Shown here: one piece after another, positions 1 to 64,000 of the stretch
Position numbering within the stretch: the first letter of the stretch is position 1
Layout: each line of letters begins with the position of its first letter
Virus record (IMG/VR): IMGVR_UViG_3300020576_002722
Coordinates: 1-64,000 of that record
Reading direction: 5' to 3' (one strand)
Source of the DNA: a virus
Lineage: Duplodnaviria > Heunggongvirae > Uroviricota > Caudoviricetes
DNA: 64,000 nt
Notes under the pieces: model-generated
Database searches by the model: none
What the model was told of the DNA's origin: nothing
What the model saw: only the letters and a program-made list of their open reading frames with translations
Translations under genes and position numbers: made by a program

Positions 1-3000
1 ACGGCCTTCACCAAGAAGATCGTCAAGAACATCGATGGTAATGAGGTGCCTGACGGGTACTTCAATCCGAAGGTGTCGGCGACCATGATGAAGTACATGA
101 GCGGAGAGAAGTATGGGTTCGGCATCTTGCCGTGGACCGGGTCTCTCGGACGAGCCCCGGTGGTCGAGCTTGCCCAGTCGTTCCAGTTCCCGAACAGGCG
201 CGACGTAAAGGGTGCCGCAGGTCAGTACGGACAAGAGAGTCTCGACTACTCCGATGACGCGTGCTATGCCGCAGACGTGAACAACGTTGTCGGGGAGACG
301 TTCGAGTGCATGACACAGGGATCCGTGGCAAAGGACCCTGATGGTGGCCCGATCAACTTCATTCCCAACTACGGATCGTACTCGCCGTGGCGTCCGAACG
401 ATGTACCCGGTTCGGCAGCCGATAGCTACGGCATCTCGCCAGTATTCACACGACTTCTGAGTGAGTCGGGAATTGCTCCTGCAAACATCCAGACGAATAC
501 GGGTGCCGCATTCGCTCCAACGTATCATTCGCTCGGCGTGCTCGTTGGGCCTGTGACGAACATACCCGAGTGGGTGAAGGCTATTACGGTTGTTCGTACC
601 GCTCCCGCTGAGACGGTAATCTGTGAGGGCGTAGGCGTGTACAACATTCGGAGCTTTGGGTTTGGAGGAGTAGCCGGAAAGGATAAGAACTCCCTGGTGT
701 GCAACTTCCCAGACATGGACAAGGGTATCGTTCCGCTGGCTACGCAGAACGACATCATACAGAATCCAGGACTGTACAAGGTAAGGTTCGTGTCGCCGCA
801 AGGGATATACACGGAGCCGTACGCGTTCTCCGGCGAACAGATCACCATCAATGAGCTTGGAGGGCACTCGGACGCACCGAGCAACACGACCGTTCCCTGG
901 CTCCAGCTCAACCTTGTATCGAGTGGGCTGACCGGAACGTCGGCCGCCTGGTGTCTCGACATGATCTCTTACGCCAGGGTAATGCACGACTCTGGTGATG
1001 TGAATGTTGGGGATACCGGTGTTCACGGGTTCCAGCCAGCATTCGGAGTTCCAGCGGCAGCGAACCAGACAGGGTATGCCGCATGGAGGAACAACGGAGC
1101 TACGTTGAATGGCATACCAACAGATGGGGATGACTACTCATTCTGGCTTCAGGGTGGAAACAACGGTAACACGTTGCTCGACATCGATTCATTCACACCG
1201 AGGACGAGCGAACAGCGCGGTCAGTCGTGGGTGCTGAAGACGGCGCAGGATATCTACTACAATAACGGTCAGATCACGGCCAACAGGACAGCGTTCACGG
1301 ATCCACTGGTAAAGAAGTTCCACCAGCCCGTGTACATGATCCAGCTGATCAAGACGGGTGCCGTAATTCATGACAGCAACACTCAGCCGTACATCAATAC
1401 CGGCGCAACGGTTCTGATGGATTCGTGCATCGGCATCTATAACGGTGTCGACACGCAGTTCGAGTTGATCGATGAAAGGTGGGAGGACTGCTCCAATTAT
1501 CTTCCATCCGACTTCAGGTACATCTACATTGTCGAGCCAGGTGGTGCGAAGAAGATCTACGTGGCACTCAACGGGAACGTGTACTTCACCTTCCCAGCCA
1601 ACCTGACGAACGCGCTGAACAACATAGCCGCCAACGGATTCTGGGTGGCCCCAGACGGAACACAGGTGAACGGATTCTATCAGACGTCGACGACTGGAGA
1701 CAGCCACTTCGTGAACATTGGAGTGTTCGGATTCCTTCCGGCTGTCGGATCCAGGATCAGTGTCCGGTACGATCCAGATGCCCCGATCCGTGCGTTCGGC
1801 GGCGACACCACGATCGCGCCATCGACGTTCGCGCCTATCGACAGGTATACGTCCAGGGATCTCGTGAACATCCTGGACGACGGAAATAAGGGGCTCGCGA
1901 TCGGTGGACTACCTCTGCCGTACGCTGGGTTCGGCATGAACCCAAACTACTTCATGCCAGAGAACGGATCACAGATCGAGGCGATACCTGTGGCCGACTG
2001 GGTGCCGGCGATCCGCCAGTGGGTGATCATGTCTGACTGCGAGACCAGACAGAACCAGGCGTTCGCTGTAACAGAGAACTCGACGACAGAGGCGCTTGAC
2101 AACGCGCAGACGTTCCCGGCCATCCACTACATCAACAGGTCGTTCCATGTAGACTCGACGTACACGACCGCCGTGCAGTACGGGTGGTACAACAACTACG
2201 ACAACGACTACCCCGGAGAGGTGGCGATATGGAGGCTCGGCGGACTCAGGTTCATACCGGAGATCAACTACGACTACCCTAAGAAGCAGGACCCGAACTA
2301 TGTTGGCATCCCGCAGAGCGGATACGTCGAGAGGACCGACTGGTGTACATCGATCGCCGCATCCAACAAGTTCGATCCGTCGCAGCAGGATGTCCCGAAC
2401 CTGAGGACGTTCACCTTCATCAATGTGAAGGATCTGTCTGAGGAGACCGGAGAGATCAAGGTGATCAAGAGTGGTCGTGGACCAGATGCGAACTACATCT
2501 ACGCGTGGACGCAGGATGGAGTGTGCAAGATCCCGACCGACAGGTCCGTGATCAGCAACGTGGACGGAACCGTTCTCGGGACACAGGTCGTTGACGGGTA
2601 CTGGGGCCAGGAGCAGTGGCTCACAAGGAACATCGGGCTTCCTGACGAGATGTGGAGGCTGTGGACGTTCGGGCCCACGCCACCTACATACCAGGACAGC
2701 TTCCTGTGGCCCAACCGGGAGGGATTCTTCATCATGACCGGAGACCAGATCAGGGACATAACCAGGAATCGCATCCTGTCGAGGGTGCGCCCGATCCTTT
2801 CGGTGTCGTCCATTGGCACCGGATACGATGAAAGGCTGGCGTCGGTGTACGATCCCAAGTACAACGAGGTGCTGTTCTCGATCAACCCCAAGGGTGACTC
2901 CGGGCAGTCTAGGACGGTCCTGGTGTACAACGCCCTGAATGGGGAGTGGACGGCCGAGTATACGTACCAGTTCGATGAGTATCTTTGCCACGATAGCAGT

Positions 3001-3396
3001 CTGCTGGGAATGAGGAACTTGACTACATACACGCTGGACGCCGGAACCACCATAGGTGGTAACCTGGTCACCGGGTACGTGGAGGTTCCGATGACCGACG
3101 GATCCGGCGACTACCAGGAGTTCTGTCGCTTCAAGGTGTACGGAGACAAGCCGCACGCCGTGGACATCCTGGACCAGAACGGCATCGTCATGTGCCACAT
3201 GGACCAGACCAACTACGGGATCAACTGGGTCAAGGACTACAACGGCTGGGAGAACTGGGTGGCCAGGTGTGACTTCAATTACGACGTGAACAACCGACTC
3301 GTCCAGGACAACCTGTTCTTCATGAGGATCTACTTCCGTGGAGGAAACAGGACCACGTTCAAGTTCGCTGCCGGTCAACTCAAAAAGATCAAGTGA
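1..3396 (+). CDS. large virion structural protein, 5'-truncated by the window edge (possibly a tail-tube/nozzle-type protein)
   Basis: Frame 1 is open from nt 1, and the track ORF 46..3396 only begins at an internal GTG. The product is over 1,116 aa. It heads a co-directional block followed by two mid-size proteins, a giant protein and a tail fibre, which matches the tail-tubular / internal-core / fibre order of T7-like podoviruses. The product call rests on position only. Confidence 0.55.
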   Translation, partial: TAFTKKIVKNIDGNEVPDGYFNPKVSATMMKYMSGEKYGFGILPWTGSLGRAPVVELAQSFQFPNRRDVKGAAGQYGQESLDYSDDACYAADVNNVVGETFECMTQGSVAKDPDGGPINFIPNYGSYSPWRPNDVPGSAADSYGISPVFTRLLSESGIAPANIQTNTGAAFAPTYHSLGVLVGPVTNIPEWVKAITVVRTAPAETVICEGVGVYNIRSFGFGGVAGKDKNSLVCNFPDMDKGIVPLATQNDIIQNPGLYKVRFVSPQGIYTEPYAFSGEQITINELGGHSDAPSNTTVPWLQLNLVSSGLTGTSAAWCLDMISYARVMHDSGDVNVGDTGVHGFQPAFGVPAAANQTGYAAWRNNGATLNGIPTDGDDYSFWLQGGNNGNTLLDIDSFTPRTSEQRGQSWVLKTAQDIYYNNGQITANRTAFTDPLVKKFHQPVYMIQLIKTGAVIHDSNTQPYINTGATVLMDSCIGIYNGVDTQFELIDERWEDCSNYLPSDFRYIYIVEPGGAKKIYVALNGNVYFTFPANLTNALNNIAANGFWVAPDGTQVNGFYQTSTTGDSHFVNIGVFGFLPAVGSRISVRYDPDAPIRAFGGDTTIAPSTFAPIDRYTSRDLVNILDDGNKGLAIGGLPLPYAGFGMNPNYFMPENGSQIEAIPVADWVPAIRQWVIMSDCETRQNQAFAVTENSTTEALDNAQTFPAIHYINRSFHVDSTYTTAVQYGWYNNYDNDYPGEVAIWRLGGLRFIPEINYDYPKKQDPNYVGIPQSGYVERTDWCTSIAASNKFDPSQQDVPNLRTFTFINVKDLSEETGEIKVIKSGRGPDANYIYAWTQDGVCKIPTDRSVISNVDGTVLGTQVVDGYWGQEQWLTRNIGLPDEMWRLWTFGPTPPTYQDSFLWPNREGFFIMTGDQIRDITRNRILSRVRPILSVSSIGTGYDERLASVYDPKYNEVLFSINPKGDSGQSRTVLVYNALNGEWTAEYTYQFDEYLCHDSSLLGMRNLTTYTLDAGTTIGGNLVTGYVEVPMTDGSGDYQEFCRFKVYGDKPHAVDILDQNGIVMCHMDQTNYGINWVKDYNGWENWVARCDFNYDVNNRLVQDNLFFMRIYFRGGNRTTFKFAAGQLKKIK

Positions 3397-3397
3397 T

Positions 3398-4159
3398 ATG
3401 GCATTCTCAGACCTTCTGATGCACTCGCTGCCGGCCGTAGGGCAGATCGCCGGCGGACCTGTTGGTGGTGCCGTCGGTACACTGGCCGCAGGAGTACTCG
3501 GGCAGTTCGCGGCTGACGGTCAGCAAAAGGCGGCCGACGCCGCTGTGAACGCCATCCCGATGTACGACCCGAAGCAGCTGTCGTACATGAACGACGTGCA
3601 GCGTACCGAGCGTGCGTTCCGTGCAGGCACCGATCCCAATACCACTAACGCTATCAGGCAGGCGGTTCAGGCTGGCGGCCAGGTAGGTGCCAACCTTGTT
3701 CGTGCCGGTGGTACGGACGTGTTCAGCAACCTCCTTCGTGGCCAGGCAGCTACGCAGCAGGCGATCGGAAGGTACTCTGCTGCCGCAGGCGCGGAGGCCA
3801 ACAACGTCATGAACATGCGTGGTCGTCTGGTGGACAACATGGCCGGGAGGGTCTACTCCCAGCAAAGGATGAGGGCCGACGATCTGATGGCTAAGGTTGC
3901 CAGGACGCGCCAAGACGCGAACAACAACATGCTCGCAGCGGTCCCACTTCTTCCGCAGGTTGGACTCAAGAAGAGCACTACTCCGTTTCAGGACATCTTC
4001 GGGCAGCCGGATGGTGCTCTTGGTGGGTCGTGGCGTTCTGAGGGAACCAATGGAGCGATCCCTTCTTCTCCGACAGAAGCAATACAATACCCAATGATCG
4101 ACGGATCGGTGCAATCACCCACATCCGGCTACGACATGGGGCAACAAGTGATAATCTGA
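3398..4159 (+). CDS. virion internal-protein-like protein (Gly/Ala-rich hydrophobic N-terminus)
   Basis: ATG (MAFSDLL...) lies 2 nt after the upstream stop. The N-terminus AVGQIAGGPVGGAVGTLAAGVLG looks membrane-active. The function is inferred from position. Confidence 0.6.
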   Translation: MAFSDLLMHSLPAVGQIAGGPVGGAVGTLAAGVLGQFAADGQQKAADAAVNAIPMYDPKQLSYMNDVQRTERAFRAGTDPNTTNAIRQAVQAGGQVGANLVRAGGTDVFSNLLRGQAATQQAIGRYSAAAGAEANNVMNMRGRLVDNMAGRVYSQQRMRADDLMAKVARTRQDANNNMLAAVPLLPQVGLKKSTTPFQDIFGQPDGALGGSWRSEGTNGAIPSSPTEAIQYPMIDGSVQSPTSGYDMGQQVII

Positions 4160-5823
4160 TGGCAACTGGAGGACCAGAGACACCGCTGGCTACTGGCCAG
4201 CCTGACATTGAGTCGGCCATCTCTGGTGCGGCGGCAACGTCAGTTGCGCCAACCCCAGAGGTTCCGGCGGCCGTAGATCCGTCCGCTGTTGATGCTGCCA
4301 ATGCGCAGGCGCAACAGGGTAGTGGCATCAGGCCGACACTCAAGGAGCCCACGATGCCGAACGCCCGTCTCGGCCCTCTGCGTCTCACCCAGGCGGACTT
4401 CTACGGGCAGCCGAACCCGGATACGATCCAGACCAGGACTGGCCCAACCACTGTGGCCAGCTTCGGTCAGGTGCCGCTCGCTATCTCCGGTATGCAGCTG
4501 GCCGAGATCCAGAAGCAGAGGGCCGAGACGCAGAAGGCCATCAAGGACTTCGACATCAACTCCGGAATCGGTAACGCCCCGAGCCCGTATCAGCGGAACT
4601 TCAAGAACCTGGCCATGACCGACATGGATACCTTCCTTCAGAAGGCGATCCAGCTGCACGGTGGCAACAAGGCAGAGGCCGTGAAGGAGCTGATGGACCC
4701 GACCAGCGAACTGAACGCTGCATGGCGGAAGAGGTCTACCCAATGGGAGGCCATCGGCCAGCAGGCGCAGTTCAAGTTCAAGCAGGCCAGCGACCTGTTG
4801 GATGCGGCCAAGACCGGAAAGATCCAGGTATCCCCGGATGCGATGAAGGTGGCCCAGGAGGCGCTCAATGGTATCGGTGAGTTCGGCGGCCCCAAAGGAG
4901 GCGACGTCATGGAGCTGACAGATACGCTGAAGCGCTTCGATCAGATCATGTCCCGCGAGGCGTACATCCAGGACTTCGCAATTCCCGGAATTGAAGCCCA
5001 CATGGCCGAGAAAGGAATCGCGCCCAAGACCACGCGCAACAAGTACGGCCAGCTGATCACTACCTACGGAAAGGAGAAAGACCTGTCTTTGTTCAGGGAG
5101 CAGGCAGCGAAAGACATGGCGTGGCGCGGCATCGGAGAGGGGAACACGATGGAGGAGCGCATCAAGAACAACAAGAAGGCTCTCGATGCTGCTCTTCCGA
5201 GCGACCAAGAGGTTCAGATCGCGATCACCAACCCTCACGCACCGTCCAGTTCCTCTTCGTCCGCAGACGTAAGGCCGAAGCCGGCCATCAGCACAGGCAT
5301 GTCTCCTGCGTCCAGGTACGACCTTGGCAATACAGGATCGGCTGGACAGGGTGTTCCGTCGACGATGGTTCCAACGCTATCCTTCTCAGAGAAGGTCGGC
5401 GACAAGATGGTCCCTATGGCCCCTCGTGAGTTTGACGGACCAAGTGGCCAGGTCAAGATACAGGCACCCGAGTTCAAGTACATCAGTGGCCACTGGCGGA
5501 TCGTTGGACGCGGTACCGGTACCACCAACGAGGCCAGGGACGTTGTTGGCGCAGCACCGACAAGGGGTTCCATCAGTAGCGCTAAGGGCCGGTCGAACGG
5601 CTCGACCGAGTACGAGGTTACCAAGCAGCGCGAGGGACGAATGGAGTTCCTCGACTACGAAAAGAACATACCCAGGGTAAAGAGTTACTTTGGCGAGGAT
5701 TTCGATATCTGGAATGTCGTCAAGGAGAAGGCGCAACAGAAGGGCCAGGCATGGGATCAGGCCGCATTCGATGCGCTTCCTAACGGTACCCGCCAGAAGG
5801 TAATGGACTACCTGTTCCAATGA
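4159..5823 (+). CDS. hypothetical virion protein (554 aa)
   Basis: Long ORF. Its start overlaps the upstream stop (TGATG) and its stop overlaps the next start (ATGA). I did not recognise any motif. Confidence 0.7.
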   Translation: MATGGPETPLATGQPDIESAISGAAATSVAPTPEVPAAVDPSAVDAANAQAQQGSGIRPTLKEPTMPNARLGPLRLTQADFYGQPNPDTIQTRTGPTTVASFGQVPLAISGMQLAEIQKQRAETQKAIKDFDINSGIGNAPSPYQRNFKNLAMTDMDTFLQKAIQLHGGNKAEAVKELMDPTSELNAAWRKRSTQWEAIGQQAQFKFKQASDLLDAAKTGKIQVSPDAMKVAQEALNGIGEFGGPKGGDVMELTDTLKRFDQIMSREAYIQDFAIPGIEAHMAEKGIAPKTTRNKYGQLITTYGKEKDLSLFREQAAKDMAWRGIGEGNTMEERIKNNKKALDAALPSDQEVQIAITNPHAPSSSSSSADVRPKPAISTGMSPASRYDLGNTGSAGQGVPSTMVPTLSFSEKVGDKMVPMAPREFDGPSGQVKIQAPEFKYISGHWRIVGRGTGTTNEARDVVGAAPTRGSISSAKGRSNGSTEYEVTKQREGRMEFLDYEKNIPRVKSYFGEDFDIWNVVKEKAQQKGQAWDQAAFDALPNGTRQKVMDYLFQ

Positions 5824-8800
5824 GCACACAGACACCTCCAACATTCGCCGACCTGGTAAAGGCGGCGACATCTTCCGATGCGCCACAGGTTCCGCCTGCC
5901 GGCAACCCTGCGTCGTCCGGATCTTTCGATGACCTGGTAAAGGCTGCCACCTCCCCAAAGGAGTCGACCCAGTCTCCCGAGAAAGCTCCGGTAGTCGGGG
6001 CGGAGGCTGGGCTTACTGGATCGGGTACGCGGTCGGATCTGCCAGCGCAGCGGCCGCCAGGTATGCCCGAACTTGTGCGGCCGGATATGCCGCAGGCAAG
6101 CACGCCCGAGCAAGACGCGGCGCTTGATAACATCGGAGGTCCGCCGCAGGAAGGCCAGCAGATCGGAGGTGTATCGCTTATCCAGCAGCCAAAACGCGGG
6201 ATGCGAATGACGCTCCCTACGTACACGATAGGCCAAGACCTGAAGGTGCGAGAAGTGCGTAAGCCATCAATGGCCGAGGACTCATTTGTCCGCACACAGC
6301 AGCGGGAGAGTGAGCGCGCAAAGGAGGCGATGGCCAAAGAACAGGCGGCGAGTGAATGGCGCAGGCAGCTTGATCCGACCAAGGAGGATGACCCGCAGGT
6401 GCGCGATCGCATCATGGGCGAGAAGCAGGCCCTTGATGAGCAGCTATCGCTTGCCAACCAGTATGATCCGGTCGCCCCTGATCAGCGGGGAGTCTTTGCC
6501 GGGTATTTTGAGCAGCCACAGCCGCACGATATGGGGGGCTATGTCTTTGACCAGCGGGACGACAAGATCCTGAAGGATTACGTGCAGCACTTGCAAATGC
6601 ACGGAGATGGCCAATACAAGACCTCGACGACACTCGGTGCATTGCAGGCCGGAAGAGAATCGGCCATCGACCGCTTTGCGGATTACTACAAAGACGCACT
6701 TCAGACCCAGACGGATGCGCTCAACGGCCGCGTGACGCGATTGTACCAGATGCGCGAGCGGGGTGCCGACCCACAAATGCTTCAGCAGGAGGCTGCCGAC
6801 ATTGAGGCCGGATACGAGTTCGTGCAGGCGCGCATGGACGACTGGGTGAAGAATGCGCCGAAGAGCGAAGTGCGCAAGGCTATTGAGCAGCGGCAGAAGG
6901 AGACGAATGAGGAGTATGACCGCATCAAGGATGACTGGTTCACGCCATTGTATGCCACAAAGAAGGGATTGCATGCGGCGCAGCTTGGATGGAATGAGAT
7001 GCTCTTCGGGTCGGCGGCAGGCATAGCTCGCGCCTTCGGAGACAAGGAGAACTACGATTGGTCGGATGACGTGTCCGACTACGTGGATCGCGCCACCAAG
7101 ATGAACGAATCGGCGCTGCCTACCGAATGGCAACAACCGTTTTCGCGAACGGTGAAGAGCCCGATCAGCGGTAAGGAGACGACCAAATACAACATCTTGC
7201 CGAGCCTGATTCGTGGCGGCGGCGGCATGGCCGCACTGATGGCTACGGGCAATCTTGCGGCGGCTGGTGGTCGTGCGCTCGGTATGGCACTGGGACGCGG
7301 AGTAGTCGGGGCTGCCGGAGGTGGCGCGAACGTAGCGCTATCCGAAGCCACCATGACGGGAGTGGGCCGAGCGTCCGCCCTGGCAGGAGAGCTTCCTGGA
7401 TATGGACAGAATGCAGGCTTCACCGCAGGCATGTTCTTTCCGGAATACGAGAGCTATGTGCGACAGGCAATGGATGGTGGCGTACCCGAGAAACTCGCCT
7501 CGGATGCTGGCCTGTTCTATGCCCTTGGATCCGCGTACATCGAACGCCTGAACCCACAGTTGTATGTAGGCGGAAAAAAGGCATTCCGCACCGCATTTAC
7601 GCAGGCTATCAGGGATGGGAAAGGTCCGAAGGCCGCGCTCGGTGATGGGCTGCGGCAAATCGGGATACAGGGCGGGAAGGAGGGAACTGAGGAGTTGATG
7701 CAAGGTGAGTTGATGCGCAAGACGAACCTTGCCGTGAATATGCTGACGGGGGCGGACCTCGAATCAGCGACCACACTTCGCGAGAAGATGAACGAGTTCG
7801 GTACCGGTGCCATCCTCGGCAGCATCGCCGCACTACCCAGCAATGGCGTTGCGCGACAGAAGCGCACGTTGGCGGAGAAGGAATCGCTCGCCTTTGCTGC
7901 GGAGTATCCCGAGTTCGCCGCTGAAGTCATCCGCAGGGACGTTCCTGAGGCGCAGCAGAAGGAGTTCCTCGACAAGCTGGAGAAGCTGAATAAGCTGTAC
8001 GTTGGCAATGGACTGACGGACCTTCCTGTCGATAATGCCGATCGCGTTGCTCAGGCGCTTGCCAAGAAGAAGGATCTACAGGAGCAGATCAAGAAGGCTC
8101 CTATCGCTGATGCGCTGCGTTCAGCCAAGGGTGACCCAAGGGAGGTTGAGGTCAACAAGTTGAATGTTGATGTGCTCCGTGAAATGAATGTTCCAGAGGA
8201 TGACATCGCACTGGTCTTGGCGAGCGAAGGTGTGATAAACCTTCCTGACGGAGCCAAGGTCACAAAGGGTGCTGACGGCAAGCTGACCCTTGACATAAAG
8301 GAGCCCAAGGAGGGAGAGCCGGCCGTCAGTAAGGAGGACGTTCTGTCGGGCCTGGTGAAGCAGGTTCATGGTATCGCTGGAGAGAGGACGACTGCTGCCG
8401 CCAAAGAAGCCAAGAAAGCTCCTGACAAAGATCCTGACGAAGAGGTAGAGATCGCACCGGTTGGTGACGCCACTGATCTGGATGCCGCGCTAGCATCGGT
8501 TACCCCAGGAATGAACAAGGCCCTTGACTCCGAAGTGGAGGCCGCAGCCAAGTCGCTATCCGGGGTTGGCGTCAAGGTTGTTGTGCATGATGACATCAAG
8601 TCATTCGCTTCTGCATTCGAGCAGGCCGGCGGATCGAAGTCGGTCGACCACCTGAACCACGAGGGATTCTACGATCGAGGTGGCCGTACTATCCACATCA
8701 ATCGCACCAATAACAGGTCTGGACTTGCCGCTCACGAGGGTGTTCACGCCCTGTTCATGGGCGCACTGTCGGATGTTGCTAACGGCAGGCAGATCATTGC

Positions 8801-11800
8801 GGAGGCCGCCAGGCAGGTAATGAACGAGTCGCCAGAAACGAGGTCATCTATTGCCAGGTTCCTTGAGTCGTACGGTGGGGCCATTCGTAAAGAGGATGGA
8901 TCGATCGATATCGAGGCTACCGTAGCGGACCCGAAACTGGCGCACGAGATATACGCAGAGTTCGTTTCCAGCGTGGCCAATGGTACCATCAAGCTGAACG
9001 GTGGACTTCGCACCTGGCTCAAGGACATGTACAACAAGATCATGGCCACGCTCGGTGTGTCCATGAAGTTCGACCCGAAGAGCGACGACGACTACATCAA
9101 GCTGGCTGCTGATCTTGCGAGCGCCATGAAGACCGGTCGCGTGATCAGGGCTGCGGAGAATGTTGCGGAGAATACAGCACCGGCACTCAGCGTACGTCGT
9201 GCATCAGACCTCGCCCAGCAACTAAACATCGCATCCACCGGGGCCGAGAAGGAGTTCTTCGGGAAGACGTGGCCTGGCTTGCTCAGGCAAGTAGGCAATG
9301 TATTCAAGCCTACCAAGGCTGGGTTTGAGGCTGCTGCCGATCTGGCCGTGAAGGACGTTGAAGAGTTCACCAGGGAGAATCCGAAGTACCAGGACTTCTA
9401 CAACAAGGATTGGGCACTTGCTGTGGCTATGCTCAATGATGCGTTCCCGATAACCAAGGAGCAGCCTGATCTGGTTCTTGCGTTCAGGGCTATGTCCGGA
9501 CTTACGAGTCCACAGACGTCACTTGGCCAGAATATGGTTGAAGCTGTATCTGCATTCGATCACTGGCTGAATAACGGAAGCTTCGATGCTGTAAAAGTAG
9601 TACCAACAGAGAAGGGTAATTTCTCACTCAAGAAATCACCGTTCAGTCTTGGTGGAAAGACAGCAACGAACAAGGCCAGGTCCCTCAAGGGTCTCGGCAA
9701 GCTGATAGATGAGAACGGAGTTGGAAAGGCTATTGAGATACTGAAGGAGCCTGTGTCCGCAAAGGAACTCAATGAGTTCAACGGGAGCCTTGGGTACAAG
9801 AGCGCTGTCGGAGGCATGAAGGCCGTGAAGAACGTGGTCTTGTCTGCTACTGGGCAGAGCGATAAGGTGCCAAGGATGTTCGTGTTCGGACCAAAGCTCG
9901 GTGCCTACACACTGAACTCGCTTGGTGATGGAAGGTTTACGACTATCGACATCTGGGAGAGCAGGTTTATTCGTTCATACTTCCCGAGGATGTTCGCGAG
10001 CGCCGGAGGAAAGATCCTTAACAACAGCACTGATAGCGATATCTTTACCGAGTTCATAGAACAATTCGCAAAGGCTTTCAGGGAAAGGAACGGATTTGAC
10101 CTTGACCCGTCGGCGTATCAAGCGATGCGCTGGTACACTATGATCGACGCTGCCCAGAAGGCAGGGTACACAAAAGCACTCACAGATGGAACAGTCTCAG
10201 ACTACACAGCAGAGGCCCTCGGAAGGGTTAAAGGACACGTTGTTCCTGGATATGCTGGCCGAGGTGGCTTCGACAGCTATCAAAGCAATGATCCAGAAGC
10301 AGAAAACTATGTACCATTCAGTATCCGCCGAGGATCTCCCGGTGGCGACACAGGAGGGAGGGCCGAGCCAGGAAAGAACCTGATACCTAAGGATATCAGG
10401 AAAAACCTCACCAGCGATGGCGACGGTAGCTACTTGTTCTACCATTACGGTGAAGACCTGAATGGCGGACGCATCAATCCAAAGTATGCTGGAACCGGGG
10501 CTGATAAAGGTACCAGGAACGAAGGAAGGAACAACAATGTATCCATGTACTACACGAAGCCTGACGAGCGGGAGTCGATGGTATCTGGAGATGTTCACGT
10601 TGTCAAGGTTCCCGAATACAAGGTGTATCCGTTCAATACCGATCCACTTGGCCTGTACGACAAGGCAGAGAGGATGTTCAGGAAGGACTACGGAGACTAC
10701 ATCGACTTCAGCCCCGTGAAGCAGGCTGACTACATGGGCCCGCTGGCTGCGAAGGCCGGATTCGACATGATGGTGGCCCAGTGGTCAAAGTTCCCGTTGC
10801 GCGGTGAGACGACCAAGGCGCTCAAGTGGGATCGCGAAGCTACCGACAAGGCGCGTGATCCAGCGTTGTCCACCGGATCACAGAAGTTCAACGACATCGC
10901 CCGCGCACTGATCGCTGCCGGCCACAACACCAAGGCCAAGGCCAAGGCGTATCTGAAATCGAAGGGGCAGGACGGGATCATTGATGCTGTCATCGAAGAG
11001 ATGGGGCGCATCCTTGAGGCGCAGCGCGAGATCCGCAAACGCAATGCGGCCGACAATAAACTGTCTGGAGAAACGACCACTCCGTTGCAGAAGCAGATCA
11101 TCGACGACTCTGGACCCGGACAGAACAGGTCTATGATCACTGTCGATGAGCGTATGCTGCTGAAGGACCGCATCAAGCGTGAGGCGCAGCTCGCTGCACA
11201 GTCAGCCCGCAAGGCAGCGACGGCCGCTCGCAATGCAGCCGACCTGGCGCAGACGCACACCGATCAAGGGTACAGGCAGGGCCTCGCCGAGGGTCAGCTT
11301 GCCGGCGAGATATCGGGCAAGGCTCAGGGTCGCAAGGAGGGTGCCCGTGAGGGAGCGGCAGAGGCCGCCCGTCAGCGTGACCTGTTCGTGAAGAGCGTAC
11401 GCGCCCATCTATCGGAGCTTGGCACCAAGTTTACGGAGGCCAAGACGAAGGCCATCATGACCAGGGCCGTGTCGGTGAACCCGACAAACAGGAACCAGGT
11501 CGAAAGATTCTTGGCCTATCTGGATGCGAAGATCGACGAGGCCAACGAGGCGGCACTCGGCAGCGCCGTGGACAGGATCATCGAGCTGACCAACCCGTCA
11601 CGGTACAAGCAGACCAACGAGTCTGGCATCCTGAAGGGGAAGATCGATGACCGCGTTCGCAAGCTGCTCGGGGTGATCCACTCGGCAGTCAAGGGAATGA
11701 CGCTCGAAGAGGTGTCCGACAAGATCGACGCCATCGACGCAGCGCTTTTCTCTCCAGACGCTGATGTGGCCCTTCTGGAGGACCAGCTGGAGGCGTATCG

Positions 11801-14081
11801 GATCGCCCACGGTGCCCTGTCCGGTGATCCGGAAGGCGTGGCCGGTGCGGAGGAGGCAGTGAAGCAGATCATCGCAGAGGGTCGCAGCAAGTTCCGCGAG
11901 GTGCTGGCCGCCAAGCACGAGCGTTACGTGGCCATGAGGCAGGATGCCATCTCGGCCATCACTGGCGACAAGGGTATCAAGTCAGGGTTCGAGGAAGTGA
12001 AGCTGGAGGAGAAGAAGCGCAACTTCCTAAATCACATGCTCGACGGGATCGGATCGTACCTCGACATGAACGAGGGACTCCGTACGCTGCTCGACAAGAT
12101 CGACAAGTCAGCTAGGGGCGGAGATCCTTGGAGCGGCAAGCTGGACCAGTTCTATCGCAAGGTGGCCAACAGCCGCAACACGATGAACACCAGGGCCATC
12201 TCCACGCTCGACGAGATGCGTGCGAAGCTGGAGGACATCTACGGCGGGAAGAAGGAGGTTGCTCGCGCCGTGAACGAGAACTCAAAAGTGAAGTCTCTCG
12301 GGAACTTCACCGACCTGAATGGCAACAACGTGGAGATGCTGCTGTCACAGAACAGGGCATACTACCTGTACAACCTGATGAAGAGCCCGGAGAACGAGGC
12401 TACATTCAGGGAGATGGGATTCACGGACGAGATGAAGAACGCCGTCGTTGACTTCATGACACCGGAAGTGAAAGAGTGGGCCGACTGGCAGACCGACGTG
12501 TTCTACAAGAACATGTACAATGATGTCAATGAGGTGTACAAGGGACTCAACTACATTGATCTACCGAAGAACAAGTACTTCACGCCTATCAGGCGCGTTG
12601 GCGTTGATGACTCTGCACCTGTTGAGGTGGGAAAGTTCCAGCGCAGCGCTGCCGGTGTAGTGAACGGATCACTGAAAGAGAGGACCGGATCCACGAAGCC
12701 GTTCGATCTGACGACGGATGGAGACAGCGTACTGTACCAGTACGTCGCTGCGATGAATCACTACATCGCATTCGCTGAGACTGTGCGCGATCTTAACGCA
12801 ACGTTCGGATCATCTGATGTGCGCAAGGCTATCTCGCAGAACGCCAACTCCAAGGATAACGATATAATCTCAGGGTTCATTGACGCGCTTGCGAATGACG
12901 GAAGGAATAGGGCGCTGTCGATAGGATTCTGGCAGAAGATACGCGGACTGCACGCAACAGCAAAGCTGTCACTGAACATGGTGGTCGCACTGAAGCAGCT
13001 GTCAGCGATGCCGGCGTACATGACCGATCTGTCGCCGAAGGACTTCGCTGTCGGCCTGATGGACTTCATGCGCCACCCGATCGAGGCGTCCAATATCCTG
13101 ATGGAGAGTTCGTACATCCAGGAGCGATACAAGAGCGGGTTCGATCGCGACATGGCCATAGCTATGGCTCGCGACTACCAGAAGGCGTTCTCTGGAAAGA
13201 GCACCCTGATGGACAAGCTGATGTTCAACGTGCGCTGGGGCGACAAGGCCGCAGTGTTCTCCGGCGGATGGGCGGTGTACAAGTACCATCACGATAAGGA
13301 GATCAAGGCTGGAAAGAGTGAGGCAGAGGCCAAGCGCATAGGTCTGTCCGAAATGGACGAGGCCACCAAGATGTCGCAGCAGTCTACCGGCACCGAGGAC
13401 TTGAGCGCATTTCAGAGGGCTGGAGAGGCATTCAAGTGGTTCACGATGTACAAGACGAACCCTATGGCTTTCTTCCGCCAAGAGCGCAAGGGCGTCAGGG
13501 ATATGGTTCGCGGTCTCAAGTCCGGTGACAAGACGCTGGCCGGAGATGGGTTCCGAAGGTTTATCGTGTACCACTTCGTACTCCCGGCCGTATTCCAGTT
13601 CGTGGTCAATGCACTTCCAGGCGTACTTACGTCTTCGGACGATGACGACGACAAGGATATGCTCAGGGCCCTAGCTCTTGGATCCATGAATGGATTGTTC
13701 ATAATGGGAGACTTCATGGAATGGATAGGCGATCGACTAACTGGTAAGCCGTGGGCTACCCACAAGGGGTCGCAGGCGGTGGAGGTTCCTATCTTCAAGT
13801 CCATGTCAGACATGATAGCGTCCATAGGCGATGTCATTGAGAGTTGGAAGAATGACGACGATGAATTGACCAAGAACATCATGGAGACGCTTCTTGAGGC
13901 TGGCGATGCGTCAGGCATACCAGCCAAGAGGGCGGCCAAGATGATGGAGAATGGAAGGTTCACGATGGAGTACTGGGACCAGTTGACGCCTGGCGAGCGT
14001 GCGGCCCTGATTTCGGGGTACGATCCACGGGAGATGGGCGACGGATACGGAGGACACCTGCAAAACCCTGAGAATCAGTAA
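5820..14081 (+). CDS. giant (2,753 aa) virion-associated multidomain protein with a zincin HExxH motif, coiled coil and C-terminal TM segments (ejection / polyvalent-type protein)
   Basis: Uninterrupted 8.26-kb ORF. HEGVH lies at nt 8733-8747 (aa 972-976, context LAAHEGVHALF). There is an N-terminal tandem peptide repeat F(A/D)DLVKAATS, a long Ala/Gln/Arg coiled coil near nt 11150-11400, and hydrophobic segments (FIVYHFVLPAVFQFVVNALPGVL, LALGSMNGLFIMG) near the C-terminus. The gene sits between tail genes and the fibre gene. Confidence 0.85.
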   Translation: MSTQTPPTFADLVKAATSSDAPQVPPAGNPASSGSFDDLVKAATSPKESTQSPEKAPVVGAEAGLTGSGTRSDLPAQRPPGMPELVRPDMPQASTPEQDAALDNIGGPPQEGQQIGGVSLIQQPKRGMRMTLPTYTIGQDLKVREVRKPSMAEDSFVRTQQRESERAKEAMAKEQAASEWRRQLDPTKEDDPQVRDRIMGEKQALDEQLSLANQYDPVAPDQRGVFAGYFEQPQPHDMGGYVFDQRDDKILKDYVQHLQMHGDGQYKTSTTLGALQAGRESAIDRFADYYKDALQTQTDALNGRVTRLYQMRERGADPQMLQQEAADIEAGYEFVQARMDDWVKNAPKSEVRKAIEQRQKETNEEYDRIKDDWFTPLYATKKGLHAAQLGWNEMLFGSAAGIARAFGDKENYDWSDDVSDYVDRATKMNESALPTEWQQPFSRTVKSPISGKETTKYNILPSLIRGGGGMAALMATGNLAAAGGRALGMALGRGVVGAAGGGANVALSEATMTGVGRASALAGELPGYGQNAGFTAGMFFPEYESYVRQAMDGGVPEKLASDAGLFYALGSAYIERLNPQLYVGGKKAFRTAFTQAIRDGKGPKAALGDGLRQIGIQGGKEGTEELMQGELMRKTNLAVNMLTGADLESATTLREKMNEFGTGAILGSIAALPSNGVARQKRTLAEKESLAFAAEYPEFAAEVIRRDVPEAQQKEFLDKLEKLNKLYVGNGLTDLPVDNADRVAQALAKKKDLQEQIKKAPIADALRSAKGDPREVEVNKLNVDVLREMNVPEDDIALVLASEGVINLPDGAKVTKGADGKLTLDIKEPKEGEPAVSKEDVLSGLVKQVHGIAGERTTAAAKEAKKAPDKDPDEEVEIAPVGDATDLDAALASVTPGMNKALDSEVEAAAKSLSGVGVKVVVHDDIKSFASAFEQAGGSKSVDHLNHEGFYDRGGRTIHINRTNNRSGLAAHEGVHALFMGALSDVANGRQIIAEAARQVMNESPETRSSIARFLESYGGAIRKEDGSIDIEATVADPKLAHEIYAEFVSSVANGTIKLNGGLRTWLKDMYNKIMATLGVSMKFDPKSDDDYIKLAADLASAMKTGRVIRAAENVAENTAPALSVRRASDLAQQLNIASTGAEKEFFGKTWPGLLRQVGNVFKPTKAGFEAAADLAVKDVEEFTRENPKYQDFYNKDWALAVAMLNDAFPITKEQPDLVLAFRAMSGLTSPQTSLGQNMVEAVSAFDHWLNNGSFDAVKVVPTEKGNFSLKKSPFSLGGKTATNKARSLKGLGKLIDENGVGKAIEILKEPVSAKELNEFNGSLGYKSAVGGMKAVKNVVLSATGQSDKVPRMFVFGPKLGAYTLNSLGDGRFTTIDIWESRFIRSYFPRMFASAGGKILNNSTDSDIFTEFIEQFAKAFRERNGFDLDPSAYQAMRWYTMIDAAQKAGYTKALTDGTVSDYTAEALGRVKGHVVPGYAGRGGFDSYQSNDPEAENYVPFSIRRGSPGGDTGGRAEPGKNLIPKDIRKNLTSDGDGSYLFYHYGEDLNGGRINPKYAGTGADKGTRNEGRNNNVSMYYTKPDERESMVSGDVHVVKVPEYKVYPFNTDPLGLYDKAERMFRKDYGDYIDFSPVKQADYMGPLAAKAGFDMMVAQWSKFPLRGETTKALKWDREATDKARDPALSTGSQKFNDIARALIAAGHNTKAKAKAYLKSKGQDGIIDAVIEEMGRILEAQREIRKRNAADNKLSGETTTPLQKQIIDDSGPGQNRSMITVDERMLLKDRIKREAQLAAQSARKAATAARNAADLAQTHTDQGYRQGLAEGQLAGEISGKAQGRKEGAREGAAEAARQRDLFVKSVRAHLSELGTKFTEAKTKAIMTRAVSVNPTNRNQVERFLAYLDAKIDEANEAALGSAVDRIIELTNPSRYKQTNESGILKGKIDDRVRKLLGVIHSAVKGMTLEEVSDKIDAIDAALFSPDADVALLEDQLEAYRIAHGALSGDPEGVAGAEEAVKQIIAEGRSKFREVLAAKHERYVAMRQDAISAITGDKGIKSGFEEVKLEEKKRNFLNHMLDGIGSYLDMNEGLRTLLDKIDKSARGGDPWSGKLDQFYRKVANSRNTMNTRAISTLDEMRAKLEDIYGGKKEVARAVNENSKVKSLGNFTDLNGNNVEMLLSQNRAYYLYNLMKSPENEATFREMGFTDEMKNAVVDFMTPEVKEWADWQTDVFYKNMYNDVNEVYKGLNYIDLPKNKYFTPIRRVGVDDSAPVEVGKFQRSAAGVVNGSLKERTGSTKPFDLTTDGDSVLYQYVAAMNHYIAFAETVRDLNATFGSSDVRKAISQNANSKDNDIISGFIDALANDGRNRALSIGFWQKIRGLHATAKLSLNMVVALKQLSAMPAYMTDLSPKDFAVGLMDFMRHPIEASNILMESSYIQERYKSGFDRDMAIAMARDYQKAFSGKSTLMDKLMFNVRWGDKAAVFSGGWAVYKYHHDKEIKAGKSEAEAKRIGLSEMDEATKMSQQSTGTEDLSAFQRAGEAFKWFTMYKTNPMAFFRQERKGVRDMVRGLKSGDKTLAGDGFRRFIVYHFVLPAVFQFVVNALPGVLTSSDDDDDKDMLRALALGSMNGLFIMGDFMEWIGDRLTGKPWATHKGSQAVEVPIFKSMSDMIASIGDVIESWKNDDDELTKNIMETLLEAGDASGIPAKRAAKMMENGRFTMEYWDQLTPGERAALISGYDPREMGDGYGGHLQNPENQ

Positions 14082-14088
14082 CTTCGCA
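14079..14088 (+). promoter_or_regulatory. -7-box-like promoter motif TAACTTCGCA (class II), 5 nt before the ATG
   Basis: One of four near-identical TA(A/C)CTTCGCA decamers (14079, 20102, 25539, 58585), each just upstream of a + strand start codon. It is a variant of the Bacteroidota TAnnTTTG -7 box. Confidence 0.45.
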
Positions 14089-14093
14089 CCCAC

Positions 14094-17000
14094 ATGTTCG
14101 CCCTCAACGTATCCCTCTGCGGATCCTGTAACCAGCTATCGTTCGAGGATTCGACCGGGCTCTTCTCCATTGACAACTCTGGAGGCTACAACTCCGGGGA
14201 CGCCGACACCCCGCAGTCGCCCAGCGACTTCGACACGTATGTGCTGACCATCTGGAAGCCTGGTGCCGACCTGGATGGGCCACCGACATACACTCTGGAC
14301 CTACTGGCCAACGTGCCGAACCCGGACTCTGACTACCACTTCACCTGGACCATTACGGCGTCTGCCCTGGGGATCGATCCGATCGTGTCCGGCATCTGGA
14401 ACGCCCACGTTGAGGCGGCCTACGATCAGGTGACCTATACGGCCGACTACGCCGGCTTGATCGACAGCGATATCCTGGACAAGCTGGACGTGGAGATCAT
14501 GCGTGCCGGTCCCGTTCGTGGCCACCTGACCAAGTGCCAGATCAAGCTCATGAACCTCAAGTCCCTCCTGTGCGCAGCGCACTCCGCTGCTGGCTGCAAC
14601 AAAGCCGACATCGCTCAGGAGATCATCAATTACCTGTATCAAAACTTCCGTCGCTGCTGCGGCTGGCCGAGGGCCGGTAACAACTGTGCATCTGCGCCGT
14701 GTGGATGCGGTAGTCGCGCGCTCCCCGCTGGCCGTCCCCGTCGCAACGGATCGGTGTGGTATTCTGGTATCGGAGCACCGTCTGCTTCCCTCGGCTCTAC
14801 CAGCGACTGGTACGTCGACACCGAGCACAACGCCGACACGCCCGTTGGGTTCGACACCTTCTACCAGAAGGTGGCCGGCGTGTGGACGCTCAAGTTCGTC
14901 ATCGAAGACGGTGCCCCAGGTAATGATGGACCTGCCGGGGCTGATGGCGCTCCTGGGTTCACTACTCTCCTGGCCAGCTCACTAAATCCGGCTATCGGGT
15001 TTACGCAGCCAGCAGCTGATGGATTCAGCTATACACTCGCCAACGTAGCTGACAATAGCTGGATCGCCATCGGTGCCCCGCTATTCATTGGTAACGGCGG
15101 CCAGTACATCGTGGTCGGGAAGGCCGGTGCCAACCAGATCTCGATCGTCAACCTCCAGAACACCGCCATCATCGGATCGTATCCAGGAAACGTTCCTCCC
15201 GGAAGTACGGTCCCTATCGGAGCTATCGTGGCCGCAAGTGGATTCCAGGGCCCAGCTGGTCCAGGATCTTCCTTCAGCGGAGCCTACTCCGATCTGACCG
15301 GAATCCCGTCCAGCTTCAACCCGTCCGCTCACGCTCCAACGCACACCGCAGGAGGCAGCGATCAGATCACCGTTGTCGAGTCGATGATGTCCCTGTCGGA
15401 CAACACGCTCAACAACGCAAGCACGACCAAGCATGGCTTCCTTCCGAAGCTGTCCGGCAATGCAGCGCAGGCGCTTCTCGGTAACGGAACCTGGGGCGCG
15501 AGCGCAGGGTATACGGACGAGCAGGCGCAGGACGCTGTCGGAAACAACATGTTGGACACCAGCACGGTGGATGCTGTGTATACCGACGGTGCTCCATCGA
15601 ACCAGTTCAGCTGGAACGTGAAGCCTGCCGGGATCGCGCTCGACACCCTGGGCAGTCCGACCGACAACACGAACCTGAACGCGACCACCACGTACCACGG
15701 CCTCCTGCCCAAGCTGAATGGATCCACCGGTCAGTATCTGCGCGGCGACGGTACATGGGGTACCCCGGCCGGCAGCGGGTCGGTGACCAACTACCCGGAC
15801 CTGGCTGACGTGGAGGCGATCGCCACTGCGTACAATGAGACGATCCAGGTGAACGGAGATGGCACCGGACTGGTGAACCGCTTGGTCAGCAACCCGACGA
15901 TCGATCTCGGTGCGATGTTCAACATCCGCCCGAAGACGTACGCCAACATGAACAACATCGATCAGTGTGGCCCGGACCTGGGCATGGTGATCGCCGACTT
16001 CATCGACCTGTTCCCGAACTACTACGACGTGCTCAGTGTTGAGCTTGGGTGGTCCGATGCGGACATCCTCAGGCTGACCTACTTCACGGCCGCCTTCAAT
16101 GAGATCGGATTCCTCGCATGGAACGGCGGATCCGGCTACGCGTACACGCGCTACAAGATCGCCCTCCCCGCTGGCAAGCTCTGGTACAACTCCGAGCTTC
16201 GCATGGGGCAGAACATCGTAGAGGGACAGGGTTCCTTCTACTACGGCGGATACGGCAACACGGAGGTGGCCTGCACGCACACCGACTGGAAGAGCCTGTA
16301 CGGATCACAGAACGACGGCACATACCTCGGATTCTGCCCGTGGACCTACGCCGGTGAAGAGGGCGCATCGATCGATCCGGTGGCCACACTCGGTGGATCC
16401 AGCTGGTGCCACAGCACCATGATCAAGGATCTCTGCATGTCTGGCACATGCACCGACTTCAACGACTACCGCTATCGCGAGGCCGGGTTCAACTATTGGG
16501 GTCCTGGTGAGAACTCCGGTGCGGAGAACTGCCTGTTCGTACACTTCAATGACTCGGGCATCGTAGTCAGGGCCCAGTGCGCCTATGCGTACGCCAACCA
16601 CTGCTCCTTCTTCTCGAACGGGGTCAGCGGCTACGGCATCGGTGGTATCTCTCGCGCTACGTTGAGTCTTAGCGCTTCGGGTGACCTGAACCCGTTCATG
16701 TACTACACCTATCGTTGCGGAGAGACGAACACGGCACCCAACGCAAGGGCTGCCGTCACTGCGACGACAGCGAACTTCATTCAGCCGGCCGTATCCGGAA
16801 CGGTGGCAGTTGCCGTAGCGGATACTGGAACCCTGCGTATCGGGCAGCCGTTCTATGTGACCGGTGGAGGATACTATGAGATCACCAACATCGTTGGACT
16901 CACGCTGACGCTGGAGAACACTGGTGACTACCAGAACGCAGCTCCTGGTGCATCGATCCTGTCCGGAGCAGTGTGCAACTTCCCATACTGGCCCAACACG

Positions 17001-17573
17001 TTGTCCGGAAACCCTGGTGGGAACATCACGGTCCCATACCTGAAGCTGGAGTCGTTCGCCTGCGGCACCCTGATCGGAACGTACAGCCCATGCCCGAATG
17101 GCGCAGAGGGCAAGGGTCAGATGCTGGCCCGCCTGACCGGTCGATTCCACTTCGCTGTACTTGGCGGAACAGCCACGTCGGAGGGCGGAAAGTGCGACAG
17201 CCTGATCCGCGTGGAGAACGATGGCGATACCGGCGGAACGATCCCACTGTCGAACTCGTCCGTGTACGTGGCCAACCTCGGCTCCATCAGCTGGGCCCAC
17301 TGGCTGCACGACGTGAAGAACGACACCAAGTACGTGGCCAACGTGGTCGACGACGACACCCACGGAAGCGGGATCATGTGGACCTATGGGTATCCGTCAG
17401 CTCCTGCTGACGCGTTCGACCCACTGAAGGTTGGCGTTACGCTATCGACCATCACCGCCACCTACAAGGGCATCCAGCCGTTCATCAACGACGCCGATCC
17501 TATCGTGTGGAACCAGTCTACTGGTCCATCTGCCGGAGATGGATGGGACGCTGTAACCGGAATCCTGAACTGA
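14094..17573 (+). CDS. tail fibre protein
   Basis: 1,159 aa. It has a short collagen-like stretch GAPGNDGPAGADGAPG and the repeated fibre motifs TTKHGFLPKLSGNAAQALLGNGTWG / TTYHGLLPKLNGSTGQYLRGDGTWG. The C-terminal half is Gly/Asn/Thr-rich and beta-rich. Confidence 0.8.
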   Translation: MFALNVSLCGSCNQLSFEDSTGLFSIDNSGGYNSGDADTPQSPSDFDTYVLTIWKPGADLDGPPTYTLDLLANVPNPDSDYHFTWTITASALGIDPIVSGIWNAHVEAAYDQVTYTADYAGLIDSDILDKLDVEIMRAGPVRGHLTKCQIKLMNLKSLLCAAHSAAGCNKADIAQEIINYLYQNFRRCCGWPRAGNNCASAPCGCGSRALPAGRPRRNGSVWYSGIGAPSASLGSTSDWYVDTEHNADTPVGFDTFYQKVAGVWTLKFVIEDGAPGNDGPAGADGAPGFTTLLASSLNPAIGFTQPAADGFSYTLANVADNSWIAIGAPLFIGNGGQYIVVGKAGANQISIVNLQNTAIIGSYPGNVPPGSTVPIGAIVAASGFQGPAGPGSSFSGAYSDLTGIPSSFNPSAHAPTHTAGGSDQITVVESMMSLSDNTLNNASTTKHGFLPKLSGNAAQALLGNGTWGASAGYTDEQAQDAVGNNMLDTSTVDAVYTDGAPSNQFSWNVKPAGIALDTLGSPTDNTNLNATTTYHGLLPKLNGSTGQYLRGDGTWGTPAGSGSVTNYPDLADVEAIATAYNETIQVNGDGTGLVNRLVSNPTIDLGAMFNIRPKTYANMNNIDQCGPDLGMVIADFIDLFPNYYDVLSVELGWSDADILRLTYFTAAFNEIGFLAWNGGSGYAYTRYKIALPAGKLWYNSELRMGQNIVEGQGSFYYGGYGNTEVACTHTDWKSLYGSQNDGTYLGFCPWTYAGEEGASIDPVATLGGSSWCHSTMIKDLCMSGTCTDFNDYRYREAGFNYWGPGENSGAENCLFVHFNDSGIVVRAQCAYAYANHCSFFSNGVSGYGIGGISRATLSLSASGDLNPFMYYTYRCGETNTAPNARAAVTATTANFIQPAVSGTVAVAVADTGTLRIGQPFYVTGGGYYEITNIVGLTLTLENTGDYQNAAPGASILSGAVCNFPYWPNTLSGNPGGNITVPYLKLESFACGTLIGTYSPCPNGAEGKGQMLARLTGRFHFAVLGGTATSEGGKCDSLIRVENDGDTGGTIPLSNSSVYVANLGSISWAHWLHDVKNDTKYVANVVDDDTHGSGIMWTYGYPSAPADAFDPLKVGVTLSTITATYKGIQPFINDADPIVWNQSTGPSAGDGWDAVTGILN

Positions 17574-17575
17574 CC

Positions 17576-17794
17576 ATGAGCATCAACAACAAGATCCCAG
17601 GAAAGCAAGACTTCATCCGTGCCGGCATCAGCTGGGACCGGGTGGAGCTTGCACGTAAGGCGGTAGCCGAGTCCGAGGCGAAGCTCGCCGAAGTGAGGGC
17701 CGACGACAAGCTGTCCAAGGAAGAGAAGACGGCCAAGATCAAGGCCATCAAAGACGCCCACACCGAGTACATCCTTTCGATCCGGAACAAGTGA
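17576..17794 (+). CDS. small coiled-coil protein (72 aa)
   Basis: ATG (MSINNKIPGK...) lies 2 nt after the fibre stop. The rest of the track ORF upstream overlaps the fibre gene. Confidence 0.55.
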   Translation: MSINNKIPGKQDFIRAGISWDRVELARKAVAESEAKLAEVRADDKLSKEEKTAKIKAIKDAHTEYILSIRNK

Positions 17795-19095
17795 GCATCG
17801 TTATCCCCGACAACGCGATCCTTTCCCGCAGGATCAACTACTCCTGCTGTGTAGCCGACCTGGCGCACCAGTTCATCGTGGCCGACCGCTACGGTGAGGC
17901 GTGCGCAGAGGAGCTTCTTTACAAGATGGAGTGGATGCAGAACGCGCTCGGGGTAATGAACCGCACGCCAACGTCCACGGAGGAAGGGTGCGTGACGCAC
18001 GCATACGCGTGCAAGATCATGCAGTGGGCCGACCCAATGTGCGGACACTGCGAATGCTGCCCTCCGTTCTACCAGCAGGACCCGTGCGCCACACTGCCGT
18101 TCATGCAGGTAGCCTCGGCCGAGGACGCCGGACAGCAGAACGCGCTGGTCGGCAACACCGGTATGCAGTACCTGATCGTGAGCAACAGCCCTCCCGCCGG
18201 AAACGAATGGGCCTCTCATGTTGGCGACATCGCAACGACCAACGGTACCACCTGGTCCTATGTGACGCCTCCGGCCGGATCATTGATCCTGTCGATCAAC
18301 GGTTCAAGCTACTGGATCACCTACTCCGGCGGTGCAGGTACCCAGTACCCTGTCGTTGATGGACAGCTCGCCGGTGCATCCATCTTCCTGTCGTCCGTAT
18401 TCCCGCAAGTGAACGCTATCGCTGCCAGGAACGTAGTCGTACAGGTCAGCAATAACAGCACTGACTGGGTCACCGTATTCGTAGGATCCGAGTCTGCCCT
18501 ATCTACGATCCTGATCGTGGACGCCATCGTACTGGATGCCACGTACATCAGGTCGTACTACTACGTCAACGAGTGCCAGTATGGCCCATCGAACGGAACC
18601 GTTCAGCCTGACGCGTGCGCCGTTGCCCGCACCATCGCCTACGGGGCCGACGCGTCCGAACAGGGAACACTGCCGAACACGCTGGGCATCGAATACCTGA
18701 TCATCTCGGATGAGACAGGTGCCGGAAACGCCTGGGCTTCACAGGTGGGTGACATCGCTACCGGTGACGGCGTCGGCGGGTGGACATACACTACGCCGGC
18801 CGATCTGTCCACCAGCCGTACTACCACGGACTTCTTCGGAGGATCGAACGTCATCTGGATCACATCTGGTGGCGGAACCATCACCCCGTACTTCCCGCCA
18901 TTGTTGGCCAATGTTCTCTGGAACACGGCCACGATCACGACGGACTGGACCCCGAGCGGACACGACATCATCACTCGTCCGGTAACGATCGAGCAGAGCA
19001 ATGACGGCGGAACAACGTGGACGACCGCGTTGGACCAGAGTCGGACCTTGGGGACTCGCTCGACATCACGATCATCCCAGGCGTGGATCCGCTGA
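17791..19095 (+). CDS. hypothetical tail/baseplate-associated protein (434 aa)
   Basis: The GTG start overlaps the upstream stop (GTGA). It contains an internal duplicated segment (...GNEWASHVGDIATTNGTTWSY... / ...GNAWASQVGDIATGDGVGGWTY...). Confidence 0.6.
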   Translation: MSIVIPDNAILSRRINYSCCVADLAHQFIVADRYGEACAEELLYKMEWMQNALGVMNRTPTSTEEGCVTHAYACKIMQWADPMCGHCECCPPFYQQDPCATLPFMQVASAEDAGQQNALVGNTGMQYLIVSNSPPAGNEWASHVGDIATTNGTTWSYVTPPAGSLILSINGSSYWITYSGGAGTQYPVVDGQLAGASIFLSSVFPQVNAIAARNVVVQVSNNSTDWVTVFVGSESALSTILIVDAIVLDATYIRSYYYVNECQYGPSNGTVQPDACAVARTIAYGADASEQGTLPNTLGIEYLIISDETGAGNAWASQVGDIATGDGVGGWTYTTPADLSTSRTTTDFFGGSNVIWITSGGGTITPYFPPLLANVLWNTATITTDWTPSGHDIITRPVTIEQSNDGGTTWTTALDQSRTLGTRSTSRSSQAWIR

Positions 19096-20075
19096 TGCGT
19101 GTATTGTACGGTGGCCTCTGCCCAGGACAGTCCACTGTGATGGTGTCCGTGGTACCGGCAAGGTCGCTCAGGATATCGTCAGGTGCCCAGATGTCGTACG
19201 GTTCCCCTACCGTCGGGTTGATAGTCCCGGTGCGTCAGCAGACATTCACGTTCGGAACGTACATGAAGGCAGCTGGCGCTCTTGATGTGAACGCGTTCTA
19301 CTTCGACTACACCGTGAGCCGAAGCAATGGATACGTATCCGTTCGTGCCGCCCCCGGCCCCCCGGCATCCCCTCCGGCGCTTCCCGAAAACTATCAGCCG
19401 ATCATCATTTCACTGATCAAGGATAGTACCGATCCTCGCTGGCTTGGTAACCACAACATCATACTGAGCTGTTCTTGCCGTAGCAATGTGCAGCCACTTG
19501 ACTACGACGTATACAGCAGGGCGTACGAGATACCTGGATTGCGTGCGCTTTTGGAGGATGGAAACTGGCACAGCATTGATATCGTCAGGTCCACGGTCAC
19601 TGTGAACAGCTTCGACTTCGCCGACTGGAAGGTTTACGTTGACGGGTCTCCAGTCGTGTTGAACGAGATCTACACGGTAGGGTCTGTCGACCTTCTGGTA
19701 GGATATACTAATGTTGCCGGAAACTTCGCCCCTAAACTCACGGCAGATGGACTCACCGGTGGACGCGATCTCCTATGGAAGAACACCTATTGGTGTACCG
19801 GTGCCTTGACACAGTCGCAGATCACCAACGTGGCCAGGACCGGATCTTGGAGCGGAGCGATAGTTGGCCTTCAGGCCATGTTCGGGTACGATCTTCCGGC
19901 AACATGCAGCTGGCCGCCCACGCTGCCGTACATGGGAGAGCGGTACAACCCGGCCATACCGAACGATCCGGCCGGAGGCGGCCTGATTCCAGGAGGAATG
20001 ACCCTGGTTCGATCTGGCCCGACCGGTAACGGGGAGTTCGTGAACGATGTTCCGTCAACCCTCCTGTTCCCGTAG
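19095..20075 (+). CDS. hypothetical structural protein, possibly a LamG/jelly-roll-like domain
   Basis: ATG (MRVLYGG...) overlaps the upstream stop (TGATG). The 5' extension in the track overlaps the previous gene. The domain guess is weak. Confidence 0.5.
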   Translation: MRVLYGGLCPGQSTVMVSVVPARSLRISSGAQMSYGSPTVGLIVPVRQQTFTFGTYMKAAGALDVNAFYFDYTVSRSNGYVSVRAAPGPPASPPALPENYQPIIISLIKDSTDPRWLGNHNIILSCSCRSNVQPLDYDVYSRAYEIPGLRALLEDGNWHSIDIVRSTVTVNSFDFADWKVYVDGSPVVLNEIYTVGSVDLLVGYTNVAGNFAPKLTADGLTGGRDLLWKNTYWCTGALTQSQITNVARTGSWSGAIVGLQAMFGYDLPATCSWPPTLPYMGERYNPAIPNDPAGGGLIPGGMTLVRSGPTGNGEFVNDVPSTLLFP

Positions 20076-20101
20076 AACATGTACAACCGGATGACAATCA
20101 G

Positions 20102-20111
20102 TACCTTCGCA
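20102..20111 (+). promoter_or_regulatory. -7-box-like promoter motif TACCTTCGCA (class II), 2 nt before the ATG
   Basis: The context AATCAGTACCTTCGCA matches AATCAGTAACTTCGCA at 14073-14088. Confidence 0.45.
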
Positions 20112-20113
20112 TA

Positions 20114-20407
20114 ATGGAAGTCACCGTAAGCACAGGCTACCTGACCGTCGATCAGAACCCAGGGGTGACAGCTCCTGTCGTGCTGAACGGGGGCACCATC
20201 ATAAGGTTCACTCCGGTCAACAGCAAGAAGTTCGGGGTCAGCCTTTCCGGGTACACATCAGTTGACGACTGGGAGATCGTGATATCCCCCAACGATCTGG
20301 CCATCGACAAGATCCGCCTCGGGGACGTGACGAACCAGGCTGGATGGACCAATGACCTTGCCGGCGCACAGCAGGCTGCCGCAGACCTTTCAGTAGCACT
20401 TCAATGA
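20114..20407 (+). CDS. small tail-associated protein, paralogous to the N-terminus of the next gene
   Basis: The 97-aa product aligns by eye with aa 1-110 of ORF 20409..21521 (MEVTVSTG.../MEVVVTTG..., ...GWTNDLAGAQQAAADLSVALQ / ...DWTNDLAGTIQAATDLSVAFQ). Confidence 0.6.
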   Translation: MEVTVSTGYLTVDQNPGVTAPVVLNGGTIIRFTPVNSKKFGVSLSGYTSVDDWEIVISPNDLAIDKIRLGDVTNQAGWTNDLAGAQQAAADLSVALQ

Positions 20408-20408
20408 C

Positions 20409-21521
20409 ATGGAAGTAGTAGTAACGACAGGCCAGGTAGCCATCTACGAGGACACGGTAGCGACCAGCGCACCGGTGATCCTGAACGGGAAGTGCATCAT
20501 CCGCATCGAGTCGATCGACGGGAACAAGTACCAGAACGGTGCGTCCGTTTCCGATCCAGCGCTTCCGTACGACGGAGCGCCGTATACCAGCAACCCGCAA
20601 TGGGTCATCGTGCTCGTGCAGAACGATCGCGCCATCGAGAAGCTGGAGATGGGCAAGATTACCAACCACCTGGGCGACTGGACCAACGACCTGGCTGGCA
20701 CCATTCAGGCAGCCACTGATCTCTCTGTCGCGTTCCAGTCCCCTGGAGGAGGTGGTGGCGGCATCGATACAATAGACGGTGGAACCACTGGATACTCATT
20801 CTCGGCTGGTCCAAACAGCGTTATGACCGGGTCTCCGGTCGTACCAATACCGTACGGACGAACGATATTCGTTGACAACGAATTAGGGTCTGATACCACT
20901 GGGACGCCATACCGATTCGACCTGCCTTATGCTACATTCGCAGCCGCCATCGAGGACGCCTCAAATGGTGACACTGTCGTTCTGCGCCCATCATGCTCGG
21001 ACACGATAGCTGACTCTGTTTCGTCTCCAGGAAGCCTCCATATCGTTATAGAACCAGGGATACATAACAGCTCCATCATCGTGGCTATCACAGAGAGTGC
21101 TACCACGTGGAGCATATACGGTCCAGGTTGTACGATAAACACTGTGACCATCAATGGAGGTTCGAGACTGATAATGACCGTCAGGGGCACGAGCAATGTT
21201 ACTATCCTGGGCTCGTCTATACTTGATCTATACGGAAACGTGGATGGGTACGTTGTCGTATCTGGAACGGTAACCCTGAACAATGGAGTAGCCGGTTCGG
21301 CTATCCAAATAAATGACGGGTCTACCACTACTTTGACCAACTACCACGCAGCGGGTGGCATCGACTGCCCCGGCATAGGCGTTAACGTAGATGCTCGTTC
21401 ATCCAGTACCACAGCCATCACTGGACCTGTCTCTATCAATGGCGACATGTTCACCATAGCATCAGGTGGGGCTGGCTCTGTGGCCACGCAGTCGGCTGAC
21501 GGAAGTTGGACTTGGGTATAA
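20409..21521 (+). CDS. tailspike-like protein (adaptor N-domain, Gly linker, right-handed beta-helix-like C-domain)
   Basis: A GGGGGG linker is followed by IFVDNELGSDTTGTPYRFDLPYATFAAAIEDASNGDTVVLRP, which is typical of the start of pectate-lyase-fold tailspikes. Repetitive short beta-strand motifs follow. Confidence 0.6.
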   Translation: MEVVVTTGQVAIYEDTVATSAPVILNGKCIIRIESIDGNKYQNGASVSDPALPYDGAPYTSNPQWVIVLVQNDRAIEKLEMGKITNHLGDWTNDLAGTIQAATDLSVAFQSPGGGGGGIDTIDGGTTGYSFSAGPNSVMTGSPVVPIPYGRTIFVDNELGSDTTGTPYRFDLPYATFAAAIEDASNGDTVVLRPSCSDTIADSVSSPGSLHIVIEPGIHNSSIIVAITESATTWSIYGPGCTINTVTINGGSRLIMTVRGTSNVTILGSSILDLYGNVDGYVVVSGTVTLNNGVAGSAIQINDGSTTTLTNYHAAGGIDCPGIGVNVDARSSSTTAITGPVSINGDMFTIASGGAGSVATQSADGSWTWV

Positions 21522-21543
21522 TTACAGCACCATCTATCGCAAC

Positions 21544-22017
21544 ATGAGCGTACGACGCATTGAACAGGTCATGATGCAGGTGTTTTCCTTTGGGGACAAC
21601 ACTGTATCCAAGGTGATCACTGTGATCCTGTCGGCGGCAGCTGGATTCATCGCCCCCATCTGGCCTTTCCTGGCCCTGTCGTTCGTGCTTTCCGGATTCG
21701 ACCTGTACACTGGTTGGCGCAAGAGTAAGAAGCTGACCGGATCATCAGTAACATCCAAGGGGCTCGGAGGAACAGTAGAGAAGATTGTCCTGTACAGTCT
21801 GGCCATCCTGCTGGCCGAGGGCGTGCGAGTGGTGTTCGGCCTGGATGACATTTGGGGTCTCAATAAGATGACCTACGTGGTGGCTGGACTGATCGCGTGG
21901 CGTGAGCTTCTGAGTTGTTTTGAGAACATCTCCATAGTGATAGGTTGGGACCTTGTCGGTGAGTTCAAGGAGGCTATAAGGAATGGCGTGGCATCCATCT
22001 TCAGGAGCAAGTCTTAG
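21544..22017 (+). CDS. holin (LL-H/holin_4-like)
   Basis: The start MSVRRIEQV is chosen after the upstream stop. There are several TM segments and the motif GFDLYTGWRKSKKLTGSSVTSKGLGGTVEKIVLY, which resembles the DxxTG...S...G..KK core of this holin family. Confidence 0.65.
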   Translation: MSVRRIEQVMMQVFSFGDNTVSKVITVILSAAAGFIAPIWPFLALSFVLSGFDLYTGWRKSKKLTGSSVTSKGLGGTVEKIVLYSLAILLAEGVRVVFGLDDIWGLNKMTYVVAGLIAWRELLSCFENISIVIGWDLVGEFKEAIRNGVASIFRSKS

Positions 22018-22543
22018 CGAACTCTTTGTGTAGCCTTTTGGCTGCATCAACGTATGCCTCATGAGCCTTTTGTGGATCGTCAAACACGCCCAGGTAGTAG
22101 TGCTTTTTGTTGGCTCCTATCTGGGCGACCCATTTGTTGCACTCCTTACTCCACGACACCCCTTTGAATCCGCTCTTGTTCCTGGAGTCCATGCTTCGAT
22201 TCATGTTGTTTTGACTCCTAGTAGCGAGCCTGAGATTGGACAGGGAGTTATTCCAGGGGTTATTGTCGATGTGATCAATGACCATTCCTTTGGGGATCAC
22301 CCTCCCCAGCATGGACCAGATGACATGATGCGCCGCCATCCTTTTGTAGTCAACACATACGGTTACCTGAAGGGCGGATCCATCTGGTTTTGTGCTTTTG
22401 CTTCCGGCCACCTTTCCGAGGTCGCGAACAAGGAACGTGTTGTAAGCCTGATTGCTTCCAAAGGACTCTCTTGGGCGCATCTTGAACGTAAGGTCCCCAG
22501 AGATGGGATCATAGTTGAATCGGTCAGAAAGGTTGGTGGTCAT
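22001..22543 (-). CDS. HNH-AP2 homing endonuclease
   Basis: Only the C-terminal 180 aa of track ORF 22001..23650 are credible. They carry IDHIDNNPWNNSLSNLRLATRSQN (HNH_3) followed by GFKGVSWSKECNKWVAQIGANKKHYYLGVFDDPQKAHEAYVDAAKRLHKEFA (AP2). The locus has lower GC and is convergent with the holin gene, overlapping its last 17 nt. Confidence 0.85.
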   Translation of the reverse strand: MTTNLSDRFNYDPISGDLTFKMRPRESFGSNQAYNTFLVRDLGKVAGSKSTKPDGSALQVTVCVDYKRMAAHHVIWSMLGRVIPKGMVIDHIDNNPWNNSLSNLRLATRSQNNMNRSMDSRNKSGFKGVSWSKECNKWVAQIGANKKHYYLGVFDDPQKAHEAYVDAAKRLHKEFAKTCS

Positions 22544-22565
22544 GCTTGTTTGTAATTGCAATATG

Positions 22566-22573
22566 CAAACATA
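22566..22573 (-). promoter_or_regulatory. TAnnTTTG -7 box (TATGTTTG) for the HNH-AP2 gene
   Basis: The sense strand reads CGTATGTTTGCATATTGCAATTACAAACAAGC-ATG, with 22 nt to the start codon. Confidence 0.45.
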
Positions 22574-22765
22574 CGACAAAGTCTTGACGCCACCCCAGCA
22601 AGAAGGCTTGATTTGCATGTTCCGGAAATCGTTGTACATTCGCCGCCGTGGAGCGTAGGTCTGTCTACCATCCCGAGGGGAGAAAGTCTTCGTCAGCCCT
22701 GTCGGTAGGTCTTCGGCAGTACCACCACATCGAGCCCGCTCCCATTCCAACGAAACCACCCACAC

Positions 22766-23770
22766 ATGGCAGGAAAGCAAAGCGTTGCAGGGCAGATCGT
22801 AGAGCAGTATTGCAAGGACTTCCCGAAGATCAACAACGGAAGGCTGGCAAGAAAGATCGCAGAGGAACACCCACAGCTGGGGACCAGTGAGAAGATCCGA
22901 TGGCAGGTAAGGTTCTACCGTCTCCAGGCCGGGAAGACGCACCGCGACACCAGGAAGAAGAACGGTCACGCTCACATGGAGAAGGAGTCCGCTTCGAGCA
23001 ATGTGTACGAGCTTCCTGAGCCACGCATCATTGAGCGGGTCCCGTTCAAGATGCCAAGCTCGATCCGCAAGCTGCTTGTGTTCTCGGACATCCACGTACC
23101 GTACCACGACATGGACGTGGTCAAGCGTGGCATCGAGTTCGGCAAGAGCGAGGGGTGCGATGGGATTCTGCTGAACGGCGACACAATGGATATGTGTGGG
23201 CCATCGTCGCATGATCCGGATCCACGCAGCCTGGACCTTCCGTCCGAGCTGGAGGATGGACGCCAGTTCCTCAGGCACCTGAGGAATAAGTTCCCTAACA
23301 TCCCCATCTACTTCAAGGACGGGAATCACGAGAATAGGCTGGAGCGATATCTGATCAAGCAGGCACCCGTCCTGCTTGGCGTGGATGATTTCGAGCTGCG
23401 CAGCCTGCTCCGCATGGGCGAAGTGGGCATCCAGTGGATCGGCGACAAGCGCCTGTTCCTGGCCGGCAAGCTGGTCATCATACATGGCCACGAGTACAAG
23501 GGCGCGGGTGGTGTCAATCCGGCCAGGTGGCTCTCGCTGCGCACGTCCGGATCGATCATGTGTGGTCACTTCCACCGAAGCTCCTCGCACTTCTCCAAGT
23601 CCATCATGGACGAGATCTCTGGTGCCTGGTCTACCGGATGCATGTGCCACATGAGTCCCGACTACTCACCGTACAACCAGTGGAACCACGGGTTCGCGAT
23701 GGTCCACGTCAACAAGGACAAGACCTTCGAGGTTGAGAACAAGATGATGATCGGTGGCAAGGTACGATGA
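22766..23770 (+). CDS. calcineurin-like metallophosphoesterase
   Basis: The motifs appear in canonical order: FSDIHVPYHD, NGDTMD, GNHENR, IIHGHE, GHFH. Confidence 0.85.
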   Translation: MAGKQSVAGQIVEQYCKDFPKINNGRLARKIAEEHPQLGTSEKIRWQVRFYRLQAGKTHRDTRKKNGHAHMEKESASSNVYELPEPRIIERVPFKMPSSIRKLLVFSDIHVPYHDMDVVKRGIEFGKSEGCDGILLNGDTMDMCGPSSHDPDPRSLDLPSELEDGRQFLRHLRNKFPNIPIYFKDGNHENRLERYLIKQAPVLLGVDDFELRSLLRMGEVGIQWIGDKRLFLAGKLVIIHGHEYKGAGGVNPARWLSLRTSGSIMCGHFHRSSSHFSKSIMDEISGAWSTGCMCHMSPDYSPYNQWNHGFAMVHVNKDKTFEVENKMMIGGKVR

Positions 23771-24294
23771 TCGAGAAGCTGCTGGAGATGGCCGTCGAGT
23801 TCGCCGAGAGGCTGACGCCTGTGTACTTCGTCAAGGAGTACCAGCGAGGGGTCATGTTCCGTGGCGGCAGGTTTAAGGGAGAGATCACGCCAGGCACCCA
23901 CTTCAAGTGGCCGATATTCGATGACATCGAAGTGTTCCTGGTGGCCACTACAACGATGGCTCTTCCAGCGCAGAGCGTCACCACCCGTGACGGCCGCAAT
24001 GTAGTGATCAAGTCCAGGATCAAGTACAGGGTAAGCAACGTCAAGGTGTTCGGTGTCGAGGTGGCCGACGCGCTCGATGCACTCAGCGACATGGTGTGCG
24101 GGATCCAGTTCGACCTGATCCGATCGATGACATGGGAGGAGTCGTGCCTGGCCAACCTGGACGAGGTGATCACAGCCGACGCCAAGAAGGAGGCCAAGAA
24201 GTGGGGCATCACCATCGAGAAGGTGACCGTGACCGACTACTCCGAGATGCGATCGATACGCCTGTTCAACGAGGGCGGCAAGGTGACCGACTAA
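23767..24294 (+). CDS. SPFH/band-7 (prohibitin/HflK-like) domain protein
   Basis: ATGA overlap with the upstream gene. The sequence VKEYQRGVMFRGGRF...PGTHFKWPIFDDIEVF...TRDGRNVVIKSRIKYRV is the typical SPFH core. Confidence 0.8.
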   Translation: MIEKLLEMAVEFAERLTPVYFVKEYQRGVMFRGGRFKGEITPGTHFKWPIFDDIEVFLVATTTMALPAQSVTTRDGRNVVIKSRIKYRVSNVKVFGVEVADALDALSDMVCGIQFDLIRSMTWEESCLANLDEVITADAKKEAKKWGITIEKVTVTDYSEMRSIRLFNEGGKVTD

Positions 24295-24334
24295 CGATTC
24301 GTCACAAAGTACTTGACGTATCAGGAATCTCTCT

Positions 24335-24342
24335 TACATTTG
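24335..24342 (+). promoter_or_regulatory. class I -7 box TACATTTG (context CTTACATTTGGGGC) upstream of the tRNA cluster
   Basis: The same extended motif TTAC(A/C)TTTG(C/G)GG occurs at 45075(-), 50895(-), 51567(+), 52061(+) and 54108(+). This copy lies 37 nt before the first tRNA-like gene. Confidence 0.5.
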
Positions 24343-24378
24343 GGGCGTCATTGTCAATGGGGGTTGGGTTTTGATGGA

Positions 24379-24448
24379 GGCCGTGTAGCTCAGTTGGTAG
24401 AGCAGCCCCGACCGGGGTTGGTCGCAGGTTCGAGTCCTGCCACGGGTT
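24379..24448 (+). tRNA. tRNA-like gene with a defective anticodon arm (pseudo-tRNA or anticodon-less tRNA mimic)
   Basis: Parse: GGCCGTG-TA-GCTC-AGTTGGTA-GAGC-A-GCCCC-GACC-GGGGT-TGGTC-GCAGG-TTCGAGT-CCTGC-CACGGGT-T. The D- and T-arms are canonical. The anticodon arm is 3 nt short (4-nt or at best 6-nt loop), so no 7-nt anticodon loop can be drawn. There is a G2:G71 mismatch. Confidence 0.45.
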
Positions 24449-24570
24449 CAGGGAGTTCTTTTCTTCATGGTAGCAAAGGCGGGGTGATCACCGCCGAACT
24501 GGTAGTCGGAAGGCCGCAAGCCGGAGACGTTGTACCACATACGGCCTGTTATAGGACTTGGGGCCGTGCC

Positions 24571-24642
24571 GGACGGGTAGCTCAGATGGTAGAGCAGCCG
24601 CCTGAAAAGCGGTGGCCGGTCGTTCGAGTCGACCCCTGTCCA
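24571..24642 (+). tRNA. tRNA-Phe: tRNA-Phe (anticodon GAA)
   Basis: Cloverleaf drawn by hand: GGACGGG-TA-GCTC-AGATGGTA-GAGC-A-GCCGC-CTGAAAA-GCGGT-GGCC-GGTCG-TTCGAGT-CGACC-CCTGTCC-A. No encoded CCA. Confidence 0.9.
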
Positions 24643-24757
24643 CTATATGGCGGCGTAGCTAACCGCAAAGCTGGCAGATGTTGGGATGAACGCATATACT
24701 CCCGGCCCACGTTCAGAGATGCCACACAGCGCTGCTTTATTGACTCGGGCGCGAAAT

Positions 24758-24829
24758 TGGACAGTAGCACAGCGGTAGTGCAGCTCCCTGTTAAGGAGCA
24801 GGTCGGTGGTTCGATCCCATCCTGTTCAG
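24758..24829 (+). tRNA. tRNA-Asn: tRNA-Asn (anticodon GTT)
   Basis: TGGACAG-TA-GCAC-AGCGGTA-GTGC-A-GCTCC-CTGTTAA-GGAGC-AGGTC-GGTGG-TTCGATC-CCATC-CTGTTCA-G. Confidence 0.9.
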
Positions 24830-25069
24830 CAAACAAGCGTGTGCCCTGGCAAGGGTTTTGCTCCACGCCCGAAGTCACACACCCTTCAAGTGTGGCCTAT
24901 GTTTATGGGTGACGCGCCGGAGAGACGGCACCATTAGTAGCCAATGGTCCTGACGGGTAAAGCCGTGGGTAAAGCTACCATCCCGTGGGTGGAAACACGT
25001 GCAATGTGAACCGGCACATGACAGTGTATAAAACAACGGTGACTTGGTGCTTCAGAGAAAGTACCGCCT

Positions 25070-25141
25070 GCGCGGATGGTGTAATTGGTAGCATGTCAGC
25101 CTTCCAAGCTGAGGGTGCGGGTTCAAGTCCCGCTCTGCGCT
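25070..25141 (+). tRNA. tRNA-Gly: tRNA-Gly (anticodon TCC)
   Basis: GCGCGGA-TG-GTGT-AATTGGTA-GCAT-G-TCAGC-CTTCCAA-GCTGA-GGGT-GCGGG-TTCAAGT-CCCGC-TCTGCGC-T. The discriminator T at 25141 is followed by C, then the ATG of the next gene at 25143. Confidence 0.9.
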
Positions 25142-25142
25142 C

Positions 25143-25535
25143 ATGGTGCGAATCGTATCCCATACCAGGATCAAGAAGCTCAGTGGCAAGGGCTACTGGA
25201 TATCGAAGATCTGTGTGCTCGATGAGCGCGGAAACACCGTGTTCGATTGCTACGCCCTGGAGGATGCGGCTGAGTGCCCTCCGGTAGGTACATGGGAGCT
25301 TGTCCTGGAGTACTCGCCCAAGTTCGGCAGGAAGCTGTACGAGATGAAGGGGATACCTGGCAGGGCCGAGATCAAGTACCACGTCGGAAACACCTTGGCC
25401 GACACCGACGGGTGCCCGCTACTCGGAGCCAACTACATCGGCAACACTGTCAATGGATCACGCCTAGCGCTTGATCGATTCATGAGGGCCATGCGTGGCG
25501 TCGACTGCACGACGGTCACCATATCGATCCAATAG
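25143..25535 (+). CDS. DUF5675-family protein (possible YkuD-like cell-wall enzyme)
   Basis: 130 aa. The sequence GTWELVLEYSPKFGRKLYEMKGIPGRAEIKYHVGNTLADTDGCPLLG matches my memory of the DUF5675 signature. Its H-x-G-N...D-G-C spacing resembles the H...GC catalytic motif of L,D-transpeptidase folds, which is inference. Confidence 0.7.
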   Translation: MVRIVSHTRIKKLSGKGYWISKICVLDERGNTVFDCYALEDAAECPPVGTWELVLEYSPKFGRKLYEMKGIPGRAEIKYHVGNTLADTDGCPLLGANYIGNTVNGSRLALDRFMRAMRGVDCTTVTISIQ

Positions 25536-25538
25536 TCG

Positions 25539-25548
25539 TACCTTCGCA
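25539..25548 (+). promoter_or_regulatory. class II motif TACCTTCGCA
   Basis: Third copy of the decamer. It lies 3 nt after the DUF5675 stop and 24 nt before the hairpin at 25572. Confidence 0.35.
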
Positions 25549-25571
25549 CTCGTGTTCATGTGTGGTCAAGG

Positions 25572-25604
25572 CTCCAGGTCTGAAAGGATCTGGAGTTCTT
25601 GTTT
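25572..25604 (+). terminator. stem-loop plus T-tract (rho-independent terminator or 5'-UTR hairpin)
   Basis: CTCCAGGTC-TGAAAG-GATCTGGAG (9 bp including one G.T) is followed by TTCTTGTTT. The role is ambiguous because a promoter-like decamer lies just upstream. Confidence 0.5.
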
Positions 25605-26354
25605 ATGTGGGCACCAATGCCTATGTTTGACACCCCTATGAGGATCCTGTTCGCTGCCCTGATGCTCGTATCCTTGTTGGTACGCGGGCAATCCACATGC
25701 TCGACGGCAGCTCAGTTCTCGTACGGATGCGAGAACTTCCCACCACTGTATCCGGTTCAGGTGACCAGGTGCTACACCTTCCAGACGGGAGGATCGTCGG
25801 CCTACTACAACTTCTTGGTCACGGCCAACTGCTCCAACGACGTCATCTATTCCTTGTACAACCAAGAGTGCGATGTGCTGATCGACCAGAACATCTCCGG
25901 CGTCTTCAGCCTGATTCCGAATCAGGTGTACGTCGTGTGTGTGGACGTGGCCTGTACCAGCTCGGGCGGTATCAGGGCCATCTGTCCGTACGAGGAGTTC
26001 ACTCTTCCGATCGAGCTGCTCCGCTTCGATGCGCGTGCTGCGCAGGACGGTGTATCGGTGTCGTGGTCCACGGCCACCGAGCAGAACTCCTGGTACTTCA
26101 CCCTGTCCAGGTCCAATGACACGGAGCATTGGAGCCAAGAGGCCCAGATCCAGGCGGCCGGCAACAGCCAGAACACCATCAGGTACCAGTTCGTTGACCA
26201 TGAGCCCGCACTCGGCATCAGCTACTACAAGCTGGAGAGCGTTGACATCGACGGCAGCGCCCGCTTCATCGGCGTGGCCTCGGCCATCATGGTGTCGGGT
26301 GGAATTACATCATCCATTGATCCATACGACCTGATCGGTCGCCAAGTGAAATGA
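25605..26354 (+). CDS. secreted protein with signal peptide and a Bacteroidota-type C-terminal beta-sandwich/sorting-like domain
   Basis: The signal peptide MRILFAALMLVSLLVRGQS suggests the more likely start at 25638. The C-terminal region ELLRFDARAAQDGVSVSWSTATEQNSWYFTLSRSNDTEHW...GNSQNTIRYQFVDHEPALGISYYKLESVDIDG resembles a domain common in secreted Bacteroidota proteins. Confidence 0.65.
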   Translation: MWAPMPMFDTPMRILFAALMLVSLLVRGQSTCSTAAQFSYGCENFPPLYPVQVTRCYTFQTGGSSAYYNFLVTANCSNDVIYSLYNQECDVLIDQNISGVFSLIPNQVYVVCVDVACTSSGGIRAICPYEEFTLPIELLRFDARAAQDGVSVSWSTATEQNSWYFTLSRSNDTEHWSQEAQIQAAGNSQNTIRYQFVDHEPALGISYYKLESVDIDGSARFIGVASAIMVSGGITSSIDPYDLIGRQVK

Positions 26355-26824
26355 AGAACGACCTATTCCCAATGCCCAAGTGGTTCTTTCCGATACTCGT
26401 CACTGCGCTCATTGTGGTGCTGTCCGGGCTTCTCACTTCCTGCTCCCCAGAGAAGAAGCTGAACAGGCTTCTGATGAAGTACCCCGAGCTGCGCACCACC
26501 GACACGATCCATGACACCGTCGAGGCGATCGTGTCGTACGTACACACGGACACCGTATTCAAGCCGACCACGGGTGACACCGTTCGCCTGAGCGATGGCC
26601 GCCTGCGCGTGAAGTACGTGCGGATGCCGGGTGACACCGTATACCTGGCCGGAGAGTGCCTGGCTGACACCGTGCGCGTTCCGGTGGAGACCATCGTCGA
26701 ACGCGTGGCCCCCAAGGAGTTCGTAGACCGGACCCCCTGGTGGATCTGGCTGATCATCGCTGTGCTCGCCGCATTGGTAGCGCTGCCAAGGGTAACACAA
26801 TCGATCGCTATCCTGAGGAAGTGA
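26351..26824 (+). CDS. lipoprotein with C-terminal TM anchor (unimolecular-spanin-like architecture)
   Basis: ATGA overlap with the upstream gene. It has an N-terminal signal plus lipobox (VLSGLLTSC), a beta-rich middle region, and a C-terminal TM segment (WWIWLIIAVLAALVALP). This is the same topology as the T1 gp11-type u-spanin. Confidence 0.6.
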   Translation: MKNDLFPMPKWFFPILVTALIVVLSGLLTSCSPEKKLNRLLMKYPELRTTDTIHDTVEAIVSYVHTDTVFKPTTGDTVRLSDGRLRVKYVRMPGDTVYLAGECLADTVRVPVETIVERVAPKEFVDRTPWWIWLIIAVLAALVALPRVTQSIAILRK

Positions 26825-26914
26825 GAGGATACGTAGCGCGGATACAGTACACGGTATCCGAACGGATGGGCGAGTTCCCTCCACTGGACAAACAAGAACC
26901 ATACACATACGAAC

Positions 26915-27133
26915 ATGGCAAGACCAAGGCAGGAGGCATCGACATCACAGTCGAGCCGGGAGAAGATGGACAGGAGCATGACGCTCGTGTTCAGGAACGG
27001 AGCGAGGCATGTAGTCCACCCGACCAAGGCGTTCGAGGGTGACTGGAGGGGCCTGGCCGACTACATCGCCGGTGGCGAGCCGTACCAGATCGAGCGCCAA
27101 GTGAAACACGAAACACCTGAACCGAAGCAATGA
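26915..27133 (+). CDS. hypothetical protein (start uncertain)
   Basis: The frame is fixed by the ATGA overlap with the next gene at 27130. Alternative starts are at 26966 and 26978. Confidence 0.4.
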   Translation: MARPRQEASTSQSSREKMDRSMTLVFRNGARHVVHPTKAFEGDWRGLADYIAGGEPYQIERQVKHETPEPKQ

Positions 27134-27474
27134 GCACACAGATGGAGTTCCCTGGAGAGGGGCAATTCAAGGCCGAAATTCCCAAGGACTTCGACCCCAA
27201 GCAGATGATCGCTGACGCGGTCGATAAGCTGGAGGAGGAGATCCAACTCCCAAGGTCATTCCCAGGGATCCTGATGGTGGACCACAAGTTCACCGATGAC
27301 CCGGCCGTCAAGTACGAGCGTGCTCACGAGAAGAGGCGACTGAAGGCGTACCTCAAGGGACACCAGCGGTTCCAGCACGGGTGGCAGCCGGCCTATCCGA
27401 TCGGCCGCAGGCCCATCATGTTCCCCATGTACGAGGGACCCAAGAACGACAAACCAACACAAGCAAAAGCATGA
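27130..27474 (+). CDS. hypothetical protein (114 aa)
   Basis: ORF with ATGA coupling at both ends. Confidence 0.65.
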   Translation: MSTQMEFPGEGQFKAEIPKDFDPKQMIADAVDKLEEEIQLPRSFPGILMVDHKFTDDPAVKYERAHEKRRLKAYLKGHQRFQHGWQPAYPIGRRPIMFPMYEGPKNDKPTQAKA

Positions 27475-27692
27475 GAGAGCTGACCATTGGAGAGAAGCGG
27501 GTTCGCATTGAGTTCAACCCGAGCAACCAGGATAATGTCTTCCGGGTGAAGACCAAGATCGCAGAGCTGATCAATGAAGCAGAGGCCATCAAGGCTACGG
27601 TAACTGATCCTGAGGCAAAGCGTCTCGCAGCTCTCGCCTCCACTGATCTTGAGAACGCGGCCATGTGGCTGGTGAAAGCACTTACGGCATGA
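27471..27692 (+). CDS. small helical phage protein (73 aa)
   Basis: The start MRELTIGEKR overlaps the upstream stop (ATGA). The C-terminus LENAAMWLVKALTA resembles a widespread small phage protein family of unknown function, recalled from memory only. Confidence 0.55.
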   Translation: MRELTIGEKRVRIEFNPSNQDNVFRVKTKIAELINEAEAIKATVTDPEAKRLAALASTDLENAAMWLVKALTA

Positions 27693-28117
27693 GCAACGGA
27701 AGGATCATCGCCATCGATTTCGATGGCACATGCGTAACGCATGAGTACCCGAAGGTCGGAAAGGACATCGGCGCTGTGCCCGTCCTGAAGGCGCTGGTAG
27801 AGGCTGGACATGCCCTGATCCTGTACACGATGCGATCAGGTCAGACGCTCAATGATGCAGCCGACTGGTTCCGAAGGAACGGGATAGGGCTGACGGCCGT
27901 AAACGTGAACCCGTTCCAGTCTACCTGGTCCAGCTCGCCCAAGGTGTACGCTCAGTTGTACATCGATGACGCAGGGTTCGGGGCACCACTGGTGCTTCCG
28001 GATGGAGAACAGCGTCCGCACATTGATTGGGCGTTGGCTGAGAACTGGCTACGCCTGGCCGGGTACCTTCCCCAAGTCAAGGAAGCCAAGCAAGAAGAAC
28101 AAACCACCGAAGTATGA
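27689..28117 (+). CDS. HAD-superfamily phosphatase
   Basis: The start MSNGRIIAIDFDGTCV carries HAD motif I (DxDGT). ATGA coupling at both ends. Confidence 0.7.
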   Translation: MSNGRIIAIDFDGTCVTHEYPKVGKDIGAVPVLKALVEAGHALILYTMRSGQTLNDAADWFRRNGIGLTAVNVNPFQSTWSSSPKVYAQLYIDDAGFGAPLVLPDGEQRPHIDWALAENWLRLAGYLPQVKEAKQEEQTTEV

Positions 28118-30618
28118 TGAAGAAACTGTTACTGATCCTGTCACTGCTGGTCACCTCACTGTGCCCCGCCCAATACCCGGCGCAGACCGCGTCGGTACCC
28201 ATCTCTGCGGTGGCCAACGTGAGTCCCGCCAAGATCACGTTGACGTGGACCGCGTTCTCCGGGACGACCGGGTTCACCCTGTACCGCAAGACCAAGGCGC
28301 AGACCACCTGGACCCAGATCGCTACCCCGGCCAGCAATGCCACTACGTATGAGGACGCCACCGCAGTGGTCGGCACCTATTACGAGTACAAGCTGGTACG
28401 AACGGCGTCGGCCGGTACGGGTTACGGTTACATCGCCGCCGGGATCACGCTTCCTGTGGTCGACAGCCGTGGCAAGATGGTTCTCCTGGTGGCCGACAAC
28501 ATGACCACGCCGTTGGCAACTCCGCTATCGCAGCTTGTCGCTGACCTTCGCGGTGACGGATGGGTGGTACTGAGGCACGACGTCAGCACGAGCGCGTCAC
28601 CAACCACGATCAAGGCCGTGATCCAGTCCGACTACAACGCGGATCCAACGAACGTGAAGGCGGTGTTCATCTTCGGGCACGTCCCGGTACCCTACTCCGG
28701 CAACATCAACCCGGACGGGCACGGCAACCACCAGGGCGCTTGGCCCTGCGACGGCTACTACGGTGACATGGATGGAGTGTGGACCGACAGCACGGTCAAC
28801 AACACGTCGTCCAGCGCTGACGGAACCAGGAACGACAATGTACCGGGTGACGGCAAGTTCGATCAGAGCAGCTACCCGAGCGCACTTGAACTCCAGGTGG
28901 GTCGCGTTGACCTGTACAACATGGAGTCGTTCTCGTTCTACGCTGGACTCAGCGAGACGCAGCTGCTGACCAACTACCTGACCAAGCTGCACAACTTCAA
29001 GATCAAGCAGTTCACTCCGACGTTCAGGGGTGGCGTGTTCGACAACTTCGAGGACGTGTCGCAGCCATTGCTAGCTGGCGGATACCGCAGTGTGTTCTCC
29101 AATGTGGGCCCATCCAATACCACCGACTGGAACGGTAACGGTTCACCGTACAGCTCCTACATCAACGGGCAGAGCTACCTGTGGACGGCGACCGCCGGCG
29201 GTGGACAGTTCACCAGCTCGCAGAACGTGACCAGCACAGGTGAGCTGGCTCAGTCGGTGGTCAACGGTGCCATCTTCAACCAGATGATCGGCAGCTACTT
29301 CGGCGACTGGGACTGCATGAACAACTTCCTCAGGGCACCCTTGTGCAGCGGCAACGGTCTCACCAACTGCTACAACGGGCTCCCGGCCTTCTTCTGGTTA
29401 CACCACATGGGCATGGGCGACAATATCGGGTACGGTACCCTGGTCTCCATGAACAACGTGGCCACTACTGGGACCTATCAGCCACAGGGACCAGCCTACC
29501 AGGGGGTGAGCGCCGGCAATAACCGGGTGAACATGGGCCTCATGGGGGACCCCAGCCTCCGCCAGATCTCCGTGGCACCACCTTCCAACCTGGCCATCAC
29601 CAACTCAGGAGGGTTCGCCTCGTGGTCTTGGACGGCGGCAAGCGGATCACCGCTCGGCTACCACGTATACGACCTGGGTACCGGATCTACTGCACCGGTG
29701 AGGCTTACGACGGATCCAGTGAATGCCACCAGCTGGAGCCCTGGCACCGTCCCTTTCGTCGCGGCCCGTCAGTACATGGTACGAGCGGTCGTCCTCACGA
29801 CCGGGGCCACCGGCACTTACTACAACATGTCCCTGGGGGCACTGGGGACATCGGCATCTACTCCGACCATCCTTGTCAGCCCGCGTGCATTCCTGGAGGG
29901 ACCATACGTCAGCGGCGTAGGCACAATGTCCGACGGGCTCCGCACCCTGTCCACGTTTCCCCTCAGCGATCCATATCCAGCGCTCGGCTACGTACACGTT
30001 GGGACCGGCGCTACTGGAACCATCAACGCTTCGGCTCTCACTGTTACCGGCAACAACGCCATCGTTGACTGGGTTGTCGTTGAGATACGATCCAACGCTT
30101 CCCCGTATGCTGTCGTTGCAAGCAAGAGTGTCCTCGTCCAGCGCGACGGTGACGTTGTGGATCGGGATGGTACCTCGGCGGTATCGTTCCAGGTCGCGGC
30201 GGCTACATATCGGGTTGCGGTGAGGCATCGGAACCACCTGGGTATCATGTCTGGTGCCGGTATCGCGCTCACCACGACGACCACTGCCGTCAACTTCACG
30301 TCGACCAACACATCGATGTATGGAACCAGCCCGCGCAAGCAGATCATTGGATCATTCACCACCTGGGTCATGTACGCCGGCGATGTGAACTTCAACCGCC
30401 AGATCAAGTACGTGGGATCGGCCAACGACAACGACCCGATCCTCGTGGCCGTGGGTGGAACCACACCGAACAACACGATCACCAACACGTACAGCGGTGC
30501 CGACACGAACATGGACGGCCTGATCAAGTACACGGGCAGCCTGAACGATCGCGACATCGTCCTGGTGAACGTTGGCGGAACGACACCGAACGCAGTGCGT
30601 AACGCGCAGTTACCGTAA
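28114..30618 (+). CDS. large secreted protein with an FN3-like domain and C-terminal Asp-rich (calcium-binding/dockerin-like) repeats
   Basis: Signal peptide MMKKLLLILSLLVTSLCPAQ. The FN3-like segment is PAKITLTWTAFSGTTGFTLYRKTKAQTTW...YYEYKLVR. The C-terminal repeats are GDVNFNRQIKYVGSANDNDPILVAVGGTTPNN and GADTNMDGLIKYTGSLNDRDIVLVNVGGTTPNA. Confidence 0.8.
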   Translation: MMKKLLLILSLLVTSLCPAQYPAQTASVPISAVANVSPAKITLTWTAFSGTTGFTLYRKTKAQTTWTQIATPASNATTYEDATAVVGTYYEYKLVRTASAGTGYGYIAAGITLPVVDSRGKMVLLVADNMTTPLATPLSQLVADLRGDGWVVLRHDVSTSASPTTIKAVIQSDYNADPTNVKAVFIFGHVPVPYSGNINPDGHGNHQGAWPCDGYYGDMDGVWTDSTVNNTSSSADGTRNDNVPGDGKFDQSSYPSALELQVGRVDLYNMESFSFYAGLSETQLLTNYLTKLHNFKIKQFTPTFRGGVFDNFEDVSQPLLAGGYRSVFSNVGPSNTTDWNGNGSPYSSYINGQSYLWTATAGGGQFTSSQNVTSTGELAQSVVNGAIFNQMIGSYFGDWDCMNNFLRAPLCSGNGLTNCYNGLPAFFWLHHMGMGDNIGYGTLVSMNNVATTGTYQPQGPAYQGVSAGNNRVNMGLMGDPSLRQISVAPPSNLAITNSGGFASWSWTAASGSPLGYHVYDLGTGSTAPVRLTTDPVNATSWSPGTVPFVAARQYMVRAVVLTTGATGTYYNMSLGALGTSASTPTILVSPRAFLEGPYVSGVGTMSDGLRTLSTFPLSDPYPALGYVHVGTGATGTINASALTVTGNNAIVDWVVVEIRSNASPYAVVASKSVLVQRDGDVVDRDGTSAVSFQVAAATYRVAVRHRNHLGIMSGAGIALTTTTTAVNFTSTNTSMYGTSPRKQIIGSFTTWVMYAGDVNFNRQIKYVGSANDNDPILVAVGGTTPNNTITNTYSGADTNMDGLIKYTGSLNDRDIVLVNVGGTTPNAVRNAQLP

Positions 30619-30640
30619 CCAGATAGGAGGCCGGTCAATG

Positions 30641-30676
30641 AAAGGGGCTAAGGAGGTTGCACTCCGAGGCCCCTTT
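30641..30676. terminator. long-loop hairpin AAAGGGGC...GCCCCTTT after the secreted-protein gene
   Basis: 8-bp stem with a 20-nt loop, followed by CGATTT. A weak terminator candidate. Confidence 0.35.
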
Positions 30677-30694
30677 CGATTTACCTGGAATACG

Positions 30695-30702
30695 TATCTT
30701 TG
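30695..30702 (+). promoter_or_regulatory. TAnnTTTG -7 box (TATCTTTG) for the HNH gene
   Basis: It lies 7 nt upstream of the ATG at 30710, in a low-GC patch. Confidence 0.4.
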
Positions 30703-30709
30703 ATTCCAA

Positions 30710-31105
30710 ATGGATATCAACTGTACTAAGTGTGGTTCCCTGATCAGGGCCGACAACAGAAGGTCAAAGAGTCGCTGGTGCAAGGAGTGTCACAAGGAGT
30801 ACGACAGAGCCAGGTATGCGCAGAACGCAGACTCAAGAAAGGCAGCGATCAAGGCACAACGCATATCTGTTCAAGAGTTTGTAGACGAGATCAAGAGAAC
30901 GTCTCCATGCACTGACTGCGGGGGATATTTTCATCCGGCCGTAATGGAATACGATCATCTGCCAGGAAGCAAGAAGACGGAGACTCCGTCAAACCTTGCC
31001 AGGACAGGAAGGAAGAACAGGTTCATTGAAGAGATCAAGGGGTGCGAACTGGTGTGCGCAAACTGCCACAGGATGAGGACCGTTCTACGCAGGAGGAAGC
31101 GCTAG
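30710..31105 (+). CDS. HNH endonuclease (free-standing)
   Basis: There are Cys pairs at the N-terminus (CTKCG...CKECH) and the motifs YDHLPGSKK...ELVCANCH. Local GC is lower. Confidence 0.8.
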   Translation: MDINCTKCGSLIRADNRRSKSRWCKECHKEYDRARYAQNADSRKAAIKAQRISVQEFVDEIKRTSPCTDCGGYFHPAVMEYDHLPGSKKTETPSNLARTGRKNRFIEEIKGCELVCANCHRMRTVLRRRKR

Positions 31106-31581
31106 AGCTTCAGTCCGGCCAGGTCGAAGATACCGATGCACTCCAGTAGCATCTGGTGCCCTCTGGTAGTGAGCGAGCAGTCGGACACGTCGCCGTTGTG
31201 CTCGATGAATCCTTCGCGATCGAGCATGGCCAGGATCGTATCCAGGTGGCCGGATGGGAACATCCTTCGGAGCACGCCGTCCCACTTGATCCAGTGACAG
31301 AACCCCTGCTGGGGGTCGTCGCGCTCGTCGATGATGTAGAGGGCTGACGCGATGTGCGACAGGACTACCATAGAGGAGTCGCCGGCCGCCATACCCATCA
31401 GCCTGATCATGGCCAGCGGCTCATTGATGAACTGGTCAGACTCGTTGCCGTACAGCTCGATCTGTTCAGACAAGGTCCACAGGTCCGGATAGAGCGGATG
31501 CGGGATGATCAGCGGCTGCGACTCGATCTCTATGATGTTGAGCTGGTCCTCAAGCAGGGATACGGTATCTGACATGGCCAT
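31102..31581 (-). CDS. hypothetical protein (159 aa)
   Basis: Clean ORF. Its stop overlaps the convergent HNH stop (CTAG). Confidence 0.6.
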   Translation of the reverse strand: MAMSDTVSLLEDQLNIIEIESQPLIIPHPLYPDLWTLSEQIELYGNESDQFINEPLAMIRLMGMAAGDSSMVVLSHIASALYIIDERDDPQQGFCHWIKWDGVLRRMFPSGHLDTILAMLDREGFIEHNGDVSDCSLTTRGHQMLLECIGIFDLAGLKL

Positions 31582-31606
31582 CTATTCGATACAGCTAAGG
31601 TACGGA

Positions 31607-31990
31607 TCAGCGCCCGGATCGAGGGTAGAAGACCCCTTTCATGTAGTCGTTCACGTCTGTCATGAACTCCTCTAGGGAGCGGCATTCATAGACTATCCAT
31701 CCAGCCTCTGAGAACCTGATCTGCATCTCTTTCTGTGACTCGGATAGCTTGCCTTTGTCAGACTTCATCTCGATGGCCATGCCGCAGACGTGCGTATCTC
31801 CATACGTCCTGGGATGGCACACCAGGATATCAGGGACTCCGGCCAGTACCCCCATGTCCTTCCACAATTTCCCCATGTGTGGACTCCCGGCATCTCTGCC
31901 ATTGGGAGGGTGGAACGCCAGGACGTTAGGGTACTGTAACCGGAGCCACTTGATACACGCCTTCTGGAGCGCTTGTTCTGGACGCTTCAT
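31607..31990 (-). CDS. VRR-NUC (PD-(D/E)xK) nuclease
   Basis: The start MKRPEQALQKACIKWL has an ATGA overlap with the RNA ligase stop. The catalytic motifs are GVPDILV ... GMAIEMKSDKGKLSESQ. Confidence 0.8.
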   Translation of the reverse strand: MKRPEQALQKACIKWLRLQYPNVLAFHPPNGRDAGSPHMGKLWKDMGVLAGVPDILVCHPRTYGDTHVCGMAIEMKSDKGKLSESQKEMQIRFSEAGWIVYECRSLEEFMTDVNDYMKGVFYPRSGR

Positions 31991-33063
31991 TCCTCGTACT
32001 TGAGAAGGAACTGAGGATTGATCGCCTTGAACGATATGCGTCCACGGGTCACCGTCTTGCCGGTGATGAAGGTCTCGGTCATCTCTTCCAGGCTGCGCAC
32101 CACGATCCCCTCGGCCCATACGTCGGGGTTGATGGCGCTCTTGCGGGTGGCGAAACCAACCAGCTCGTCAACACTGAGGGCACCAAGGGTGAGGCAGTCG
32201 ATGTACGGGACCATCTTCAGGTCCATCGATCCGAATGCGACTGCGGCATCGCTAGGCAGGTACGGCTTGCCGGCATCGATGTCGAACACGTTGAAGAAGA
32301 GAACCTTGCGGCCGGTCAGCTTGTACTTGTTGCCCTGGATCCCTTCGCCGATCAGCTCGCCCTGGATGGCGATGTTCTTGCCGTAGTCGCGGAGCTTCTG
32401 CTCGACGTTCATCTCTCGGGCGTACTGCCAGAACGCATTCCTTTCGTCCTCCTTCAGCTCCAGGTTGCGCGAGCAGACCCCGAACTCCCCGTTGTACAGG
32501 TAGAAGGTAGCGCTGCTGCCGTCCATCTTCTCGCGGATCTCCACCTGCGCTGCGGCGTACTTGTCCAGGATGCCTGGCATGTTCTGGATCCGCTCCTCGT
32601 CCGTCTTGTGGATGAAGGATGGGAAGTAGCCGCGCACGGTACCGCCCAGGCAGGCCGGGATGGCGGGCTCGTACTTGATGATGCCGAGCAGCTCTGTCAC
32701 ATCGTACCCTTCTGCTGACAAGCCCAAGGCTGCGAACAGCTCGTGCTCGGCCGTGATAACATCGGCAAGGATCGACACCGGCATCATCAGGCCCTGGGAT
32801 ACCTGTCCCTTGAGTTTGATGGTGCGCACACGCATGTGGCGTGGCTTCATGAACTCGAACTCTGGTCGGTCAGGAAGGATGCTGTCCGGCTCTATGAATA
32901 CGATCGAATCGCCAATTCTGTGTCCGGCATCGTTCCTGATCACGCACTTCCACCCCAATACGCTGGCTACGGACACTTCGTCGGCTCCGGGTATTGGCTG
33001 GATGTCAGAGATCGTCTGTATGCTTGCAAGTTTTCTGCTCATGATTTTGTGTTTGAGAGCCAT
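31987..33063 (-). CDS. ATP-dependent RNA ligase (DRB0094/Rnl5-like)
   Basis: The N-terminal module is RKLASIQTISDIQPIPGADEVSVASVLGWKCVIR. Nucleotidyl-transferase motif I is EKMDGSS (KxDG). Downstream motifs are EGIVVR and ISFKAINPQF. Confidence 0.85.
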   Translation of the reverse strand: MALKHKIMSRKLASIQTISDIQPIPGADEVSVASVLGWKCVIRNDAGHRIGDSIVFIEPDSILPDRPEFEFMKPRHMRVRTIKLKGQVSQGLMMPVSILADVITAEHELFAALGLSAEGYDVTELLGIIKYEPAIPACLGGTVRGYFPSFIHKTDEERIQNMPGILDKYAAAQVEIREKMDGSSATFYLYNGEFGVCSRNLELKEDERNAFWQYAREMNVEQKLRDYGKNIAIQGELIGEGIQGNKYKLTGRKVLFFNVFDIDAGKPYLPSDAAVAFGSMDLKMVPYIDCLTLGALSVDELVGFATRKSAINPDVWAEGIVVRSLEEMTETFITGKTVTRGRISFKAINPQFLLKYEE

Positions 33064-33458
33064 TCGATCGCTGATCGTAGGCGGTTAACGTCATCTTTCA
33101 AGTGGCCTATTCCCTTATTACAGGCAGAGCACAGGAGTCCCCTGACCCTACCGGTCTTGTGGTCGTGATCTACTGTCACTGTATCCATTGCTTGACCCTT
33201 GGTCTTTGTGGGCATCTTCATCTTGCACTTGCATATACCACACTCTCCGCGAAACGCCATCCACATGGCGTCAAACTCGCCCGGATCAAGCCCATACTTC
33301 TTGCTCAGGTGCCAGTTCCTGCGATATATGGATATGTCTGCATGTATGCGTCTATGCGATCCATTGCATTTGTAACAACGGACTGACTTATTTCCAGCCG
33401 TACCGGTTCCGCAGTCAATGCAGTGGCCTCTGATCCTACGCGTCTTGACTAACTCCAT
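33039..33458 (-). CDS. recombination endonuclease VII-like protein
   Basis: The sequence CGICKCKM...VDHDHKTGRVRGLLCSACNKGIG is the endo VII signature. Confidence 0.85.
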   Translation of the reverse strand: MELVKTRRIRGHCIDCGTGTAGNKSVRCYKCNGSHRRIHADISIYRRNWHLSKKYGLDPGEFDAMWMAFRGECGICKCKMKMPTKTKGQAMDTVTVDHDHKTGRVRGLLCSACNKGIGHLKDDVNRLRSAIEWLSNTKS

Positions 33459-33906
33459 TTGCTTCGTTGCGTAATGTATCCCTTCTCATGAACATGATGA
33501 TCCACGACTCCTGATCACCGTGCTTGCCAGATTCAAGATCCTCCCGGTTATTGTCATGCCAAGACTGGTGACAATGGCCGCAAACGATGCGGATATTCCG
33601 AGGATCCGTCTTGTAGTTCCTATACGTTCCCCTCTCAAGGAGGTGGGAGAAGTTGATCGGCTGCGGTGGATCGGATATTGGAATGCCGCATACCTCACAG
33701 CAGTGTTCCCGTAGGCCAAGATCATCACCGGTCTCCCAGATCTCCAGGGCTGCTTTCCACCAGCCCTTGTTTGATGGTGCCCTCTTCCGAAGTGGCTTCC
33801 TCTTGCTCTCCAGCTTCGACGCCTTCGTCACCAGGCCCCTCTTCATCATCTCCGTCAACGATGGCTTGGTGAACGGCTTCCTTGCGAGCTGCTTTTTCCT
33901 GAGCAT
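33436..33906 (-). CDS. HNH/NinG-like nuclease (start uncertain)
   Basis: It carries CCEVCG...HLLERGTYRNYKTDPRNIRIVCGHCH. Its 5' 180 nt overlaps the 3' end of the upstream ORF in another frame. Confidence 0.6.
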   Translation of the reverse strand: MLRKKQLARKPFTKPSLTEMMKRGLVTKASKLESKRKPLRKRAPSNKGWWKAALEIWETGDDLGLREHCCEVCGIPISDPPQPINFSHLLERGTYRNYKTDPRNIRIVCGHCHQSWHDNNREDLESGKHGDQESWIIMFMRRDTLRNEANGVSQDA

Positions 33907-34183
33907 TGGTGGTGAGTTCGTTGAACAGTGTGTCGGCGGACTCCTGGTCCATGCGGATCCAGGCGATCTGGCCGACCATCTCGTTGGACCAGAGCCGTTC
34001 GCCGGCCGGGATCACGTTGCCTGCGATTGTTCCGCCTTTGTCGCGGTGGATGTAGCCAACCTCGAAGGCTACCTGCCTTCCCTTGTCGCGCTGGATGAAC
34101 ATGGCGACATGCTCGTTGCGCTTGACCAGGTCGTAGTCGTACCCGTTCTTGCGGTAGTGTTCCTTGAGTGGGTTCATGATCAT
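33725..34183 (-). CDS. hypothetical protein with acidic C-terminal tail
   Basis: ATGA overlap with the upstream gene. The tail is DGDDEEGPGDEGVEAGEQEEATSEE. Confidence 0.55.
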   Translation of the reverse strand: MIMNPLKEHYRKNGYDYDLVKRNEHVAMFIQRDKGRQVAFEVGYIHRDKGGTIAGNVIPAGERLWSNEMVGQIAWIRMDQESADTLFNELTTNAQEKAARKEAVHQAIVDGDDEEGPGDEGVEAGEQEEATSEEGTIKQGLVESSPGDLGDR

Positions 34184-34488
34184 GCGTCTACGAGTTGAAG
34201 TTCATCTTCGTTCACTGTGTCCTTGTCGAGTACCTTGTCGGTGGGCGCGAACAGCTGCTCCAGGATCCAGGTCTGCGGATCATTGTGCCGCTCCATGCCG
34301 CAGATACATCGGCCGGCCGGCCTCATTCCTGGTGGCACCTGTTGTGTCACGCCGACATCAACGGACATCGTGCCGCAGTTGAGGCATCTGGTCTGGTCGA
34401 TCACATGGTAGTGTTTGCCTACCTGTACCAGGTTCTGGGAGTGCCGCTTGATGCAGACCACCTCCGATCCGATGTGTATCCCGCTCAT
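34180..34488 (-). CDS. hypothetical Cys-containing protein (102 aa)
   Basis: The ORF carries CLNCG...CICG, a possible zinc ribbon. Confidence 0.55.
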   Translation of the reverse strand: MSGIHIGSEVVCIKRHSQNLVQVGKHYHVIDQTRCLNCGTMSVDVGVTQQVPPGMRPAGRCICGMERHNDPQTWILEQLFAPTDKVLDKDTVNEDELQLVDA

Positions 34489-34661
34489 AGCACAGACAGT
34501 ACTGGTGACAGTATTGCGGCGATGATCGCGATCATGATCACCCTGGCTACAAGCGACACGACGACGGGCTTATCGGCGTGCGATCTCCTTGCCCTCCTGG
34601 CATCCGATGCACCATGATGTACCTTGATGGATGCGTGCCTGGTAACGTTGTTCGTCTTCAT
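34485..34661 (-). CDS. small membrane protein (58 aa, below the ORF-track cutoff)
   Basis: Hand translation: MKTNNVTRHASIKVHHGASDARRARRSHADKPVVVSLVARVIMIAIIAAILSPVLSVL. The stop forms an ATGA overlap with the next start at 34488. Confidence 0.4.
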   Translation of the reverse strand: MKTNNVTRHASIKVHHGASDARRARRSHADKPVVVSLVARVIMIAIIAAILSPVLSVL

Positions 34662-34673
34662 GAGGCTGCAATG

Positions 34674-35057
34674 TTACTCACCGTTAGGGTTCCATCCAAG
34701 TCCTTGTGACGGAACGTTGGGCTTAGGCTCCTCGTCCGGGAACAAGCCTGGGATCTCGGGTGGCTTCTGCATGGTCGGCTGCCTCTTGATAGACTTCTTC
34801 CGGTCGATCATGTCGCACGCCTCTTGGATGGTGATCGGGTCTCCGCTGGCCGACCTGCACACGATGCGCTTGATTCCGCTCTCTGTGCCGACGACCTGCT
34901 TCCTGCCGGCCTTCTTGTCGTTCTCGTCACGGGGTACCTCGTCCCGGCCCGTGGTCCTCCACGCCTCGAACGACCCGTCAGGGTGCCGGTACACCGCGTA
35001 CCCGTTCCAGTGCATCACGTACTCAGGCTGACTTGGTGGGATCGATAATTGGTTCAT
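34674..35057 (-). CDS. hypothetical protein (127 aa)
   Basis: ORF of coding-like composition. Confidence 0.55.
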   Translation of the reverse strand: MNQLSIPPSQPEYVMHWNGYAVYRHPDGSFEAWRTTGRDEVPRDENDKKAGRKQVVGTESGIKRIVCRSASGDPITIQEACDMIDRKKSIKRQPTMQKPPEIPGLFPDEEPKPNVPSQGLGWNPNGE

Positions 35058-35244
35058 TGATGAAGTGGTCTTTTGCTGTGTTGACTGCGCTTACGAACAG
35101 GGTGGCCTCGTGCAGTGATCGGCCAGGCATCACCTTGACGTTGAACTTCTTCTTGGCCAGGATGTACTGCTCGATCAGCCAGATGCCTTCCGGGATGGAT
35201 GTCTCGGCCTTGTGCGCCATCTCCTTGGCCATGAAGTTGGTCAT
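35023..35244 (-). CDS. hypothetical protein (73 aa)
   Basis: The start MTNFMAKEMAHK has an ATGA overlap with the primase stop. Confidence 0.5.
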   Translation of the reverse strand: MTNFMAKEMAHKAETSIPEGIWLIEQYILAKKKFNVKVMPGRSLHEATLFVSAVNTAKDHFINEPIIDPTKSA

Positions 35245-36410
35245 GATATGGTGATGTTGTTGACGTCCAGGTCCAGTTCCTTGATCATGTGATCGATGGC
35301 TGGATTGATCTCGATCAGCTTGTCGATGGCCGGTATCCCGCAATTATCCCCCACATTCTGCGGGATGAGCGTGGGCTTGATCATCTCCTTGGCCTCTGGC
35401 GTCACCTCGATCCCTTCCATCTCACCCTTGAGGATGAGCGTCGGAGTGCCACTATTTGGCTTCGGGTCCTCGAACTCGTCATCGATGGCGTGGCCCTCGA
35501 TCAGAAGGTCAGCAATGTCGATCCCGATCTCGCGCTCGGCGTCACTGGCCACCGTCTCCACGTAGGAGCTGACGTGCATCGACAGGAACAGTGGCTCATA
35601 CTGGTCGGCCAGCTTGTTCCACTCGACGAACCCCTTGCCGGCGTCCGGGAAGATGTACACCCTGCGCCCGTTGAGCGGAAGCATCTTGCGTCCCGACATG
35701 TTTCCGCTGCCGCCCGTGGCTACCCATACGATGTCCGGGTAGAAGAAGCGACCGACCAGTGCGGTCTTCTCGCTCTCTACCAGGGCCACCTTGGCGTCGG
35801 GGTACGCGGCCAACAGGTGCTCACCGAAGAGGCATTGGATAGCCCCGATCTCGCTCCCCTTCTTGCCAGTGATGATGCGGCTGATCCAGGTAGGGGTCAC
35901 ATCCTTGTCCCGGCGGAACCCCTTGTACTGCATCAGCTTGCCGTTGAGCAGTTCGCCTTTGGCATTGAACTGCCAGAACACGGTGGCGTTCTCCCACTTC
36001 TCGCTGCCCTTGATCTTGGGGAAGGTGCCGACACAGTACTCGGACCAGATGGGCTCGATCGCCTCTCCGAACTTCGCCCGCAGATCCCTCCACAGGGGGT
36101 TCATCCCGTGGCTGCGGGTCTTCTCGTACTTACCAGCCGGCACCCTCCAGTCGTCGCGCACCGGCTCCGGTGGCGGCAGAGGCTTCCGTTCAACCTGGCC
36201 GAAGCCACCCTTCGATCTTATGTAGTCCATCGCTGTGTACAGGTATCCGCAACTGTTCTCCCGATCGCACACACCCACCTCTTCGGGAAGAAGCTCTCCA
36301 GACACCGTGTCCATGTACCGGCGGAACCTCTTTCGACCACACTGTGGACACTGGGTCTTCTCTGTTCCGTGGGCCAGTCGGTAGCGTGCGGCCGGGTTCT
36401 TCAGACTCAT
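35241..36410 (-). CDS. DNA primase (zinc finger plus Toprim)
   Basis: The start MSLKNPAARY has an ATGA overlap with the helicase stop. The zinc finger is CPQCGRKRF...CDRENSCGY. The Toprim glutamate is VALVESEKTAL and the acidic motif is YIFPDAG. Confidence 0.8.
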   Translation of the reverse strand: MSLKNPAARYRLAHGTEKTQCPQCGRKRFRRYMDTVSGELLPEEVGVCDRENSCGYLYTAMDYIRSKGGFGQVERKPLPPPEPVRDDWRVPAGKYEKTRSHGMNPLWRDLRAKFGEAIEPIWSEYCVGTFPKIKGSEKWENATVFWQFNAKGELLNGKLMQYKGFRRDKDVTPTWISRIITGKKGSEIGAIQCLFGEHLLAAYPDAKVALVESEKTALVGRFFYPDIVWVATGGSGNMSGRKMLPLNGRRVYIFPDAGKGFVEWNKLADQYEPLFLSMHVSSYVETVASDAEREIGIDIADLLIEGHAIDDEFEDPKPNSGTPTLILKGEMEGIEVTPEAKEMIKPTLIPQNVGDNCGIPAIDKLIEINPAIDHMIKELDLDVNNITIS

Positions 36411-37642
36411 TCCTGCCAGATGATTCGTTGGGTAGGGAGATCGTAGTGGAGCTGTCCCTCGTACCGGTCCCCGTACCTGTTCTTCCACATGGTGAAGTCG
36501 ATCAAGTACTTGTTATCAGGGTTGGTCAGGATGGATAGTCCGGAGGTGGCGTCGTTGGCCGGCACAGAGGACCCGTATACGTCGTCAGCCTCTGGCATGG
36601 ACGTCGGGGTCTCCAGCTTGCGCGGCTGCGCCAGTGCCATGATGGCCACGTCGCAAGCCAAAGAGATCCTGGTTATCTCATTGGAGACAGCCTCGATCCG
36701 ATCCACGGTAGACATCTGAGTGGCCGTCCGGACCCGTTGCAGATAGTCGATCACGATGAACTGTACGCCGTGCTCCTGTACCATCTCGCGGATGATCGGG
36801 TGCAGCATCTCCAGGTACAGGGAGTGGCCAGGTTGCCAGTGGATCTTGCCCCAGTGATCAGGCTTCGGTGTCCTCTTGTGCTTGTCCACGGTCTCCCGTT
36901 CCAGGTGGGACATGCGGCCGCTCTTGATGTGATTCCCGTTCACGCCGGTGTCCATCGAGATCAGCCTGTTCATGAGATCCTCTACCCGCATCTCGAACGA
37001 GAGGAACCCGCTCGATATGCCCTGCATTCGTAGGTTCCTCACGGCGTTCAGGGCGATGGCCGTCTTGCCCTGGCCCCTCTTGCCCATGACGATGTTCATG
37101 GTGCCCGGATAGTGCTCCCACACGTCGTCAAGGGGGCCGAACCCGAGCCTCAGTCCAGGCTTGTCGACCTTCCCGATCGATGCGGCCATGTCGAAGTCGT
37201 AGTCGGTCATCAGGTGACCGGACAGGTTGCTGTGCTTGGCGGCGAACGAGGTGATCGCCAGGATGGCAGGAGAGATATCGCCCGGCCTGGACGAGAGGAT
37301 CAATGTCTCCTCCAGCTTCTTCTGGAAGTCCTTCCGCAGCTTGATCCTGGCCACTACCGATACGGTGTGCTCCAGGTTCAATGCATCGGGAACCTCCATG
37401 ATAGCGGCAACAATCCTGTCGGCGTGCTCGTCGCTCCAAGCCTGTGCCCGGAACTCCTCACGCAGGGTGTCGACCGTGACATCGAACGACTCCCGATAGA
37501 TGCAGTCGCCCATGTCGAAGGCAAGCCGCATGTATGGATCCTCGAAGTGATCAGAGGTGACCGACCTGACGACGTATCCTGCCCTGCCGGTGACCATCGC
37601 CTTGATGATCTGTGCCTCGGCAACTACTGGTTCGTAGCTCAA
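36407..37642 (-). CDS. dnaB: replicative DNA helicase (DnaB family)
   Basis: It has an N-terminal DnaB-like domain, Walker A GKRGQGKTAIAL, the segment LSFEMRVEDLMNRL, and Walker B IVIDYLQRV. Confidence 0.9.
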   Translation of the reverse strand: MSYEPVVAEAQIIKAMVTGRAGYVVRSVTSDHFEDPYMRLAFDMGDCIYRESFDVTVDTLREEFRAQAWSDEHADRIVAAIMEVPDALNLEHTVSVVARIKLRKDFQKKLEETLILSSRPGDISPAILAITSFAAKHSNLSGHLMTDYDFDMAASIGKVDKPGLRLGFGPLDDVWEHYPGTMNIVMGKRGQGKTAIALNAVRNLRMQGISSGFLSFEMRVEDLMNRLISMDTGVNGNHIKSGRMSHLERETVDKHKRTPKPDHWGKIHWQPGHSLYLEMLHPIIREMVQEHGVQFIVIDYLQRVRTATQMSTVDRIEAVSNEITRISLACDVAIMALAQPRKLETPTSMPEADDVYGSSVPANDATSGLSILTNPDNKYLIDFTMWKNRYGDRYEGQLHYDLPTQRIIWQE

Positions 37643-37941
37643 AGTTTTCTGAGCCCAGGGCTCGTGTTGTTCGGGTCAAACATACCCTTTTTAGGCTCCG
37701 GTACAAAGAACTTTTTCTCCTGGAAGATGCCGTTCCAGTTCTGCGACATCGAGTACTCGATCGCGGCGATCACGTCAGCCTCGCTGGTGAAGTCCCTGAA
37801 CAGGCGCTTGATCAGCATGTGTTCTCCGATCGGCTTGTATGCCTGCTTCTTCTCCTTCTTGTAGGCGATCCACAGGTCGAATGCGTCCCAGAATGCATTC
37901 GTCACCCACAGTGGATTAGGTACTGGCTTCAGCTCTTTCAT
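37639..37941 (-). CDS. hypothetical protein (100 aa), possible replication accessory factor
   Basis: ATGA overlap with the helicase start. The function is guessed from position only. Confidence 0.55.
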   Translation of the reverse strand: MKELKPVPNPLWVTNAFWDAFDLWIAYKKEKKQAYKPIGEHMLIKRLFRDFTSEADVIAAIEYSMSQNWNGIFQEKKFFVPEPKKGMFDPNNTSPGLRKL

Positions 37942-37946
37942 GGCGG

Positions 37947-38687
37947 CTATCCGTTGTATGATCGACCGACATCTTGCGATGAGTCGTCTGACCTTGTGGG
38001 TATGTATTGGCCTCCGTCCGACTTGATGGACCCCTTCACGGTTCCATTGGTCTTCATGAAGTGCCTGAATCGTTCCCTATCTTCGGGCTTCCAGTCCATC
38101 TCCGGCTTGACCGGCCCCAGGTCATCCTCCATCTTCAGATCCTCCACATACTCCTCCAGTTGCTTGGGTTTCGCTGCAACGAAGGAGAACCAGTCGGGCT
38201 TCTCGTACTTGTTGGAGCCCTTCATGCCGGCGTTGATAGAGCTGGCTGCCATGAGCCACTTGATGTCGTCGTATACCTCGGAGGATGTCTGTATCCTGCG
38301 CACGCCATAGATGATCGTAGCGTGGTCCCTGCTGTACGCTGCGGCGATCGATACATAGGTCAGCCCCATCTTGCGCAGCAGCCACCAGGCCACCATGCGT
38401 GCATTGGCCGCCGTGGCATTGTACCTGAGACCGGATCGCATGATCTCGTCGGTCAGCCCGTGGCACAGTACCTCGCTCATGGCCGACAGTACAGCCTCGT
38501 TCGCCTTGGTAACGAACTCGGGCGAAGACATCGATTGCGACATCTTCTGTGAGGCACGCAGCTGCTTGTCCCGAAGGATGCAACCTGCCACGACTCCATC
38601 GATGTCCTTTGTCCCGAGGGACGCCCTCTGTCTGATGTACTTGGCCAGGTGGCCAGGTACCGTGATCGTCATCATCTCTGCTTCCAT
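37947..38687 (-). CDS. DnaA C-terminal (domain IV) HTH-like protein, putative replication initiator
   Basis: The sequence NARMVAWWLLRKMGLTYVSIAAAYSRDHATIIYGVRRIQ matches the DnaA domain IV pattern (R..A.YL.R..T..S...IG..F.RDH.TV.H....I). The ATG lies 1 nt after the tRNA-Arg discriminator. Confidence 0.65.
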   Translation of the reverse strand: MEAEMMTITVPGHLAKYIRQRASLGTKDIDGVVAGCILRDKQLRASQKMSQSMSSPEFVTKANEAVLSAMSEVLCHGLTDEIMRSGLRYNATAANARMVAWWLLRKMGLTYVSIAAAYSRDHATIIYGVRRIQTSSEVYDDIKWLMAASSINAGMKGSNKYEKPDWFSFVAAKPKQLEEYVEDLKMEDDLGPVKPEMDWKPEDRERFRHFMKTNGTVKGSIKSDGGQYIPTRSDDSSQDVGRSYNG

Positions 38688-38688
38688 G

Positions 38689-38760
38689 AGGCCCCGCCAG
38701 GAGTCGAACCTGGATCTAGCGTTTAGGAAACGCTCGTTCTGTCCATTGAACTATGAGGCC
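38689..38760 (-). tRNA. tRNA-Arg: tRNA-Arg (anticodon CCT)
   Basis: Sense strand: GGCCTCA-TA-GTTC-AATGGACA-GAAC-G-AGCGT-TTCCTAA-ACGCT-AGAT-CCAGG-TTCGACT-CCTGG-CGGGGCC-T. It is followed by C, then ATG (38687). Confidence 0.9.
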
Positions 38761-38764
38761 AAGT

Positions 38765-38841
38765 GGTGTCGGGTGTGAAACAGGATACCTGTCGTCGAAC
38801 CAGGTAAACGCCCCTGCGTTGCCTTCGGGGCACCCGACACC
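38765..38841 (-). ncRNA. structured element (11-bp closing stem, internal hairpin, T-arm-like hairpin) between a stop codon and tRNA-Arg
   Basis: Sense strand: GGTGTCGGGTG-[GCCCC GAAGGCAACGCA GGGGC]-GTTT-[ACCTG GTTCGACGA CAGGT]-ATCCTGTTTCA-CACCCGACACC. It starts 4 nt after the TAG at 38846 and ends 4 nt before tRNA-Arg. Confidence 0.45.
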
Positions 38842-38845
38842 GGGA

Positions 38846-39238
38846 CTACTTCTCTTTCTTGTCCAGGTCGTCCAGATCCTGGAGCTTGTCCTTGAGCTGC
38901 TTGTTCAGCATGTCCATACGCCACGCGTAGTAGTCCTTGAAGCTCTGGAATCCACTGGGCTGCTTCTCCCAGGTGCGGTACAGGATGTTCTTCATCCGCT
39001 TGCTCTTGCTTACCGGGTTGTCGTTCAGATCCGTGTCGAGGGCATCCAGCTCACTCTTCTCGGCCTGGGTCAATTCGGTCTCGGCCTTGAAGTACATGTA
39101 GCCGAAGGTGTCGATCATCCCGTGGATCTTGGCGATGTCCTCGGGAGTCATCTCCTGGGTCACGAACTTCAGCATCACGGTCCTGTCCTTCCGGTTGCTG
39201 TAACCGTCGAACTGTGCTGGTAGAAGGATCTTGCCCAT
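38846..39238 (-). CDS. hypothetical protein (130 aa)
   Basis: Clean ORF with a Lys/Asp-rich C-terminal coiled coil. Confidence 0.65.
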   Translation of the reverse strand: MGKILLPAQFDGYSNRKDRTVMLKFVTQEMTPEDIAKIHGMIDTFGYMYFKAETELTQAEKSELDALDTDLNDNPVSKSKRMKNILYRTWEKQPSGFQSFKDYYAWRMDMLNKQLKDKLQDLDDLDKKEK

Positions 39239-39241
39239 CGA

Positions 39242-39967
39242 TCAGAAGGCTTCATCTTCTTCACCGATCCCTGATCCCGGCACATTGCGTACGCCTTCAG
39301 CCACCTCCGCTGTTACGGGAGCCGTTCCGCCTGCCGCGATCAGCCGCTCCTTGGCCTGGGCCAGCACCACGTCACGCAGGAACTCGTTGCGCTCCAGGAA
39401 GGTCCACTCCATCTTCCCGGTCTTCGGGTTCTTGGCCTGGGTCGCCTCTGGCAGCCCATCGATATTCCCGGCCATCACCTTCTCGTCGTCCTGGTAGATG
39501 GCGATACCCTGCTTCAACGACGTCTTCCCTGTCTCCTTGTTGGTGGCCTCGAAGGAGTATGGGCTCAACTTGACGTCCTTTGTGAAGTCGATACCAGGTG
39601 AACGCATCAGGAAGTTCTCCCAGTGGCGCTTGAACTCAGGCAGGTCGACCCGGTACTTGGTACCATCAGCAGCCGTCAGGTGTACCGACAGGAACACGGT
39701 CTCCTCTCCATCGTACAGCTGTGCCTTGCGCTCGCTGAACGAGGTGATCCGTCCTTCCAGATTCTCGTGCTCGGTTCGGTACTTGTGGTTGCCATCCTTG
39801 TCGGTGGCCGGTTCGTCATGGTTCTTGCCCTTCATGACCTGCACCGCTCCTGGCGCTCCCTTCTCTGCCGGCAGCGTGAATACTCCGCCGCTGACCCCTA
39901 CCCACGTCTCGTTTCCCTTGCGACCTTCGTCGCCTCCTGTGCCTTTCGGCTTGCTCAATCCGCTCAT
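39242..39967 (-). CDS. putative single-stranded DNA-binding protein (T7 gp2.5-like)
   Basis: 241 aa, sitting in the replication block. The acidic C-terminal tip ends in an aromatic residue (GIGEEDEAF), as in gp2.5/SSB tails. This is inference; no strong motif was found. Confidence 0.5.
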   Translation of the reverse strand: MSGLSKPKGTGGDEGRKGNETWVGVSGGVFTLPAEKGAPGAVQVMKGKNHDEPATDKDGNHKYRTEHENLEGRITSFSERKAQLYDGEETVFLSVHLTAADGTKYRVDLPEFKRHWENFLMRSPGIDFTKDVKLSPYSFEATNKETGKTSLKQGIAIYQDDEKVMAGNIDGLPEATQAKNPKTGKMEWTFLERNEFLRDVVLAQAKERLIAAGGTAPVTAEVAEGVRNVPGSGIGEEDEAF

Positions 39968-39982
39968 GTTGTTGGTTGTTGT

Positions 39983-40357
39983 TTACTTGGTTCGTGTGAC
40001 CCACTCGTAGATCGAGTCGGCGTAGTCCTTGAAGTTGTCGAAGCTGGCTCCCAGAGCTGCCGCCGAGTTGACGCAGGCCATCCTGGTGATCCGCTCCTCG
40101 CGATCGAACTCGGCCACATCGAAGGGGCGGATCTTGGTCTCTTTGCCCTCGGCCTCGATCACAATGAAAGCGCAGTGCTTTCCGACCGTGAACGGTGGCG
40201 GGAACTGGCTTCCTTTTTCGTCCTGGTCCGGGGTCCAAGTGAGCCCCTGTGAACCGTCCGTGAATCGGACGAACCACTTGTGCCAGATAGCGCCCCCGCT
40301 CATACGGGTCGTGCCACGGTCCTCTACCGTGAGAGGTGTCGACTTGTGGACTTGCAT
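39983..40357 (-). CDS. hypothetical protein (124 aa)
   Basis: ORF. The start overlaps the upstream stop (TGATG). Confidence 0.6.
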   Translation of the reverse strand: MQVHKSTPLTVEDRGTTRMSGGAIWHKWFVRFTDGSQGLTWTPDQDEKGSQFPPPFTVGKHCAFIVIEAEGKETKIRPFDVAEFDREERITRMACVNSAAALGASFDNFKDYADSIYEWVTRTK

Positions 40358-41010
40358 CAGCAGTCGAATTTGATGGTGGCCTCCTCTTCGAGCGTGTTCA
40401 TCTCGGCCTGCGCCTCCTTGATGCGCTTGCCCAGGTCTGCGCCCTTCTCGCGGATGTGGCGAGCCTTCGCTTTGGCCGCCAGGTTCTCCAGCGTGTCACG
40501 TTCGGCACCCCAGCGTGCGATCAGGAACCGGTCCTTCGGCTGGAATCCGATCGTGTGGCCGGCTGCGCGAACCTCTTCGATCTTCTCCGGGCTTTCGATC
40601 TCCTGCCAGTCGACCACGCCGGGGATCTTTCCACCGGTACCGTACGTGTACCGGTGCCCAACCTCTCCGATAGCCACCGGATTGGGTGCCTTGTCATCGT
40701 AGCGGATCATGATCCGGCTGAAATGGCCCCCACGAAGCGCCAGCTTGATGTGTTCCAGTGCCTCCAGCGGGATAGCTCCGGACCTGTACTCCTTCAGCTC
40801 CATCTCGCGGGGGCACAGTGTCTCGAATGTGGCCACCATCGACGGGGTCATGTGCAGGTATGGGACAGGCGACTTTTCCGGCTTGGCGATGGATCCCTGT
40901 CCGGTGAGACCCAGCTCAGCCACCGTGGAGTGCCACTTGTCGAGAGCTTCCGGGTCGGTCACCAGATCGACCAGCTCTTCCTGGAGGTACGATTCAACTT
41001 GTGTGCTCAT
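40357..41010 (-). CDS. hypothetical protein (217 aa)
   Basis: ORF preceded by a promoter-like region at 41032-41080. Confidence 0.65.
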   Translation of the reverse strand: MSTQVESYLQEELVDLVTDPEALDKWHSTVAELGLTGQGSIAKPEKSPVPYLHMTPSMVATFETLCPREMELKEYRSGAIPLEALEHIKLALRGGHFSRIMIRYDDKAPNPVAIGEVGHRYTYGTGGKIPGVVDWQEIESPEKIEEVRAAGHTIGFQPKDRFLIARWGAERDTLENLAAKAKARHIREKGADLGKRIKEAQAEMNTLEEEATIKFDC

Positions 41011-41031
41011 GTTTGTTGGTTTGAGGTTGCG

Positions 41032-41059
41032 AATCTAGTGTGCGTTGTCGACTTGTCAA
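41032..41059 (-). promoter_or_regulatory. promoter candidate TTGACA-N16-TAGATT(CG)
   Basis: Sense strand: TTGACAAGTCGACAACGCACACTAGATTCG. TAGATTCG also approximates TAnnTTTG. There are 21 nt to the ATG at 41010. Confidence 0.45.
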
Positions 41060-41060
41060 C

Positions 41061-41080
41061 ATTCGTGTGACGAATAGTTA
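41061..41080 (-). repeat. 16-nt repeat TAACTATTCGTCACAC (copy 1) forming the hairpin ATTCG-TCACA-CGAAT
   Basis: An identical 16-mer occurs at 44805-44820. Both copies lie 54-55 nt upstream of a start codon. This copy contains the TAA stop of ORF 41078..41275. Confidence 0.6.
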
Positions 41081-41275
41081 GCCCACGATCTCGGTAGACA
41101 CGATCGTTGCCCCCGTGGCCGACTCGATGAATTTCTGTGCCGTATGCTCGGCCATCTCTTCGGTCTGGTATACCGGGTAGTCGATCACCAGGCGAACGGT
41201 CCTGTACTTGGCGAAGTCTGTTGCGTTGGCCGGGTTGCGCGGATCTGTGTCGGCCCCTTCTGGTATGTTGTTCAT
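41078..41275 (-). CDS. hypothetical protein (65 aa)
   Basis: ORF. ATGA overlap with the upstream gene. Confidence 0.55.
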   Translation of the reverse strand: MNNIPEGADTDPRNPANATDFAKYRTVRLVIDYPVYQTEEMAEHTAQKFIESATGATIVSTEIVG

Positions 41276-41865
41276 GATCTTGGTTGCTGTTTTAGTTCAC
41301 CTCTAAGGGCTGACAGCGCGGCCACAAGCGCCTCAATAGCCAAGTCCCGTGCTTCGGAGGACAGGGGGGAAGGACCGTAGACCGGGAACATTCTCACAAA
41401 GTCGCGTACTTCGGAGTAGGGGAACATCGCATCGTATGGGTAGCCTTCGGGAAGTGTGTCCTCGTAGATCCACGCCACCGGGGTCTGCTCACCTATCGCC
41501 TGCGACGGACGGAGGTAGCCGTGGTCGCGGGCGTAGCGCAAACCGGCACGGAAAGAAGCCCTACCTCGCGATCCCAATCCAAGGGCATCGGTCACTCGAT
41601 CTATCTCATCATCCGTGAGCATCTTCGGAGCACTCGCTTTGGTTTTTTCGCCGCGCCATTCCATCAGGGAAGCATTGTTACGCGCCAGCGCAATGGATAC
41701 GGGATCGCGCCCGACTTCATACTCCCCTGCCTGCGCCTCCTGTGCTTCGGCTTGGGCGATGCACTGGTCGAGCATCTTGGTAATGGGGTCGTGTTCGTCG
41801 CACGCCTTTGGCACGACAGCTTCGCGCAACTCGCGCAGTCTCTGGGATAGGGTCTTGTCGCTCAT
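41272..41865 (-). CDS. hypothetical protein (197 aa)
   Basis: The start MSDKTLSQRL is chosen at the ATGA overlap with the upstream stop. Confidence 0.6.
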   Translation of the reverse strand: MSDKTLSQRLRELREAVVPKACDEHDPITKMLDQCIAQAEAQEAQAGEYEVGRDPVSIALARNNASLMEWRGEKTKASAPKMLTDDEIDRVTDALGLGSRGRASFRAGLRYARDHGYLRPSQAIGEQTPVAWIYEDTLPEGYPYDAMFPYSEVRDFVRMFPVYGPSPLSSEARDLAIEALVAALSALRGELKQQPRS

Positions 41866-42185
41866 GGGAAAAGGGTTTTGAGGCGGGCGCGGAGGTCGTC
41901 CATCGTTGCGTTCCAATTTGGATGGCCGCGATCGTATTGCCATCCGTGATCGCTGCTATGGTCGTGCATCTCTTCAATGCCTTCCTCGATGTAATCTTCG
42001 AGAAACTCCATCAACTCATCAACCGTTTCCTCCACCGTAGGGGCCACCTCCTTGGGATGGGCGTCCTGCTGGCCACGGGTGTAGCCATTGATGAATCCTT
42101 CGGCACGGAACACGTCCGGGTGGATACGGTTGTCGCCCTTGCTCTTCGGGTACTCCTCCATCGCTATCTGTTCTGCTGTGGTCAT
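41862..42185 (-). CDS. hypothetical acidic protein (107 aa)
   Basis: The start MTTAEQIAME is at the ATGA overlap with the upstream stop. Confidence 0.55.
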   Translation of the reverse strand: MTTAEQIAMEEYPKSKGDNRIHPDVFRAEGFINGYTRGQQDAHPKEVAPTVEETVDELMEFLEDYIEEGIEEMHDHSSDHGWQYDRGHPNWNATMDDLRARLKTLFP

Positions 42186-42400
42186 GGCTTGGTGAAGAAT
42201 TTGGGTTCCTTCTTTCGCAGCTCGTCTGTTGCCGGGAATACGGTACCACGGAAACGATTGGACAACGGGTCGCGCCTTCCTTGCGTAATCTGAACTTTTC
42301 GCGCCTGACACTTGGCCTTGCTCGTGAACCTGCCTTCGCTAGTGAGTTCGCGCTGGTTAACGCAGTCCCAGAGATACCACTTGTCCTTGGTCTGTTCCAT
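42182..42400 (-). CDS. hypothetical protein (72 aa)
   Basis: The start MEQTKDKWYLW lies 25 nt after the upstream stop. Confidence 0.5.
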   Translation of the reverse strand: MEQTKDKWYLWDCVNQRELTSEGRFTSKAKCQARKVQITQGRRDPLSNRFRGTVFPATDELRKKEPKFFTKP

Positions 42401-42425
42401 GTGTTCAGGGGAGTTTGATTCCGCC

Positions 42426-42944
42426 TTACCGGGGCTTCTCGAACTTGATCGAGTCCTTCTTGTAGGTCTTGATGGCCGGGATGATCTCTTCCCCATCAGC
42501 CGTCCCGGTCACCATCCCCTTGTCGGCGAGCTGGGACGCTGTCTTGGCCTTGTCCTCGATCTCCTTCATCCTGGCCTTCAGATCTGCCCACTCAGGGATG
42601 TGGTCGTACTTGTACTCGGCCGCACCCTGCTGCGCCGACACCTTCCACCCCTGCATCTCTGCTACCCTTTTCGGATACGCTTCGAGTGCGGACTCCAGTG
42701 TCGGTGTCAGCCGCTTCAGCAGATCCTCAGCATGGTCCTTCACGCTCCTGATGGCGATGGCCACCGATATGACATCAGCTTCTCCCTGCATTGCGGCGTC
42801 GAACGCCTCGTTGATGTCTCCGATATTCGTGTCTGCCATCTCTTGTGGTTTGTTGAAGTGCTTGTCTTCGAGATACCGTTGGCGTGTGGTGTCGCCGCGC
42901 AGGTCATCCTGCTGTTGTTCCCACAGTTGCTTGCTTGCTCCCAT
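42426..42944 (-). CDS. hypothetical coiled-coil protein (172 aa)
   Basis: The start MGASKQLWEQ overlaps the upstream stop (TGATG). Confidence 0.6.
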   Translation of the reverse strand: MGASKQLWEQQQDDLRGDTTRQRYLEDKHFNKPQEMADTNIGDINEAFDAAMQGEADVISVAIAIRSVKDHAEDLLKRLTPTLESALEAYPKRVAEMQGWKVSAQQGAAEYKYDHIPEWADLKARMKEIEDKAKTASQLADKGMVTGTADGEEIIPAIKTYKKDSIKFEKPR

Positions 42945-43144
42945 CACCTCTTCGGTGTCAACAGTTGAAGGGCGAAAGATAGGGCCACGATGCCACCGGC
43001 GATCCACAGGATGCTGACCAGCTTGTCGGGCGTACGCACGGACGTGAAGAACGACCACGCGCTCATGAGGGCCAACAGGACTCCGATGATGGCGGGTCCG
43101 CCGCCCTGTTGCGACGGACCCCTGGCCACAGGTACCTGGATCAT
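42944..43144 (-). CDS. small membrane protein (66 aa, two TM segments)
   Basis: The sequence is MIQVPVARGPSQQGGGPAIIGVLLALMSAWSFF...LVSILWIAGGIVALSFALQLL. ATGA overlap with the ParB-like gene stop. Confidence 0.55.
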   Translation of the reverse strand: MIQVPVARGPSQQGGGPAIIGVLLALMSAWSFFTSVRTPDKLVSILWIAGGIVALSFALQLLTPKR

Positions 43145-43941
43145 TGGGCGACCGGGAATTTCTCGCCGTCCACAGAACGCATCCTCTGGATGTTCTTCTT
43201 CCCACGGAACGCGTTCCACGTCTTGATAGTGAGACCCAGCAGCTCCCCTCGGTACATCTTCTTGCTGGAAGAGGCGTTCTGGATCAGCACCGCTTGCAGC
43301 TTCTGGAGGGCACTTCCACGGGTGATACCGGTCCCTGTCAGCAGGGACGTCATGAAGGCGTCTGCATCGCTTCGGCTGTGCCGTGAGAAGATGAAGTGGC
43401 ACGCCGCTGCGATGGATGGCTGAAGTACGGCCGTCTTGTGATTGATGGCCACGGCCACGCTCTCACGGATCTTCGGATACTTCTCCAGCCACTTTTCGTA
43501 ATCCTGGTTGGTGGCACCTTCTGCGGTCAGGCGCGACCCGTAGGAAACGTTCCCGTCATCGTACAGCTTGACGATGACCAATGCCGCCGCAAGGGCCGCG
43601 TAGTTCTTCTCTTCGCGTACGGCGAAGGTGTCGGCCGCACCACGGCGGCGTCCGCAGTCGATCGTATCGAACGCCTCGGCATCGAGACCCGTGGACACGA
43701 GCGTGTCGAACGGAACATTGGCAGCCACGCAGGCGGCCAATCGGTGCTGTCCATCGATCAGCCGGTCCTGTCCAGCGAACTTGATGGACTCACCGTTCAT
43801 CTTCCAGCGCTCTTCGGTCATATCCTTGGCGTAGAGCCCTACCTGTTTGGGGCTCAGTGGCCTGTTGCGCTTGTTCATCAGCAGCCACCTCTGTGCCATT
43901 GCGGGAGTGACCCGCATCTTCTCTGTCCTTACCTGTGCCAT
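43141..43941 (-). CDS. ParB-like nuclease domain protein
   Basis: It carries the ParB N-terminal-domain motif LIDGQHRL and the typical upstream segment RPLSPKQVGLYAKDM. Confidence 0.8.
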   Translation of the reverse strand: MAQVRTEKMRVTPAMAQRWLLMNKRNRPLSPKQVGLYAKDMTEERWKMNGESIKFAGQDRLIDGQHRLAACVAANVPFDTLVSTGLDAEAFDTIDCGRRRGAADTFAVREEKNYAALAAALVIVKLYDDGNVSYGSRLTAEGATNQDYEKWLEKYPKIRESVAVAINHKTAVLQPSIAAACHFIFSRHSRSDADAFMTSLLTGTGITRGSALQKLQAVLIQNASSSKKMYRGELLGLTIKTWNAFRGKKNIQRMRSVDGEKFPVAQ

Positions 43942-43956
43942 GTGTGTGTGTGTGTT

Positions 43957-43970
43957 GAGGATTGTACCTC
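43957..43970 (-). promoter_or_regulatory. variant hairpin GAGG-UACAAU-CCUC upstream of the ParB-like gene
   Basis: It holds the same position as the UCACAU hairpins (directly 3' of a tRNA-like element), but the loop differs. A (CA)n tract follows before the ATG. Confidence 0.35.
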
Positions 43971-43972
43971 GC

Positions 43973-44012
43973 GGGCCTCCCGGTCTCGAACCGGGAAGAC
44001 TGCCTGTGGCCC
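43973..44012 (-). ncRNA. tRNA-like element T1 (acceptor plus T-arm)
   Basis: Sense strand: GGGCC-ACAGGCAGTCTT-CCCGG-TTCGAGA-CCGGG-A-GGCCC. It starts 6 nt after the TGA at 44019. Confidence 0.5.
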
Positions 44013-44018
44013 CGTTGA

Positions 44019-44288
44019 TCAGCTGAACAGCTCGTTCTTCAGCTCTTTGAGCATGGTCAGCCCCTTCTCCAAGCTGGCCACCTCGTCGAGCGCATCAATG
44101 ATGGCCGCCCCGGACAACGGCACGGCGGACTTCAGCGTGTTCACTTTGCGCTTCGCCGATGTGAGCGCCTTTTGGGTGGCCAGGATATCGCTGTCCAGTT
44201 GCAACGCTTGCTCGGCGTCCGTCTGAGCGAACTGCTCTGCCTCCACCACCGCCTTGTCCTTTGTCAGACTTTCCAGATACTTGCCCAT
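44019..44288 (-). CDS. small coiled-coil protein (89 aa)
   Basis: The start MGKYLESLTKDK is preceded by an A/C-rich leader. The composition is coding-like. Confidence 0.55.
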   Translation of the reverse strand: MGKYLESLTKDKAVVEAEQFAQTDAEQALQLDSDILATQKALTSAKRKVNTLKSAVPLSGAAIIDALDEVASLEKGLTMLKELKNELFS

Positions 44289-44751
44289 GTTGGGTTGTTG
44301 TTTGTTTGGTGGATGCAGGTCCACCGGCCTTTATCTTCTTGAAGCGTTCGGCAAACATACGCACACCGTTGCTTATCTCTATCAGAGACGGATCTCCGTT
44401 CACTCCGACACGAATGACGATGTCCATGTGTCCGACCACAGCCCTGCTATCCCCTGACTTATCAATGACTTCCACGGTATCGCCCACCCGTATCACGTCG
44501 TCCGTCTGATGGACGCCGATGCAGAAATGGGCCAACATCTGCTCCTTGGTCACCATAGGTCTGCTGTTCTTGGCGCAGTTCTCGATGGAGTCACCAGAAA
44601 GGCCGGCTGCCCACAGCATGAATATCGGATACGTTCCATCGGCGGTAATCGAGGTCATCGATGCCCCGGCGGCCTTGATCTGTCGGATGAACTCCATCCG
44701 CTCGGCCATATCGTCGATGCGTACGGCGCATCCATCGGGTAGCTTGCTCAT
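44095..44751 (-). CDS. hypothetical protein (3' end uncertain)
   Basis: The start is MSKLPDGCAVRIDD. The frame stays open for about 190 nt into the next gene, where its translation looks non-coding (GQGGGGGRAVRSDGRR...). Confidence 0.5.
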   Translation of the reverse strand: MSKLPDGCAVRIDDMAERMEFIRQIKAAGASMTSITADGTYPIFMLWAAGLSGDSIENCAKNSRPMVTKEQMLAHFCIGVHQTDDVIRVGDTVEVIDKSGDSRAVVGHMDIVIRVGVNGDPSLIEISNGVRMFAERFKKIKAGGPASTKQTTTQHGQVSGKSDKGQGGGGGRAVRSDGRRASVATGQRYPGHPKGAHIGEAQSEHAEVRRAVVRGGHH

Positions 44752-44804
44752 GTTCCTTGTGTGTGGGCACAAAAATGGGGAACCGTTTCCGATTCCCCAA
44801 ATCT

Positions 44805-44820
44805 GTGTGACGAATAGTTA
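44805..44820 (-). repeat. 16-nt repeat TAACTATTCGTCACAC (copy 2), promoter-associated
   Basis: Identical to 41065-41080. It is followed by the hairpin GGGGAA-N10-TTCCCC and a -7-like box CATTTTTG 18 nt before the ATG at 44751. Confidence 0.55.
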
Positions 44821-44822
44821 AG

Positions 44823-45068
44823 GGCGGCCGCTCACTTCGCCCTCAGAAGGACATGCGCTTTCCGTACAGGACCAGATCGCCATTGTTGCGGATCAGGTTG
44901 CGCATGATCTCCTTCATGCGACCGGTGGGTGACTTTTTGCCATGCGTGCCAGTCCATTGTTCTACATGCCGCGCCCCGAACAGGTGCTATGACCTGTTCG
45001 CGAGCGAATGGATCCCTGACGGGGCGCGGGCTTATTGTAAGTTACGGCATTCACGAAGTACGGTCATA
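44823..45068 (-). ncRNA. candidate non-coding transcript or structured leader (about 245 nt)
   Basis: No ORF longer than 24 aa on the sense strand. It begins after the class I -7 box at 45075-45082. It contains the nested helices GCGCCCCG...[GAACAGGT-CATAGC-ACCTGTTC]-GGGGCGC (about 44952-45014) and a hairpin GCATGA-AGGAGA-TCATGC, and it ends with the hairpin GGGCG...CGCCC (44823-44843). Confidence 0.35.
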
Positions 45069-45074
45069 GCTCGG

Positions 45075-45082
45075 CAAATGTA
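45075..45082 (-). promoter_or_regulatory. class I -7 box TACATTTG
   Basis: Sense strand: TTCATACATTTGCCGAGCTATG. It lies immediately downstream of the stop at 45097. Confidence 0.45.
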
Positions 45083-45096
45083 TGAACTATTCCGAA

Positions 45097-45432
45097 TCAG
45101 TCGTTGGGGTGTTTGAACGCGTTAGGGTCCTGTCCGGGACGTGTGATCGTATTGGTGCGCAGCACGAAGGCGTACACCGCACAGCCACCCACCGGAGTAA
45201 TGATGCCGTGCGACGTTATGGTGTACCCGTGGTCGAATGCCCACCGATAGATCACATCCAGTGAGTTCTCGTCCTCCGGGGTGAACGGAACCACCTCGCT
45301 GTACTCGAACCGGGCTACCTTGATGCGGACGCGCATCCCACGGCGTTCGGTCGGCTGCATGTACGTGCCGGTGGCCACCAGTGCGTTATTCTGGTGGTTG
45401 GCCCCTCGTTGTGTCATCCTGTTCTTTCTCAT
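45097..45432 (-). CDS. hypothetical protein (111 aa)
   Basis: The start MRKNRMTQRG lies 8 nt downstream of hairpin H1. The longer track ORF runs through the RNA elements. Confidence 0.55.
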   Translation of the reverse strand: MRKNRMTQRGANHQNNALVATGTYMQPTERRGMRVRIKVARFEYSEVVPFTPEDENSLDVIYRWAFDHGYTITSHGIITPVGGCAVYAFVLRTNTITRPGQDPNAFKHPND

Positions 45433-45440
45433 TGTCGTTG

Positions 45441-45458
45441 ATGGCGATGTGACGCCAT
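45441..45458 (-). promoter_or_regulatory. conserved-loop hairpin H1 (sense AUGGCG-UCACAU-CGCCAU)
   Basis: 6-bp stem and 6-nt loop. It is one of 8 copies with an identical loop and unrelated but complementary stems. Confidence 0.7.
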
Positions 45459-45460
45459 GT

Positions 45461-45500
45461 GCGCGTCCCGGAATCGAACCGGGACGTGAACCGTTCGCGC
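45461..45500 (-). ncRNA. tRNA-like element T2
   Basis: Sense strand: GCGCG-AACGGTTCAC-GTCCCGG-TTCGATT-CCGGGAC-GCGC, then AC. It is preceded by tandem stops TAG-TAA. Confidence 0.65.
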
Positions 45501-45503
45501 TTA

Positions 45504-45752
45504 CTATTCTTCGCCCTGAGCGATGACAGGGAGTCCGTGGAACGCTATGTCGTTCCGGTATGTTTCGAGCGCCTCTGCTATCGACCTGCATTCAGCGACG
45601 ACCCCCTCGGGGGTGTGCATGATAACGCGTCGGAAGCCCCTGGTGATGGCGATGCCTCGTAGCTGGCAGGCCAGCGACAGGGTGTCCCATTTGGTCCGGC
45701 GCGGGTCCTGCTGGGACTGGTGCCGGGTCATCGAGTGGTGCGCTGTGTACAT
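45504..45752 (-). CDS. hypothetical protein (82 aa)
   Basis: The ATG overlaps the upstream stop (TGATG). Confidence 0.5.
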   Translation of the reverse strand: MYTAHHSMTRHQSQQDPRRTKWDTLSLACQLRGIAITRGFRRVIMHTPEGVVAECRSIAEALETYRNDIAFHGLPVIAQGEE

Positions 45753-45961
45753 CACTTTTCCTCGTTGTAGTGTGACTGTGCCCGTCGCAGCGCATCAGCG
45801 AAGTCCGTCTGAGCCTCATTGGTATCGCAGTAGTGCATCAGGTCGGCCAAGATGTCGCAAACCGTGTTGGCGTTGTCGTCGGCACCAAGTTCGGCCACAT
45901 ACGCATCGACCAGCTTGGCACCCATTGCCGCCCGGTCCTTGTTCGTTCTTTCGATGTCCAT
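45752..45961 (-). CDS. hypothetical acidic protein (69 aa)
   Basis: The start MDIERTNKDR follows the A/C-rich leader TCAAACCAATACCCAAAACAAC. Confidence 0.55.
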   Translation of the reverse strand: MDIERTNKDRAAMGAKLVDAYVAELGADDNANTVCDILADLMHYCDTNEAQTDFADALRRAQSHYNEEK

Positions 45962-45983
45962 GTTGTTTTGGGTATTGGTTTGA

Positions 45984-46027
45984 GCCTGCGGGCGGAATCG
46001 AACCGCCCTGAGTACTCCATTGCAGGC
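45984..46027 (-). ncRNA. tRNA-like element T3
   Basis: Sense strand: GCCTGC-AATGGAGTACTCA-GGGCGG-TTCGATT-CCGCCC-GCAGGC, then TC. It starts 8 nt after the TAG at 46036. Confidence 0.65.
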
Positions 46028-46035
46028 TGCCGGGT

Positions 46036-46461
46036 CTACGACCACTCGGTGATCAGCGCCACTTTGTCGGCGTTCAGTCCCCACGTATTCGCCCGGTCGC
46101 GGAGCCTCGACTGGACCCCTTCTACCGTGCGCGACTGTTCGTATTCCTCGCCGGGTCCATCGTGCGCCGTTTGCATGTCCACGAAGAAATTCTGCGGCAA
46201 CACCGGCAGATAGTCCTTCGCAGCTTCATACACATCATCGTTGCGTATGAATGATGTGCCGCCGGAGTTCAACATCGAATCCAGCTTGACGGCCACATTA
46301 TCCGGCAACATGCAGCCGACGGCGCAGCTTGTTCCGCCCGGTCCACGATAGGCGCACCCTGTTGCTGGTGCCATTGCCCGACGCCTCTGCTTGGCCATGT
46401 GTTCGACGATGAAGTCGAACGTTTGCTGCATGTCCATCTTCTTGATATCCTCCGTGTTCAT
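46036..46461 (-). CDS. hypothetical protein (141 aa)
   Basis: Clean ORF. The ATG lies 11 nt after hairpin H2. Confidence 0.65.
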   Translation of the reverse strand: MNTEDIKKMDMQQTFDFIVEHMAKQRRRAMAPATGCAYRGPGGTSCAVGCMLPDNVAVKLDSMLNSGGTSFIRNDDVYEAAKDYLPVLPQNFFVDMQTAHDGPGEEYEQSRTVEGVQSRLRDRANTWGLNADKVALITEWS

Positions 46462-46472
46462 TGTTCATGTGC

Positions 46473-46488
46473 GGGCAATGTGATGCCC
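46473..46488 (-). promoter_or_regulatory. conserved-loop hairpin H2 (GGGCA-UCACAU-UGCCC)
   Basis: See H1. The spacer to the ATG is GCACAUGAACA. Confidence 0.7.
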
Positions 46489-46491
46489 TGT

Positions 46492-46530
46492 GCTGCCCCC
46501 GGAATCGAACCGGGGGAGAACCATTGCAGC
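46492..46530 (-). ncRNA. tRNA-like element T4
   Basis: Sense strand: GCTGC-AATGGTTCTC-CCCCGG-TTCGATT-CCGGGG-GCAGC, then AC. It starts immediately after the TAA at 46531. Confidence 0.65.
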
Positions 46531-47022
46531 TTACAGGTCGAGTGCGTCGATGCGCCCCACCATCTTGCGGGCCTTGGCGATGTCGCCCACCGTGGCCGTG
46601 CAGTGTACCAGATGCTCGGTGAGCACCTCGATCATGTCGCGGGCCTCGCGCAGCACACCGGACACCGTCTCGAAGTCCACGGGGACATCTTCGGACTCTT
46701 CCATCCATGCCGTCTCCACATACTGCTGCTGGCCGTACGTGATCACGCCCAAGCTCACCAAGAGCTTCAGCGCGTCGTGGATGTTGTTGAAGCCCCTGAT
46801 GGCCTGCACTCGTCCATCCACGCTGCCGTACACGGTCCAGAACACGCTGTTTGCTGGCGCATCCTCTGGAGGCTCGACGCCGTTGAGCGGTTGCGTATCG
46901 GTGCCGTCATCCATGCACAGGGAAAGCTCGTACGAGTTGAATGTACCGACATTGGAGGTGTCCTTCGTGAACAGCCACCGGTCGGGGCGCTTCTCGTCGT
47001 GCATCCGTTCTACTTTGGTCAT
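46531..47022 (-). CDS. hypothetical protein (163 aa)
   Basis: The start MTKVERMHDE lies 11 nt after hairpin H3. Confidence 0.65.
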   Translation of the reverse strand: MTKVERMHDEKRPDRWLFTKDTSNVGTFNSYELSLCMDDGTDTQPLNGVEPPEDAPANSVFWTVYGSVDGRVQAIRGFNNIHDALKLLVSLGVITYGQQQYVETAWMEESEDVPVDFETVSGVLREARDMIEVLTEHLVHCTATVGDIAKARKMVGRIDALDL

Positions 47023-47033
47023 TGGTTCATGGT

Positions 47034-47051
47034 AGCGCAATGTGATGCGCT
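47034..47051 (-). promoter_or_regulatory. conserved-loop hairpin H3 (AGCGCA-UCACAU-UGCGCU)
   Basis: Identical in sequence to H8. The spacer to the ATG is ACCAUGAACCA. Confidence 0.7.
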
Positions 47052-47121
47052 GGTGGAGCCGGGGGAATCGAACCGCCCGCGAATGCGCTCTACTTGCTGC
47101 GCAAGGGTACCATAGCTCCAC
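47051..47121 (-). ncRNA. tRNA-like element T5 (69 nt, D-arm-less, encoded A-CCA end)
   Basis: Sense strand: GGAGCTA-TGGTACCCT-TGCGC-AGCAAGTAGA-GCGCA-TTCGCG-GGCGG-TTCGATT-CCCCC-GGCTCC-A-CCA. It has an extra hairpin with a 10-nt loop in place of an anticodon arm, and one C:C mismatch in the T-stem. Confidence 0.55.
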
Positions 47122-47128
47122 GCCTTCT

Positions 47129-47884
47129 TCACGATAGCCTGTTGGCGCTCGATGTTGCACCGGACACCGGCCTATTGAAATTCACATTGTCTCCAGCAGA
47201 ACGACCGGAGTTGTAGGCATCCCTGCTTCCTGCGTGTCTGCGGCTTGTCGTGGTCCGCAGCTTCACCCCAAGGTCGCCCAGATACTTCTTGTACTTCTGG
47301 ACGGTCACATTGCTCTTCACGACCATAATGGCCGTGCATGAGTTGCCCTCTGCCGCCTTTCGCTCTGCCACCATGCGACGTAGTCGTTCGGCGATACGTG
47401 ATCCCATGCCGAGCATGAACGAGGCACGCAGAGTACGACCGTGCATACTGGTACCGCCATCTCGTTTGAGGCGCTTCAATTCAGCCTGCTTCAGCTTCCA
47501 CGCCTGCTCCATAGCTCCCTGTATCATGTCGCACAGGTAGAAGGCCATCTCGGTGTCTTTGGCGGTTCCGAAGTATAGCATTTCGCCGTTGTACCACTTC
47601 GTCACCTTGGTATCGGTGAACTCGGAAATGGCAACGGAGCACGAGTTTACCACCTCAGGCCACCTGTTCATATTCACGCCCGTGGCGTACGGACGCTTTC
47701 GGGCACCGTACTGGTCACCCATGATGGACGCCTCGTCCATAGTGATGTTGTATTCGCGGATAAGGGAGTCCAACTTCTGTGCTGCCGCGATGGCCTCTGC
47801 CTCAGTGCAACCGTTGCTAACGGTACGCGCCTGAAGCTCCCGGATGATGCGGGCTATCCGCTCCCGATTAACGTTCTGTTCCAT
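47129..47884 (-). CDS. DUF2786-like protein (251 aa)
   Basis: The N-terminus ERIARIIRELQARTVSNGCTEAEAIAAAQKLDSLIREYNI resembles the DUF2786 helix pair common in phage and plasmid proteins, recalled from memory. Confidence 0.65.
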   Translation of the reverse strand: MEQNVNRERIARIIRELQARTVSNGCTEAEAIAAAQKLDSLIREYNITMDEASIMGDQYGARKRPYATGVNMNRWPEVVNSCSVAISEFTDTKVTKWYNGEMLYFGTAKDTEMAFYLCDMIQGAMEQAWKLKQAELKRLKRDGGTSMHGRTLRASFMLGMGSRIAERLRRMVAERKAAEGNSCTAIMVVKSNVTVQKYKKYLGDLGVKLRTTTSRRHAGSRDAYNSGRSAGDNVNFNRPVSGATSSANRLS

Positions 47885-47895
47885 TGTTCATGTGT

Positions 47896-47913
47896 ATACC
47901 CATGTGAGGGTAT
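47896..47913 (-). promoter_or_regulatory. conserved-loop hairpin H4 (AUACCC-UCACAU-GGGUAU)
   Basis: The spacer to the ATG is ACACAUGAACA. Confidence 0.7.
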
Positions 47914-47915
47914 TG

Positions 47916-47972
47916 GAACGGTGGATGGTGTCGATCCATCAGCACGCGTGCTCACCGGCCGGGGCACCGTTC
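47916..47972 (-). ncRNA. tRNA-like element T6 (divergent)
   Basis: Sense strand: GAACGGTG-CCCCGGCCGGTG-AGCACGCGTGCT-GATGG-ATCGACA-CCATC-CACCGTTC. It has an 8-bp closing stem, and the T-loop departs from the TTCGA consensus. Confidence 0.45.
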
Positions 47973-47977
47973 AGGTA

Positions 47978-48370
47978 TTACATTAGGCCCAGACCACGCA
48001 GGGCGCTCATATCCTTGTCGAAGCTCGCCGGCCACTTCACCGTGGACAGGTCGCGCACGAACGTCGACGCCTCCGCGTCAAGGAACAGGCACCCACCGAT
48101 GGACACCTTGAATGGGTTCGGTTGCAGCCCGTTCCACGCTGCGAACGCCAGAGGGTCACTCATGGCGCTCGGAGCCTTCTTCAGTAGCCGCATGTGCTTC
48201 TGTGGCCCGACCTTGTAGAAGGCCCTCTGGATGGCGTCCAGATGCGTCTGCGGGATGTCGCACCCGTGCTGCGCCTTGTGGATGTCCTTGGCCACGTTCT
48301 GGGCCAGTTGCAGTGCGGTCATACGTTGGACCTTGTCGGCGTGCTCTGCGTACGCCTTCGCTGTGCTCAT
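47978..48370 (-). CDS. hypothetical protein (130 aa)
   Basis: Clean ORF with the A/C-rich leader AAACCAATACAACCACAGAACA. Confidence 0.65.
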   Translation of the reverse strand: MSTAKAYAEHADKVQRMTALQLAQNVAKDIHKAQHGCDIPQTHLDAIQRAFYKVGPQKHMRLLKKAPSAMSDPLAFAAWNGLQPNPFKVSIGGCLFLDAEASTFVRDLSTVKWPASFDKDMSALRGLGLM

Positions 48371-48394
48371 TGTTCTGTGGTTGTATTGGTTTGT

Positions 48395-48434
48395 GCCCGC
48401 CGTGGAATCGAACCACGGCGTGAACCGTTCGGGC
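48395..48434 (-). ncRNA. tRNA-like element T7
   Basis: Sense strand: GCCCG-AACGGTTCAC-GCCGTGG-TTCGATT-CCACGGC-GGGC, then AC. Its first G is the G of the upstream TAG stop. The linker is identical to T2 while both stems differ by compensatory changes. Confidence 0.65.
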
Positions 48435-48538
48435 TACTGGTCGGCCAGTGTCTGGTCGTCGGGCCGCTGTTGCGACCGCTTCTGTTCAGCCTTGCGGCGT
48501 TCGTGCTCTTCGCGGAGCACCTGTGTGTAGTGCGTCAT
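48434..48538 (-). CDS. possible micro-ORF (34 aa)
   Basis: The sequence MTHYTQVLREEHERRKAEQKRSQQRPDDQTLADQ starts 2 nt after the upstream stop. The rest of track ORF 48434..48697 overlaps the previous gene. Confidence 0.3.
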   Translation of the reverse strand: MTHYTQVLREEHERRKAEQKRSQQRPDDQTLADQ

Positions 48539-48540
48539 AG

Positions 48541-48765
48541 TCAGTTCAGGGTGAGTCGTGGTACTACAACGAAGGCCCCCAGTTCCCGGTGGAACACGTA
48601 GCGTGCCCCGATAGTGGAGCACAGGCATACACGGCCCTCGGCCATCAGTACCCGTGCATAGGTGGGCACCTTGTCGATGGGGTCGAGTCGTAGGCACCCG
48701 TCTATCAGGTGCCCGTCAAGGTCGTGGGCCAGCGCTGCGGCCCGCTCTTGGTCCTTGGTATTCAT
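48541..48765 (-). CDS. hypothetical protein (74 aa)
   Basis: The ATG lies 10 nt after hairpin H5. Confidence 0.55.
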   Translation of the reverse strand: MNTKDQERAAALAHDLDGHLIDGCLRLDPIDKVPTYARVLMAEGRVCLCSTIGARYVFHRELGAFVVVPRLTLN

Positions 48766-48775
48766 TCGTCAGTGG

Positions 48776-48793
48776 ACGGCAATGTGATGCCGT
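48776..48793 (-). promoter_or_regulatory. conserved-loop hairpin H5 (ACGGCA-UCACAU-UGCCGU)
   Basis: The spacer to the ATG is CCACUGACGA. Confidence 0.7.
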
Positions 48794-48796
48794 TGT

Positions 48797-48838
48797 GCGC
48801 GGGCAGGGAGTCGAACCCCGCCCTCGGACCATCCGCGC
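48797..48838 (-). ncRNA. tRNA-like element T8
   Basis: Sense strand: GCGC-GGATGGTCCGA-GGGCGGGG-TTCGACT-CCCTGCCC-GCGC, then AC. It starts 2 nt after the TAA at 48841. Confidence 0.6.
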
Positions 48839-48840
48839 TG

Positions 48841-49122
48841 TTACTTCCACACTTCCGCCACCACCTCAGGTGGCGCATCCTCGGTCGCCCTGCACATTTC
48901 CCAACCAGTGGTGCTCAGGATGGCTTGGCCGTACTTCTCGTCGCACTTGACACTGACCACTTGCCCTTGGTGTACCGGGTTGGACCCATAGGCCGACGGA
49001 TACGCCTCAAAAGCCTCGCCATCGCGAGCTATCAGGATGGCGTGCCTCAGGCCGAACGAATTGGTGTTGGTGGACAAGATGGCCACCTTGAACTCCTTAC
49101 GGAGCATGGATGTCTGGTTCAT
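48841..49122 (-). CDS. hypothetical protein (93 aa)
   Basis: The start MNQTSMLRKEF is at the ATGA overlap with the small zinc-ribbon ORF. Confidence 0.55.
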   Translation of the reverse strand: MNQTSMLRKEFKVAILSTNTNSFGLRHAILIARDGEAFEAYPSAYGSNPVHQGQVVSVKCDEKYGQAILSTTGWEMCRATEDAPPEVVAEVWK

Positions 49123-49268
49123 CGCTTTGCTGGTGTTGGTTTCTTCTCGGTGTAGAACATCATCCCGCACTGGTAGCAGCGGAAATGGATGATGGTGCCC
49201 ATGAGTCCCATAGGCGCGTTGGTCGTGCTGCACATGGGGCAGCTACGGCGTACTCGTTGCCATGCCAT
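49119..49268 (-). CDS. small zinc-ribbon protein (49 aa, below the track cutoff)
   Basis: Hand translation: MAWQRVRRSCPMCSTTNAPMGLMGTIIHFRCYQCGMMFYTEKKPTPAKR (CPMC...CYQC). The ATG lies 10 nt after hairpin H6. Confidence 0.45.
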   Translation of the reverse strand: MAWQRVRRSCPMCSTTNAPMGLMGTIIHFRCYQCGMMFYTEKKPTPAKR

Positions 49269-49278
49269 TGTCTGTTGG

Positions 49279-49294
49279 TCGCAATGTGATGCGA
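49279..49294 (-). promoter_or_regulatory. conserved-loop hairpin H6 (UCGCA-UCACAU-UGCGA)
   Basis: The spacer to the ATG is CCAACAGACA. Confidence 0.7.
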
Positions 49295-49297
49295 TGA

Positions 49298-49342
49298 TCG
49301 CTGTCTGGACTCGAACCAGATGTCCCGCCTATCGGGCAGCGA
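49298..49342 (-). ncRNA. tRNA-like element T9 (acceptor, D-arm-like hairpin and T-arm)
   Basis: Sense strand: TCGCTG-[CCCG ATAGG CGGG]-ACA-TCTGG-TTCGAGT-CCAGA-CAGCGA, then TC. Confidence 0.55.
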
Positions 49343-49376
49343 AGGGTGCGCTACGTCCTTGGTGGCGCGGTATTGG

Positions 49377-49763
49377 TCAGCCTTGGTTCACCGGCTGAAG
49401 GTGTGCGTTCAGTGTGCGGCCATCGGGCATCAGGAAGAATTGCGGGTTGAACTCGCCCCACTTCTCAGCTTGCGGGCCAACGAGGTAGCCCTTGCCGCCC
49501 CGGTTCCAGTACACGGCGATGGCCTCTTGTCCGAGGGTTTCAGACAACCGGTGGACAAGTGTCTCTTCAACGGCATTCCACCCGGCAGCGCCAACCTCCA
49601 CTACCATCGTCGGTTCGGTGTTGCTGTTTATCGGGCCGTGAAAGGTGAGCGGAGCGTGGATGCCTGTGTCGGTCGGATACGTCCTTCGCACCGCATCCAT
49701 TACCTGTTCTACGGTATTGGTTCCGCCGTCCGGCCTGTTGAGGCCGATGTTGAGTGTGAACAT
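49377..49763 (-). CDS. hypothetical protein (128 aa)
   Basis: The start MFTLNIGLNRP is chosen 9 nt after hairpin H7, by analogy with the other units. An in-frame ATG inside the hairpin (49790) is possible. Confidence 0.6.
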   Translation of the reverse strand: MFTLNIGLNRPDGGTNTVEQVMDAVRRTYPTDTGIHAPLTFHGPINSNTEPTMVVEVGAAGWNAVEETLVHRLSETLGQEAIAVYWNRGGKGYLVGPQAEKWGEFNPQFFLMPDGRTLNAHLQPVNQG

Positions 49764-49772
49764 TGCTTGGGG

Positions 49773-49790
49773 ATGTCCATGTGAGGACAT
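49773..49790 (-). promoter_or_regulatory. conserved-loop hairpin H7 (AUGUCC-UCACAU-GGACAU)
   Basis: The spacer to the ATG is CCCCAAGCA. Confidence 0.7.
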
Positions 49791-49792
49791 TG

Positions 49793-49860
49793 TGGACCGT
49801 ACGGGAGTCGAACCCGCCGTCAAACCCCACCCGGGGCGGCCCTGTATTGCTCCACGGCTC
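49793..49860 (-). ncRNA. tRNA-like element T10 (about 68 nt, non-canonical core)
   Basis: Sense strand: GAGCCGT...CCCCGGGTGGGG...-GCGGG-TTCGACT-CCCGT-ACGGTCC-A-C. The acceptor has 7 bp with one mismatch. The D and anticodon regions cannot be drawn canonically. Confidence 0.45.
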
Positions 49861-49877
49861 AGTACGTCTTTTGAGGG

Positions 49878-50114
49878 TCAAGCTGCGTCGGGCCCTGAAG
49901 GCATTTCTACCACTTCCTCGTCCCATGTTTCTACCTCGGCCTCGGTGTCTTGGGTGAACTTACCCACGTCTGCAAGGTATTCCGCGCCTGCGGCAAGATT
50001 CTCCTTCAGTTCTTGGATGGATGCCCCGTTCATGGTGTATTCCACCTCGATAGTCAGTCTCAGTTTAGCGGTCTTCATGTTCGTGCTATGCTTAGCGCTT
50101 GTCTTGATATCCAT
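49878..50114 (-). CDS. hypothetical acidic protein (78 aa)
   Basis: The first gene of the small-gene block. The ATG lies 9 nt after hairpin H8. Confidence 0.6.
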   Translation of the reverse strand: MDIKTSAKHSTNMKTAKLRLTIEVEYTMNGASIQELKENLAAGAEYLADVGKFTQDTEAEVETWDEEVVEMPSGPDAA

Positions 50115-50123
50115 GGCCTTGAT

Positions 50124-50141
50124 AGCGCAATGTGATGCGCT
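50124..50141 (-). promoter_or_regulatory. conserved-loop hairpin H8 (AGCGCA-UCACAU-UGCGCU)
   Basis: The most upstream copy. No full tRNA-like element precedes it, only the hairpin CCGGG-AGCGATG-CCCGG at about 50148-50170. Confidence 0.7.
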
Positions 50142-50659
50142 GCCTGTCCACCGGGCATCGCTCCCGGACCTCGTTGGCGGTTAATTACTCCGCCACGTTG
50201 CGCTTCATTAGCTGAACAGGTTGTGCGATGTTTCCGTTATCGTGCATCGCCTCACTGGCCCTTTCATGAGGTGGAGCCATACCCGGTGGCGCATTACGGT
50301 GCGCTCTACCTGCGCCCCCTATCCCGCATCGAAGCGGGTGGCCACGTAGTGACGGTGGTCGCGTCCTGCTAGGGGGTATAGTTCCAAGATGTCAAAGAAC
50401 GCGCTCTAGGTCACACCGCACCGTGTTTCTCGGTACAGTCCCGTTCCCAGCGGCCTTCCTACGGGCCATCGCGGCTAGTAGTTTCGGCACCACATCATGT
50501 GGCTGCTGGTCAGTGCGTTACGTGTGAAAGAACGACGCCTAGCTTGGTGGCCCTCACGGGTGACTGTTGCCGAACGCGATGCAAGTGTAGGCTGCCGCAT
50601 GGCCACCGACCTAATTTCCAGTGACGAACGGTTGGGAACGGGACGAACGGTTGGCCAGA

Positions 50660-50890
50660 CTAGGTGGCTTGATCGCCTGGAGGCCGCGATACTGTAGGCC
50701 AGAACGACATCTTGTAGCCAAGTAGCTGCAAATAGGCTTGGAGCGTAGACATGGACGTGGTAAGCACGTTGGCTTCGAGCCTGGCCACGGTCACTGGCTT
50801 CACCCCGATGCGTTCGGCCACGTCCGCTTGTGACCACCCGAGCCGCCTGCGTTTGGCGATCACAAAGTTGTCCATCTTGCGCCTGGCCAT
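50660..50890 (-). CDS. XRE/Cro-CI-family helix-turn-helix regulator (76 aa)
   Basis: The sequence is MARRKMDNFVIAKRRRLGWSQADVAERIGVKPVTVARLEANVLTTSMSTLQAYLQLLGY. A class I -7 box lies 4 nt upstream of the ATG, which predicts a leaderless transcript. The N-terminal extension in the track is not credible. Confidence 0.75.
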   Translation of the reverse strand: MARRKMDNFVIAKRRRLGWSQADVAERIGVKPVTVARLEANVLTTSMSTLQAYLQLLGYKMSFWPTVSRPPGDQAT

Positions 50891-50894
50891 GCCC

Positions 50895-50902
50895 CAAAGG
50901 TA
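50895..50902 (-). promoter_or_regulatory. class I -7 box TACCTTTG (CTTACCTTTGGGGC-ATG)
   Basis: Four nt separate the box from the HTH gene's ATG. Confidence 0.5.
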
Positions 50903-51158
50903 AGCGGCCACGCGGATACGGTGATCACGCTGCCCATGCGATAGCGATAGGAGCGGATAGCCCGCAGCCCGAAGGGCGAGGACTATGAGCGGATAGCGCG
51001 GGCCGAAGGCATCGCCCAAAGGATGGAAGCACTCTACTACAAGAGAGAGAACATGCTGGTGATCAGGCTGTTGGACCGGTAACACGTAGACACATAGCCA
51101 TATCACTATGTGTAAGCCCTTTCTCGGGGACAATAGGTGAACGCGTGCGCGTGGTGAT

Positions 51159-51386
51159 CTGGTGGCTGATCTTGGGTAGTGGTGGCCATGTTGGGGACTA
51201 TCCCCACGCCCACGACATTAAAAGGCCCACCAGTCAAGGCTTTCCACTCAAACGCGTGCCCATACACGTACACCCCTCAAAGGGCTCACCCCTCACACAC
51301 TGGTGGCCAGAGACAAGGTGGCCAGTGATCAGGTTTGACCTGTTATTGGTGGCCCAGACTAGGATCCCTTTTCACTTTGTGGCCCC
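51159..51386. repeat. cluster of GGTGGCC(A/C) repeats in the divergent control region
   Basis: Copies lie at about 51161, 51181, 51302, 51317, 51349 and 51379 (TGTGGCC). Further copies, some inverted, lie at 50547, 50599 (ATGGCCACC), 50651 and 50664. Confidence 0.55.
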
Positions 51387-51412
51387 GATCGAGGCGACCC
51401 GTTTCCCTTTTT

Positions 51413-51442
51413 GGGAGGCCAGGGGGGAGGGCAAGGGGGGGG
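51413..51442 (+). other. G-quadruplex-type G-tract motif including a G8 homopolymer
   Basis: GGG-AGGCCA-GGGGGG-A-GGG-CAA-GGGGGGGG. Confidence 0.4.
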
Positions 51443-51566
51443 AGTCCCCCAAATTCAGATATACCGGGCACCCCTTTTCAGGCAAGCCAGGGGGTATCCG
51501 CCCCATACCGGTACCTGCTTGTATCGAATTTCATGATCAAAGCGAAACACATCCCAGGAGTTGTAT

Positions 51567-51574
51567 TACATTTG
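51567..51574 (+). promoter_or_regulatory. class I -7 box TACATTTG (TTACATTTGCGGGCAT)
   Basis: It lies 18 nt upstream of the ATG at 51593. The 16-nt context is identical to the copy at 52060-52075. Confidence 0.55.
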
Positions 51575-51592
51575 CGGGCATAAACGATACAC

Positions 51593-51820
51593 ATGACTAT
51601 AGACACACTGATCATCGCAGCCTGGGCCACCGCCTCCCTTGGTGTGTTCGCCTATGGCGTGCAGGAGATCCTCTTGGATGGGGGCGAGGATGACTTCGGG
51701 AACAAGATGAGGCACCGGATCGACATCCCTCTGCTCATGGCTACCACCTGGCCACTATGGTGCCTTGTCGTGTGGCCGGCTGAGGCTATCACATGGATCT
51801 GGAAAAAGCTGGTACGATGA
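51593..51820 (+). CDS. small membrane protein (75 aa)
   Basis: Two hydrophobic segments. Confidence 0.55.
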   Translation: MTIDTLIIAAWATASLGVFAYGVQEILLDGGEDDFGNKMRHRIDIPLLMATTWPLWCLVVWPAEAITWIWKKLVR

Positions 51821-52035
51821 GCCCAGTATCACGAGCAGCCTACCAGAGGTACCTCAGGTGGGACAAGAACCCGATCGCCAAGAGAACGGTCGGCCGCCTG
51901 TCGGTCTGCTTCATCCGTGGCCTGGATGACGAGGCCAAGAAGTTCGTGCCAGCCACCCGGTACCGGAACCTGGAGAACGAGGTGGCCACACTGAACGGAT
52001 GGAACCTCGGCCCGGTCCAACCATCCATCACTTAG
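51817..52035 (+). CDS. hypothetical protein (72 aa)
   Basis: The start MSPVSRAAYQ is at the ATGA overlap. Confidence 0.5.
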   Translation: MSPVSRAAYQRYLRWDKNPIAKRTVGRLSVCFIRGLDDEAKKFVPATRYRNLENEVATLNGWNLGPVQPSIT

Positions 52036-52060
52036 CACTTGCACTATCAGAAATGGCGCT

Positions 52061-52068
52061 TACATTTG
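52061..52068 (+). promoter_or_regulatory. class I -7 box TACATTTG (CTTACATTTGCGGGC-ATG)
   Basis: It lies 5 nt before the ATG at 52074. Confidence 0.5.
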
Positions 52069-52073
52069 CGGGC

Positions 52074-53063
52074 ATGAGTCTGAACGAGTACCTGCGACAG
52101 AAGGTCCATTACATCCGCAAACAACGGAAACAGCTTCCGAACGACGCCTGGCACATGGACGATAGCACTCGTCAACAGATGCGCGACATCATCAGTGACC
52201 TTGGGGCACTGCAAGATATTCAGGCCGGCAGGCGCAAGGTGCTTCCTGGTGTCGTCGACAGGACCAAGAGTGGACCTATTGCGCACCCGGATGAATACGG
52301 ACCCGTGATCTATCGGTACGACGGGGTCGTCTATCGCCGGAAGAACGGAGTCACCACCGCCCTTGTTGAGCTGGATGAGACGATCAAGTGCGACGGATGC
52401 AACGTCTACCCAAACCAAGAAACCAACAACACACACATGGTAAGCCAAAGCAAGATCGATGAGGCCAAGTCCAGGGGTATTGTACCTGGAGCAACGATCA
52501 AGTGCGCATCGGTTCCCGACAGGTACGGCGTGGTCATGCCCACCTCGTACTGGAGGACAACGAGTGGCGGGGCTATCGATGTCGGCCTCGACAACAAGGG
52601 CACACAACTGTTCGCCTACTCCGGAGTGTTCAACAAGTGGTCCGAAGTGATCACCCTGGCACCGCCACCCATCGGGCTCCAGCCACAGGACGCCGTGAAG
52701 GCATCAGGGGCAATGCTCGCCGCCATCGCCGACAGGGCCGCCGAACTCGGGCTTCTCGACAGGAAGTTCGCGGGTGAGAACGGATCCGACTACCTGAATA
52801 GCGTGTCGGTACACTGGGACCCGACATGCTATTGCCCACTCCAGGTCGGCCACACACACGTCAAGCATAACCTTCTGACGCCGGACGAGTTCCTCCGTCG
52901 CCTGGAGAGCACGGTGTTGCAGCCTGTCACCAAGATCACAGAGCCGCGCATTGGCCGCGATCTTGAGCACACGGTCAAGTTCAACAAGGGCTCCATCACC
53001 GTTGGACGCACGACCGTTCCCAATGAAACCGTCCGCAAGATCGCGGCAAACCTCAAGGACTGA
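52074..53063 (+). CDS. hypothetical protein (329 aa)
   Basis: The start MSLNEYLRQK is chosen downstream of the promoter box. Alternative ATGs lie at 52053 and 51999. Confidence 0.6.
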   Translation: MSLNEYLRQKVHYIRKQRKQLPNDAWHMDDSTRQQMRDIISDLGALQDIQAGRRKVLPGVVDRTKSGPIAHPDEYGPVIYRYDGVVYRRKNGVTTALVELDETIKCDGCNVYPNQETNNTHMVSQSKIDEAKSRGIVPGATIKCASVPDRYGVVMPTSYWRTTSGGAIDVGLDNKGTQLFAYSGVFNKWSEVITLAPPPIGLQPQDAVKASGAMLAAIADRAAELGLLDRKFAGENGSDYLNSVSVHWDPTCYCPLQVGHTHVKHNLLTPDEFLRRLESTVLQPVTKITEPRIGRDLEHTVKFNKGSITVGRTTVPNETVRKIAANLKD

Positions 53064-53248
53064 TGACCTACCACATCGTTCAAGCGCTTGCCCTGGCCGT
53101 GGCCCTGTGGCTATCCGGTAACTACGTCGGCAACCTGGCTGTGGCTATCAAGGAGCACAGCAATGTTGCTGTGTCAAAGGCCAATATCAGCCTGCGGCTA
53201 TCAGCCATAGCGTGGGCCATATTCTGGTACATGTCATGGGGACACTGA
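53063..53248 (+). CDS. small membrane protein (61 aa)
   Basis: TGATG overlap with the upstream stop, and two TM segments. Confidence 0.5.
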   Translation: MTYHIVQALALAVALWLSGNYVGNLAVAIKEHSNVAVSKANISLRLSAIAWAIFWYMSWGH

Positions 53249-53439
53249 GACTGTTCCTCCTGTGCGTGGCCGGGTTCTCGCTCATCCTGTGGCTGGCAGA
53301 GTCTATCGATCAGCGGGCCACTATGGGCAGGAATCGCGTATACGTAGACCGAAGTACGTACGAGCCTGCCATAATGAGACCCATCTGGTGGGCAGCGGTA
53401 GCCATTGTGTCGACCTGCGCAGCCTATGCGCTTTCATGA
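53236..53439 (+). CDS. small membrane protein (67 aa)
   Basis: MGTLRLFLLCVAGFSLILWL... and a C-terminal TM segment. Confidence 0.5.
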   Translation: MGTLRLFLLCVAGFSLILWLAESIDQRATMGRNRVYVDRSTYEPAIMRPIWWAAVAIVSTCAAYALS

Positions 53440-53731
53440 GCTGATCCTCGTGGCCCTGGCGGCTGCATCGATCGGATACCAGCTGACGGATTTCGGGATC
53501 ATGTGGGAGGACGAGTTCCACATGATCCCGCCCGCTCGTCTATTGATACACGAGCCCCGTCGAACTTCATTGCCGTTCTACCATCCAGAGGCTACCTTTG
53601 TGAGGAGGAGATCTATCAGAAGGTCTTCTGTCCGAAAAAACGAGGATGAAATACTGGATCGCGTTCATCGTTGCTCTCTTCTGCCTGGACTCGTGCGCCC
53701 AGAGGTTGATGAGGAGCCACCTGGTTGGTGA
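53426..53731 (+). CDS. possible small membrane protein (doubtful 3' part)
   Basis: MRFHELILVALAAASIGYQL looks real. The Arg-rich tail overlaps the next gene. Confidence 0.3.
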   Translation: MRFHELILVALAAASIGYQLTDFGIMWEDEFHMIPPARLLIHEPRRTSLPFYHPEATFVRRRSIRRSSVRKNEDEILDRVHRCSLLPGLVRPEVDEEPPGW

Positions 53732-54026
53732 CTCTACCTCCAAGTGCATCCTGGTGATCAGGGACATGGACTCCTATGGCGATCCGAAGGCGTACGAGTT
53801 CCGCAAGTACAACGCCTTCAACCTGAAGCCCGGTGACTACCTGATCGGGTACTTCATCGACACCGGCTTCGTACACACCGAGATCATGCACGTCTCCCAC
53901 GAGAAGAGCGTGCAGGACCAGTTCATCCTGATCCGTCCGGTTCCACTCCACAAGGTGCGCTTCGCGCCTGCTGACAACGGGGACTCCACATCGTTCTTCT
54001 TTGATCTCGATTACCTGGACCCATGA
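53646..54026 (+). CDS. lipoprotein (126 aa)
   Basis: Signal plus lipobox: MKYWIAFIVALFCLDSC. Confidence 0.6.
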   Translation: MKYWIAFIVALFCLDSCAQRLMRSHLVGDSTSKCILVIRDMDSYGDPKAYEFRKYNAFNLKPGDYLIGYFIDTGFVHTEIMHVSHEKSVQDQFILIRPVPLHKVRFAPADNGDSTSFFFDLDYLDP

Positions 54027-54107
54027 AACGAATGACCCTCTTCATCAACGAGGGGTTCGCCACTGCGGTAGCGATCCTTCTGATGGTTCTGTTCTGCTGA
54101 CAGTGGG

Positions 54108-54115
54108 TACCTTTG
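54108..54115 (+). promoter_or_regulatory. class I -7 box TACCTTTG (GGTACCTTTGCGGT-ATG)
   Basis: Four nt separate the box from the ATG at 54120. Confidence 0.5.
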
Positions 54116-54119
54116 CGGT

Positions 54120-56063
54120 ATGGCAACCCGCACCGGTACGATCTTCGTCCTGAACTTCGACCCAAGGCCAGTGCCATCGGGTGACATCTGGATCGAGGTT
54201 CCGGGTGAGTACGACCAGGCCACCAACACCCGCAGGTTCAAGTTCAAGGTCGGCACCGGGCAGACCGCTTACAAGTATCTCCCGTACGGGCTGATCGGAG
54301 AGGAGACCGCCGCGCCGGCATCGACCGGCGGCAACATGGTCGGTCCCGCGTCGAGCACCGACAACGCACTGGTCCGATGGGACGGCACCACCGGTAAGCT
54401 GACCCAGAACTCGGTCATCGTCGTCTCTGACCTGGGAGCCATCACCGGGATCCTGTCGCTGAACGGGAACACGTTCGGGCCTACCCCAGGGGTACTGATC
54501 GTCCAGGGCAACGCGCTCACCCTCCTGTCGTCCGGGGCAGCCGCCGCAGGCCAGGTGGCTACCGCCGATGGGGCCGGCAACATCACATGGGTAACACCGA
54601 CAGCTGGGACAGGAGACGTCGTTGGACCGGCATCCGCCGTAGATGGCCACATCGTACAGTTCGACGGGGTAACCGGTAAGCTGATCAAGGACGGCCTGGC
54701 GACGTCCGCCGGCGGGAACGGTACGGCCGACTCCGGGAAGGTCCCTGTGTTCGGCGCTGACGGAAGCCTGTCAGTGGCCAATACAGGAGGCTCCGGATCA
54801 GCTCTGCTGGCCACGTCCGACGTTGCCTTCTTGCCCGCCGTGAACGCACTCAGCAATGGGAGCGGGCCGGCCGGCGCATTCTACAACAGCTCCACCGGCG
54901 ACGGGGTCAACGCATCGGTGAACGACGGGTACGCCGTATTCGGACTGAACGACTCGATAACGGCACCCGCTGGCCACTTCCAGAACGTGGACCCCACGAA
55001 GACTGGGGACCTTGGGCAGTTCCACAATGCCGATGACGACGGGCTCATCATCGAGAACGACGGTGGCCTCGACTGGACGACCCCTACTGGAGCGCAGTCA
55101 ACGGCCACCAATCTGCCCGTGTTCAGTGCTCTCAAGAAGGGAGTCGTGCCGGCGGCCGGCGCAGTACCATCGGCCACCAAGTTCCTGGACGAGACCGGGG
55201 CCTGGGCAGTTCCTCCGGACACCGATACCGGGATCACCCAGCTCACTGGAGATGTCACGGCTGGGCCTGGAAGTGGATCGCAGGCAGCTACGCTCGCCTC
55301 CGTCATCACGGCTGGTGGGCCGACGGGTAGCGCTTCGGTCGTCCCGGTCATCACCTATGACGCCAAGGGGAGGTTGACCGCCGTGTCCACGGCAACCATT
55401 ACACCTGCCGCTATCGGCGCTCCGGCCGGGTCAGGTACAAGTACAGGAACGAATACCGGGGACCAGACCAACATCTCCGGGAACGCGGCAACCGTTACCA
55501 CCAACGCCAACCTCACCGGCCCGGTCACGTCGGTAGGTAACGCCACCACGATCGCGGACCCAGAGCTGGCGGCTATCGCAGCCCTGACAAGCGCAGCGGA
55601 CAAGACCATCCAGTTCACTGGATCCGGAACGGCGGCACTGGTGAACTTGAAGGAGGGTCCGGAAGCGGCCTACACTGGAACGATCACATGGACAGCCGGA
55701 GCGGCCCCGTCTGGAGCGTCGTCACTCAGGCAGTTCTATACACAGGTCGGCAACCAGGTGTCGTGGCAGATCAGCTTGACGTACGCCAACACCGGAACTA
55801 CCGTAACGAACGTAGTGTTGACCTTCCCCACTGAATTCCCGACACCCGCGATACCATCAGGCTTCACGGGTGCCAGCGTTCGCCTGTACAGTTGCGACAA
55901 CGTACGCTTGTTGAGTACGCCCACCGGCTCGCTCGCTAATGCAACGGGCTTCTTCGTGATGCGGAACGCGGCTGATACCGGGTTCGATATCAAGAGCACT
56001 GGTACGTTCGCATCCGGATCCTATCGCACGTTCATCTTCGGTGGAACATATTTCACCTCCTGA
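54120..56063 (+). CDS. second tail fibre protein
   Basis: 647 aa. The repeated motifs are MVGPASSTDNALVRWDGTTGKLTQNS and VVGPASAVDGHIVQFDGVTGKLIKDG. The sequence is Gly/Thr/Ala-rich, and the segment KKGVVPAAGAVPSATKFLDETGAWAVP is fibre-like. Confidence 0.8.
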   Translation: MATRTGTIFVLNFDPRPVPSGDIWIEVPGEYDQATNTRRFKFKVGTGQTAYKYLPYGLIGEETAAPASTGGNMVGPASSTDNALVRWDGTTGKLTQNSVIVVSDLGAITGILSLNGNTFGPTPGVLIVQGNALTLLSSGAAAAGQVATADGAGNITWVTPTAGTGDVVGPASAVDGHIVQFDGVTGKLIKDGLATSAGGNGTADSGKVPVFGADGSLSVANTGGSGSALLATSDVAFLPAVNALSNGSGPAGAFYNSSTGDGVNASVNDGYAVFGLNDSITAPAGHFQNVDPTKTGDLGQFHNADDDGLIIENDGGLDWTTPTGAQSTATNLPVFSALKKGVVPAAGAVPSATKFLDETGAWAVPPDTDTGITQLTGDVTAGPGSGSQAATLASVITAGGPTGSASVVPVITYDAKGRLTAVSTATITPAAIGAPAGSGTSTGTNTGDQTNISGNAATVTTNANLTGPVTSVGNATTIADPELAAIAALTSAADKTIQFTGSGTAALVNLKEGPEAAYTGTITWTAGAAPSGASSLRQFYTQVGNQVSWQISLTYANTGTTVTNVVLTFPTEFPTPAIPSGFTGASVRLYSCDNVRLLSTPTGSLANATGFFVMRNAADTGFDIKSTGTFASGSYRTFIFGGTYFTS

Positions 56064-56375
56064 TCACTGGTCCTCCCAGCTGATCACCTGGCCGATCGGA
56101 AGGCCGTCAGCGTACGACCTGAACTCCCAGCTTGAGTCCAGGTAGGCCACGTAGGTCTGGTCGTGCGTATAGGCAACGACGATCTGATCGGGCTCCGGAA
56201 GCTCCATGACGTGGCTGGATCGAAACGACAGCAGGTACCCGATCGCTACGCCGGCTGCCAGCGCTACGGATGCCCACACCTTCACATTGGAGATGTACTC
56301 GTCCTTGGCCTGCTTCAACTCCAGGCGATGGCGCTCAAGCGCTGCGTTCCTGGCCTCCCTTGCTGTGCTGTTCAT
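56064..56375 (-). CDS. membrane-anchored protein (103 aa)
   Basis: A central TM segment (VWASVALAAGVAIGYLL). The stop abuts the convergent fibre stop. Confidence 0.55.
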   Translation of the reverse strand: MNSTAREARNAALERHRLELKQAKDEYISNVKVWASVALAAGVAIGYLLSFRSSHVMELPEPDQIVVAYTHDQTYVAYLDSSWEFRSYADGLPIGQVISWEDQ

Positions 56376-56950
56376 ATTTTGGTCCTTGTTGATGGCATGT
56401 ACATGTTGACCGGGTATCCGTAGTCGTACTTGCGTCCATTGACATCAACCAGGTACCTGTATTCATCCTTTGCGACGATCTCCAGGTGCCTGTCGCTGTA
56501 TCCATTAGGAGCCGGCTTGATCTCCCATCCATGGTACATGATCTTTCCGCCAACGTTTCCATGATTCTTTCGCACGATACCGCGACGATCAAGCTCACTG
56601 GCGAGTTCATGGATATTCCTTGCACCCATCATGAGGTAGAAAGACTGCGGATCCAGGGCCAACGCATAGATCTTCATATCGATCGCGCTGATGATGTCGA
56701 ATGGCTTCGACTCGGCAACTCTGATCGGAAGTGGATTCCTGCTGACCAGGTCATCCACGTCACGATGTGTGCAGCTCCCGAACATCTCAGAGTACTTGTC
56801 GGCAGAGATCTTCTCCTCTGCGAACAGCTTCTTGAGCCTCTGGTCAGGTGACTCCTCTTTTTTCATTTCGCTCCAGAATGTCCGGTAATCAATATACTGT
56901 TCACTGAAAATCATCACCATCTCATCGACGGCCCTAATATGCTTTTCCAT
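56372..56950 (-). CDS. hypothetical protein (192 aa)
   Basis: ORF with an ATGA overlap downstream. Confidence 0.6.
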   Translation of the reverse strand: MEKHIRAVDEMVMIFSEQYIDYRTFWSEMKKEESPDQRLKKLFAEEKISADKYSEMFGSCTHRDVDDLVSRNPLPIRVAESKPFDIISAIDMKIYALALDPQSFYLMMGARNIHELASELDRRGIVRKNHGNVGGKIMYHGWEIKPAPNGYSDRHLEIVAKDEYRYLVDVNGRKYDYGYPVNMYMPSTRTKI

Positions 56951-57347
56951 GCTTGTGCGGCCTCGTTTCGTTGTAGGCCATCTTCAGCTCGATGTGGCGC
57001 TCCAGGTCGATACCCATCGCTCCGCACATGTCGGCGATCCTGATCACTGCATCGGCCAGCTCATCCTCGAAGGTGTCCTTGATGTGCTCAGTGAACGCCT
57101 CTTTGAAGATAGGGCTCTCAATGCGCTGCACGATCTCTCCGCGCTCATCCACCTTGAGCATGGTTGGACGTACCTCTATGTCGAAGGCACCAATAGATGC
57201 CCTCCTGTTATTCCTGTCAGCCTCCAGCGCCTCGCTCAGTTCACTGACCACGAGCATCAGGCGCTCGCCTACGTTCTGCTCGCGCTCGTAGAAGCCCTTG
57301 GCCACTGCGTTCGCGTGAGCCATCTTGATCAGATCCTTGATGTTCAT
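56934..57347 (-). CDS. mazG: MazG-like nucleoside triphosphate pyrophosphohydrolase
   Basis: The start is MNIKDLIKMAH. The motifs are ERLMLVVSELSEALEA, DELADAVIRIADMCG and KMAYNETRPHKHGKAY. Confidence 0.8.
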   Translation of the reverse strand: MNIKDLIKMAHANAVAKGFYEREQNVGERLMLVVSELSEALEADRNNRRASIGAFDIEVRPTMLKVDERGEIVQRIESPIFKEAFTEHIKDTFEDELADAVIRIADMCGAMGIDLERHIELKMAYNETRPHKHGKAY

Positions 57348-57640
57348 AGCGAAAGCGTAAGCGTGTCTCCGCACATTCTGGTATTGAATGTTGCGCTATC
57401 TACGCGCACGCATCGAACACCGGAACGATTGGCGATGAACCAGTTCCATTCCGGATACTTCCATACGTGATGATGTACGACCACGACCGGTACGTATGCG
57501 TACGAATAAGTCCTTGTGCCATCGTGACACATGTGCCCAGGTGTATACTCCTTGGCCACCAGGTATCCGTGGAACGGCTCAGGGTCACACCCCGACAGGA
57601 GCGCTGTCAGGAACAGCAGCGCCATCATCTTTCGTTTCAT
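57344..57640 (-). CDS. lipoprotein (98 aa)
   Basis: MKRKMMALLFLTALLSGC (lipobox). Confidence 0.6.
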   Translation of the reverse strand: MKRKMMALLFLTALLSGCDPEPFHGYLVAKEYTPGHMCHDGTRTYSYAYVPVVVVHHHVWKYPEWNWFIANRSGVRCVRVDSATFNTRMCGDTLTLSL

Positions 57641-57899
57641 TTGTCATGACCTGTTTTACGTACTCTTCGATCGGTACTCCTTCCGGTTTCTCCTTCATGA
57701 TGCGCTCGTTCACGGCGAGCAACTGCTTCCATTGTGCCCCGGTCATCGACTTGCCGGCGATCGGGCCGTCCTCGAATGTGTAGACGACCTTGTCGTTCAT
57801 GGCCGCTACCACCTCGCCGAACGTGTGCTTCTTCTCGATGACCCGTTTGCTCTTGCGACGGGCCGCCCTTCCTGGGCTGCGTGGGTTACTCTTGCTCAT
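57585..57899 (-). CDS. hypothetical basic protein (104 aa)
   Basis: ORF. Its 3' 56 nt overlaps the lipoprotein gene. Confidence 0.5.
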   Translation of the reverse strand: MSKSNPRSPGRAARRKSKRVIEKKHTFGEVVAAMNDKVVYTFEDGPIAGKSMTGAQWKQLLAVNERIMKEKPEGVPIEEYVKQVMTNETKDDGAAVPDSAPVGV

Positions 57900-58036
57900 C
57901 GTGACAGGTCTTTCAGGTGCTTGATCCGCTTGTGGCCTACCTCATACCTGCGATTGTGCGGGGCATCCATCAGGTAGCACAGGATCCCGTACGAGATCAC
58001 TGCAACGACCAGATGCGCTATCAGGTACGTGATCAT
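57896..58036 (-). CDS. small membrane protein (46 aa, below the track cutoff)
   Basis: Hand translation: MITYLIAHLVVAVISYGILCYLMDAPHNRRYEVGHKRIKHLKDLSR. ATGA overlaps at both ends. Confidence 0.4.
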   Translation of the reverse strand: MITYLIAHLVVAVISYGILCYLMDAPHNRRYEVGHKRIKHLKDLSR

Positions 58037-58326
58037 TGGTCGATCTTCGTCAATGCGTTCGGCTTCACGAACTGGGCGATGTCGATCCGCTCGTTCAGCT
58101 TCTTCACCTCGTCGGCCAGCGTGTCGTGCAGCGCTACGATGGCACCATCGACGGTTCCGGCCGTATTCGACAGGGTTGTGATCTGCTTCTTGATCGACCT
58201 CGACAACTCTTGCTGGGAGCCTCCCCAGTACTCGAACGCAGATTCAACGTCCTTTGCGGTCTTCTTGTCCTTGCGCAACTTCCACAGGAATGCCGCAGTG
58301 AGCAGTGTTAGCCAGATGGTGTTCAT
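58033..58326 (-). CDS. membrane-anchored coiled-coil protein (97 aa)
   Basis: The start is MNTIWLTLLTAAFLWKL. The track ORF extension upstream is not credible. Confidence 0.55.
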   Translation of the reverse strand: MNTIWLTLLTAAFLWKLRKDKKTAKDVESAFEYWGGSQQELSRSIKKQITTLSNTAGTVDGAIVALHDTLADEVKKLNERIDIAQFVKPNALTKIDQ

Positions 58327-58487
58327 GAGTTGTTGGGTTTGTACTTGCGGGTGAGGAGGACGTGGTACGTTCCATTGGGTCCAGGAAGTACGGCAATGGC
58401 GATAGTCGCCTTGCCGTGACTGGTCACAAGGCTCTCGATCAGGTCCGGTAGGCCCTGGAGGTCGGTGTCGAATTGGACTGTTTCCAT
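58323..58487 (-). CDS. small protein (54 aa, below the track cutoff)
   Basis: Hand translation: METVQFDTDLQGLPDLIESLVTSHGKATIAIAVLPGPNGTYHVLLTRKYKPNNS. ATGA overlap with the next start. Confidence 0.4.
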   Translation of the reverse strand: METVQFDTDLQGLPDLIESLVTSHGKATIAIAVLPGPNGTYHVLLTRKYKPNNS

Positions 58488-58584
58488 GATTGGAGGAGGC
58501 AAGGGTAAGAGGTATCACTGAGTAATGCAAGAGGAATTTTCGCCTCACAGGTCAACTCGCTGATACTCAGGTGGAAAATTTCCT

Positions 58585-58594
58585 ACCTTCGCAT
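58585..58594 (+). promoter_or_regulatory. class II motif TACCTTCGCA
   Basis: Fourth copy, 22 nt before the ATG of the small + strand gene. Confidence 0.45.
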
Positions 58595-58615
58595 GTTCAA
58601 ACGAGAGAACGTTAC

Positions 58616-58969
58616 ATGGAAATCACTTTCGCACCCACCGGCCAGGTCGTTGATACGGCTTTCGCCACGCCCCAGAAAGGCACCGTCATCGCCCCGGTAG
58701 GTATCCCCTATCTGAATGTCCCCGACACCGATCCTCCGACCACCCCGTACGACGGAGTGATCGTGGACGGTGGAAGCTCCCTGTACCCGATCATGGGTGG
58801 ACCGGTGTACAACCTGTCCTTCTATGGCCCCGGTGGGACCCTGAAGGTGGCCGACTTCGCTATGGAAAGCGAGGCCGCTATCGCCACCGCTCAGGCTACC
58901 ATCGCTACCGCCCTGAACGCGACTACCGCTGCCATCACGCTGAACGCGGACGGAACGCTCGGTTCCTAA
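58616..58969 (+). CDS. hypothetical protein (117 aa), a stand-alone transcription unit
   Basis: The start is MEITFAPTGQ. It is flanked by a promoter-like decamer and a terminator. The C-terminus is Ala/Thr-rich. Confidence 0.6.
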   Translation: MEITFAPTGQVVDTAFATPQKGTVIAPVGIPYLNVPDTDPPTTPYDGVIVDGGSSLYPIMGGPVYNLSFYGPGGTLKVADFAMESEAAIATAQATIATALNATTAAITLNADGTLGS

Positions 58970-58993
58970 GGATCCTGCCCGACAAGGCCGAGA

Positions 58994-60508
58994 TCAGCCC
59001 TGAGAGGGGCTTTTCTTGTTTGCCATCCTCTCTGCCACTTCTGCCCTGATCCGGTCGAACTTGGCCTTGTCCTCCTCGGCCTTCCTGTTTATGTAGGCGG
59101 CCGTACCTCTCTCCGGAGGGGACTTCATGATGATCGTATTGACCCTGTCGACCCAGTTGATATCGAGCATCTTGGCCAGATCCCTGATCACGCGGTAGTC
59201 CCCCCTGCGCCAGGGCTCCCACTCGACCGACCCAAGGTGCTGCGAATGGAAGGCGAACGAGATCCCGCTGATATCGCCGGCCACGATCTTGCCCCAATTC
59301 TCGTTTGACGGTATCAGCTTCTGTCCGGACATGGTCCTCCAGATCGTCGTCTGGTCAGGATGCAGCTCGCTGGCGATGTTGGCCAGGCCATTCGGCGCAA
59401 TGATATCGTCGTCGTCCAGGTACATGACATACCCGGATCGCACATGTCTGGCCAGCTCATTCAGGTACCTGTTGGCAGCCAGTGGTGCCGCGTAGTCTGG
59501 CCCACCTGGTGGTGCACCGACTGCGTACGGATGCACGCGCACCTTGTAGAACGGGTATTTGCAGATGAACCTGAATGTGTCGTCATCATGGTACGACGCG
59601 ATGACGTTCCAGTTGCGGTACAGCTGACCCTTCAAGCTGCTGTACAGCCTCTCGATCCCCTGCTCCCTGCGGTGGCATCGGACCAGGATGTTGATCAGCG
59701 GATCCTTGGCCACCCACTTGGAGAACACGATGGCGCACAGGTCGTCGTATGTATGTACAACCTTTATGATCGATCCACCCAGGTCCGGGTACCAGTTGTT
59801 GAAGCTGTTGATGTTGGGCCACAGCTCTCGGCACTCCTTGGAGTAGATGATGTTCTCGCCCCCGAAGTAGCTGCACAGGATCGAGTGGCCACCGTTCATG
59901 GTGATAAATCGCTCGCAGCCGGCGAACACTCGGCACTGTACCTCATTGAAGTCGCCCCCATGCGAGTCGACCAGGTCGTTCATGAACACGACCTCAGGGT
60001 ACTCCCTGGCGATCATGTCGTAGTCTCCAAGGTCCATCGAGTGGGCCGTATCCTCAAGTTCCTCGTTCCCGCGCACGTTCACGTACACGACCGTGTGGTC
60101 CGGGATCAGCATGTCGAACAACCTGCGCAGCGTCGGCAGGTCGAAGTAGTTGATCGGGCCACGACCCCACTCGCTATTGTAGCGGTTGCAGATGCATACG
60201 GTAGGCTTCTCGAACGTGATCGCGTCGGCCGAGAAGTGCTCCTTCAGCGGAGGTGGACGCCACTTGTCCTTGTCGAGGATTGGCTTATGGATCCTCATGT
60301 TGGGGATCTCCTTCACCGCCTCATTCGTGGCCTCGAAGCTGCGCTGCTTCGGATTGATCTGGTGGTCCGGCGAGAACCAGTATAGTGGCTCGCTACCTGG
60401 GCCACTGATGGTCCCCTCCAGGGTCCCGTTCAGGAAGTGGTAGTACGCGTACGGGAGCGTAGCGATCAGCTCGTACCCGAACTCAGTGTTGTGGCTGTTG
60501 ACTCTCAT
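58994..60508 (-). CDS. two-domain glycosyltransferase (C-terminal GT-A/family-2-like with a DxD motif)
   Basis: 504 aa. The C-terminal half carries INILVRCHRREQGIERLYSSL...YVMYLDDDDIIAPNG, typical of the GT2 nucleotide-binding and DxD regions. The N-terminal 250 aa form a separate alpha/beta-looking domain. Confidence 0.7.
   Translation of the reverse strand: MRVNSHNTEFGYELIATLPYAYYHFLNGTLEGTISGPGSEPLYWFSPDHQINPKQRSFEATNEAVKEIPNMRIHKPILDKDKWRPPPLKEHFSADAITFEKPTVCICNRYNSEWGRGPINYFDLPTLRRLFDMLIPDHTVVYVNVRGNEELEDTAHSMDLGDYDMIAREYPEVVFMNDLVDSHGGDFNEVQCRVFAGCERFITMNGGHSILCSYFGGENIIYSKECRELWPNINSFNNWYPDLGGSIIKVVHTYDDLCAIVFSKWVAKDPLINILVRCHRREQGIERLYSSLKGQLYRNWNVIASYHDDDTFRFICKYPFYKVRVHPYAVGAPPGGPDYAAPLAANRYLNELARHVRSGYVMYLDDDDIIAPNGLANIASELHPDQTTIWRTMSGQKLIPSNENWGKIVAGDISGISFAFHSQHLGSVEWEPWRRGDYRVIRDLAKMLDINWVDRVNTIIMKSPPERGTAAYINRKAEEDKAKFDRIRAEVAERMANKKSPSQG
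58996..59021 (+). terminator. rho-independent terminator
   Basis: AGCCC-TGAGAG-GGGCT is followed by TTTCTTGTTTG. It lies inside the 3' end of the convergent glycosyltransferase gene. Confidence 0.55.
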
Positions 60509-60749
60509 TCTCGCAAGCTATGACCTGCGTATTGTCCAGGGTCTCGCAGTGCCGGCATCCGGATGTCGTGGACTCGATCCACTCGTGGCCGTTGGTACAC
60601 TGGAACACCTTGATCGATACGGTTCGATCGTGGAAGTGATAGCCGTCGTCATCGTTGATCCTGAGGAGGGGCCCCTCTTGCTCGGTCTCCTCCATCAACT
60701 GTGGCCTGCTTCTCAGACCATCCCTCTTGCACACCGGACATTCGCTCAT
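60483..60749 (-). CDS. small zinc-ribbon protein (88 aa)
   Basis: CPVC...C..GH...CRHC. ATGA overlap with the macrodomain stop. Confidence 0.55.
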   Translation of the reverse strand: MSECPVCKRDGLRSRPQLMEETEQEGPLLRINDDDGYHFHDRTVSIKVFQCTNGHEWIESTTSGCRHCETLDNTQVIACENESQQPQH

Positions 60750-61204
60750 AGTTTCCAGAGATTCTTCTCAAAGGTATCAGGAATCCTGAAGTCGATGATC
60801 TCTCGGACCACGTTCCAGTTGAGGCCACCCAGGTGGCATCCGATCAATGGGAAGTTGATCGCAAGTGTTCCGTCGATCGCAGCCAAGACGGCTACCTGTT
60901 GCATACACGCATCCATCGCATCGTAACTCGCATACTTCCTCCCGTCCTTTCCGTAGAACTCCTGCGTGAAGCAGTTCATGACGATCGTGTTGTCGCTGCC
61001 GAACAGATGTACCTCTTGAACGTCACCAAGCAAGTGGCCTCCAGGTCTCTTGGACGCAACATGCTTCAAGTACTCAGTGAACACTTTGGGCCACTTGTTC
61101 CGGATGGCGAGCGCCACACCAGATCCCATCACGCCTTGGGTATTAACCCCGTGCAGGATGATGCCTTTCGCGGTGAGAAGGTCACCCTTGATCTCGTTGA
61201 TCAT
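60746..61204 (-). CDS. macrodomain protein (ADP-ribose-binding/hydrolase, Poa1p-like)
   Basis: The sequence is MINEIKGDLLTAKGIILHGVNTQGVMGSGVALAIRNKWP...NFPLIGCHLGGLNW. ATGA overlaps at both ends. Confidence 0.8.
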   Translation of the reverse strand: MINEIKGDLLTAKGIILHGVNTQGVMGSGVALAIRNKWPKVFTEYLKHVASKRPGGHLLGDVQEVHLFGSDNTIVMNCFTQEFYGKDGRKYASYDAMDACMQQVAVLAAIDGTLAINFPLIGCHLGGLNWNVVREIIDFRIPDTFEKNLWKL

Positions 61205-61986
61205 TTGAAGTAGGAGTCGATGCGTTCGCGGATCTCCCTCATGCTTCCAGCCCTAGTGATCACCCCGTCAGCGAACACCACATCGAAGGCGCAGTCGTGA
61301 ACATCTTCCCATGATGCCTGCTCCTGCAATAGGAACCCGTGATCGTGGTCGTGGTGTACAGCCAGGAGCCCCTTGGCGCTGTTCTTTCCACCATTGTCGG
61401 TCTTCGGCTTCTTGAAGATCTCGCGAGGCTTGTAGTTCACCACTCCGTAGGTGGCCTTGATCGCCATGCCGTAGGTGTCACGGGTCACATACTGGTACGT
61501 GTAGCTGCCGATGCCGAACACGACATTGGTGCTGGCGAACCCTTTCGCGATCAGCCTGTCGACGATCTTCTGGGCACGCTCCGGGGTGATGCTGTCTCCG
61601 TAGATGGCACCGATATGCGGGTCGAGAACCTTGAATCCCTTCTCGTTCACGGTACCTCCGAAGGTGTTCCATAGGCACTCAATGAGCCCTTTGCCCTCTG
61701 GGGTCATCTTGGTAAAGGTTCTAGTACCAGGAAGATGGTATCCGCACAGGATGTCCACCGGATCCCCGCTGTCTGGCCTGATCACCACCTTGCCTTCACG
61801 ATTCATGATCTCTGATTTCAGGGCCGGCAGATACTCGGTGACCACCTTCCAGAAGTCCCATGTGTCGCTGACGATGCTGATGATCCCGGACGGATGTACC
61901 TCAGTGATCAGGCGCTTGAAGTGGAGAAATTCCCCTCTTGTAAGTCTCTCTTCTTCAGAGAGTTTCCTTGTCCGTGTTTTCTTCAT
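61201..61986 (-). CDS. NAMPT/Namat-like phosphoribosyltransferase, C-terminal half
   Basis: FKRLITEVHPSGIISIVSDTWDFW, VVIRPDSGDP, IYGDSIT and VFGIGSYTYQ are the conserved C-terminal NAMPT motifs. The gene has its own ATG (MKKTRTRK...). Confidence 0.85.
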   Translation of the reverse strand: MKKTRTRKLSEEERLTRGEFLHFKRLITEVHPSGIISIVSDTWDFWKVVTEYLPALKSEIMNREGKVVIRPDSGDPVDILCGYHLPGTRTFTKMTPEGKGLIECLWNTFGGTVNEKGFKVLDPHIGAIYGDSITPERAQKIVDRLIAKGFASTNVVFGIGSYTYQYVTRDTYGMAIKATYGVVNYKPREIFKKPKTDNGGKNSAKGLLAVHHDHDHGFLLQEQASWEDVHDCAFDVVFADGVITRAGSMREIRERIDSYFK

Positions 61987-61993
61987 ACTTTTG
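61986..61993 (+). promoter_or_regulatory. TAnnTTTG -7 box (TACTTTTG) for the intervening HNH gene
   Basis: It lies 19 nt before the ATG at 62013 and overlaps the start codon of the NAMPT C-half on the other strand. Confidence 0.4.
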
Positions 61994-62012
61994 CTGTCGT
62001 TAACATGACCCT

Positions 62013-62675
62013 ATGATCGGGACAAAGATATGCTCCAGATGCAAGGATCGAAAGGTTCTTGACGAATTTCCAGTGAACTCCAGGTTCCCGGACGGAAGGA
62101 ACTCCAAATGCAAGCTCTGTACGAACGCACTGAACAAGGCTTACAGGGACTCCAATAAGGAGGCATTCTGCGCATCCAGGAGAAGGCACTACATAGCAAA
62201 CCTGGAGAAGATGCGATCTGGAAGGCGAAAGTACGCCGCATCCAACAAGGACAAAAAGAGCCAGTATGATGTATCGTACAGGGCTCAAAACAAATCCAAA
62301 ATAGCGGCCTACAAGAAACAGTGGGAAAGGAACCTCATGAGTGACCCTGTGTTCAGGATCAAGAGAAACCTTCGCCGCAGGATTAGTCACGTCCTTAACG
62401 GAAGACTGAAGACGGCAGATACGTTCAGCCTCGTTGGATGTACGCCGTCCGAGTTCAGGGACCACATTCAGTCCCAATGGACCGAAGGGATGTCCTGGGA
62501 TAACTACGGATACCGTGGATGGCATGTTGATCATGTGATACCGTGCTGCTCATTTGATCTGTCTACCGAGGATGGCCAGAGAAGGTGTTTTCACTTCAGC
62601 AACCAAAGGCCGCTATGGGCATTAGACAACCTTCGGAAGGGCAGGAAGATCCCTGACCCACTTCCATTGTCCTGA
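62013..62675 (+). CDS. HNH homing endonuclease, antisense between the two NAMPT halves
   Basis: The N-terminus has Cys pairs (CSRCK...CKLC). The HNH core is GWHVDHVIPCC...NQRPLWALDNLRKG. The gene has lower GC, and its 3' 54 nt overlaps the 3' end of the NAMPT N-half (convergent). Confidence 0.85.
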   Translation: MIGTKICSRCKDRKVLDEFPVNSRFPDGRNSKCKLCTNALNKAYRDSNKEAFCASRRRHYIANLEKMRSGRRKYAASNKDKKSQYDVSYRAQNKSKIAAYKKQWERNLMSDPVFRIKRNLRRRISHVLNGRLKTADTFSLVGCTPSEFRDHIQSQWTEGMSWDNYGYRGWHVDHVIPCCSFDLSTEDGQRRCFHFSNQRPLWALDNLRKGRKIPDPLPLS

Positions 62676-63452
62676 CGCCTCGTCGTACTCCTCTTCAACC
62701 TCCAGCACCTCTTCTGCATAATCTGTTGATGCAAGGCAGCAGACAGCATGTTCTGTGGCCGGCACCGAGTATCCGTCTGCACCTCCGTAGTACTCGTCAC
62801 AGAAGTCGAGCGCAGCGAACGTATCGGTCCCAAGGAACGATGTCAGGTGCGCGGCACCGCTCATGATAGCGGCCTCCACTCCGAACATCCCGCGCATCGA
62901 GAAGTCGTGGCCCTGGAACTTGACGAAGAACTTGTCGCCGCCACTCATTTCTGCGGCCCCCTCCAGGATCTGCCGGTACCGGAACGCCGTAGTTGCTGAC
63001 GTGATCATCGGCCACAGGGTGACAGACATCAGGGTCTCCAGGTAGTTCGGCAGCCAGTAGGCGCTCGGGTGCGTGTTGTAGGTCACCAGGAACGGGACCT
63101 TTGTCCGGACCTTTGATCCTTCAGGCAGCGCCATGATCGTGATCGGCAGGTATCCTAGATCATGCAGCTCTTCGATATGCTTCATCGATACCTTGTCGGG
63201 CCCAAGGTACGCGTCGATGCGCTTCTTGTAGGCAGCGACCGCGTCAGCCTTCGGAACCCCGAAGAAGGATTCATTCCACTCCTTTATCAGGTAGCGCTTG
63301 ATGTAGTACTTGAGGCCAAAGAAGATGTTGTAGTCGACACCAGGAATGCGGCTGCTCCTTGATGTCATGTTGTTGAACACGAGCGACGTTCCTTCCGGGA
63401 ACATGGGCGCATGTCCCACCTTGTATCCGTCTGTCAGGTTGAGCGCTTTCAT
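62622..63452 (-). CDS. NAMPT/Namat-like phosphoribosyltransferase, N-terminal half
   Basis: The start is MKALNLTDGYKVGH (TDSYK-type motif). It also has FQGHDFSMRGM, LGTDTFAAL and SVPATEHAV. It ends with a 30-aa tail encoded opposite the HNH 3' end. ATGA overlap with the Prs-like stop. Confidence 0.85.
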   Translation of the reverse strand: MKALNLTDGYKVGHAPMFPEGTSLVFNNMTSRSSRIPGVDYNIFFGLKYYIKRYLIKEWNESFFGVPKADAVAAYKKRIDAYLGPDKVSMKHIEELHDLGYLPITIMALPEGSKVRTKVPFLVTYNTHPSAYWLPNYLETLMSVTLWPMITSATTAFRYRQILEGAAEMSGGDKFFVKFQGHDFSMRGMFGVEAAIMSGAAHLTSFLGTDTFAALDFCDEYYGGADGYSVPATEHAVCCLASTDYAEEVLEVEEEYDEASGQWKWVRDLPALPKVV

Positions 63453-64000
63453 ATCTCTGTGCGGTTGATGCGTGATTCGTCGATACTGTCGAGCATGAAC
63501 GAGTTGGTCGTGTAGATGGCGTCGATTCCGTCGTTCAGCAATACGTCTAGGCCGTGCGTGAAGAGGCCGTGCGTGGCGCATAGGATGACCTTCTGGGCTC
63601 CGGCGTACTTCAGCTTCTTGGACAGCTCGATGAACGTCCTTCCTCCGTCGCAGATGTCGTCGACGATGATGACATCCTTATTGAGTAGGTCTGCTCCCAT
63701 GATCGCACCTGGGATCACTTTTCCGTCCTCCCTCCTCTTCGTCGTGAAGCAGATGCCATTGGTGTTGCCAACTGCGGCCGACATCAGGTCCACGCGCTTC
63801 ATGGCACCCAAGTCTGGTGCGCAGAACACAGCGTCAGGATACGCGGCCTTCGCAGCCATGACGTGGCCGACGAACCGCATGGTCGTGTAGTTGTCGATCA
63901 GCGCCGGCATCACATCGCTGTGCGGATCCAATGACATCACGCTCGTGTACCCCTGCGCATTGATCAACTTAGCCATGACCGACGCCGACAGGGCCTCCCC
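63449..64000 (-). CDS. ribose-phosphate pyrophosphokinase (Prs)-like protein, 5'-truncated by the window edge (candidate Adps)
   Basis: The frame is open to nt 64000. The PRPP-binding loop is VIIVDDICDGGRT, and the segment VILCATHGLF is typical of the Prs C-terminal domain. Confidence 0.85.
   Translation of the reverse strand, partial: GEALSASVMAKLINAQGYTSVMSLDPHSDVMPALIDNYTTMRFVGHVMAAKAAYPDAVFCAPDLGAMKRVDLMSAAVGNTNGICFTTKRREDGKVIPGAIMGADLLNKDVIIVDDICDGGRTFIELSKKLKYAGAQKVILCATHGLFTHGLDVLLNDGIDAIYTTNSFMLDSIDESRINRTEI

Follow-up and report, generated by a model that had tools for sequence, protein, structure and literature searches.

Our analysis of a 64,000-nucleotide stretch of tailed-phage DNA (hereafter the window) identifies a genuine RNA ligase of the Rnl5 family (DraRnl/NgrRnl type, TIGR02306) whose active site, judged by its conserved residues, appears intact, and which is encoded in a replication/recombination operon. 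We tentatively propose, with somewhat less than even confidence, that this is a sealing-only enzyme that stands alone, acting on nicks with 3'-OH and 5'-PO4 ends, and that a metallophosphoesterase (MPE), a HAD phosphatase and several tRNA genes in the same genome are independent features. A preliminary description had joined all of these into a possible RNA-repair toolkit modeled on T4; the individual enzymes it named hold up well, and the toolkit does not. The ligase and the genes surrounding it are as follows:

31987-33063, minus strand: Rnl5-family (DraRnl/NgrRnl-type) ATP-dependent nick-sealing RNA ligase, 358 amino acids, with Pfam, NCBIfam and PDB matches
31607-31990, minus strand: VRR-NUC nuclease, 127 amino acids (PF08774, E 1.6e-08; PHROG 824 and 5702)
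31102-31581, minus strand: 159-amino-acid protein without a Pfam or PHROG match, encoded by the last gene of the operon
33039-33458, minus strand: Endonuclease VII-type (HNH-like) nuclease, 139 amino acids (PF02945, E 4.8e-20; PHROG 2633)
33436-33906, minus strand: HNH endonuclease-like protein, 156 amino acids (PF01844), upstream in the same operon
35241-36410, minus strand: Zn-ribbon/DUF6371 protein, a replication gene upstream of the ligase
36407-37642, minus strand: DnaB-like helicase, likewise upstream
37639-37941, minus strand: O-like protein, 100 amino acids, likewise upstream
37947-38672, minus strand: DnaA_C-like protein, likewise upstream

The ligase places an OB-type module (residues 12-96; PF21189, 88.7 bits) N-terminal to its nucleotidyltransferase domain (residues 173-338; PF09414 RNA_ligase, 81.9 bits; both Pfam). 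Its NCBIfam score against TIGR02306 (RNA_lig_DRB0094), 177.4 bits, passes the curated cut-off of 151.15, and residues 10-326 match the Naegleria gruberi RNA ligase (PDB 5cot) with an E value of 5.7e-54. The EKMDGSS motif, from which the preliminary description had rightly named a DRB0094/Rnl5-type enzyme, spans residues 178-184, and its K179 is predicted to be the nucleophile. Further predicted catalytic residues are D181, S198-R199, E236, F257, E318, K346, R158 and T154, and R10, D60 and K130 of the N-terminal domain are the counterparts of NgrRnl Arg4, Asp53 and Lys121. Conservation across 34 dereplicated homologues reaches 90% or more for each of K179/D181, S198-R199, E236, F257, E318 and S344-F-K346. 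Motif V, assigned through the homologue alignment and the SVK motif of DraRnl, carries no C-terminal appendage, with only 12 residues beyond K346; the last 60 amino acids gave no match in the PDB. M8 (ATG at 33042-33040), rather than M1, may be the likely start, yielding a protein of 351 amino acids. The gene is an ordinary addition to a known family that is widespread in phages: Rnl5 ligases have been noted in phages since 2007, and the phage collection searched here holds 341 records with an Rnl5 homologue. A megablast search of positions 28000-36000 against phage records returned no match, and an exact 45-mer search of IMG/VR returned none either.

The operon runs in the order HNH, EndoVII, ligase, VRR-NUC, downstream of DnaB, and a terminator scan placed a terminator-like hairpin at 30990-30976 (minus strand), after the gene for the 159-amino-acid protein. 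The ATG of VRR-NUC overlaps the ligase stop codon (ATGA), and the TGA stop of the EndoVII-type gene overlaps the ATG of M8 in turn. The operon is one of replication/recombination genes. The GC3 of the EndoVII-type gene is low, at 0.57, and this gene is therefore probably of a mobile or homing type. In L093/L094, the syntenic position is occupied by a homologue of the HNH endonuclease-like protein with 34% identity.

Does this neighborhood mean that the ligase persists mainly because flanking homing-type endonucleases spread the locus, contributing little in its present host? Within 2 kb there are three genes of the HNH/EndoVII type, 10 of 37 dereplicated phage lineages have a GIY-YIG endonuclease in the vicinity of their Rnl5 homologue, and a syntenic relative lacks the ligase altogether. 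Against such hitch-hiking, which we regard as very unlikely, the catalytic residues are all conserved, and an identical protein is found on 12 contigs from several samples; over the ligase region, the six contigs examined share 97.6-100% identity with the window. The GC3 of the ligase, 0.80, also resembles that of the core genes, a codon composition that marks it as a long-resident gene.

The genomic context raises a second alternative, namely a DNA-directed role in which the ligase would seal nicks bearing a 3' ribonucleotide run, ribo-patch or primer-derived, in replicating or recombining phage DNA, beside co-translated junction-resolving nucleases. We consider this possible, though on balance doubtful. 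The only context specific to the window is indeed DNA-related and speaks against our sealing-only model: the gene is ATGA-coupled to the EndoVII-type and VRR-NUC genes and lies just downstream of those for DnaB and the Zn-ribbon/DUF6371 protein. VRR-NUC homologues, present in 352 phage records, are annotated as VRR-NUC or Holliday-junction resolvase, including resolvases of small phages without an RNA ligase. No DNA ligase was recognized in about 75 kb of window and flanks, and among the 37 lineages an ATP-dependent DNA ligase is found near the Rnl5 homologue in six and an SSB in three. Deletion of DraRnl renders Deinococcus sensitive to ionizing radiation and delays genome reassembly, for which the authors propose ribo-patch sealing (PMC5397189); DNA repair after irradiation is the sole known genetic phenotype of any Rnl5 enzyme (PMC5397189), a further point against the sealing-only model. 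On the other hand, ordinary DNA nicks are not sealed by Rnl5 enzymes (PMC1807946), the syntenic relative replicates without the ligase, VRR-NUC occurs near none of 80 other ligase loci, and the EndoVII-type gene looks, from its atypical GC3, more like a mobile endonuclease than a companion of the ligase. Moreover, the strongest conserved neighbors of Rnl5 elsewhere are RNA-repair genes.

Twelve of the 37 lineages encode a Pnk-type kinase and a small MPE on the same strand as the Rnl5 homologue and no more than 10 kb from it; in six of those 12, both are at most 2 kb away. The ligase-linked kinase matches T4 Pnk and the kinase domain of CthPnkp. The nearest homologues of the window ligase (42-48% identity; L013, L014, L015, L021 and L026) reside in Rnl1/MPE/Pnk-kinase clusters. 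At least one RNA-repair-type gene is found within 10 kb in 17 lineages and none in the other 20, the latter count weighing against the sealing-only model. Because kinase and small MPE are linked to Rnl5 in those 12 lineages, a role of phage Rnl5 ligases in RNA repair is supported as a general idea. By their gene content, the kinase-MPE-Rnl5 loci of other phages appear to be true heal-and-seal cassettes; the window holds none of these partner components.

The search for such partners covered the window together with 4.2 kb to its left and 6.5 kb to its right, in total about 75 kb out of the 78 kb or more that make up the contig. Walker-A strings in the six-frame open reading frames of at least 60 amino acids in the window belonged to the DnaB helicase only, in agreement with the preliminary description, which had recognized no polynucleotide kinase P-loop there and had suggested looking further afield. 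Profiles of Pnk-type kinases gave no match at E≤0.1 in the window and its 10.7 kb of flanks, and profile searches of the same 75 kb detected no small MPE, Rnl1, Thg1, CCA-adding enzyme or cREC. A 5'-OH kinase, a ligase-linked 2',3'-cyclic phosphodiesterase/3'-phosphatase and an Rnl1/Rnl4-type ligase, which together characterize heal-and-seal repair, were all absent from the searched sequence.

The features that the preliminary description had drawn into its toolkit, with those directly associated with them, are:

22766-23770, plus strand: metallophosphoesterase (MPE), 334 amino acids (PF00149, 26.3 bits against a cut-off of 21.5)
27689-28117, plus strand: HAD phosphatase of the BT0820 type, with IAIDFDGT and YIDD motifs and matches to PDB 2obb and in NCBIfam
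27471-27692, plus strand: Acb2/Tad1-like open reading frame, 73 amino acids, paired with the HAD gene
27460-28097, plus strand: strain-variable cassette of 638 bp, containing the Acb2/Tad1-like frame and most of the HAD gene
24379-24448, plus strand: atypical tRNA-like gene (Rfam)
within 24571-25142, plus strand: tRNA-Phe(GAA), tRNA-Asn(GTT) and tRNA-Gly(TCC), forming with the atypical gene a cluster that spans 24379-25142
38688-38760, minus strand: tRNA-Arg(CCT)

Spelled out in full, that proposal would have the MPE and/or the HAD phosphatase heal ends bearing a 2',3'-cyclic phosphate or a 3'-phosphate, a kinase, either unseen or from the host, phosphorylate the 5'-OH, the ligase seal and the phage tRNAs serve as backup, countering anticodon nucleases as T4 Pnkp/Rnl1 counter PrrC. 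We regard it as improbable. The catalytic motifs of all three enzymes are intact, and RNA-repair sets described from phages combine a ligase and a kinase with phosphatases of the HAD or calcineurin-like kind (PMC7824862); the lack of any kinase in about 75 kb nonetheless counts against it. The MPE is what it was said to be, a calcineurin-like enzyme with DxH, GD, GNH, H and GHxH residues invariant across 52 homologues. Its gene, however, lies 8 kb from the ligase on the opposite strand, adjoins lysis genes and belongs to a family found near Rnl5 in only one of the 37 lineages. We judge the MPE independent of the ligase because its family occupies the same position in the syntenic relative that lacks the ligase and differs from the ligase-linked MPE family, and because the structures closest to the MPE are those of PolD-DP1 and Mre11-type nucleases and not that of the Pnkp phosphatase. 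Searched by sequence against the PDB at E≤10, it returned no match, and likeness to the Pnkp type beyond the shared MPE fold is absent. We also considered the possibility that it is a long form of the ligase-linked small MPE and rejected it, since a profile of 22 small MPEs misses it.

The DxDGT phosphatase was likewise correctly recognized; it matches BT0820 (PDB 2obb) with an E value of 9e-17 and the BT0820-type HAD model of NCBIfam with 1e-23, the latter below cut-off. T4 Pnkp is not among its matches in a PDB search at E≤10. Assignment as a 'Swiss-army-knife' RNA-repair HAD was rejected, as Pfam, including the SAK-HAD models, gave no match even at E 0.5. Of 31 phage lineages with a HAD of the BT0820 type, 5 do encode it beside a Pnk-type kinase, as in gp61-gp60 of crAss001, a point in favor of the toolkit. 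No kinase adjoins the HAD gene in the window, where its neighbor is the Acb2/Tad1-like frame, and a recurrent cassette of these two was rejected in turn, the pairing being absent by BLAST from the 31 other HAD lineages. The 638-bp cassette is missing from four contigs (96.6-99.2% identical), all of which retain the ligase, and the HAD family occurs near none of the 80 ligase loci and in none of the 37 lineages; we judge the HAD to be strain-variable and no fixed companion of the ligase. As for the tRNAs, the four previously reported are present, and the many mimics reported with them are not: Rfam, at its gathering score, yields five tRNA matches in the 64 kb, the fifth being the atypical gene. 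The T4 Pnkp/Rnl1-PrrC analogy is the wrong model because Rnl5 enzymes, as described below, perform poorly on single-stranded or loop breaks.

In conjunction with published biochemistry, we propose the following sealing-only model, in which the family, the conserved catalytic residues, the arrangement of genes and the missing partners are taken directly from the analysis, and from which we infer substrate and biological role. Rnl5 enzymes seal duplex nicks with an RNA 3'-OH strand and are weak on single strands or loop breaks; on single-stranded RNA, DraRnl shows no circularization and NgrRnl is feeble (PMC1807946, PMC4408790, PMC7261155). The phage ligase would be expressed from the HNH-EndoVII-ligase-VRR-NUC operon without dedicated end-healing partners. 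By homology, K179 would become adenylylated and pass AMP to the 5'-phosphate, which would then be joined to the 3'-OH RNA end at a duplex nick. Because there is no kinase or linked phosphoesterase, the ligase would be limited to reversing breaks that already bear 3'-OH and 5'-PO4 ends. Its most likely substrates may be nicks in base-paired RNA, for example tRNA stems cut by metal-dependent nucleases of the Toprim or PIN type. Cleavage by the Toprim nuclease P2-OLD yields 5'-P and 3'-OH termini, and T4 Rnl1 as well as the nick-sealing Rnl2 rejoined a tRNA with a single anticodon-stem nick without any prior healing (PMC12445682). This precedent, the apparently intact active site, Rnl5 biochemistry, the missing kinase, the independence of the MPE, the strain variability of the HAD, the RNA-repair neighbors elsewhere and the long residence of the ligase gene all favor the sealing-only model.

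It is conceivable, if rather unlikely, that the stand-alone Rnl5 ligase serves a minimal form of RNA repair without healing, resealing nicks in base-paired tRNA or structured RNA made by Toprim/OLD-PARIS-Septu or PIN defense nucleases that leave 3'-OH/5'-PO4 ends. If so, kinase and phosphatase would be needless, and the larger kinase-MPE-Rnl5 cassettes might be an extended version against metal-independent (cyclic-phosphate-forming) nucleases.

What is the relevance of a lone Rnl5 ligase? The window is a clean natural case of the ligase without healing enzymes, and lends itself to asking if nick sealing by itself shields a phage from nucleases whose products can be ligated directly, or if the enzyme serves DNA transactions. 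It also offers a lesson for annotation: the joint presence of ligase, phosphoesterase and tRNA genes in a phage genome does not amount to a repair system, for which linkage and co-inheritance must be demonstrated. For Rnl5, the Pnk-type kinase and the small MPE of about 213 amino acids are the real partners.

With NgrRnl (PDB 5cot) and DraRnl (DRB0094), the window ligase shares the two-domain layout without a C-terminal appendage, and all ATP- and metal-contacting residues of NgrRnl have counterparts in it. The spacing of motifs IV and V differs, with 28 residues compared to 14 in NgrRnl and 21 in DraRnl (residue numbers from PMC7261155 and PMC1807946), and, unlike these enzymes, the ligase is phage-encoded and known here from its sequence. 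T4, with Pnkp and Rnl1 acting on PrrC-cleaved tRNA-Lys, resembles the window in combining a phage ATP-dependent RNA ligase, tRNAs and a HAD-fold phosphatase in one genome. The window, however, encodes no polynucleotide kinase, its ligase is a nick-sealing Rnl5 and not a loop-sealing Rnl1 (PMC4408790), and its HAD is of the strain-variable BT0820 type without a sequence match to Pnkp. Bacterial Pnkp/Hen1, in which Clostridium thermocellum Pnkp combines kinase, MPE phosphatase and Rnl4 ligase, likewise pairs an MPE-fold enzyme with a ligase in one genome, whereas the parts in the window are unfused, non-adjacent and not co-inherited, and lack a kinase and Hen1.

Among phage systems, the cassettes on the IMG/VR contigs L013, L014, L076, L084, L089 and L092 have ligases homologous to that of the window (28-48% identity). 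These have a contiguous, same-strand Pnk-type kinase and small MPE, and often add Rnl1, Thg1, a CCA-adding enzyme or cREC; no member of these families could be detected in the window or in its flanks. T4 Rnl2 is, like the window ligase in our model, a stand-alone phage ligase for duplex nicks; it belongs to another ligase family distinguished by a C-terminal domain, whereas Rnl5 carries an N-terminal OB module.

The minus-strand ORF at 31987-33063 encodes a 358-aa RNA ligase that, as the preliminary description had it, belongs to the Rnl5 (DRB0094-type) family, all testable features of which it displays. Pfam places PF21189, the clade's OB-type N-terminal module, at residues 12-96 and PF09414 (RNA_ligase) at 173-338; PHROG 968, "RNA ligase", matches with an E of 4e-70; the curated NCBIfam equivalog TIGR02306 (RNA_lig_DRB0094) scores 177.4 bits against a cut-off of 151.15; and the Naegleria gruberi RNA ligase crystal-structure sequence, 5cot, aligns with residues 10-326 (E 5.7e-54). 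Because every catalytic position has a counterpart in an alignment of 34 dereplicated phage homologues, with residue roles taken from PMC7261155 and PMC1807946, the enzyme is very probably active.

Catalytic positions of the window ligase
Motif I: E178-K179-M-D181-G-S-S, K179 being the predicted nucleophile
Motif Ia: S198-R199
Motif III: E236
Motif IIIa: F257
Motif IV: E318
Motif V: S344-F-K346
ATP-contacting residues: T154, R158
N-domain residues: R10, D60, K130

Translation may in fact begin at M8: the ATG there (33042-33040) shares nucleotides with the TGA that ends the EndoVII-type gene upstream, and with this start the Arg4 equivalent falls at position 3.

In transcription order, the minus-strand block comprises a DnaA_C-like protein, a 100-aa O-like protein, a DnaB-like helicase, a Zn-ribbon/DUF6371 protein (whose primase assignment is only positional), four small ORFs, an HNH gene, an EndoVII-type nuclease, the ligase, VRR-NUC and a 159-aa orphan. 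The sequence ATGA joins EndoVII stop to ligase M8 start and ligase stop to VRR-NUC start, and a terminator scan found no terminator-like site on this strand between HNH and the 159-aa gene, the nearest downstream one lying immediately after the latter. These overlaps and the terminator-free stretch predict co-expression of the ligase with replication and recombination genes. Its GC3 of 0.80 resembles that of core genes; atypical values were obtained for the HAD phosphatase cassette (0.62-0.68) and for two single genes, the EndoVII-type one (0.57) and the HNH one on the plus strand (30710-31105; 0.64).

The parent contig spans at least 78 kb, about 75 kb of which is covered by the window and two near-identical metagenome contigs, L179 on the left (4.2 kb, 99.7% identity; structural genes) and L011 on the right (6.5 kb, 99.9% identity; ribose-phosphate pyrophosphokinase, small ORFs and packaging genes). 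The initial failure to recognise a kinase is borne out here: among six-frame ORFs of at least 60 aa in the window, Walker-A strings occur only in the DnaB helicase, and profiles of Pnk-type (5'-OH polynucleotide) kinases gave no match at E<=0.1 in the window or, as had been proposed for search, in its flanks. In the same ~75 kb (window, L179 1-4181, L011 1-6508), neither a DNA polymerase nor a DNA ligase was recognised, despite the DnaB, DnaA_C-like and O-like proteins. Large orphans without a family match span 834 aa (28114-30618), 647 aa (54120-56063) and 504 aa (58994-60508), the last with a sub-threshold Glycos_transf_2 match as its sole hit; the virion module includes a 2753-aa ORF (5820-14081) and a 1503-aa ORF left of the window.

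What accompanies Rnl5 in other phages? Homologues occur in 341 phage records. We surveyed 80 IMG/VR loci with 10-kb flanks, forming 37 lineages at 80% ligase identity; all ORFs were clustered, and recurrent neighbour families were named with Pfam and re-searched with profiles.

Families near Rnl5, in lineages out of 37 (raw counts without a random-locus control; many loci come from one sample, mitigated by ligase-identity dereplication)
Small MPE (metallophosphoesterase) of ~213 aa: 13
AAA_33 kinase: 12, always with the small MPE (12/12)
GIY-YIG endonuclease: 10
Rnl1-type ligase: 6
Thg1: 6
ATP-dependent DNA ligase: 6
CCA-adding enzyme: 5
cREC (cyclic-phosphate processing) domain: 5

The PDB matches of this kinase are T4 polynucleotide kinase and, for CthPnkp and Pnkp1, their kinase domains. 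Six lineages (L089, L013, L092, L084, L076, L014) have kinase, MPE and Rnl5 within 2 kb, all on the same strand. Rnl5-centred heal-and-seal cassettes therefore exist in other phages, in line with what has been published on RNA repair in phages (PMC7824862). They are contiguous and occur in several unrelated lineages, many of them accompanied by Rnl1, Thg1, CCA-adding enzyme, cREC, DUF2828/DUF7788 or DUF5662. The window ligase's most similar homologues (42-48% identity) sit in such clusters. The window shows no detectable member of any of the 14 recurrent neighbour families, and its VRR-NUC family lies near Rnl5 in 0/37 lineages.

Two phosphatase-type genes had been put forward as partners of the ligase; one of them proves to lie in a two-gene cassette:

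22766-23770, plus strand: MPE, above the Pfam Metallophos cut-off
27471-27692, plus strand: Acb2/Tad1-like ORF, 73 aa (Pfam Acb2_Tad1_hairpin E 5.8e-10, above cut-off)
27689-28117, plus strand: HAD phosphatase with DxDGT and DD motifs

Both genes and their motifs are real, but the evidence speaks against partnership for either. The MPE has five motifs, all invariant among 52 homologues, a confident AlphaFold model (pLDDT 90.5) and a family of more than 1000 mostly metagenomic members; that family lies near Rnl5 in 1/37 lineages, and the profile of the small ligase-linked MPE fails to pick up the window MPE. A distantly related phage, L093/L094, shares the window's order of giant virion protein, tail genes, lysis genes, MPE, small genes and ~800-aa protein, then, on the opposite strand, HNH homologue, DUF6371 and DnaB; it retains the MPE (49% identity) but has neither ligase nor VRR-NUC.

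The HAD resembles BT0820-type capless HADs (PDB 2obb, E 9e-17; NCBIfam E 1e-23, under the family cut-off). Four contigs (L001, L002, L003, L005) lack a 638-bp segment bearing it (27460-28097), with a short micro-homology (ACAAACCA) at the junction; apart from this gap they share 96.6-99.2% identity with the window, and their ligase is identical. The segment is a strain-variable accessory cassette, whose Acb2/Tad1-like gene suggests a function in disturbing nucleotide signalling rather than in healing RNA ends, and it is a possible anti-defence cassette directed at such signals; BLAST did not find the pairing in 31 other HAD lineages. The HAD family is found near Rnl5 in 0/37 lineages and adjoins a Pnk-type kinase in 5/31 (crAss001 gp61-gp60 among them); its remaining contexts hold none of the searched RNA-repair families. 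A Pnkp-like role is possible elsewhere and is not indicated in the window.

HNH, EndoVII, AP2-type and other putative homing-endonuclease genes are unusually dense in the window, with GC3 below core genes where computed, and flank accessory genes (ligase, MPE, NAMPT):

22005-22547, minus strand
30710-31105, plus strand
33039-33458, minus strand (EndoVII-type)
33436-33906, minus strand (HNH-like, homologue in L093)
61983-62534, minus strand (183 aa, GC3 0.41)

Within 33436-34183 on the minus strand, the HNH-like ORF overlaps a 152-aa ORF (33725-34183) by 182 nt in a different frame; public gene calls keep the latter and leave the HNH-like and EndoVII-type genes uncalled. The 183-aa ORF, possibly a homing-endonuclease insertion, splits NAMPT (62622-63581 and 61201-61986) in an NAD+ salvage/ADP-ribose block (60746-63581, minus strand, and L011 1-9763) that also holds a Macro-domain protein (60746-61204) and, directly past the window end, ribose-phosphate pyrophosphokinase. 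NAMPT is missing from relatives L010 and L012.

ARAGORN and Rfam agree on four tRNAs, the number given in the preliminary description, and identify them as Phe, Asn, Gly and Arg. The "many tRNA mimics" are not confirmed, because at the Rfam gathering score the 64 kb show nothing further except one atypical gene:

24379-24448, plus strand: tRNA-like gene, Rfam 45.8 bits, no anticodon assigned by ARAGORN

Its anticodon loop, CCGACCG, reads GAC (Val), with C at positions 33 and 37, where U and a purine, respectively, are usual. The gene may encode a non-canonical tRNA or one that evades nucleases.

By homology, the ligase would follow the classic three-step reaction and seal 3'-OH/5'-PO4 duplex nicks with RNA as the 3'-OH strand; single-stranded RNA is not circularised by DraRnl and is a poor substrate for NgrRnl (PMC1807946, PMC4408790). 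With no kinase found in the ~75 kb and no linked phosphoesterase, its substrates would be limited to breaks already ligatable. Tentatively, we propose nicks within base-paired RNA regions, which the family-wide neighbourhoods favour. The Toprim nuclease P2-OLD leaves 5'-P/3'-OH ends, and a tRNA nicked once in the anticodon stem was resealed without healing by T4 Rnl1 and the nick-sealing Rnl2 (PMC12445682). The local operon of replication and recombination genes instead favours the sealing of ribonucleotide-terminated nicks in phage DNA, a role proposed for DraRnl from a radiation-sensitivity phenotype (PMC5397189); with the wider neighbourhoods against it, we consider this rather unlikely. 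Joint repair by ligase, MPE, HAD and tRNAs against anticodon nucleases, the earlier proposal, is improbable, given that no kinase was found in the ~75 kb, neither phosphoesterase is linked to the ligase and the ligase is not of the loop-sealing type. That it is largely a passenger gene we hold to be more improbable still.

Known heal-and-seal systems thus differ from the window in kinase, linked phosphoesterase and ligase type. Phage Rnl5 homologues have been known since 2007 (PMC1807946), with a further mention in 2015 (PMC4408790); sets of RNA-repair genes in phages have been described (PMC7824862), and a Pakpunavirus genome paper offers a like annotation-level reading (PMC12846349). The window ligase adds to these known homologues, and its natural ligase-only configuration could serve as a test case for healing-free repair.

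Follow-up and report, generated by a model that had tools for sequence, protein, structure and literature searches.

The region described here lies on the minus strand of a Caudoviricetes virus record (IMGVR_UViG_3300020576_002722), of which the window, that is, the whole stretch of DNA that was analysed, covers 64,000 nucleotides. In a phage replication operon of this window, a structured element of 77 nt and a tRNA-Arg gene occupy a gap between two cistrons, on the same strand as both flanking genes, and are arranged as follows:

38846-38848, minus strand: UAG stop codon, which ends the upstream 130-aa ORF (38846-39238)
38842-38845, minus strand: spacer UCCC, 4 nt
38765-38841, minus strand: 77-nt structured element, a predicted three-way junction closed by a 10-11-bp clamp
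38761-38764, minus strand: spacer ACUU, 4 nt, of which the last U is position -1 of a predicted RNase P site
38689-38760, minus strand: tRNA-Arg(CCU), from G38760 to the discriminator U38689, with no encoded CCA
38685-38688, minus strand: C38688 and AUG (38687-38685), the first in-frame start of a gene with a Bac_DnaA_C domain (37947-38687)

This succession of stop codon, spacer, element, spacer, tRNA-Arg and U-C-AUG had been proposed in a preliminary description of the region, and our reading of the minus strand finds it exact to the base. The genes downstream of the cassette encode a DnaA-domain protein, a helicase and a primase. The naming of the neighbours as SSB and recombination genes, in contrast, finds no match in Pfam, PHROG or PDB, and the sole hint in that direction is an acidic ...EEDEAF C-terminus in the 241-aa protein. 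The predicted start of the initiator at 38687 is plausible but not proven, because gene callers begin this gene at the AUG at 38672, 15 nt further on (241 aa). A readthrough stimulator for the UAG was also considered and rejected: 40 open codons follow up to a UAA in the anticodon loop of the tRNA, which has a chance of about 15%, and a suppressor tRNA is absent.

The tRNA-Arg at 38689-38760 is a bona fide tRNA, which ARAGORN calls with the anticodon CCU and which scores 58.2 bits against RF00005, where the gathering threshold is 29. In the strain analysed here its acceptor stem has an A7.C66 mismatch, which 8 of 10 variant contigs repair to A7-U66. AGG is the second commonest Arg codon of the phage and makes up 174 of its 613 Arg codons (28%). 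The phage carries four tRNAs, an anticodon-less tRNA-like gene and an RNA ligase. The U-C-AUG-G junction of the tRNA-Arg recurs after a tRNA-Gly and before a real DUF5675 gene:

25070-25145, plus strand: tRNA-Gly junction, with discriminator U25141, C25142 and the AUG at 25143 of the DUF5675 gene (25143-25535)

Structure prediction of the 77-nt element agrees with the outline given before, in that a clamp of 10-11 bp encloses two hairpins, one with the stem GCCCC/GGGGC and one that carries GGUUCGA in its loop. The parts of this predicted fold are:

38831-38841, minus strand: clamp 5' strand GGUGUCGGGUG, which pairs perfectly with CACCCGACACC
38765-38775, minus strand: clamp 3' strand CACCCGACACC, which pairs with GGUGUCGGGUG (inverted repeat I12)
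38810-38831, minus strand: hairpin 1, GCCCC, 12-nt loop GAAGGCAACGCA, GGGGC
38787-38805, minus strand: hairpin 2, T-arm-like, ACCUG, GUUCGACGA, CAGGU, with GGUUCGA at 38795-38801
38776-38786, minus strand: 3' linker AUCCUGUUUCA, 11 nt, whose CCUG can substitute for the 5' arm of hairpin 2

The element has a minimum free energy of -36.5 kcal/mol, compared with -25 +/- 3.2 kcal/mol for shuffled sequences (z -3.58), and none of the 200 shuffles is as good. In the partition function, clamp pairs 1-10 have probabilities of at least 0.87, the GC hairpin 0.81 and the GGUUCGA hairpin 0.75, and the last of these competes with an alternative hairpin, CAGG/CCUG (0.25). Because G11 prefers C32 (0.67) over C67 (0.26) as its partner, the ensemble favours a 10-bp clamp together with the 5-bp hairpin. 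When a 221-nt context is folded, the structure of minimum free energy differs, and the clamp and the cloverleaf are kept in the centroid only. A long inverted repeat is itself not rare in the window: perfect repeats of 11 bp or more whose arms lie no more than 80 nt apart occur at three distinct places (six overlapping 11-mer matches), where 1.9 11-mer matches are expected. What is unusual is its exact fit between the stop codon and the tRNA.

How far the element resembles a tRNA was judged from several sides. The tRNA-like gene at 24379 has the stem sequence of hairpin 1 in its anticodon stem, and hairpin 2 matches the T arm of the tRNA-Arg in 10 of 11 bases (p 0.07). Read as a T arm, hairpin 2 has the loop UUCGACG, closed by G.A and not by the G53-C61 pair. 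A true tRNA T arm is rejected on account of this G.A closing position and of the 12 nt that lie between the arm and the closing stem. The element as a whole is not a tRNA, as RF00005 gives no match on 38765-38841 even at E <= 10 and ARAGORN is silent at its default setting; the tRNA-Val that ARAGORN calls at a threshold of 50% has a badly mispaired cloverleaf, and tRNAs with an intron, armless tRNAs and mitochondrial-type tRNAs are ruled out. Homology to the tRNAs and tRNA-like elements of the genome beyond the T-loop stretch was likewise rejected (best p 0.03-0.07, uncorrected). The earlier notion of a second tRNA mimic therefore survives in part: the T-loop-like heptamer and the spacing of stems and linkers speak for it, while the Rfam tRNA match, the G53-C61 pair and an acceptor end after the T arm are missing. 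At E <= 10, no family of Rfam 15, including Y RNA, tmRNA, the self-cleaving ribozymes and the riboswitches, overlaps the element on the minus strand. The sole Rfam overlap is a weak one with Yfr20 on the opposite strand (14.1 bits against a gathering threshold of 44, E 5), and a match to Deinococcus Y RNA (E 5.6) sits on the tRNA-Arg, outside the element. The predicted structure is that of a lineage-specific, partly tRNA-like fold, in which the long clamp locks two hairpins, the second of them T-arm-like, with a 5-nt linker between them.

The element is identical across all strain variants, and it is a singleton, with no homologue in any collection searched. Against 50,697 phage genomes, blastn matches the tRNA part alone and nothing of the 77-nt element; in the closest case, the crAss-like cr106_1, the tRNA-Arg lies within an ordinary tRNA/tmRNA cluster. 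A megablast search of phages with the 1.6-kb region gives no match, and when viral and genome collections are scanned for DNA patterns of the element, both exact and degenerate, only chance matches in coding DNA appear. R2, a covariance model built from the single sequence, recovers only the element itself from the window and 18 loci. Relatives of the DnaA-like protein are absent among the IMG/VR loci, and a search of 5.8 billion proteins returns the protein alone. Relatives of the helicase are found in two other strain types only, at 78-79% identity; the one diverged contig, L011, begins just downstream of the cassette region, and a homologue of its upstream fragment was not found. A repeat or mobile element was considered as well and rejected, as a third exact copy of the 11-mer, at 26291, falls in a coding region. 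Being a singleton, the element might be a functionless relic or by-product, whether a remnant of a tRNA or tRNA-like sequence or one of the acquisition of the tRNA-Arg, in which case only the tRNA would matter. The degenerate T-arm-like part, in which the closing pair is G.A and 12 extra nt precede the 3' strand, and the confinement of tRNA similarity to the T-loop stretch are in keeping with this. Decay is not expected to give a perfect GC-rich stem of 11 bp placed 4 nt from the stop codon and 4 nt from the tRNA, phage genomes are compact, and structured RNA between cistrons is used systematically in this phage, so that we regard a relic as distinctly unlikely.

The cassette lies within one transcription unit, with the tRNA between cistrons on the coding strand, a promoter upstream and no terminator:

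41032-41059, minus strand: sigma-70-like promoter TTGACA-16-TAGATT, matching 10 of 12 consensus positions, which would drive the operon that contains the cassette

A terminator or attenuator, which the preliminary description had offered as one reading and which would tune the ratio of upstream to downstream expression, gains something from the strong GC-rich stem directly after the stop codon. The clamp stem is followed by ACUUGGCC and not by a U tract, in contrast to the real terminators of this genome, which carry U tracts (25566-25600 and 30640-30677), and a scan for terminator-like sites on the same strand between 37.8 and 41.3 kb is empty. Termination at this point would also cut off the tRNA and essential replication genes, and no promoter as good as that at 41059-41032 was found between the element and these genes; an intrinsic terminator was accordingly rejected, and regulation by termination or attenuation is highly improbable. 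The only promoter-like match in the element itself (38779-38750) reaches 9 of 12 positions, is weak and at chance level, and has its -10 hexamer within the tRNA; a promoter inside the element was rejected. A role at the level of DNA seems scarcely credible to us. The perfect 11-bp inverted repeat, directly upstream of the DnaA-domain, helicase and primase genes, could bind a protein, belong to an origin or form a hairpin for single-strand initiation beside the initiator gene; against this, iterons and DnaA-box-like repeats are absent nearby, arms that stand 55 bp apart are atypical for an operator, and the internal T-loop-like hairpin and the tRNA context indicate RNA.

With the operon-internal position, the promoter upstream and the absence of a terminator, a processing signal is the one of the earlier readings that fits the context best. 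One candidate nuclease is RNase III. In the early region of phage T7, intercistronic structures are cut by this enzyme, which divides the polycistronic mRNA and leaves stabilizing 3' hairpins, and the long perfect stem might split the two halves of the operon in the same manner, independently of the tRNA. The position between cistrons suits such a site, and the perfect helix of 10-11 bp, stacked on a 5-bp helix via a continuous 5' strand, amounts to about 15-16 bp of coaxial duplex. This falls below the length of typical RNase III substrates, which span about two helical turns, with a largely uninterrupted duplex of some 20 bp or more. The adjacent tRNA already supplies two processing sites, and the other punctuation of the genome is tRNA-like, not long duplex. 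The locus differs from the T7 sites in the nuclease and the class of structure, in having a tRNA as neighbour and in a duplex of only 10-16 bp, and we consider RNase III cleavage very unlikely.

The other punctuation just mentioned is real. In the early block, between 43.9 and 49.9 kb, nine tRNA-like elements follow stop codons:

43972-44014, minus strand: m43986, short tRNA-like element, 49.5 bits
45461-45500, minus strand: m45474, short tRNA-like element, 62.1 bits
45983-46028, minus strand: m45998, short tRNA-like element, 43.8 bits
46492-46530, minus strand: m46505, short tRNA-like element, 55.3 bits
47051-47119, minus strand: m47068, larger tRNA-like element that ends in GGCUCC-ACCA, with weak likeness to the tRNA-like domain of tmRNA
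48395-48434, minus strand: m48408, short tRNA-like element, 61.7 bits
48796-48839, minus strand: m48811, short tRNA-like element, 45.7 bits
49298-49342, minus strand: m49311, tRNA-like element with an extra hairpin
49796-49858, minus strand: m49808, tRNA-like element with an extra CCCC/GGGG hairpin, 18 bits

Scores are those of R1, a covariance model of the short elements that was run with filters off at E <= 10 and in which members reach 44-62 bits. The family has an acceptor-like stem and a T arm, together 11-13 bp on a continuous 3' strand, with the T loop UUCGANU, and the G-C pair that closes this loop is invariant in 25 of 25 short elements. Covariation supports the structure, as 95% of the cells are paired, double changes occur in 10 of 11 pairs and the score is 0.861, compared with at most 0.19 in slid controls; in strain L031, the orthologue of m49311 carries three compensatory double changes. 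Seventeen of 25 such elements, from this phage and unrelated phages, start -2 to +9 nt from an ORF stop, compared with 7% of random positions. The short family is real and supported by strong covariation, and it also occurs in unrelated metagenomic phages. The match of m47068 to the Rfam tmRNA model (E 0.038) is far below gathering.

The 77-nt element resembles these short elements of this and other phages (model R1; loci L038-L052), themselves similar to the tRNA-like domain of tmRNA, in that it lies in the same genome, on the same strand and in the same intercistronic position after a stop codon, and presents GGUUCGA in a hairpin loop; a CCCC/GGGG hairpin before the T arm is also present in some of them (m49808). 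It differs from them in its G.A in place of the invariant G-C, in the 12 nt inserted between T-like arm and closing stem, in the length of that stem (10-11 bp instead of 4-7 bp) and in lacking the AAYGGUUC D-loop-like bulge. Model R1 stays silent on it under the settings given above, so membership of the family was rejected, and the view that the element is the most elaborate version of the punctuation is not supported if taken to mean family membership.

Taking all of this together, the most likely explanation is that the element and the tRNA-Arg jointly mark a cut site of a long mRNA, within a wider system of tRNA-like punctuation. The 160-nt gap would then be an RNA-processing cassette within a polycistronic replication operon whose transcription begins at the promoter at 41059-41032. 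Pfam finds no RNase P or RNase Z encoded by the phage, so that the enzymes of the host would be used: RNase P would cut between U38761 and G38760, and RNase Z, or an equivalent 3' activity, after the discriminator U38689. The tRNA-Arg(CCU) so released would be functional and would read the frequent AGG codon of the phage; the upstream mRNA would end in the 77-nt clamp followed by ACUU, a very stable 3' terminus, at which 3' exonucleases should be stopped; and the mRNA for the DnaA-domain initiator, helicase and primase would start at C-AUG and be essentially leaderless. None of the 37 gene starts has a Shine-Dalgarno sequence, and most of their leaders are A/C-rich and Bacteroidia-like; in Bacteroidia, initiation relies on unstructured leaders (PMC6847099). 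For these reasons an AUG that abuts a folded tRNA should need the removal of that tRNA. We infer the cleavages, the stabilizing role and the leaderless initiation from this arrangement, and leaderless translation presupposes a Bacteroidia-like host. The start preferred by the gene callers argues against a leaderless mRNA, as it would leave a leader of 16 nt. We give the full sequence of events, with excision of the tRNA by host RNase P and RNase Z, a clamp-capped upstream mRNA and an essentially leaderless initiator mRNA, slightly less than an even chance.

The multi-branched, T-loop-like design of the element is not explained by a role as 3' stabilizer, because a plain hairpin would suffice. 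The element might instead be excised and become a stable small RNA that acts in trans, with the 5' cut made by RNase P or another nuclease and the 3' cut by RNase P where the tRNA begins. Such an RNA could possibly mimic a tRNA in part and so titrate or recruit a host factor that binds tRNA, be it an enzyme of tRNA processing or modification or a defence nuclease directed at tRNAs, or else it could be a regulator that acts by base pairing. Stable small RNAs typically have the size (77 nt), the closed ends and the high stability of this element, the T-loop-like GGUUCGA is displayed in a hairpin loop, and the phage invests in tRNA-related functions, as its complement of tRNA genes and RNA ligase indicates. 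There is also a precedent in the tRNA cluster of phage T4, whose dimeric precursors are processed together with the stable RNAs C and D, which are of unknown function. As in T4, a phage tRNA is here co-transcribed with an adjacent structured non-tRNA RNA of similar size, and RNase P would separate the two. Unlike T4, which has a dedicated tRNA region, the pair lies between protein cistrons, flush with a stop and a start codon, and there is no sequence similarity. Neither a conserved family nor an identifiable target exists for a trans-acting RNA, its T loop has no closing G-C, a pair that tRNAs and all 25 short elements carry without exception, its T-like hairpin is only 75% populated, and Rfam, including Y RNA and tmRNA, offers no match. 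We therefore consider an excised small RNA rather unlikely.

The preferred reading, a cassette cut at its tRNA, has its closest parallel in the tRNA punctuation model of Ojala, Montoya and Attardi for mitochondria (reviewed in PMC8601606 and PMC11112384). In both cases a tRNA lies between cistrons that share one transcript, the mRNA ends would be set when RNase P and RNase Z remove it, and the downstream start codon would stand at or next to the processed 5' end of a leaderless mRNA. The present case differs in that it concerns a bacteriophage operon in which only one true tRNA would be so used, with an additional 77-nt structure before it, and in that the cleavage is predicted from sequence; in other parts of the phage genome this place is taken by short tRNA-like elements, which a leader of 14-49 nt follows. 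Plant mitochondrial t-elements and the 3'-end modules of MALAT1/mascRNA and MEN-beta provide another comparison. In these, non-tRNA mimics of the acceptor and T arm are cut by RNase P and RNase Z to form mRNA or lncRNA ends, and the upstream RNA is then shielded by an adjacent stable structure. In the cassette the substrate would be a real tRNA. The T-like arm of the 77-nt element does not run on into an acceptor end, so that the element is likelier to be a protective structure than a substrate.

In full-text searches of the literature, neither tRNA punctuation nor minimal tRNA-like elements were found to be described for phages, and a large catalogue of phage structured RNAs treats tRNA-like candidates in general terms only (PMC10690425). 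We speculate, tentatively and with some doubt, that the phage follows a genome-wide strategy undescribed for phages, with the cassette as one of its sites, in which host tRNA-processing enzymes cut polycistronic mRNAs at tRNAs and at members of a widespread but unannotated family, the minimal tRNA-like elements after stop codons, so as to give defined or even leaderless mRNAs in a host that ignores Shine-Dalgarno sequences. The 77-nt element would then be a new lineage-specific RNA derived from a tRNA, acting as a 3'-end cap or as a small RNA with its own target. If the cassette works as proposed, organelle-style tRNA punctuation would control the expression of phage replication genes, and a concrete case of tRNA excision yielding a leaderless mRNA would be at hand in a bacterial virus. 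The cassette has led to a family of tRNA-like elements of about 40-50 nt, supported by covariation and not represented in Rfam, whose members are placed after stop codons in many unrelated phages. This family forms a simple set of candidate substrates on which RNase P and RNase Z can be tested, and may offer an annotation rule for early operons in phages of hosts that do not use Shine-Dalgarno sequences. The carriage of tRNAs by phages would, if the proposal is true, be tied to mRNA processing besides codon supply.

The gap between the 130-aa ORF and the DnaA-like gene is occupied by a compact series of features, for which our best reading is an RNA-processing cassette, with cleavages that we infer. 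In sense order the features are as follows.

38848-38846, minus strand: UAG stop of the upstream 130-aa ORF, from the sequence read
Next 4 bases, minus strand: spacer UCCC between the UAG and the 77-nt element
G38841 to C38765, minus strand: 77-nt element
Next 4 bases, minus strand: spacer ACUU between the 77-nt element and tRNA-Arg
G38760 to discriminator U38689, minus strand: tRNA-Arg(CCU), by ARAGORN; Rfam 58.2 bits
C38688, then AUG 38687-38685, minus strand: directly 3' of tRNA-Arg

Reading of the minus strand confirms all of the coordinates in the preliminary description. The AUG opens a 246-aa frame that carries a Bac_DnaA_C domain. Both flanking genes and the tRNA-Arg lie on the same strand in one apparent transcription unit, and a sigma-70-type promoter with a good match is found upstream of the cassette at 41059-41032 (minus). 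The first 11 bases of the 77-nt element, GGUGUCGGGUG, are perfectly complementary to its last 11, CACCCGACACC, and form inverted repeat I12. By itself such a repeat is no rarity in the window, which contains three distinct perfect inverted repeats of this length (six overlapping 11-mer matches) against 1.9 11-mer matches expected from shuffles. What is notable is its exact fit in a 160-nt gap, four bases off the stop codon and four off the tRNA. A third copy of the 11-mer, at 26291, lies within a gene, and no iterons were found near the element. Two further perfect inverted repeats, at 53494-53530 (+; 13 bp, 11-nt loop, no U tract after it) and 52954-53047 (+; 12 bp, 70-nt gap), lie within or beside coding DNA. 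Past the UAG, the reading frame of the upstream ORF continues without a stop for 40 codons (38723-38845, minus), through the 77-nt element, and closes at a UAA in the tRNA-Arg anticodon loop; an open run of this kind is expected about 15% of the time and is probably due to chance, and no suppressor tRNA turned up in the window.

Folded alone, the 77-nt element reaches -36.5 kcal/mol, compared with -25 +/- 3.2 for dinucleotide shuffles (z -3.58). In the partition function, pairs 1-10 of the closing stem, or clamp, have probabilities of at least 0.87, and G11 prefers C32 (0.67) to C67 (0.26), so that the favoured picture is a 10-bp clamp whose 5' strand runs on into a 5-bp hairpin, hairpin 1 (GCCCC/GGGGC, 12-nt loop). 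Another hairpin, ACCUG/CAGGU with GUUCGACGA in its loop, has a probability of 0.75; its rival CAGG-UAU-CCUG (0.25), at most 1.4 kcal/mol above the minimum, would stack on the 3' strand of the clamp. When 221 nt of context are included, the minimum-energy structure differs from that of the element alone, and the clamp, hairpin 1 and the cloverleaf of the tRNA persist in the centroid. At 44969-45029 (minus) lies a second large clamp, also intergenic, with a perfect 10-bp GC stem, CCGCGCCCCG/CGGGGCGCGG. Within this stem are a bulge of 19 nt and a hairpin of 8-9 bp, GAACAGGU/ACCUGUUC, which abuts the 3' strand. Its ACAGGU/ACCUGU arms are like those of the alternative hairpin of the 77-nt element, and the next ATG is 11 nt downstream.

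Several identities for the 77-nt element had been considered. We reject the suggestion of a terminator, since no U tract follows the element, and a scan of the cassette strand over 37.8-41.3 kb revealed no terminator-like site. On the element's own strand Rfam gives no overlapping match, even at E <= 10; the sole overlap is a weak opposite-strand Yfr20 (E 5). ARAGORN accepts it as a tRNA only at half the normal threshold and with a mispaired cloverleaf, and we reject that identity. Its tRNA-like flavour is real but partial. With G11-C32 closing hairpin 1, the predicted core would be spaced like the 3' two-thirds of a tRNA.

Core part 1: 5-bp stem, GCCCC/GGGG as in the anticodon stem of the tRNA-like gene at 24379
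Core part 2: 5-nt linker
Core part 3: 5-position T stem
Core part 4: 7-nt loop UUCGACG

The idea of a second tRNA mimic is therefore upheld in its core spacing and its UUCGACG loop, but not in other respects: the loop-closing position of the T-like arm is G.A where tRNA has G53-C61, 12 bases separate this arm from the closing stem, and the D arm is absent. Likeness to the tRNAs of the genome is confined to CCUGGUUCGAC, which has 10 of 11 bases in common with tRNA-Arg (shuffling test, uncorrected p about 0.07). The tRNA-like gene itself (24379-24449, +) is full-size, scores 45.8 bits in Rfam and opens the tRNA cluster; its anticodon arm consists of a GCCCC/GGGGU stem and a loop of 4 nt, which leaves it without an anticodon, and its acceptor positions 1 and 2 are G.U and G.G.

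The preliminary description also took the element for the most elaborate version of a punctuation seen in the small-gene block. This punctuation does exist as a system. On the minus strand over 43986-49814 there are 10 copies of GGTTCGA, nine of them intergenic in this block.

43972-49858, minus strand: nine short tRNA-like elements, 40-70 nt each

These elements have an acceptor-like stem of 4-7 bp, a D-loop-like bulge AAYGGUUCNC or an extra hairpin, and a T stem of 5-8 bp with the loop UUCGANU, the two stems together making 11-13 bp. A descriptor scan recovered eight of them and four tRNA or tRNA-like genes, against 0.8 expected. No Rfam family matches the short elements; one member resembles the tmRNA tRNA-like domain and has an ACCA end, at E 0.038 and far below the gathering score. 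In the variant strain L031, three compensatory double substitutions distinguish the orthologue from element 49298-49342. When metagenomes were scanned with the conserved loops, the same architecture was found in 15 contigs of 36-64% G+C (L038-L052), and those examined are phages, Mu-like transposable phages among them. Across 25 distinct sequences the structure is 95% paired, 10 of 11 pairs have changes on both sides, and the covariation score is 0.861 versus at most 0.19 for slid controls. Seventeen of the 25 begin -2 to +9 nt from the stop codon of an ORF that is 50 codons or longer (random positions, 7%), and for 23 an ORF with an ATG start lies 14-49 nt downstream. With the covariance model of this family the 77-nt element obtains no score at all, so it is not the family's most elaborate member but a distinct structure in a comparable position. 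In the same region, a hairpin with a covarying 5-bp stem and the conserved loop UCACAU precedes early-gene starts by 10-15 nt, usually directly 3' of a short tRNA-like element (TCACAT, minus strand: 45447, 46478, 47040, 47902, 48782, 49284, 49779, 50130). It could serve to protect a 5' end or to bind a protein, and comparable second hairpins follow the short elements of other phages.

The tRNA-Arg looks functional, as its one acceptor mismatch, A7.C66 (38696, minus, this strain), is A7-U66 in 8 of 10 variant contigs (L001-L010), and AGG is the second commonest arginine codon of the phage (174/613). Gene callers place the DnaA-like start at Met6, not at 38687. The start at 38687 is supported by analogy with tRNA-Gly, where the same U-C-AUG-G hexamer (25141-25146, +), discriminator U first, provides the AUG of a bona fide DUF5675 gene (25143-25535, +). 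Codon 5 of the DnaA-like frame is ACG, not ATG, in most strains, in the same contigs that have A7-U66, which reduces the start candidates to Met1 and Met6.

Shine-Dalgarno sequences are absent at all 37 gene starts examined, leaders are mostly A/C-rich, and the nearest relatives of the primase and tRNA-Arg are in gut and crAss-like phages, which suggests a Bacteroidia-like host; G+C of the window is 57.6%. Initiation in Bacteroidia relies on the leader being unstructured and not on Shine-Dalgarno pairing (PMC6847099), and an AUG one base past a folded tRNA should therefore be unusable until the tRNA is removed. If RNase P cuts before G38760 (U at -1), the clamp plus ACUU would form the 3' end of the upstream mRNA, a plausible block to exonucleases. 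RNase Z cuts after the discriminator where CCA is not encoded, and CCA is encoded in none of the phage tRNAs; a cut after U38689 would give the downstream mRNA the 5' end C-AUG. Neither enzyme was detected among the phage genes, and host enzymes are thus assumed. The processing signal first suggested is plausible from this context, every cleavage step being one that we infer. Against a stabiliser role, a simple hairpin would suffice and the branched, T-loop-bearing design is left unexplained, which keeps alive two rivals to the processing cassette, namely that the element is a stable small RNA or that it is an evolutionary relic. Within the phage lineage 21 contigs carry the element, and its sequence does not vary among them; no diverged copy was found in IMG/VR, GTDB genomes, 50,697 phage genomes or the fetched loci, and the only diverged strain contig ends short of the cassette region.

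In function, the cassette comes closest to mitochondrial tRNA punctuation, to 3'-end processing modules of tRNA-like form (plant t-elements, MALAT1/mascRNA) and to the stable RNAs that are co-processed in the T4 tRNA cluster. Cutting between cistrons has its classical phage precedent in the T7 RNase III sites. The unusual context of the cassette lies in its tRNA/AUG junctions together with a widespread, unannotated tRNA-like family after phage stop codons.

Elsewhere in the window, the motif ATTCGTCACA occurs three times, within 24297-24340 (+), 41075-41032 (-) and 44815-44806 (-). Two of the copies are followed, after 6 nt, by a TTGACR-16-TAnAtT promoter-like site; one of these sites precedes the tRNA cluster and the other the replication operon. 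The motif may be an activator site or UP-like element. The replication/repair block includes three further genes.

31987-33063, minus strand: RNA ligase
33039-33458, minus strand: endonuclease VII
33436-33906, minus strand: HNH endonuclease

The ligase (PF09414 with a PHA02142 OB fold) hints at tRNA or RNA repair. At 60746-63581 (minus), a Macro-domain protein adjoins a nicotinamide/nicotinate phosphoribosyltransferase that is apparently split into two ORFs, 62622-63581 and 61201-61986, which flank a 183-aa ORF, and the arrangement may be an insertion-interrupted NAD-salvage counter-defence module.
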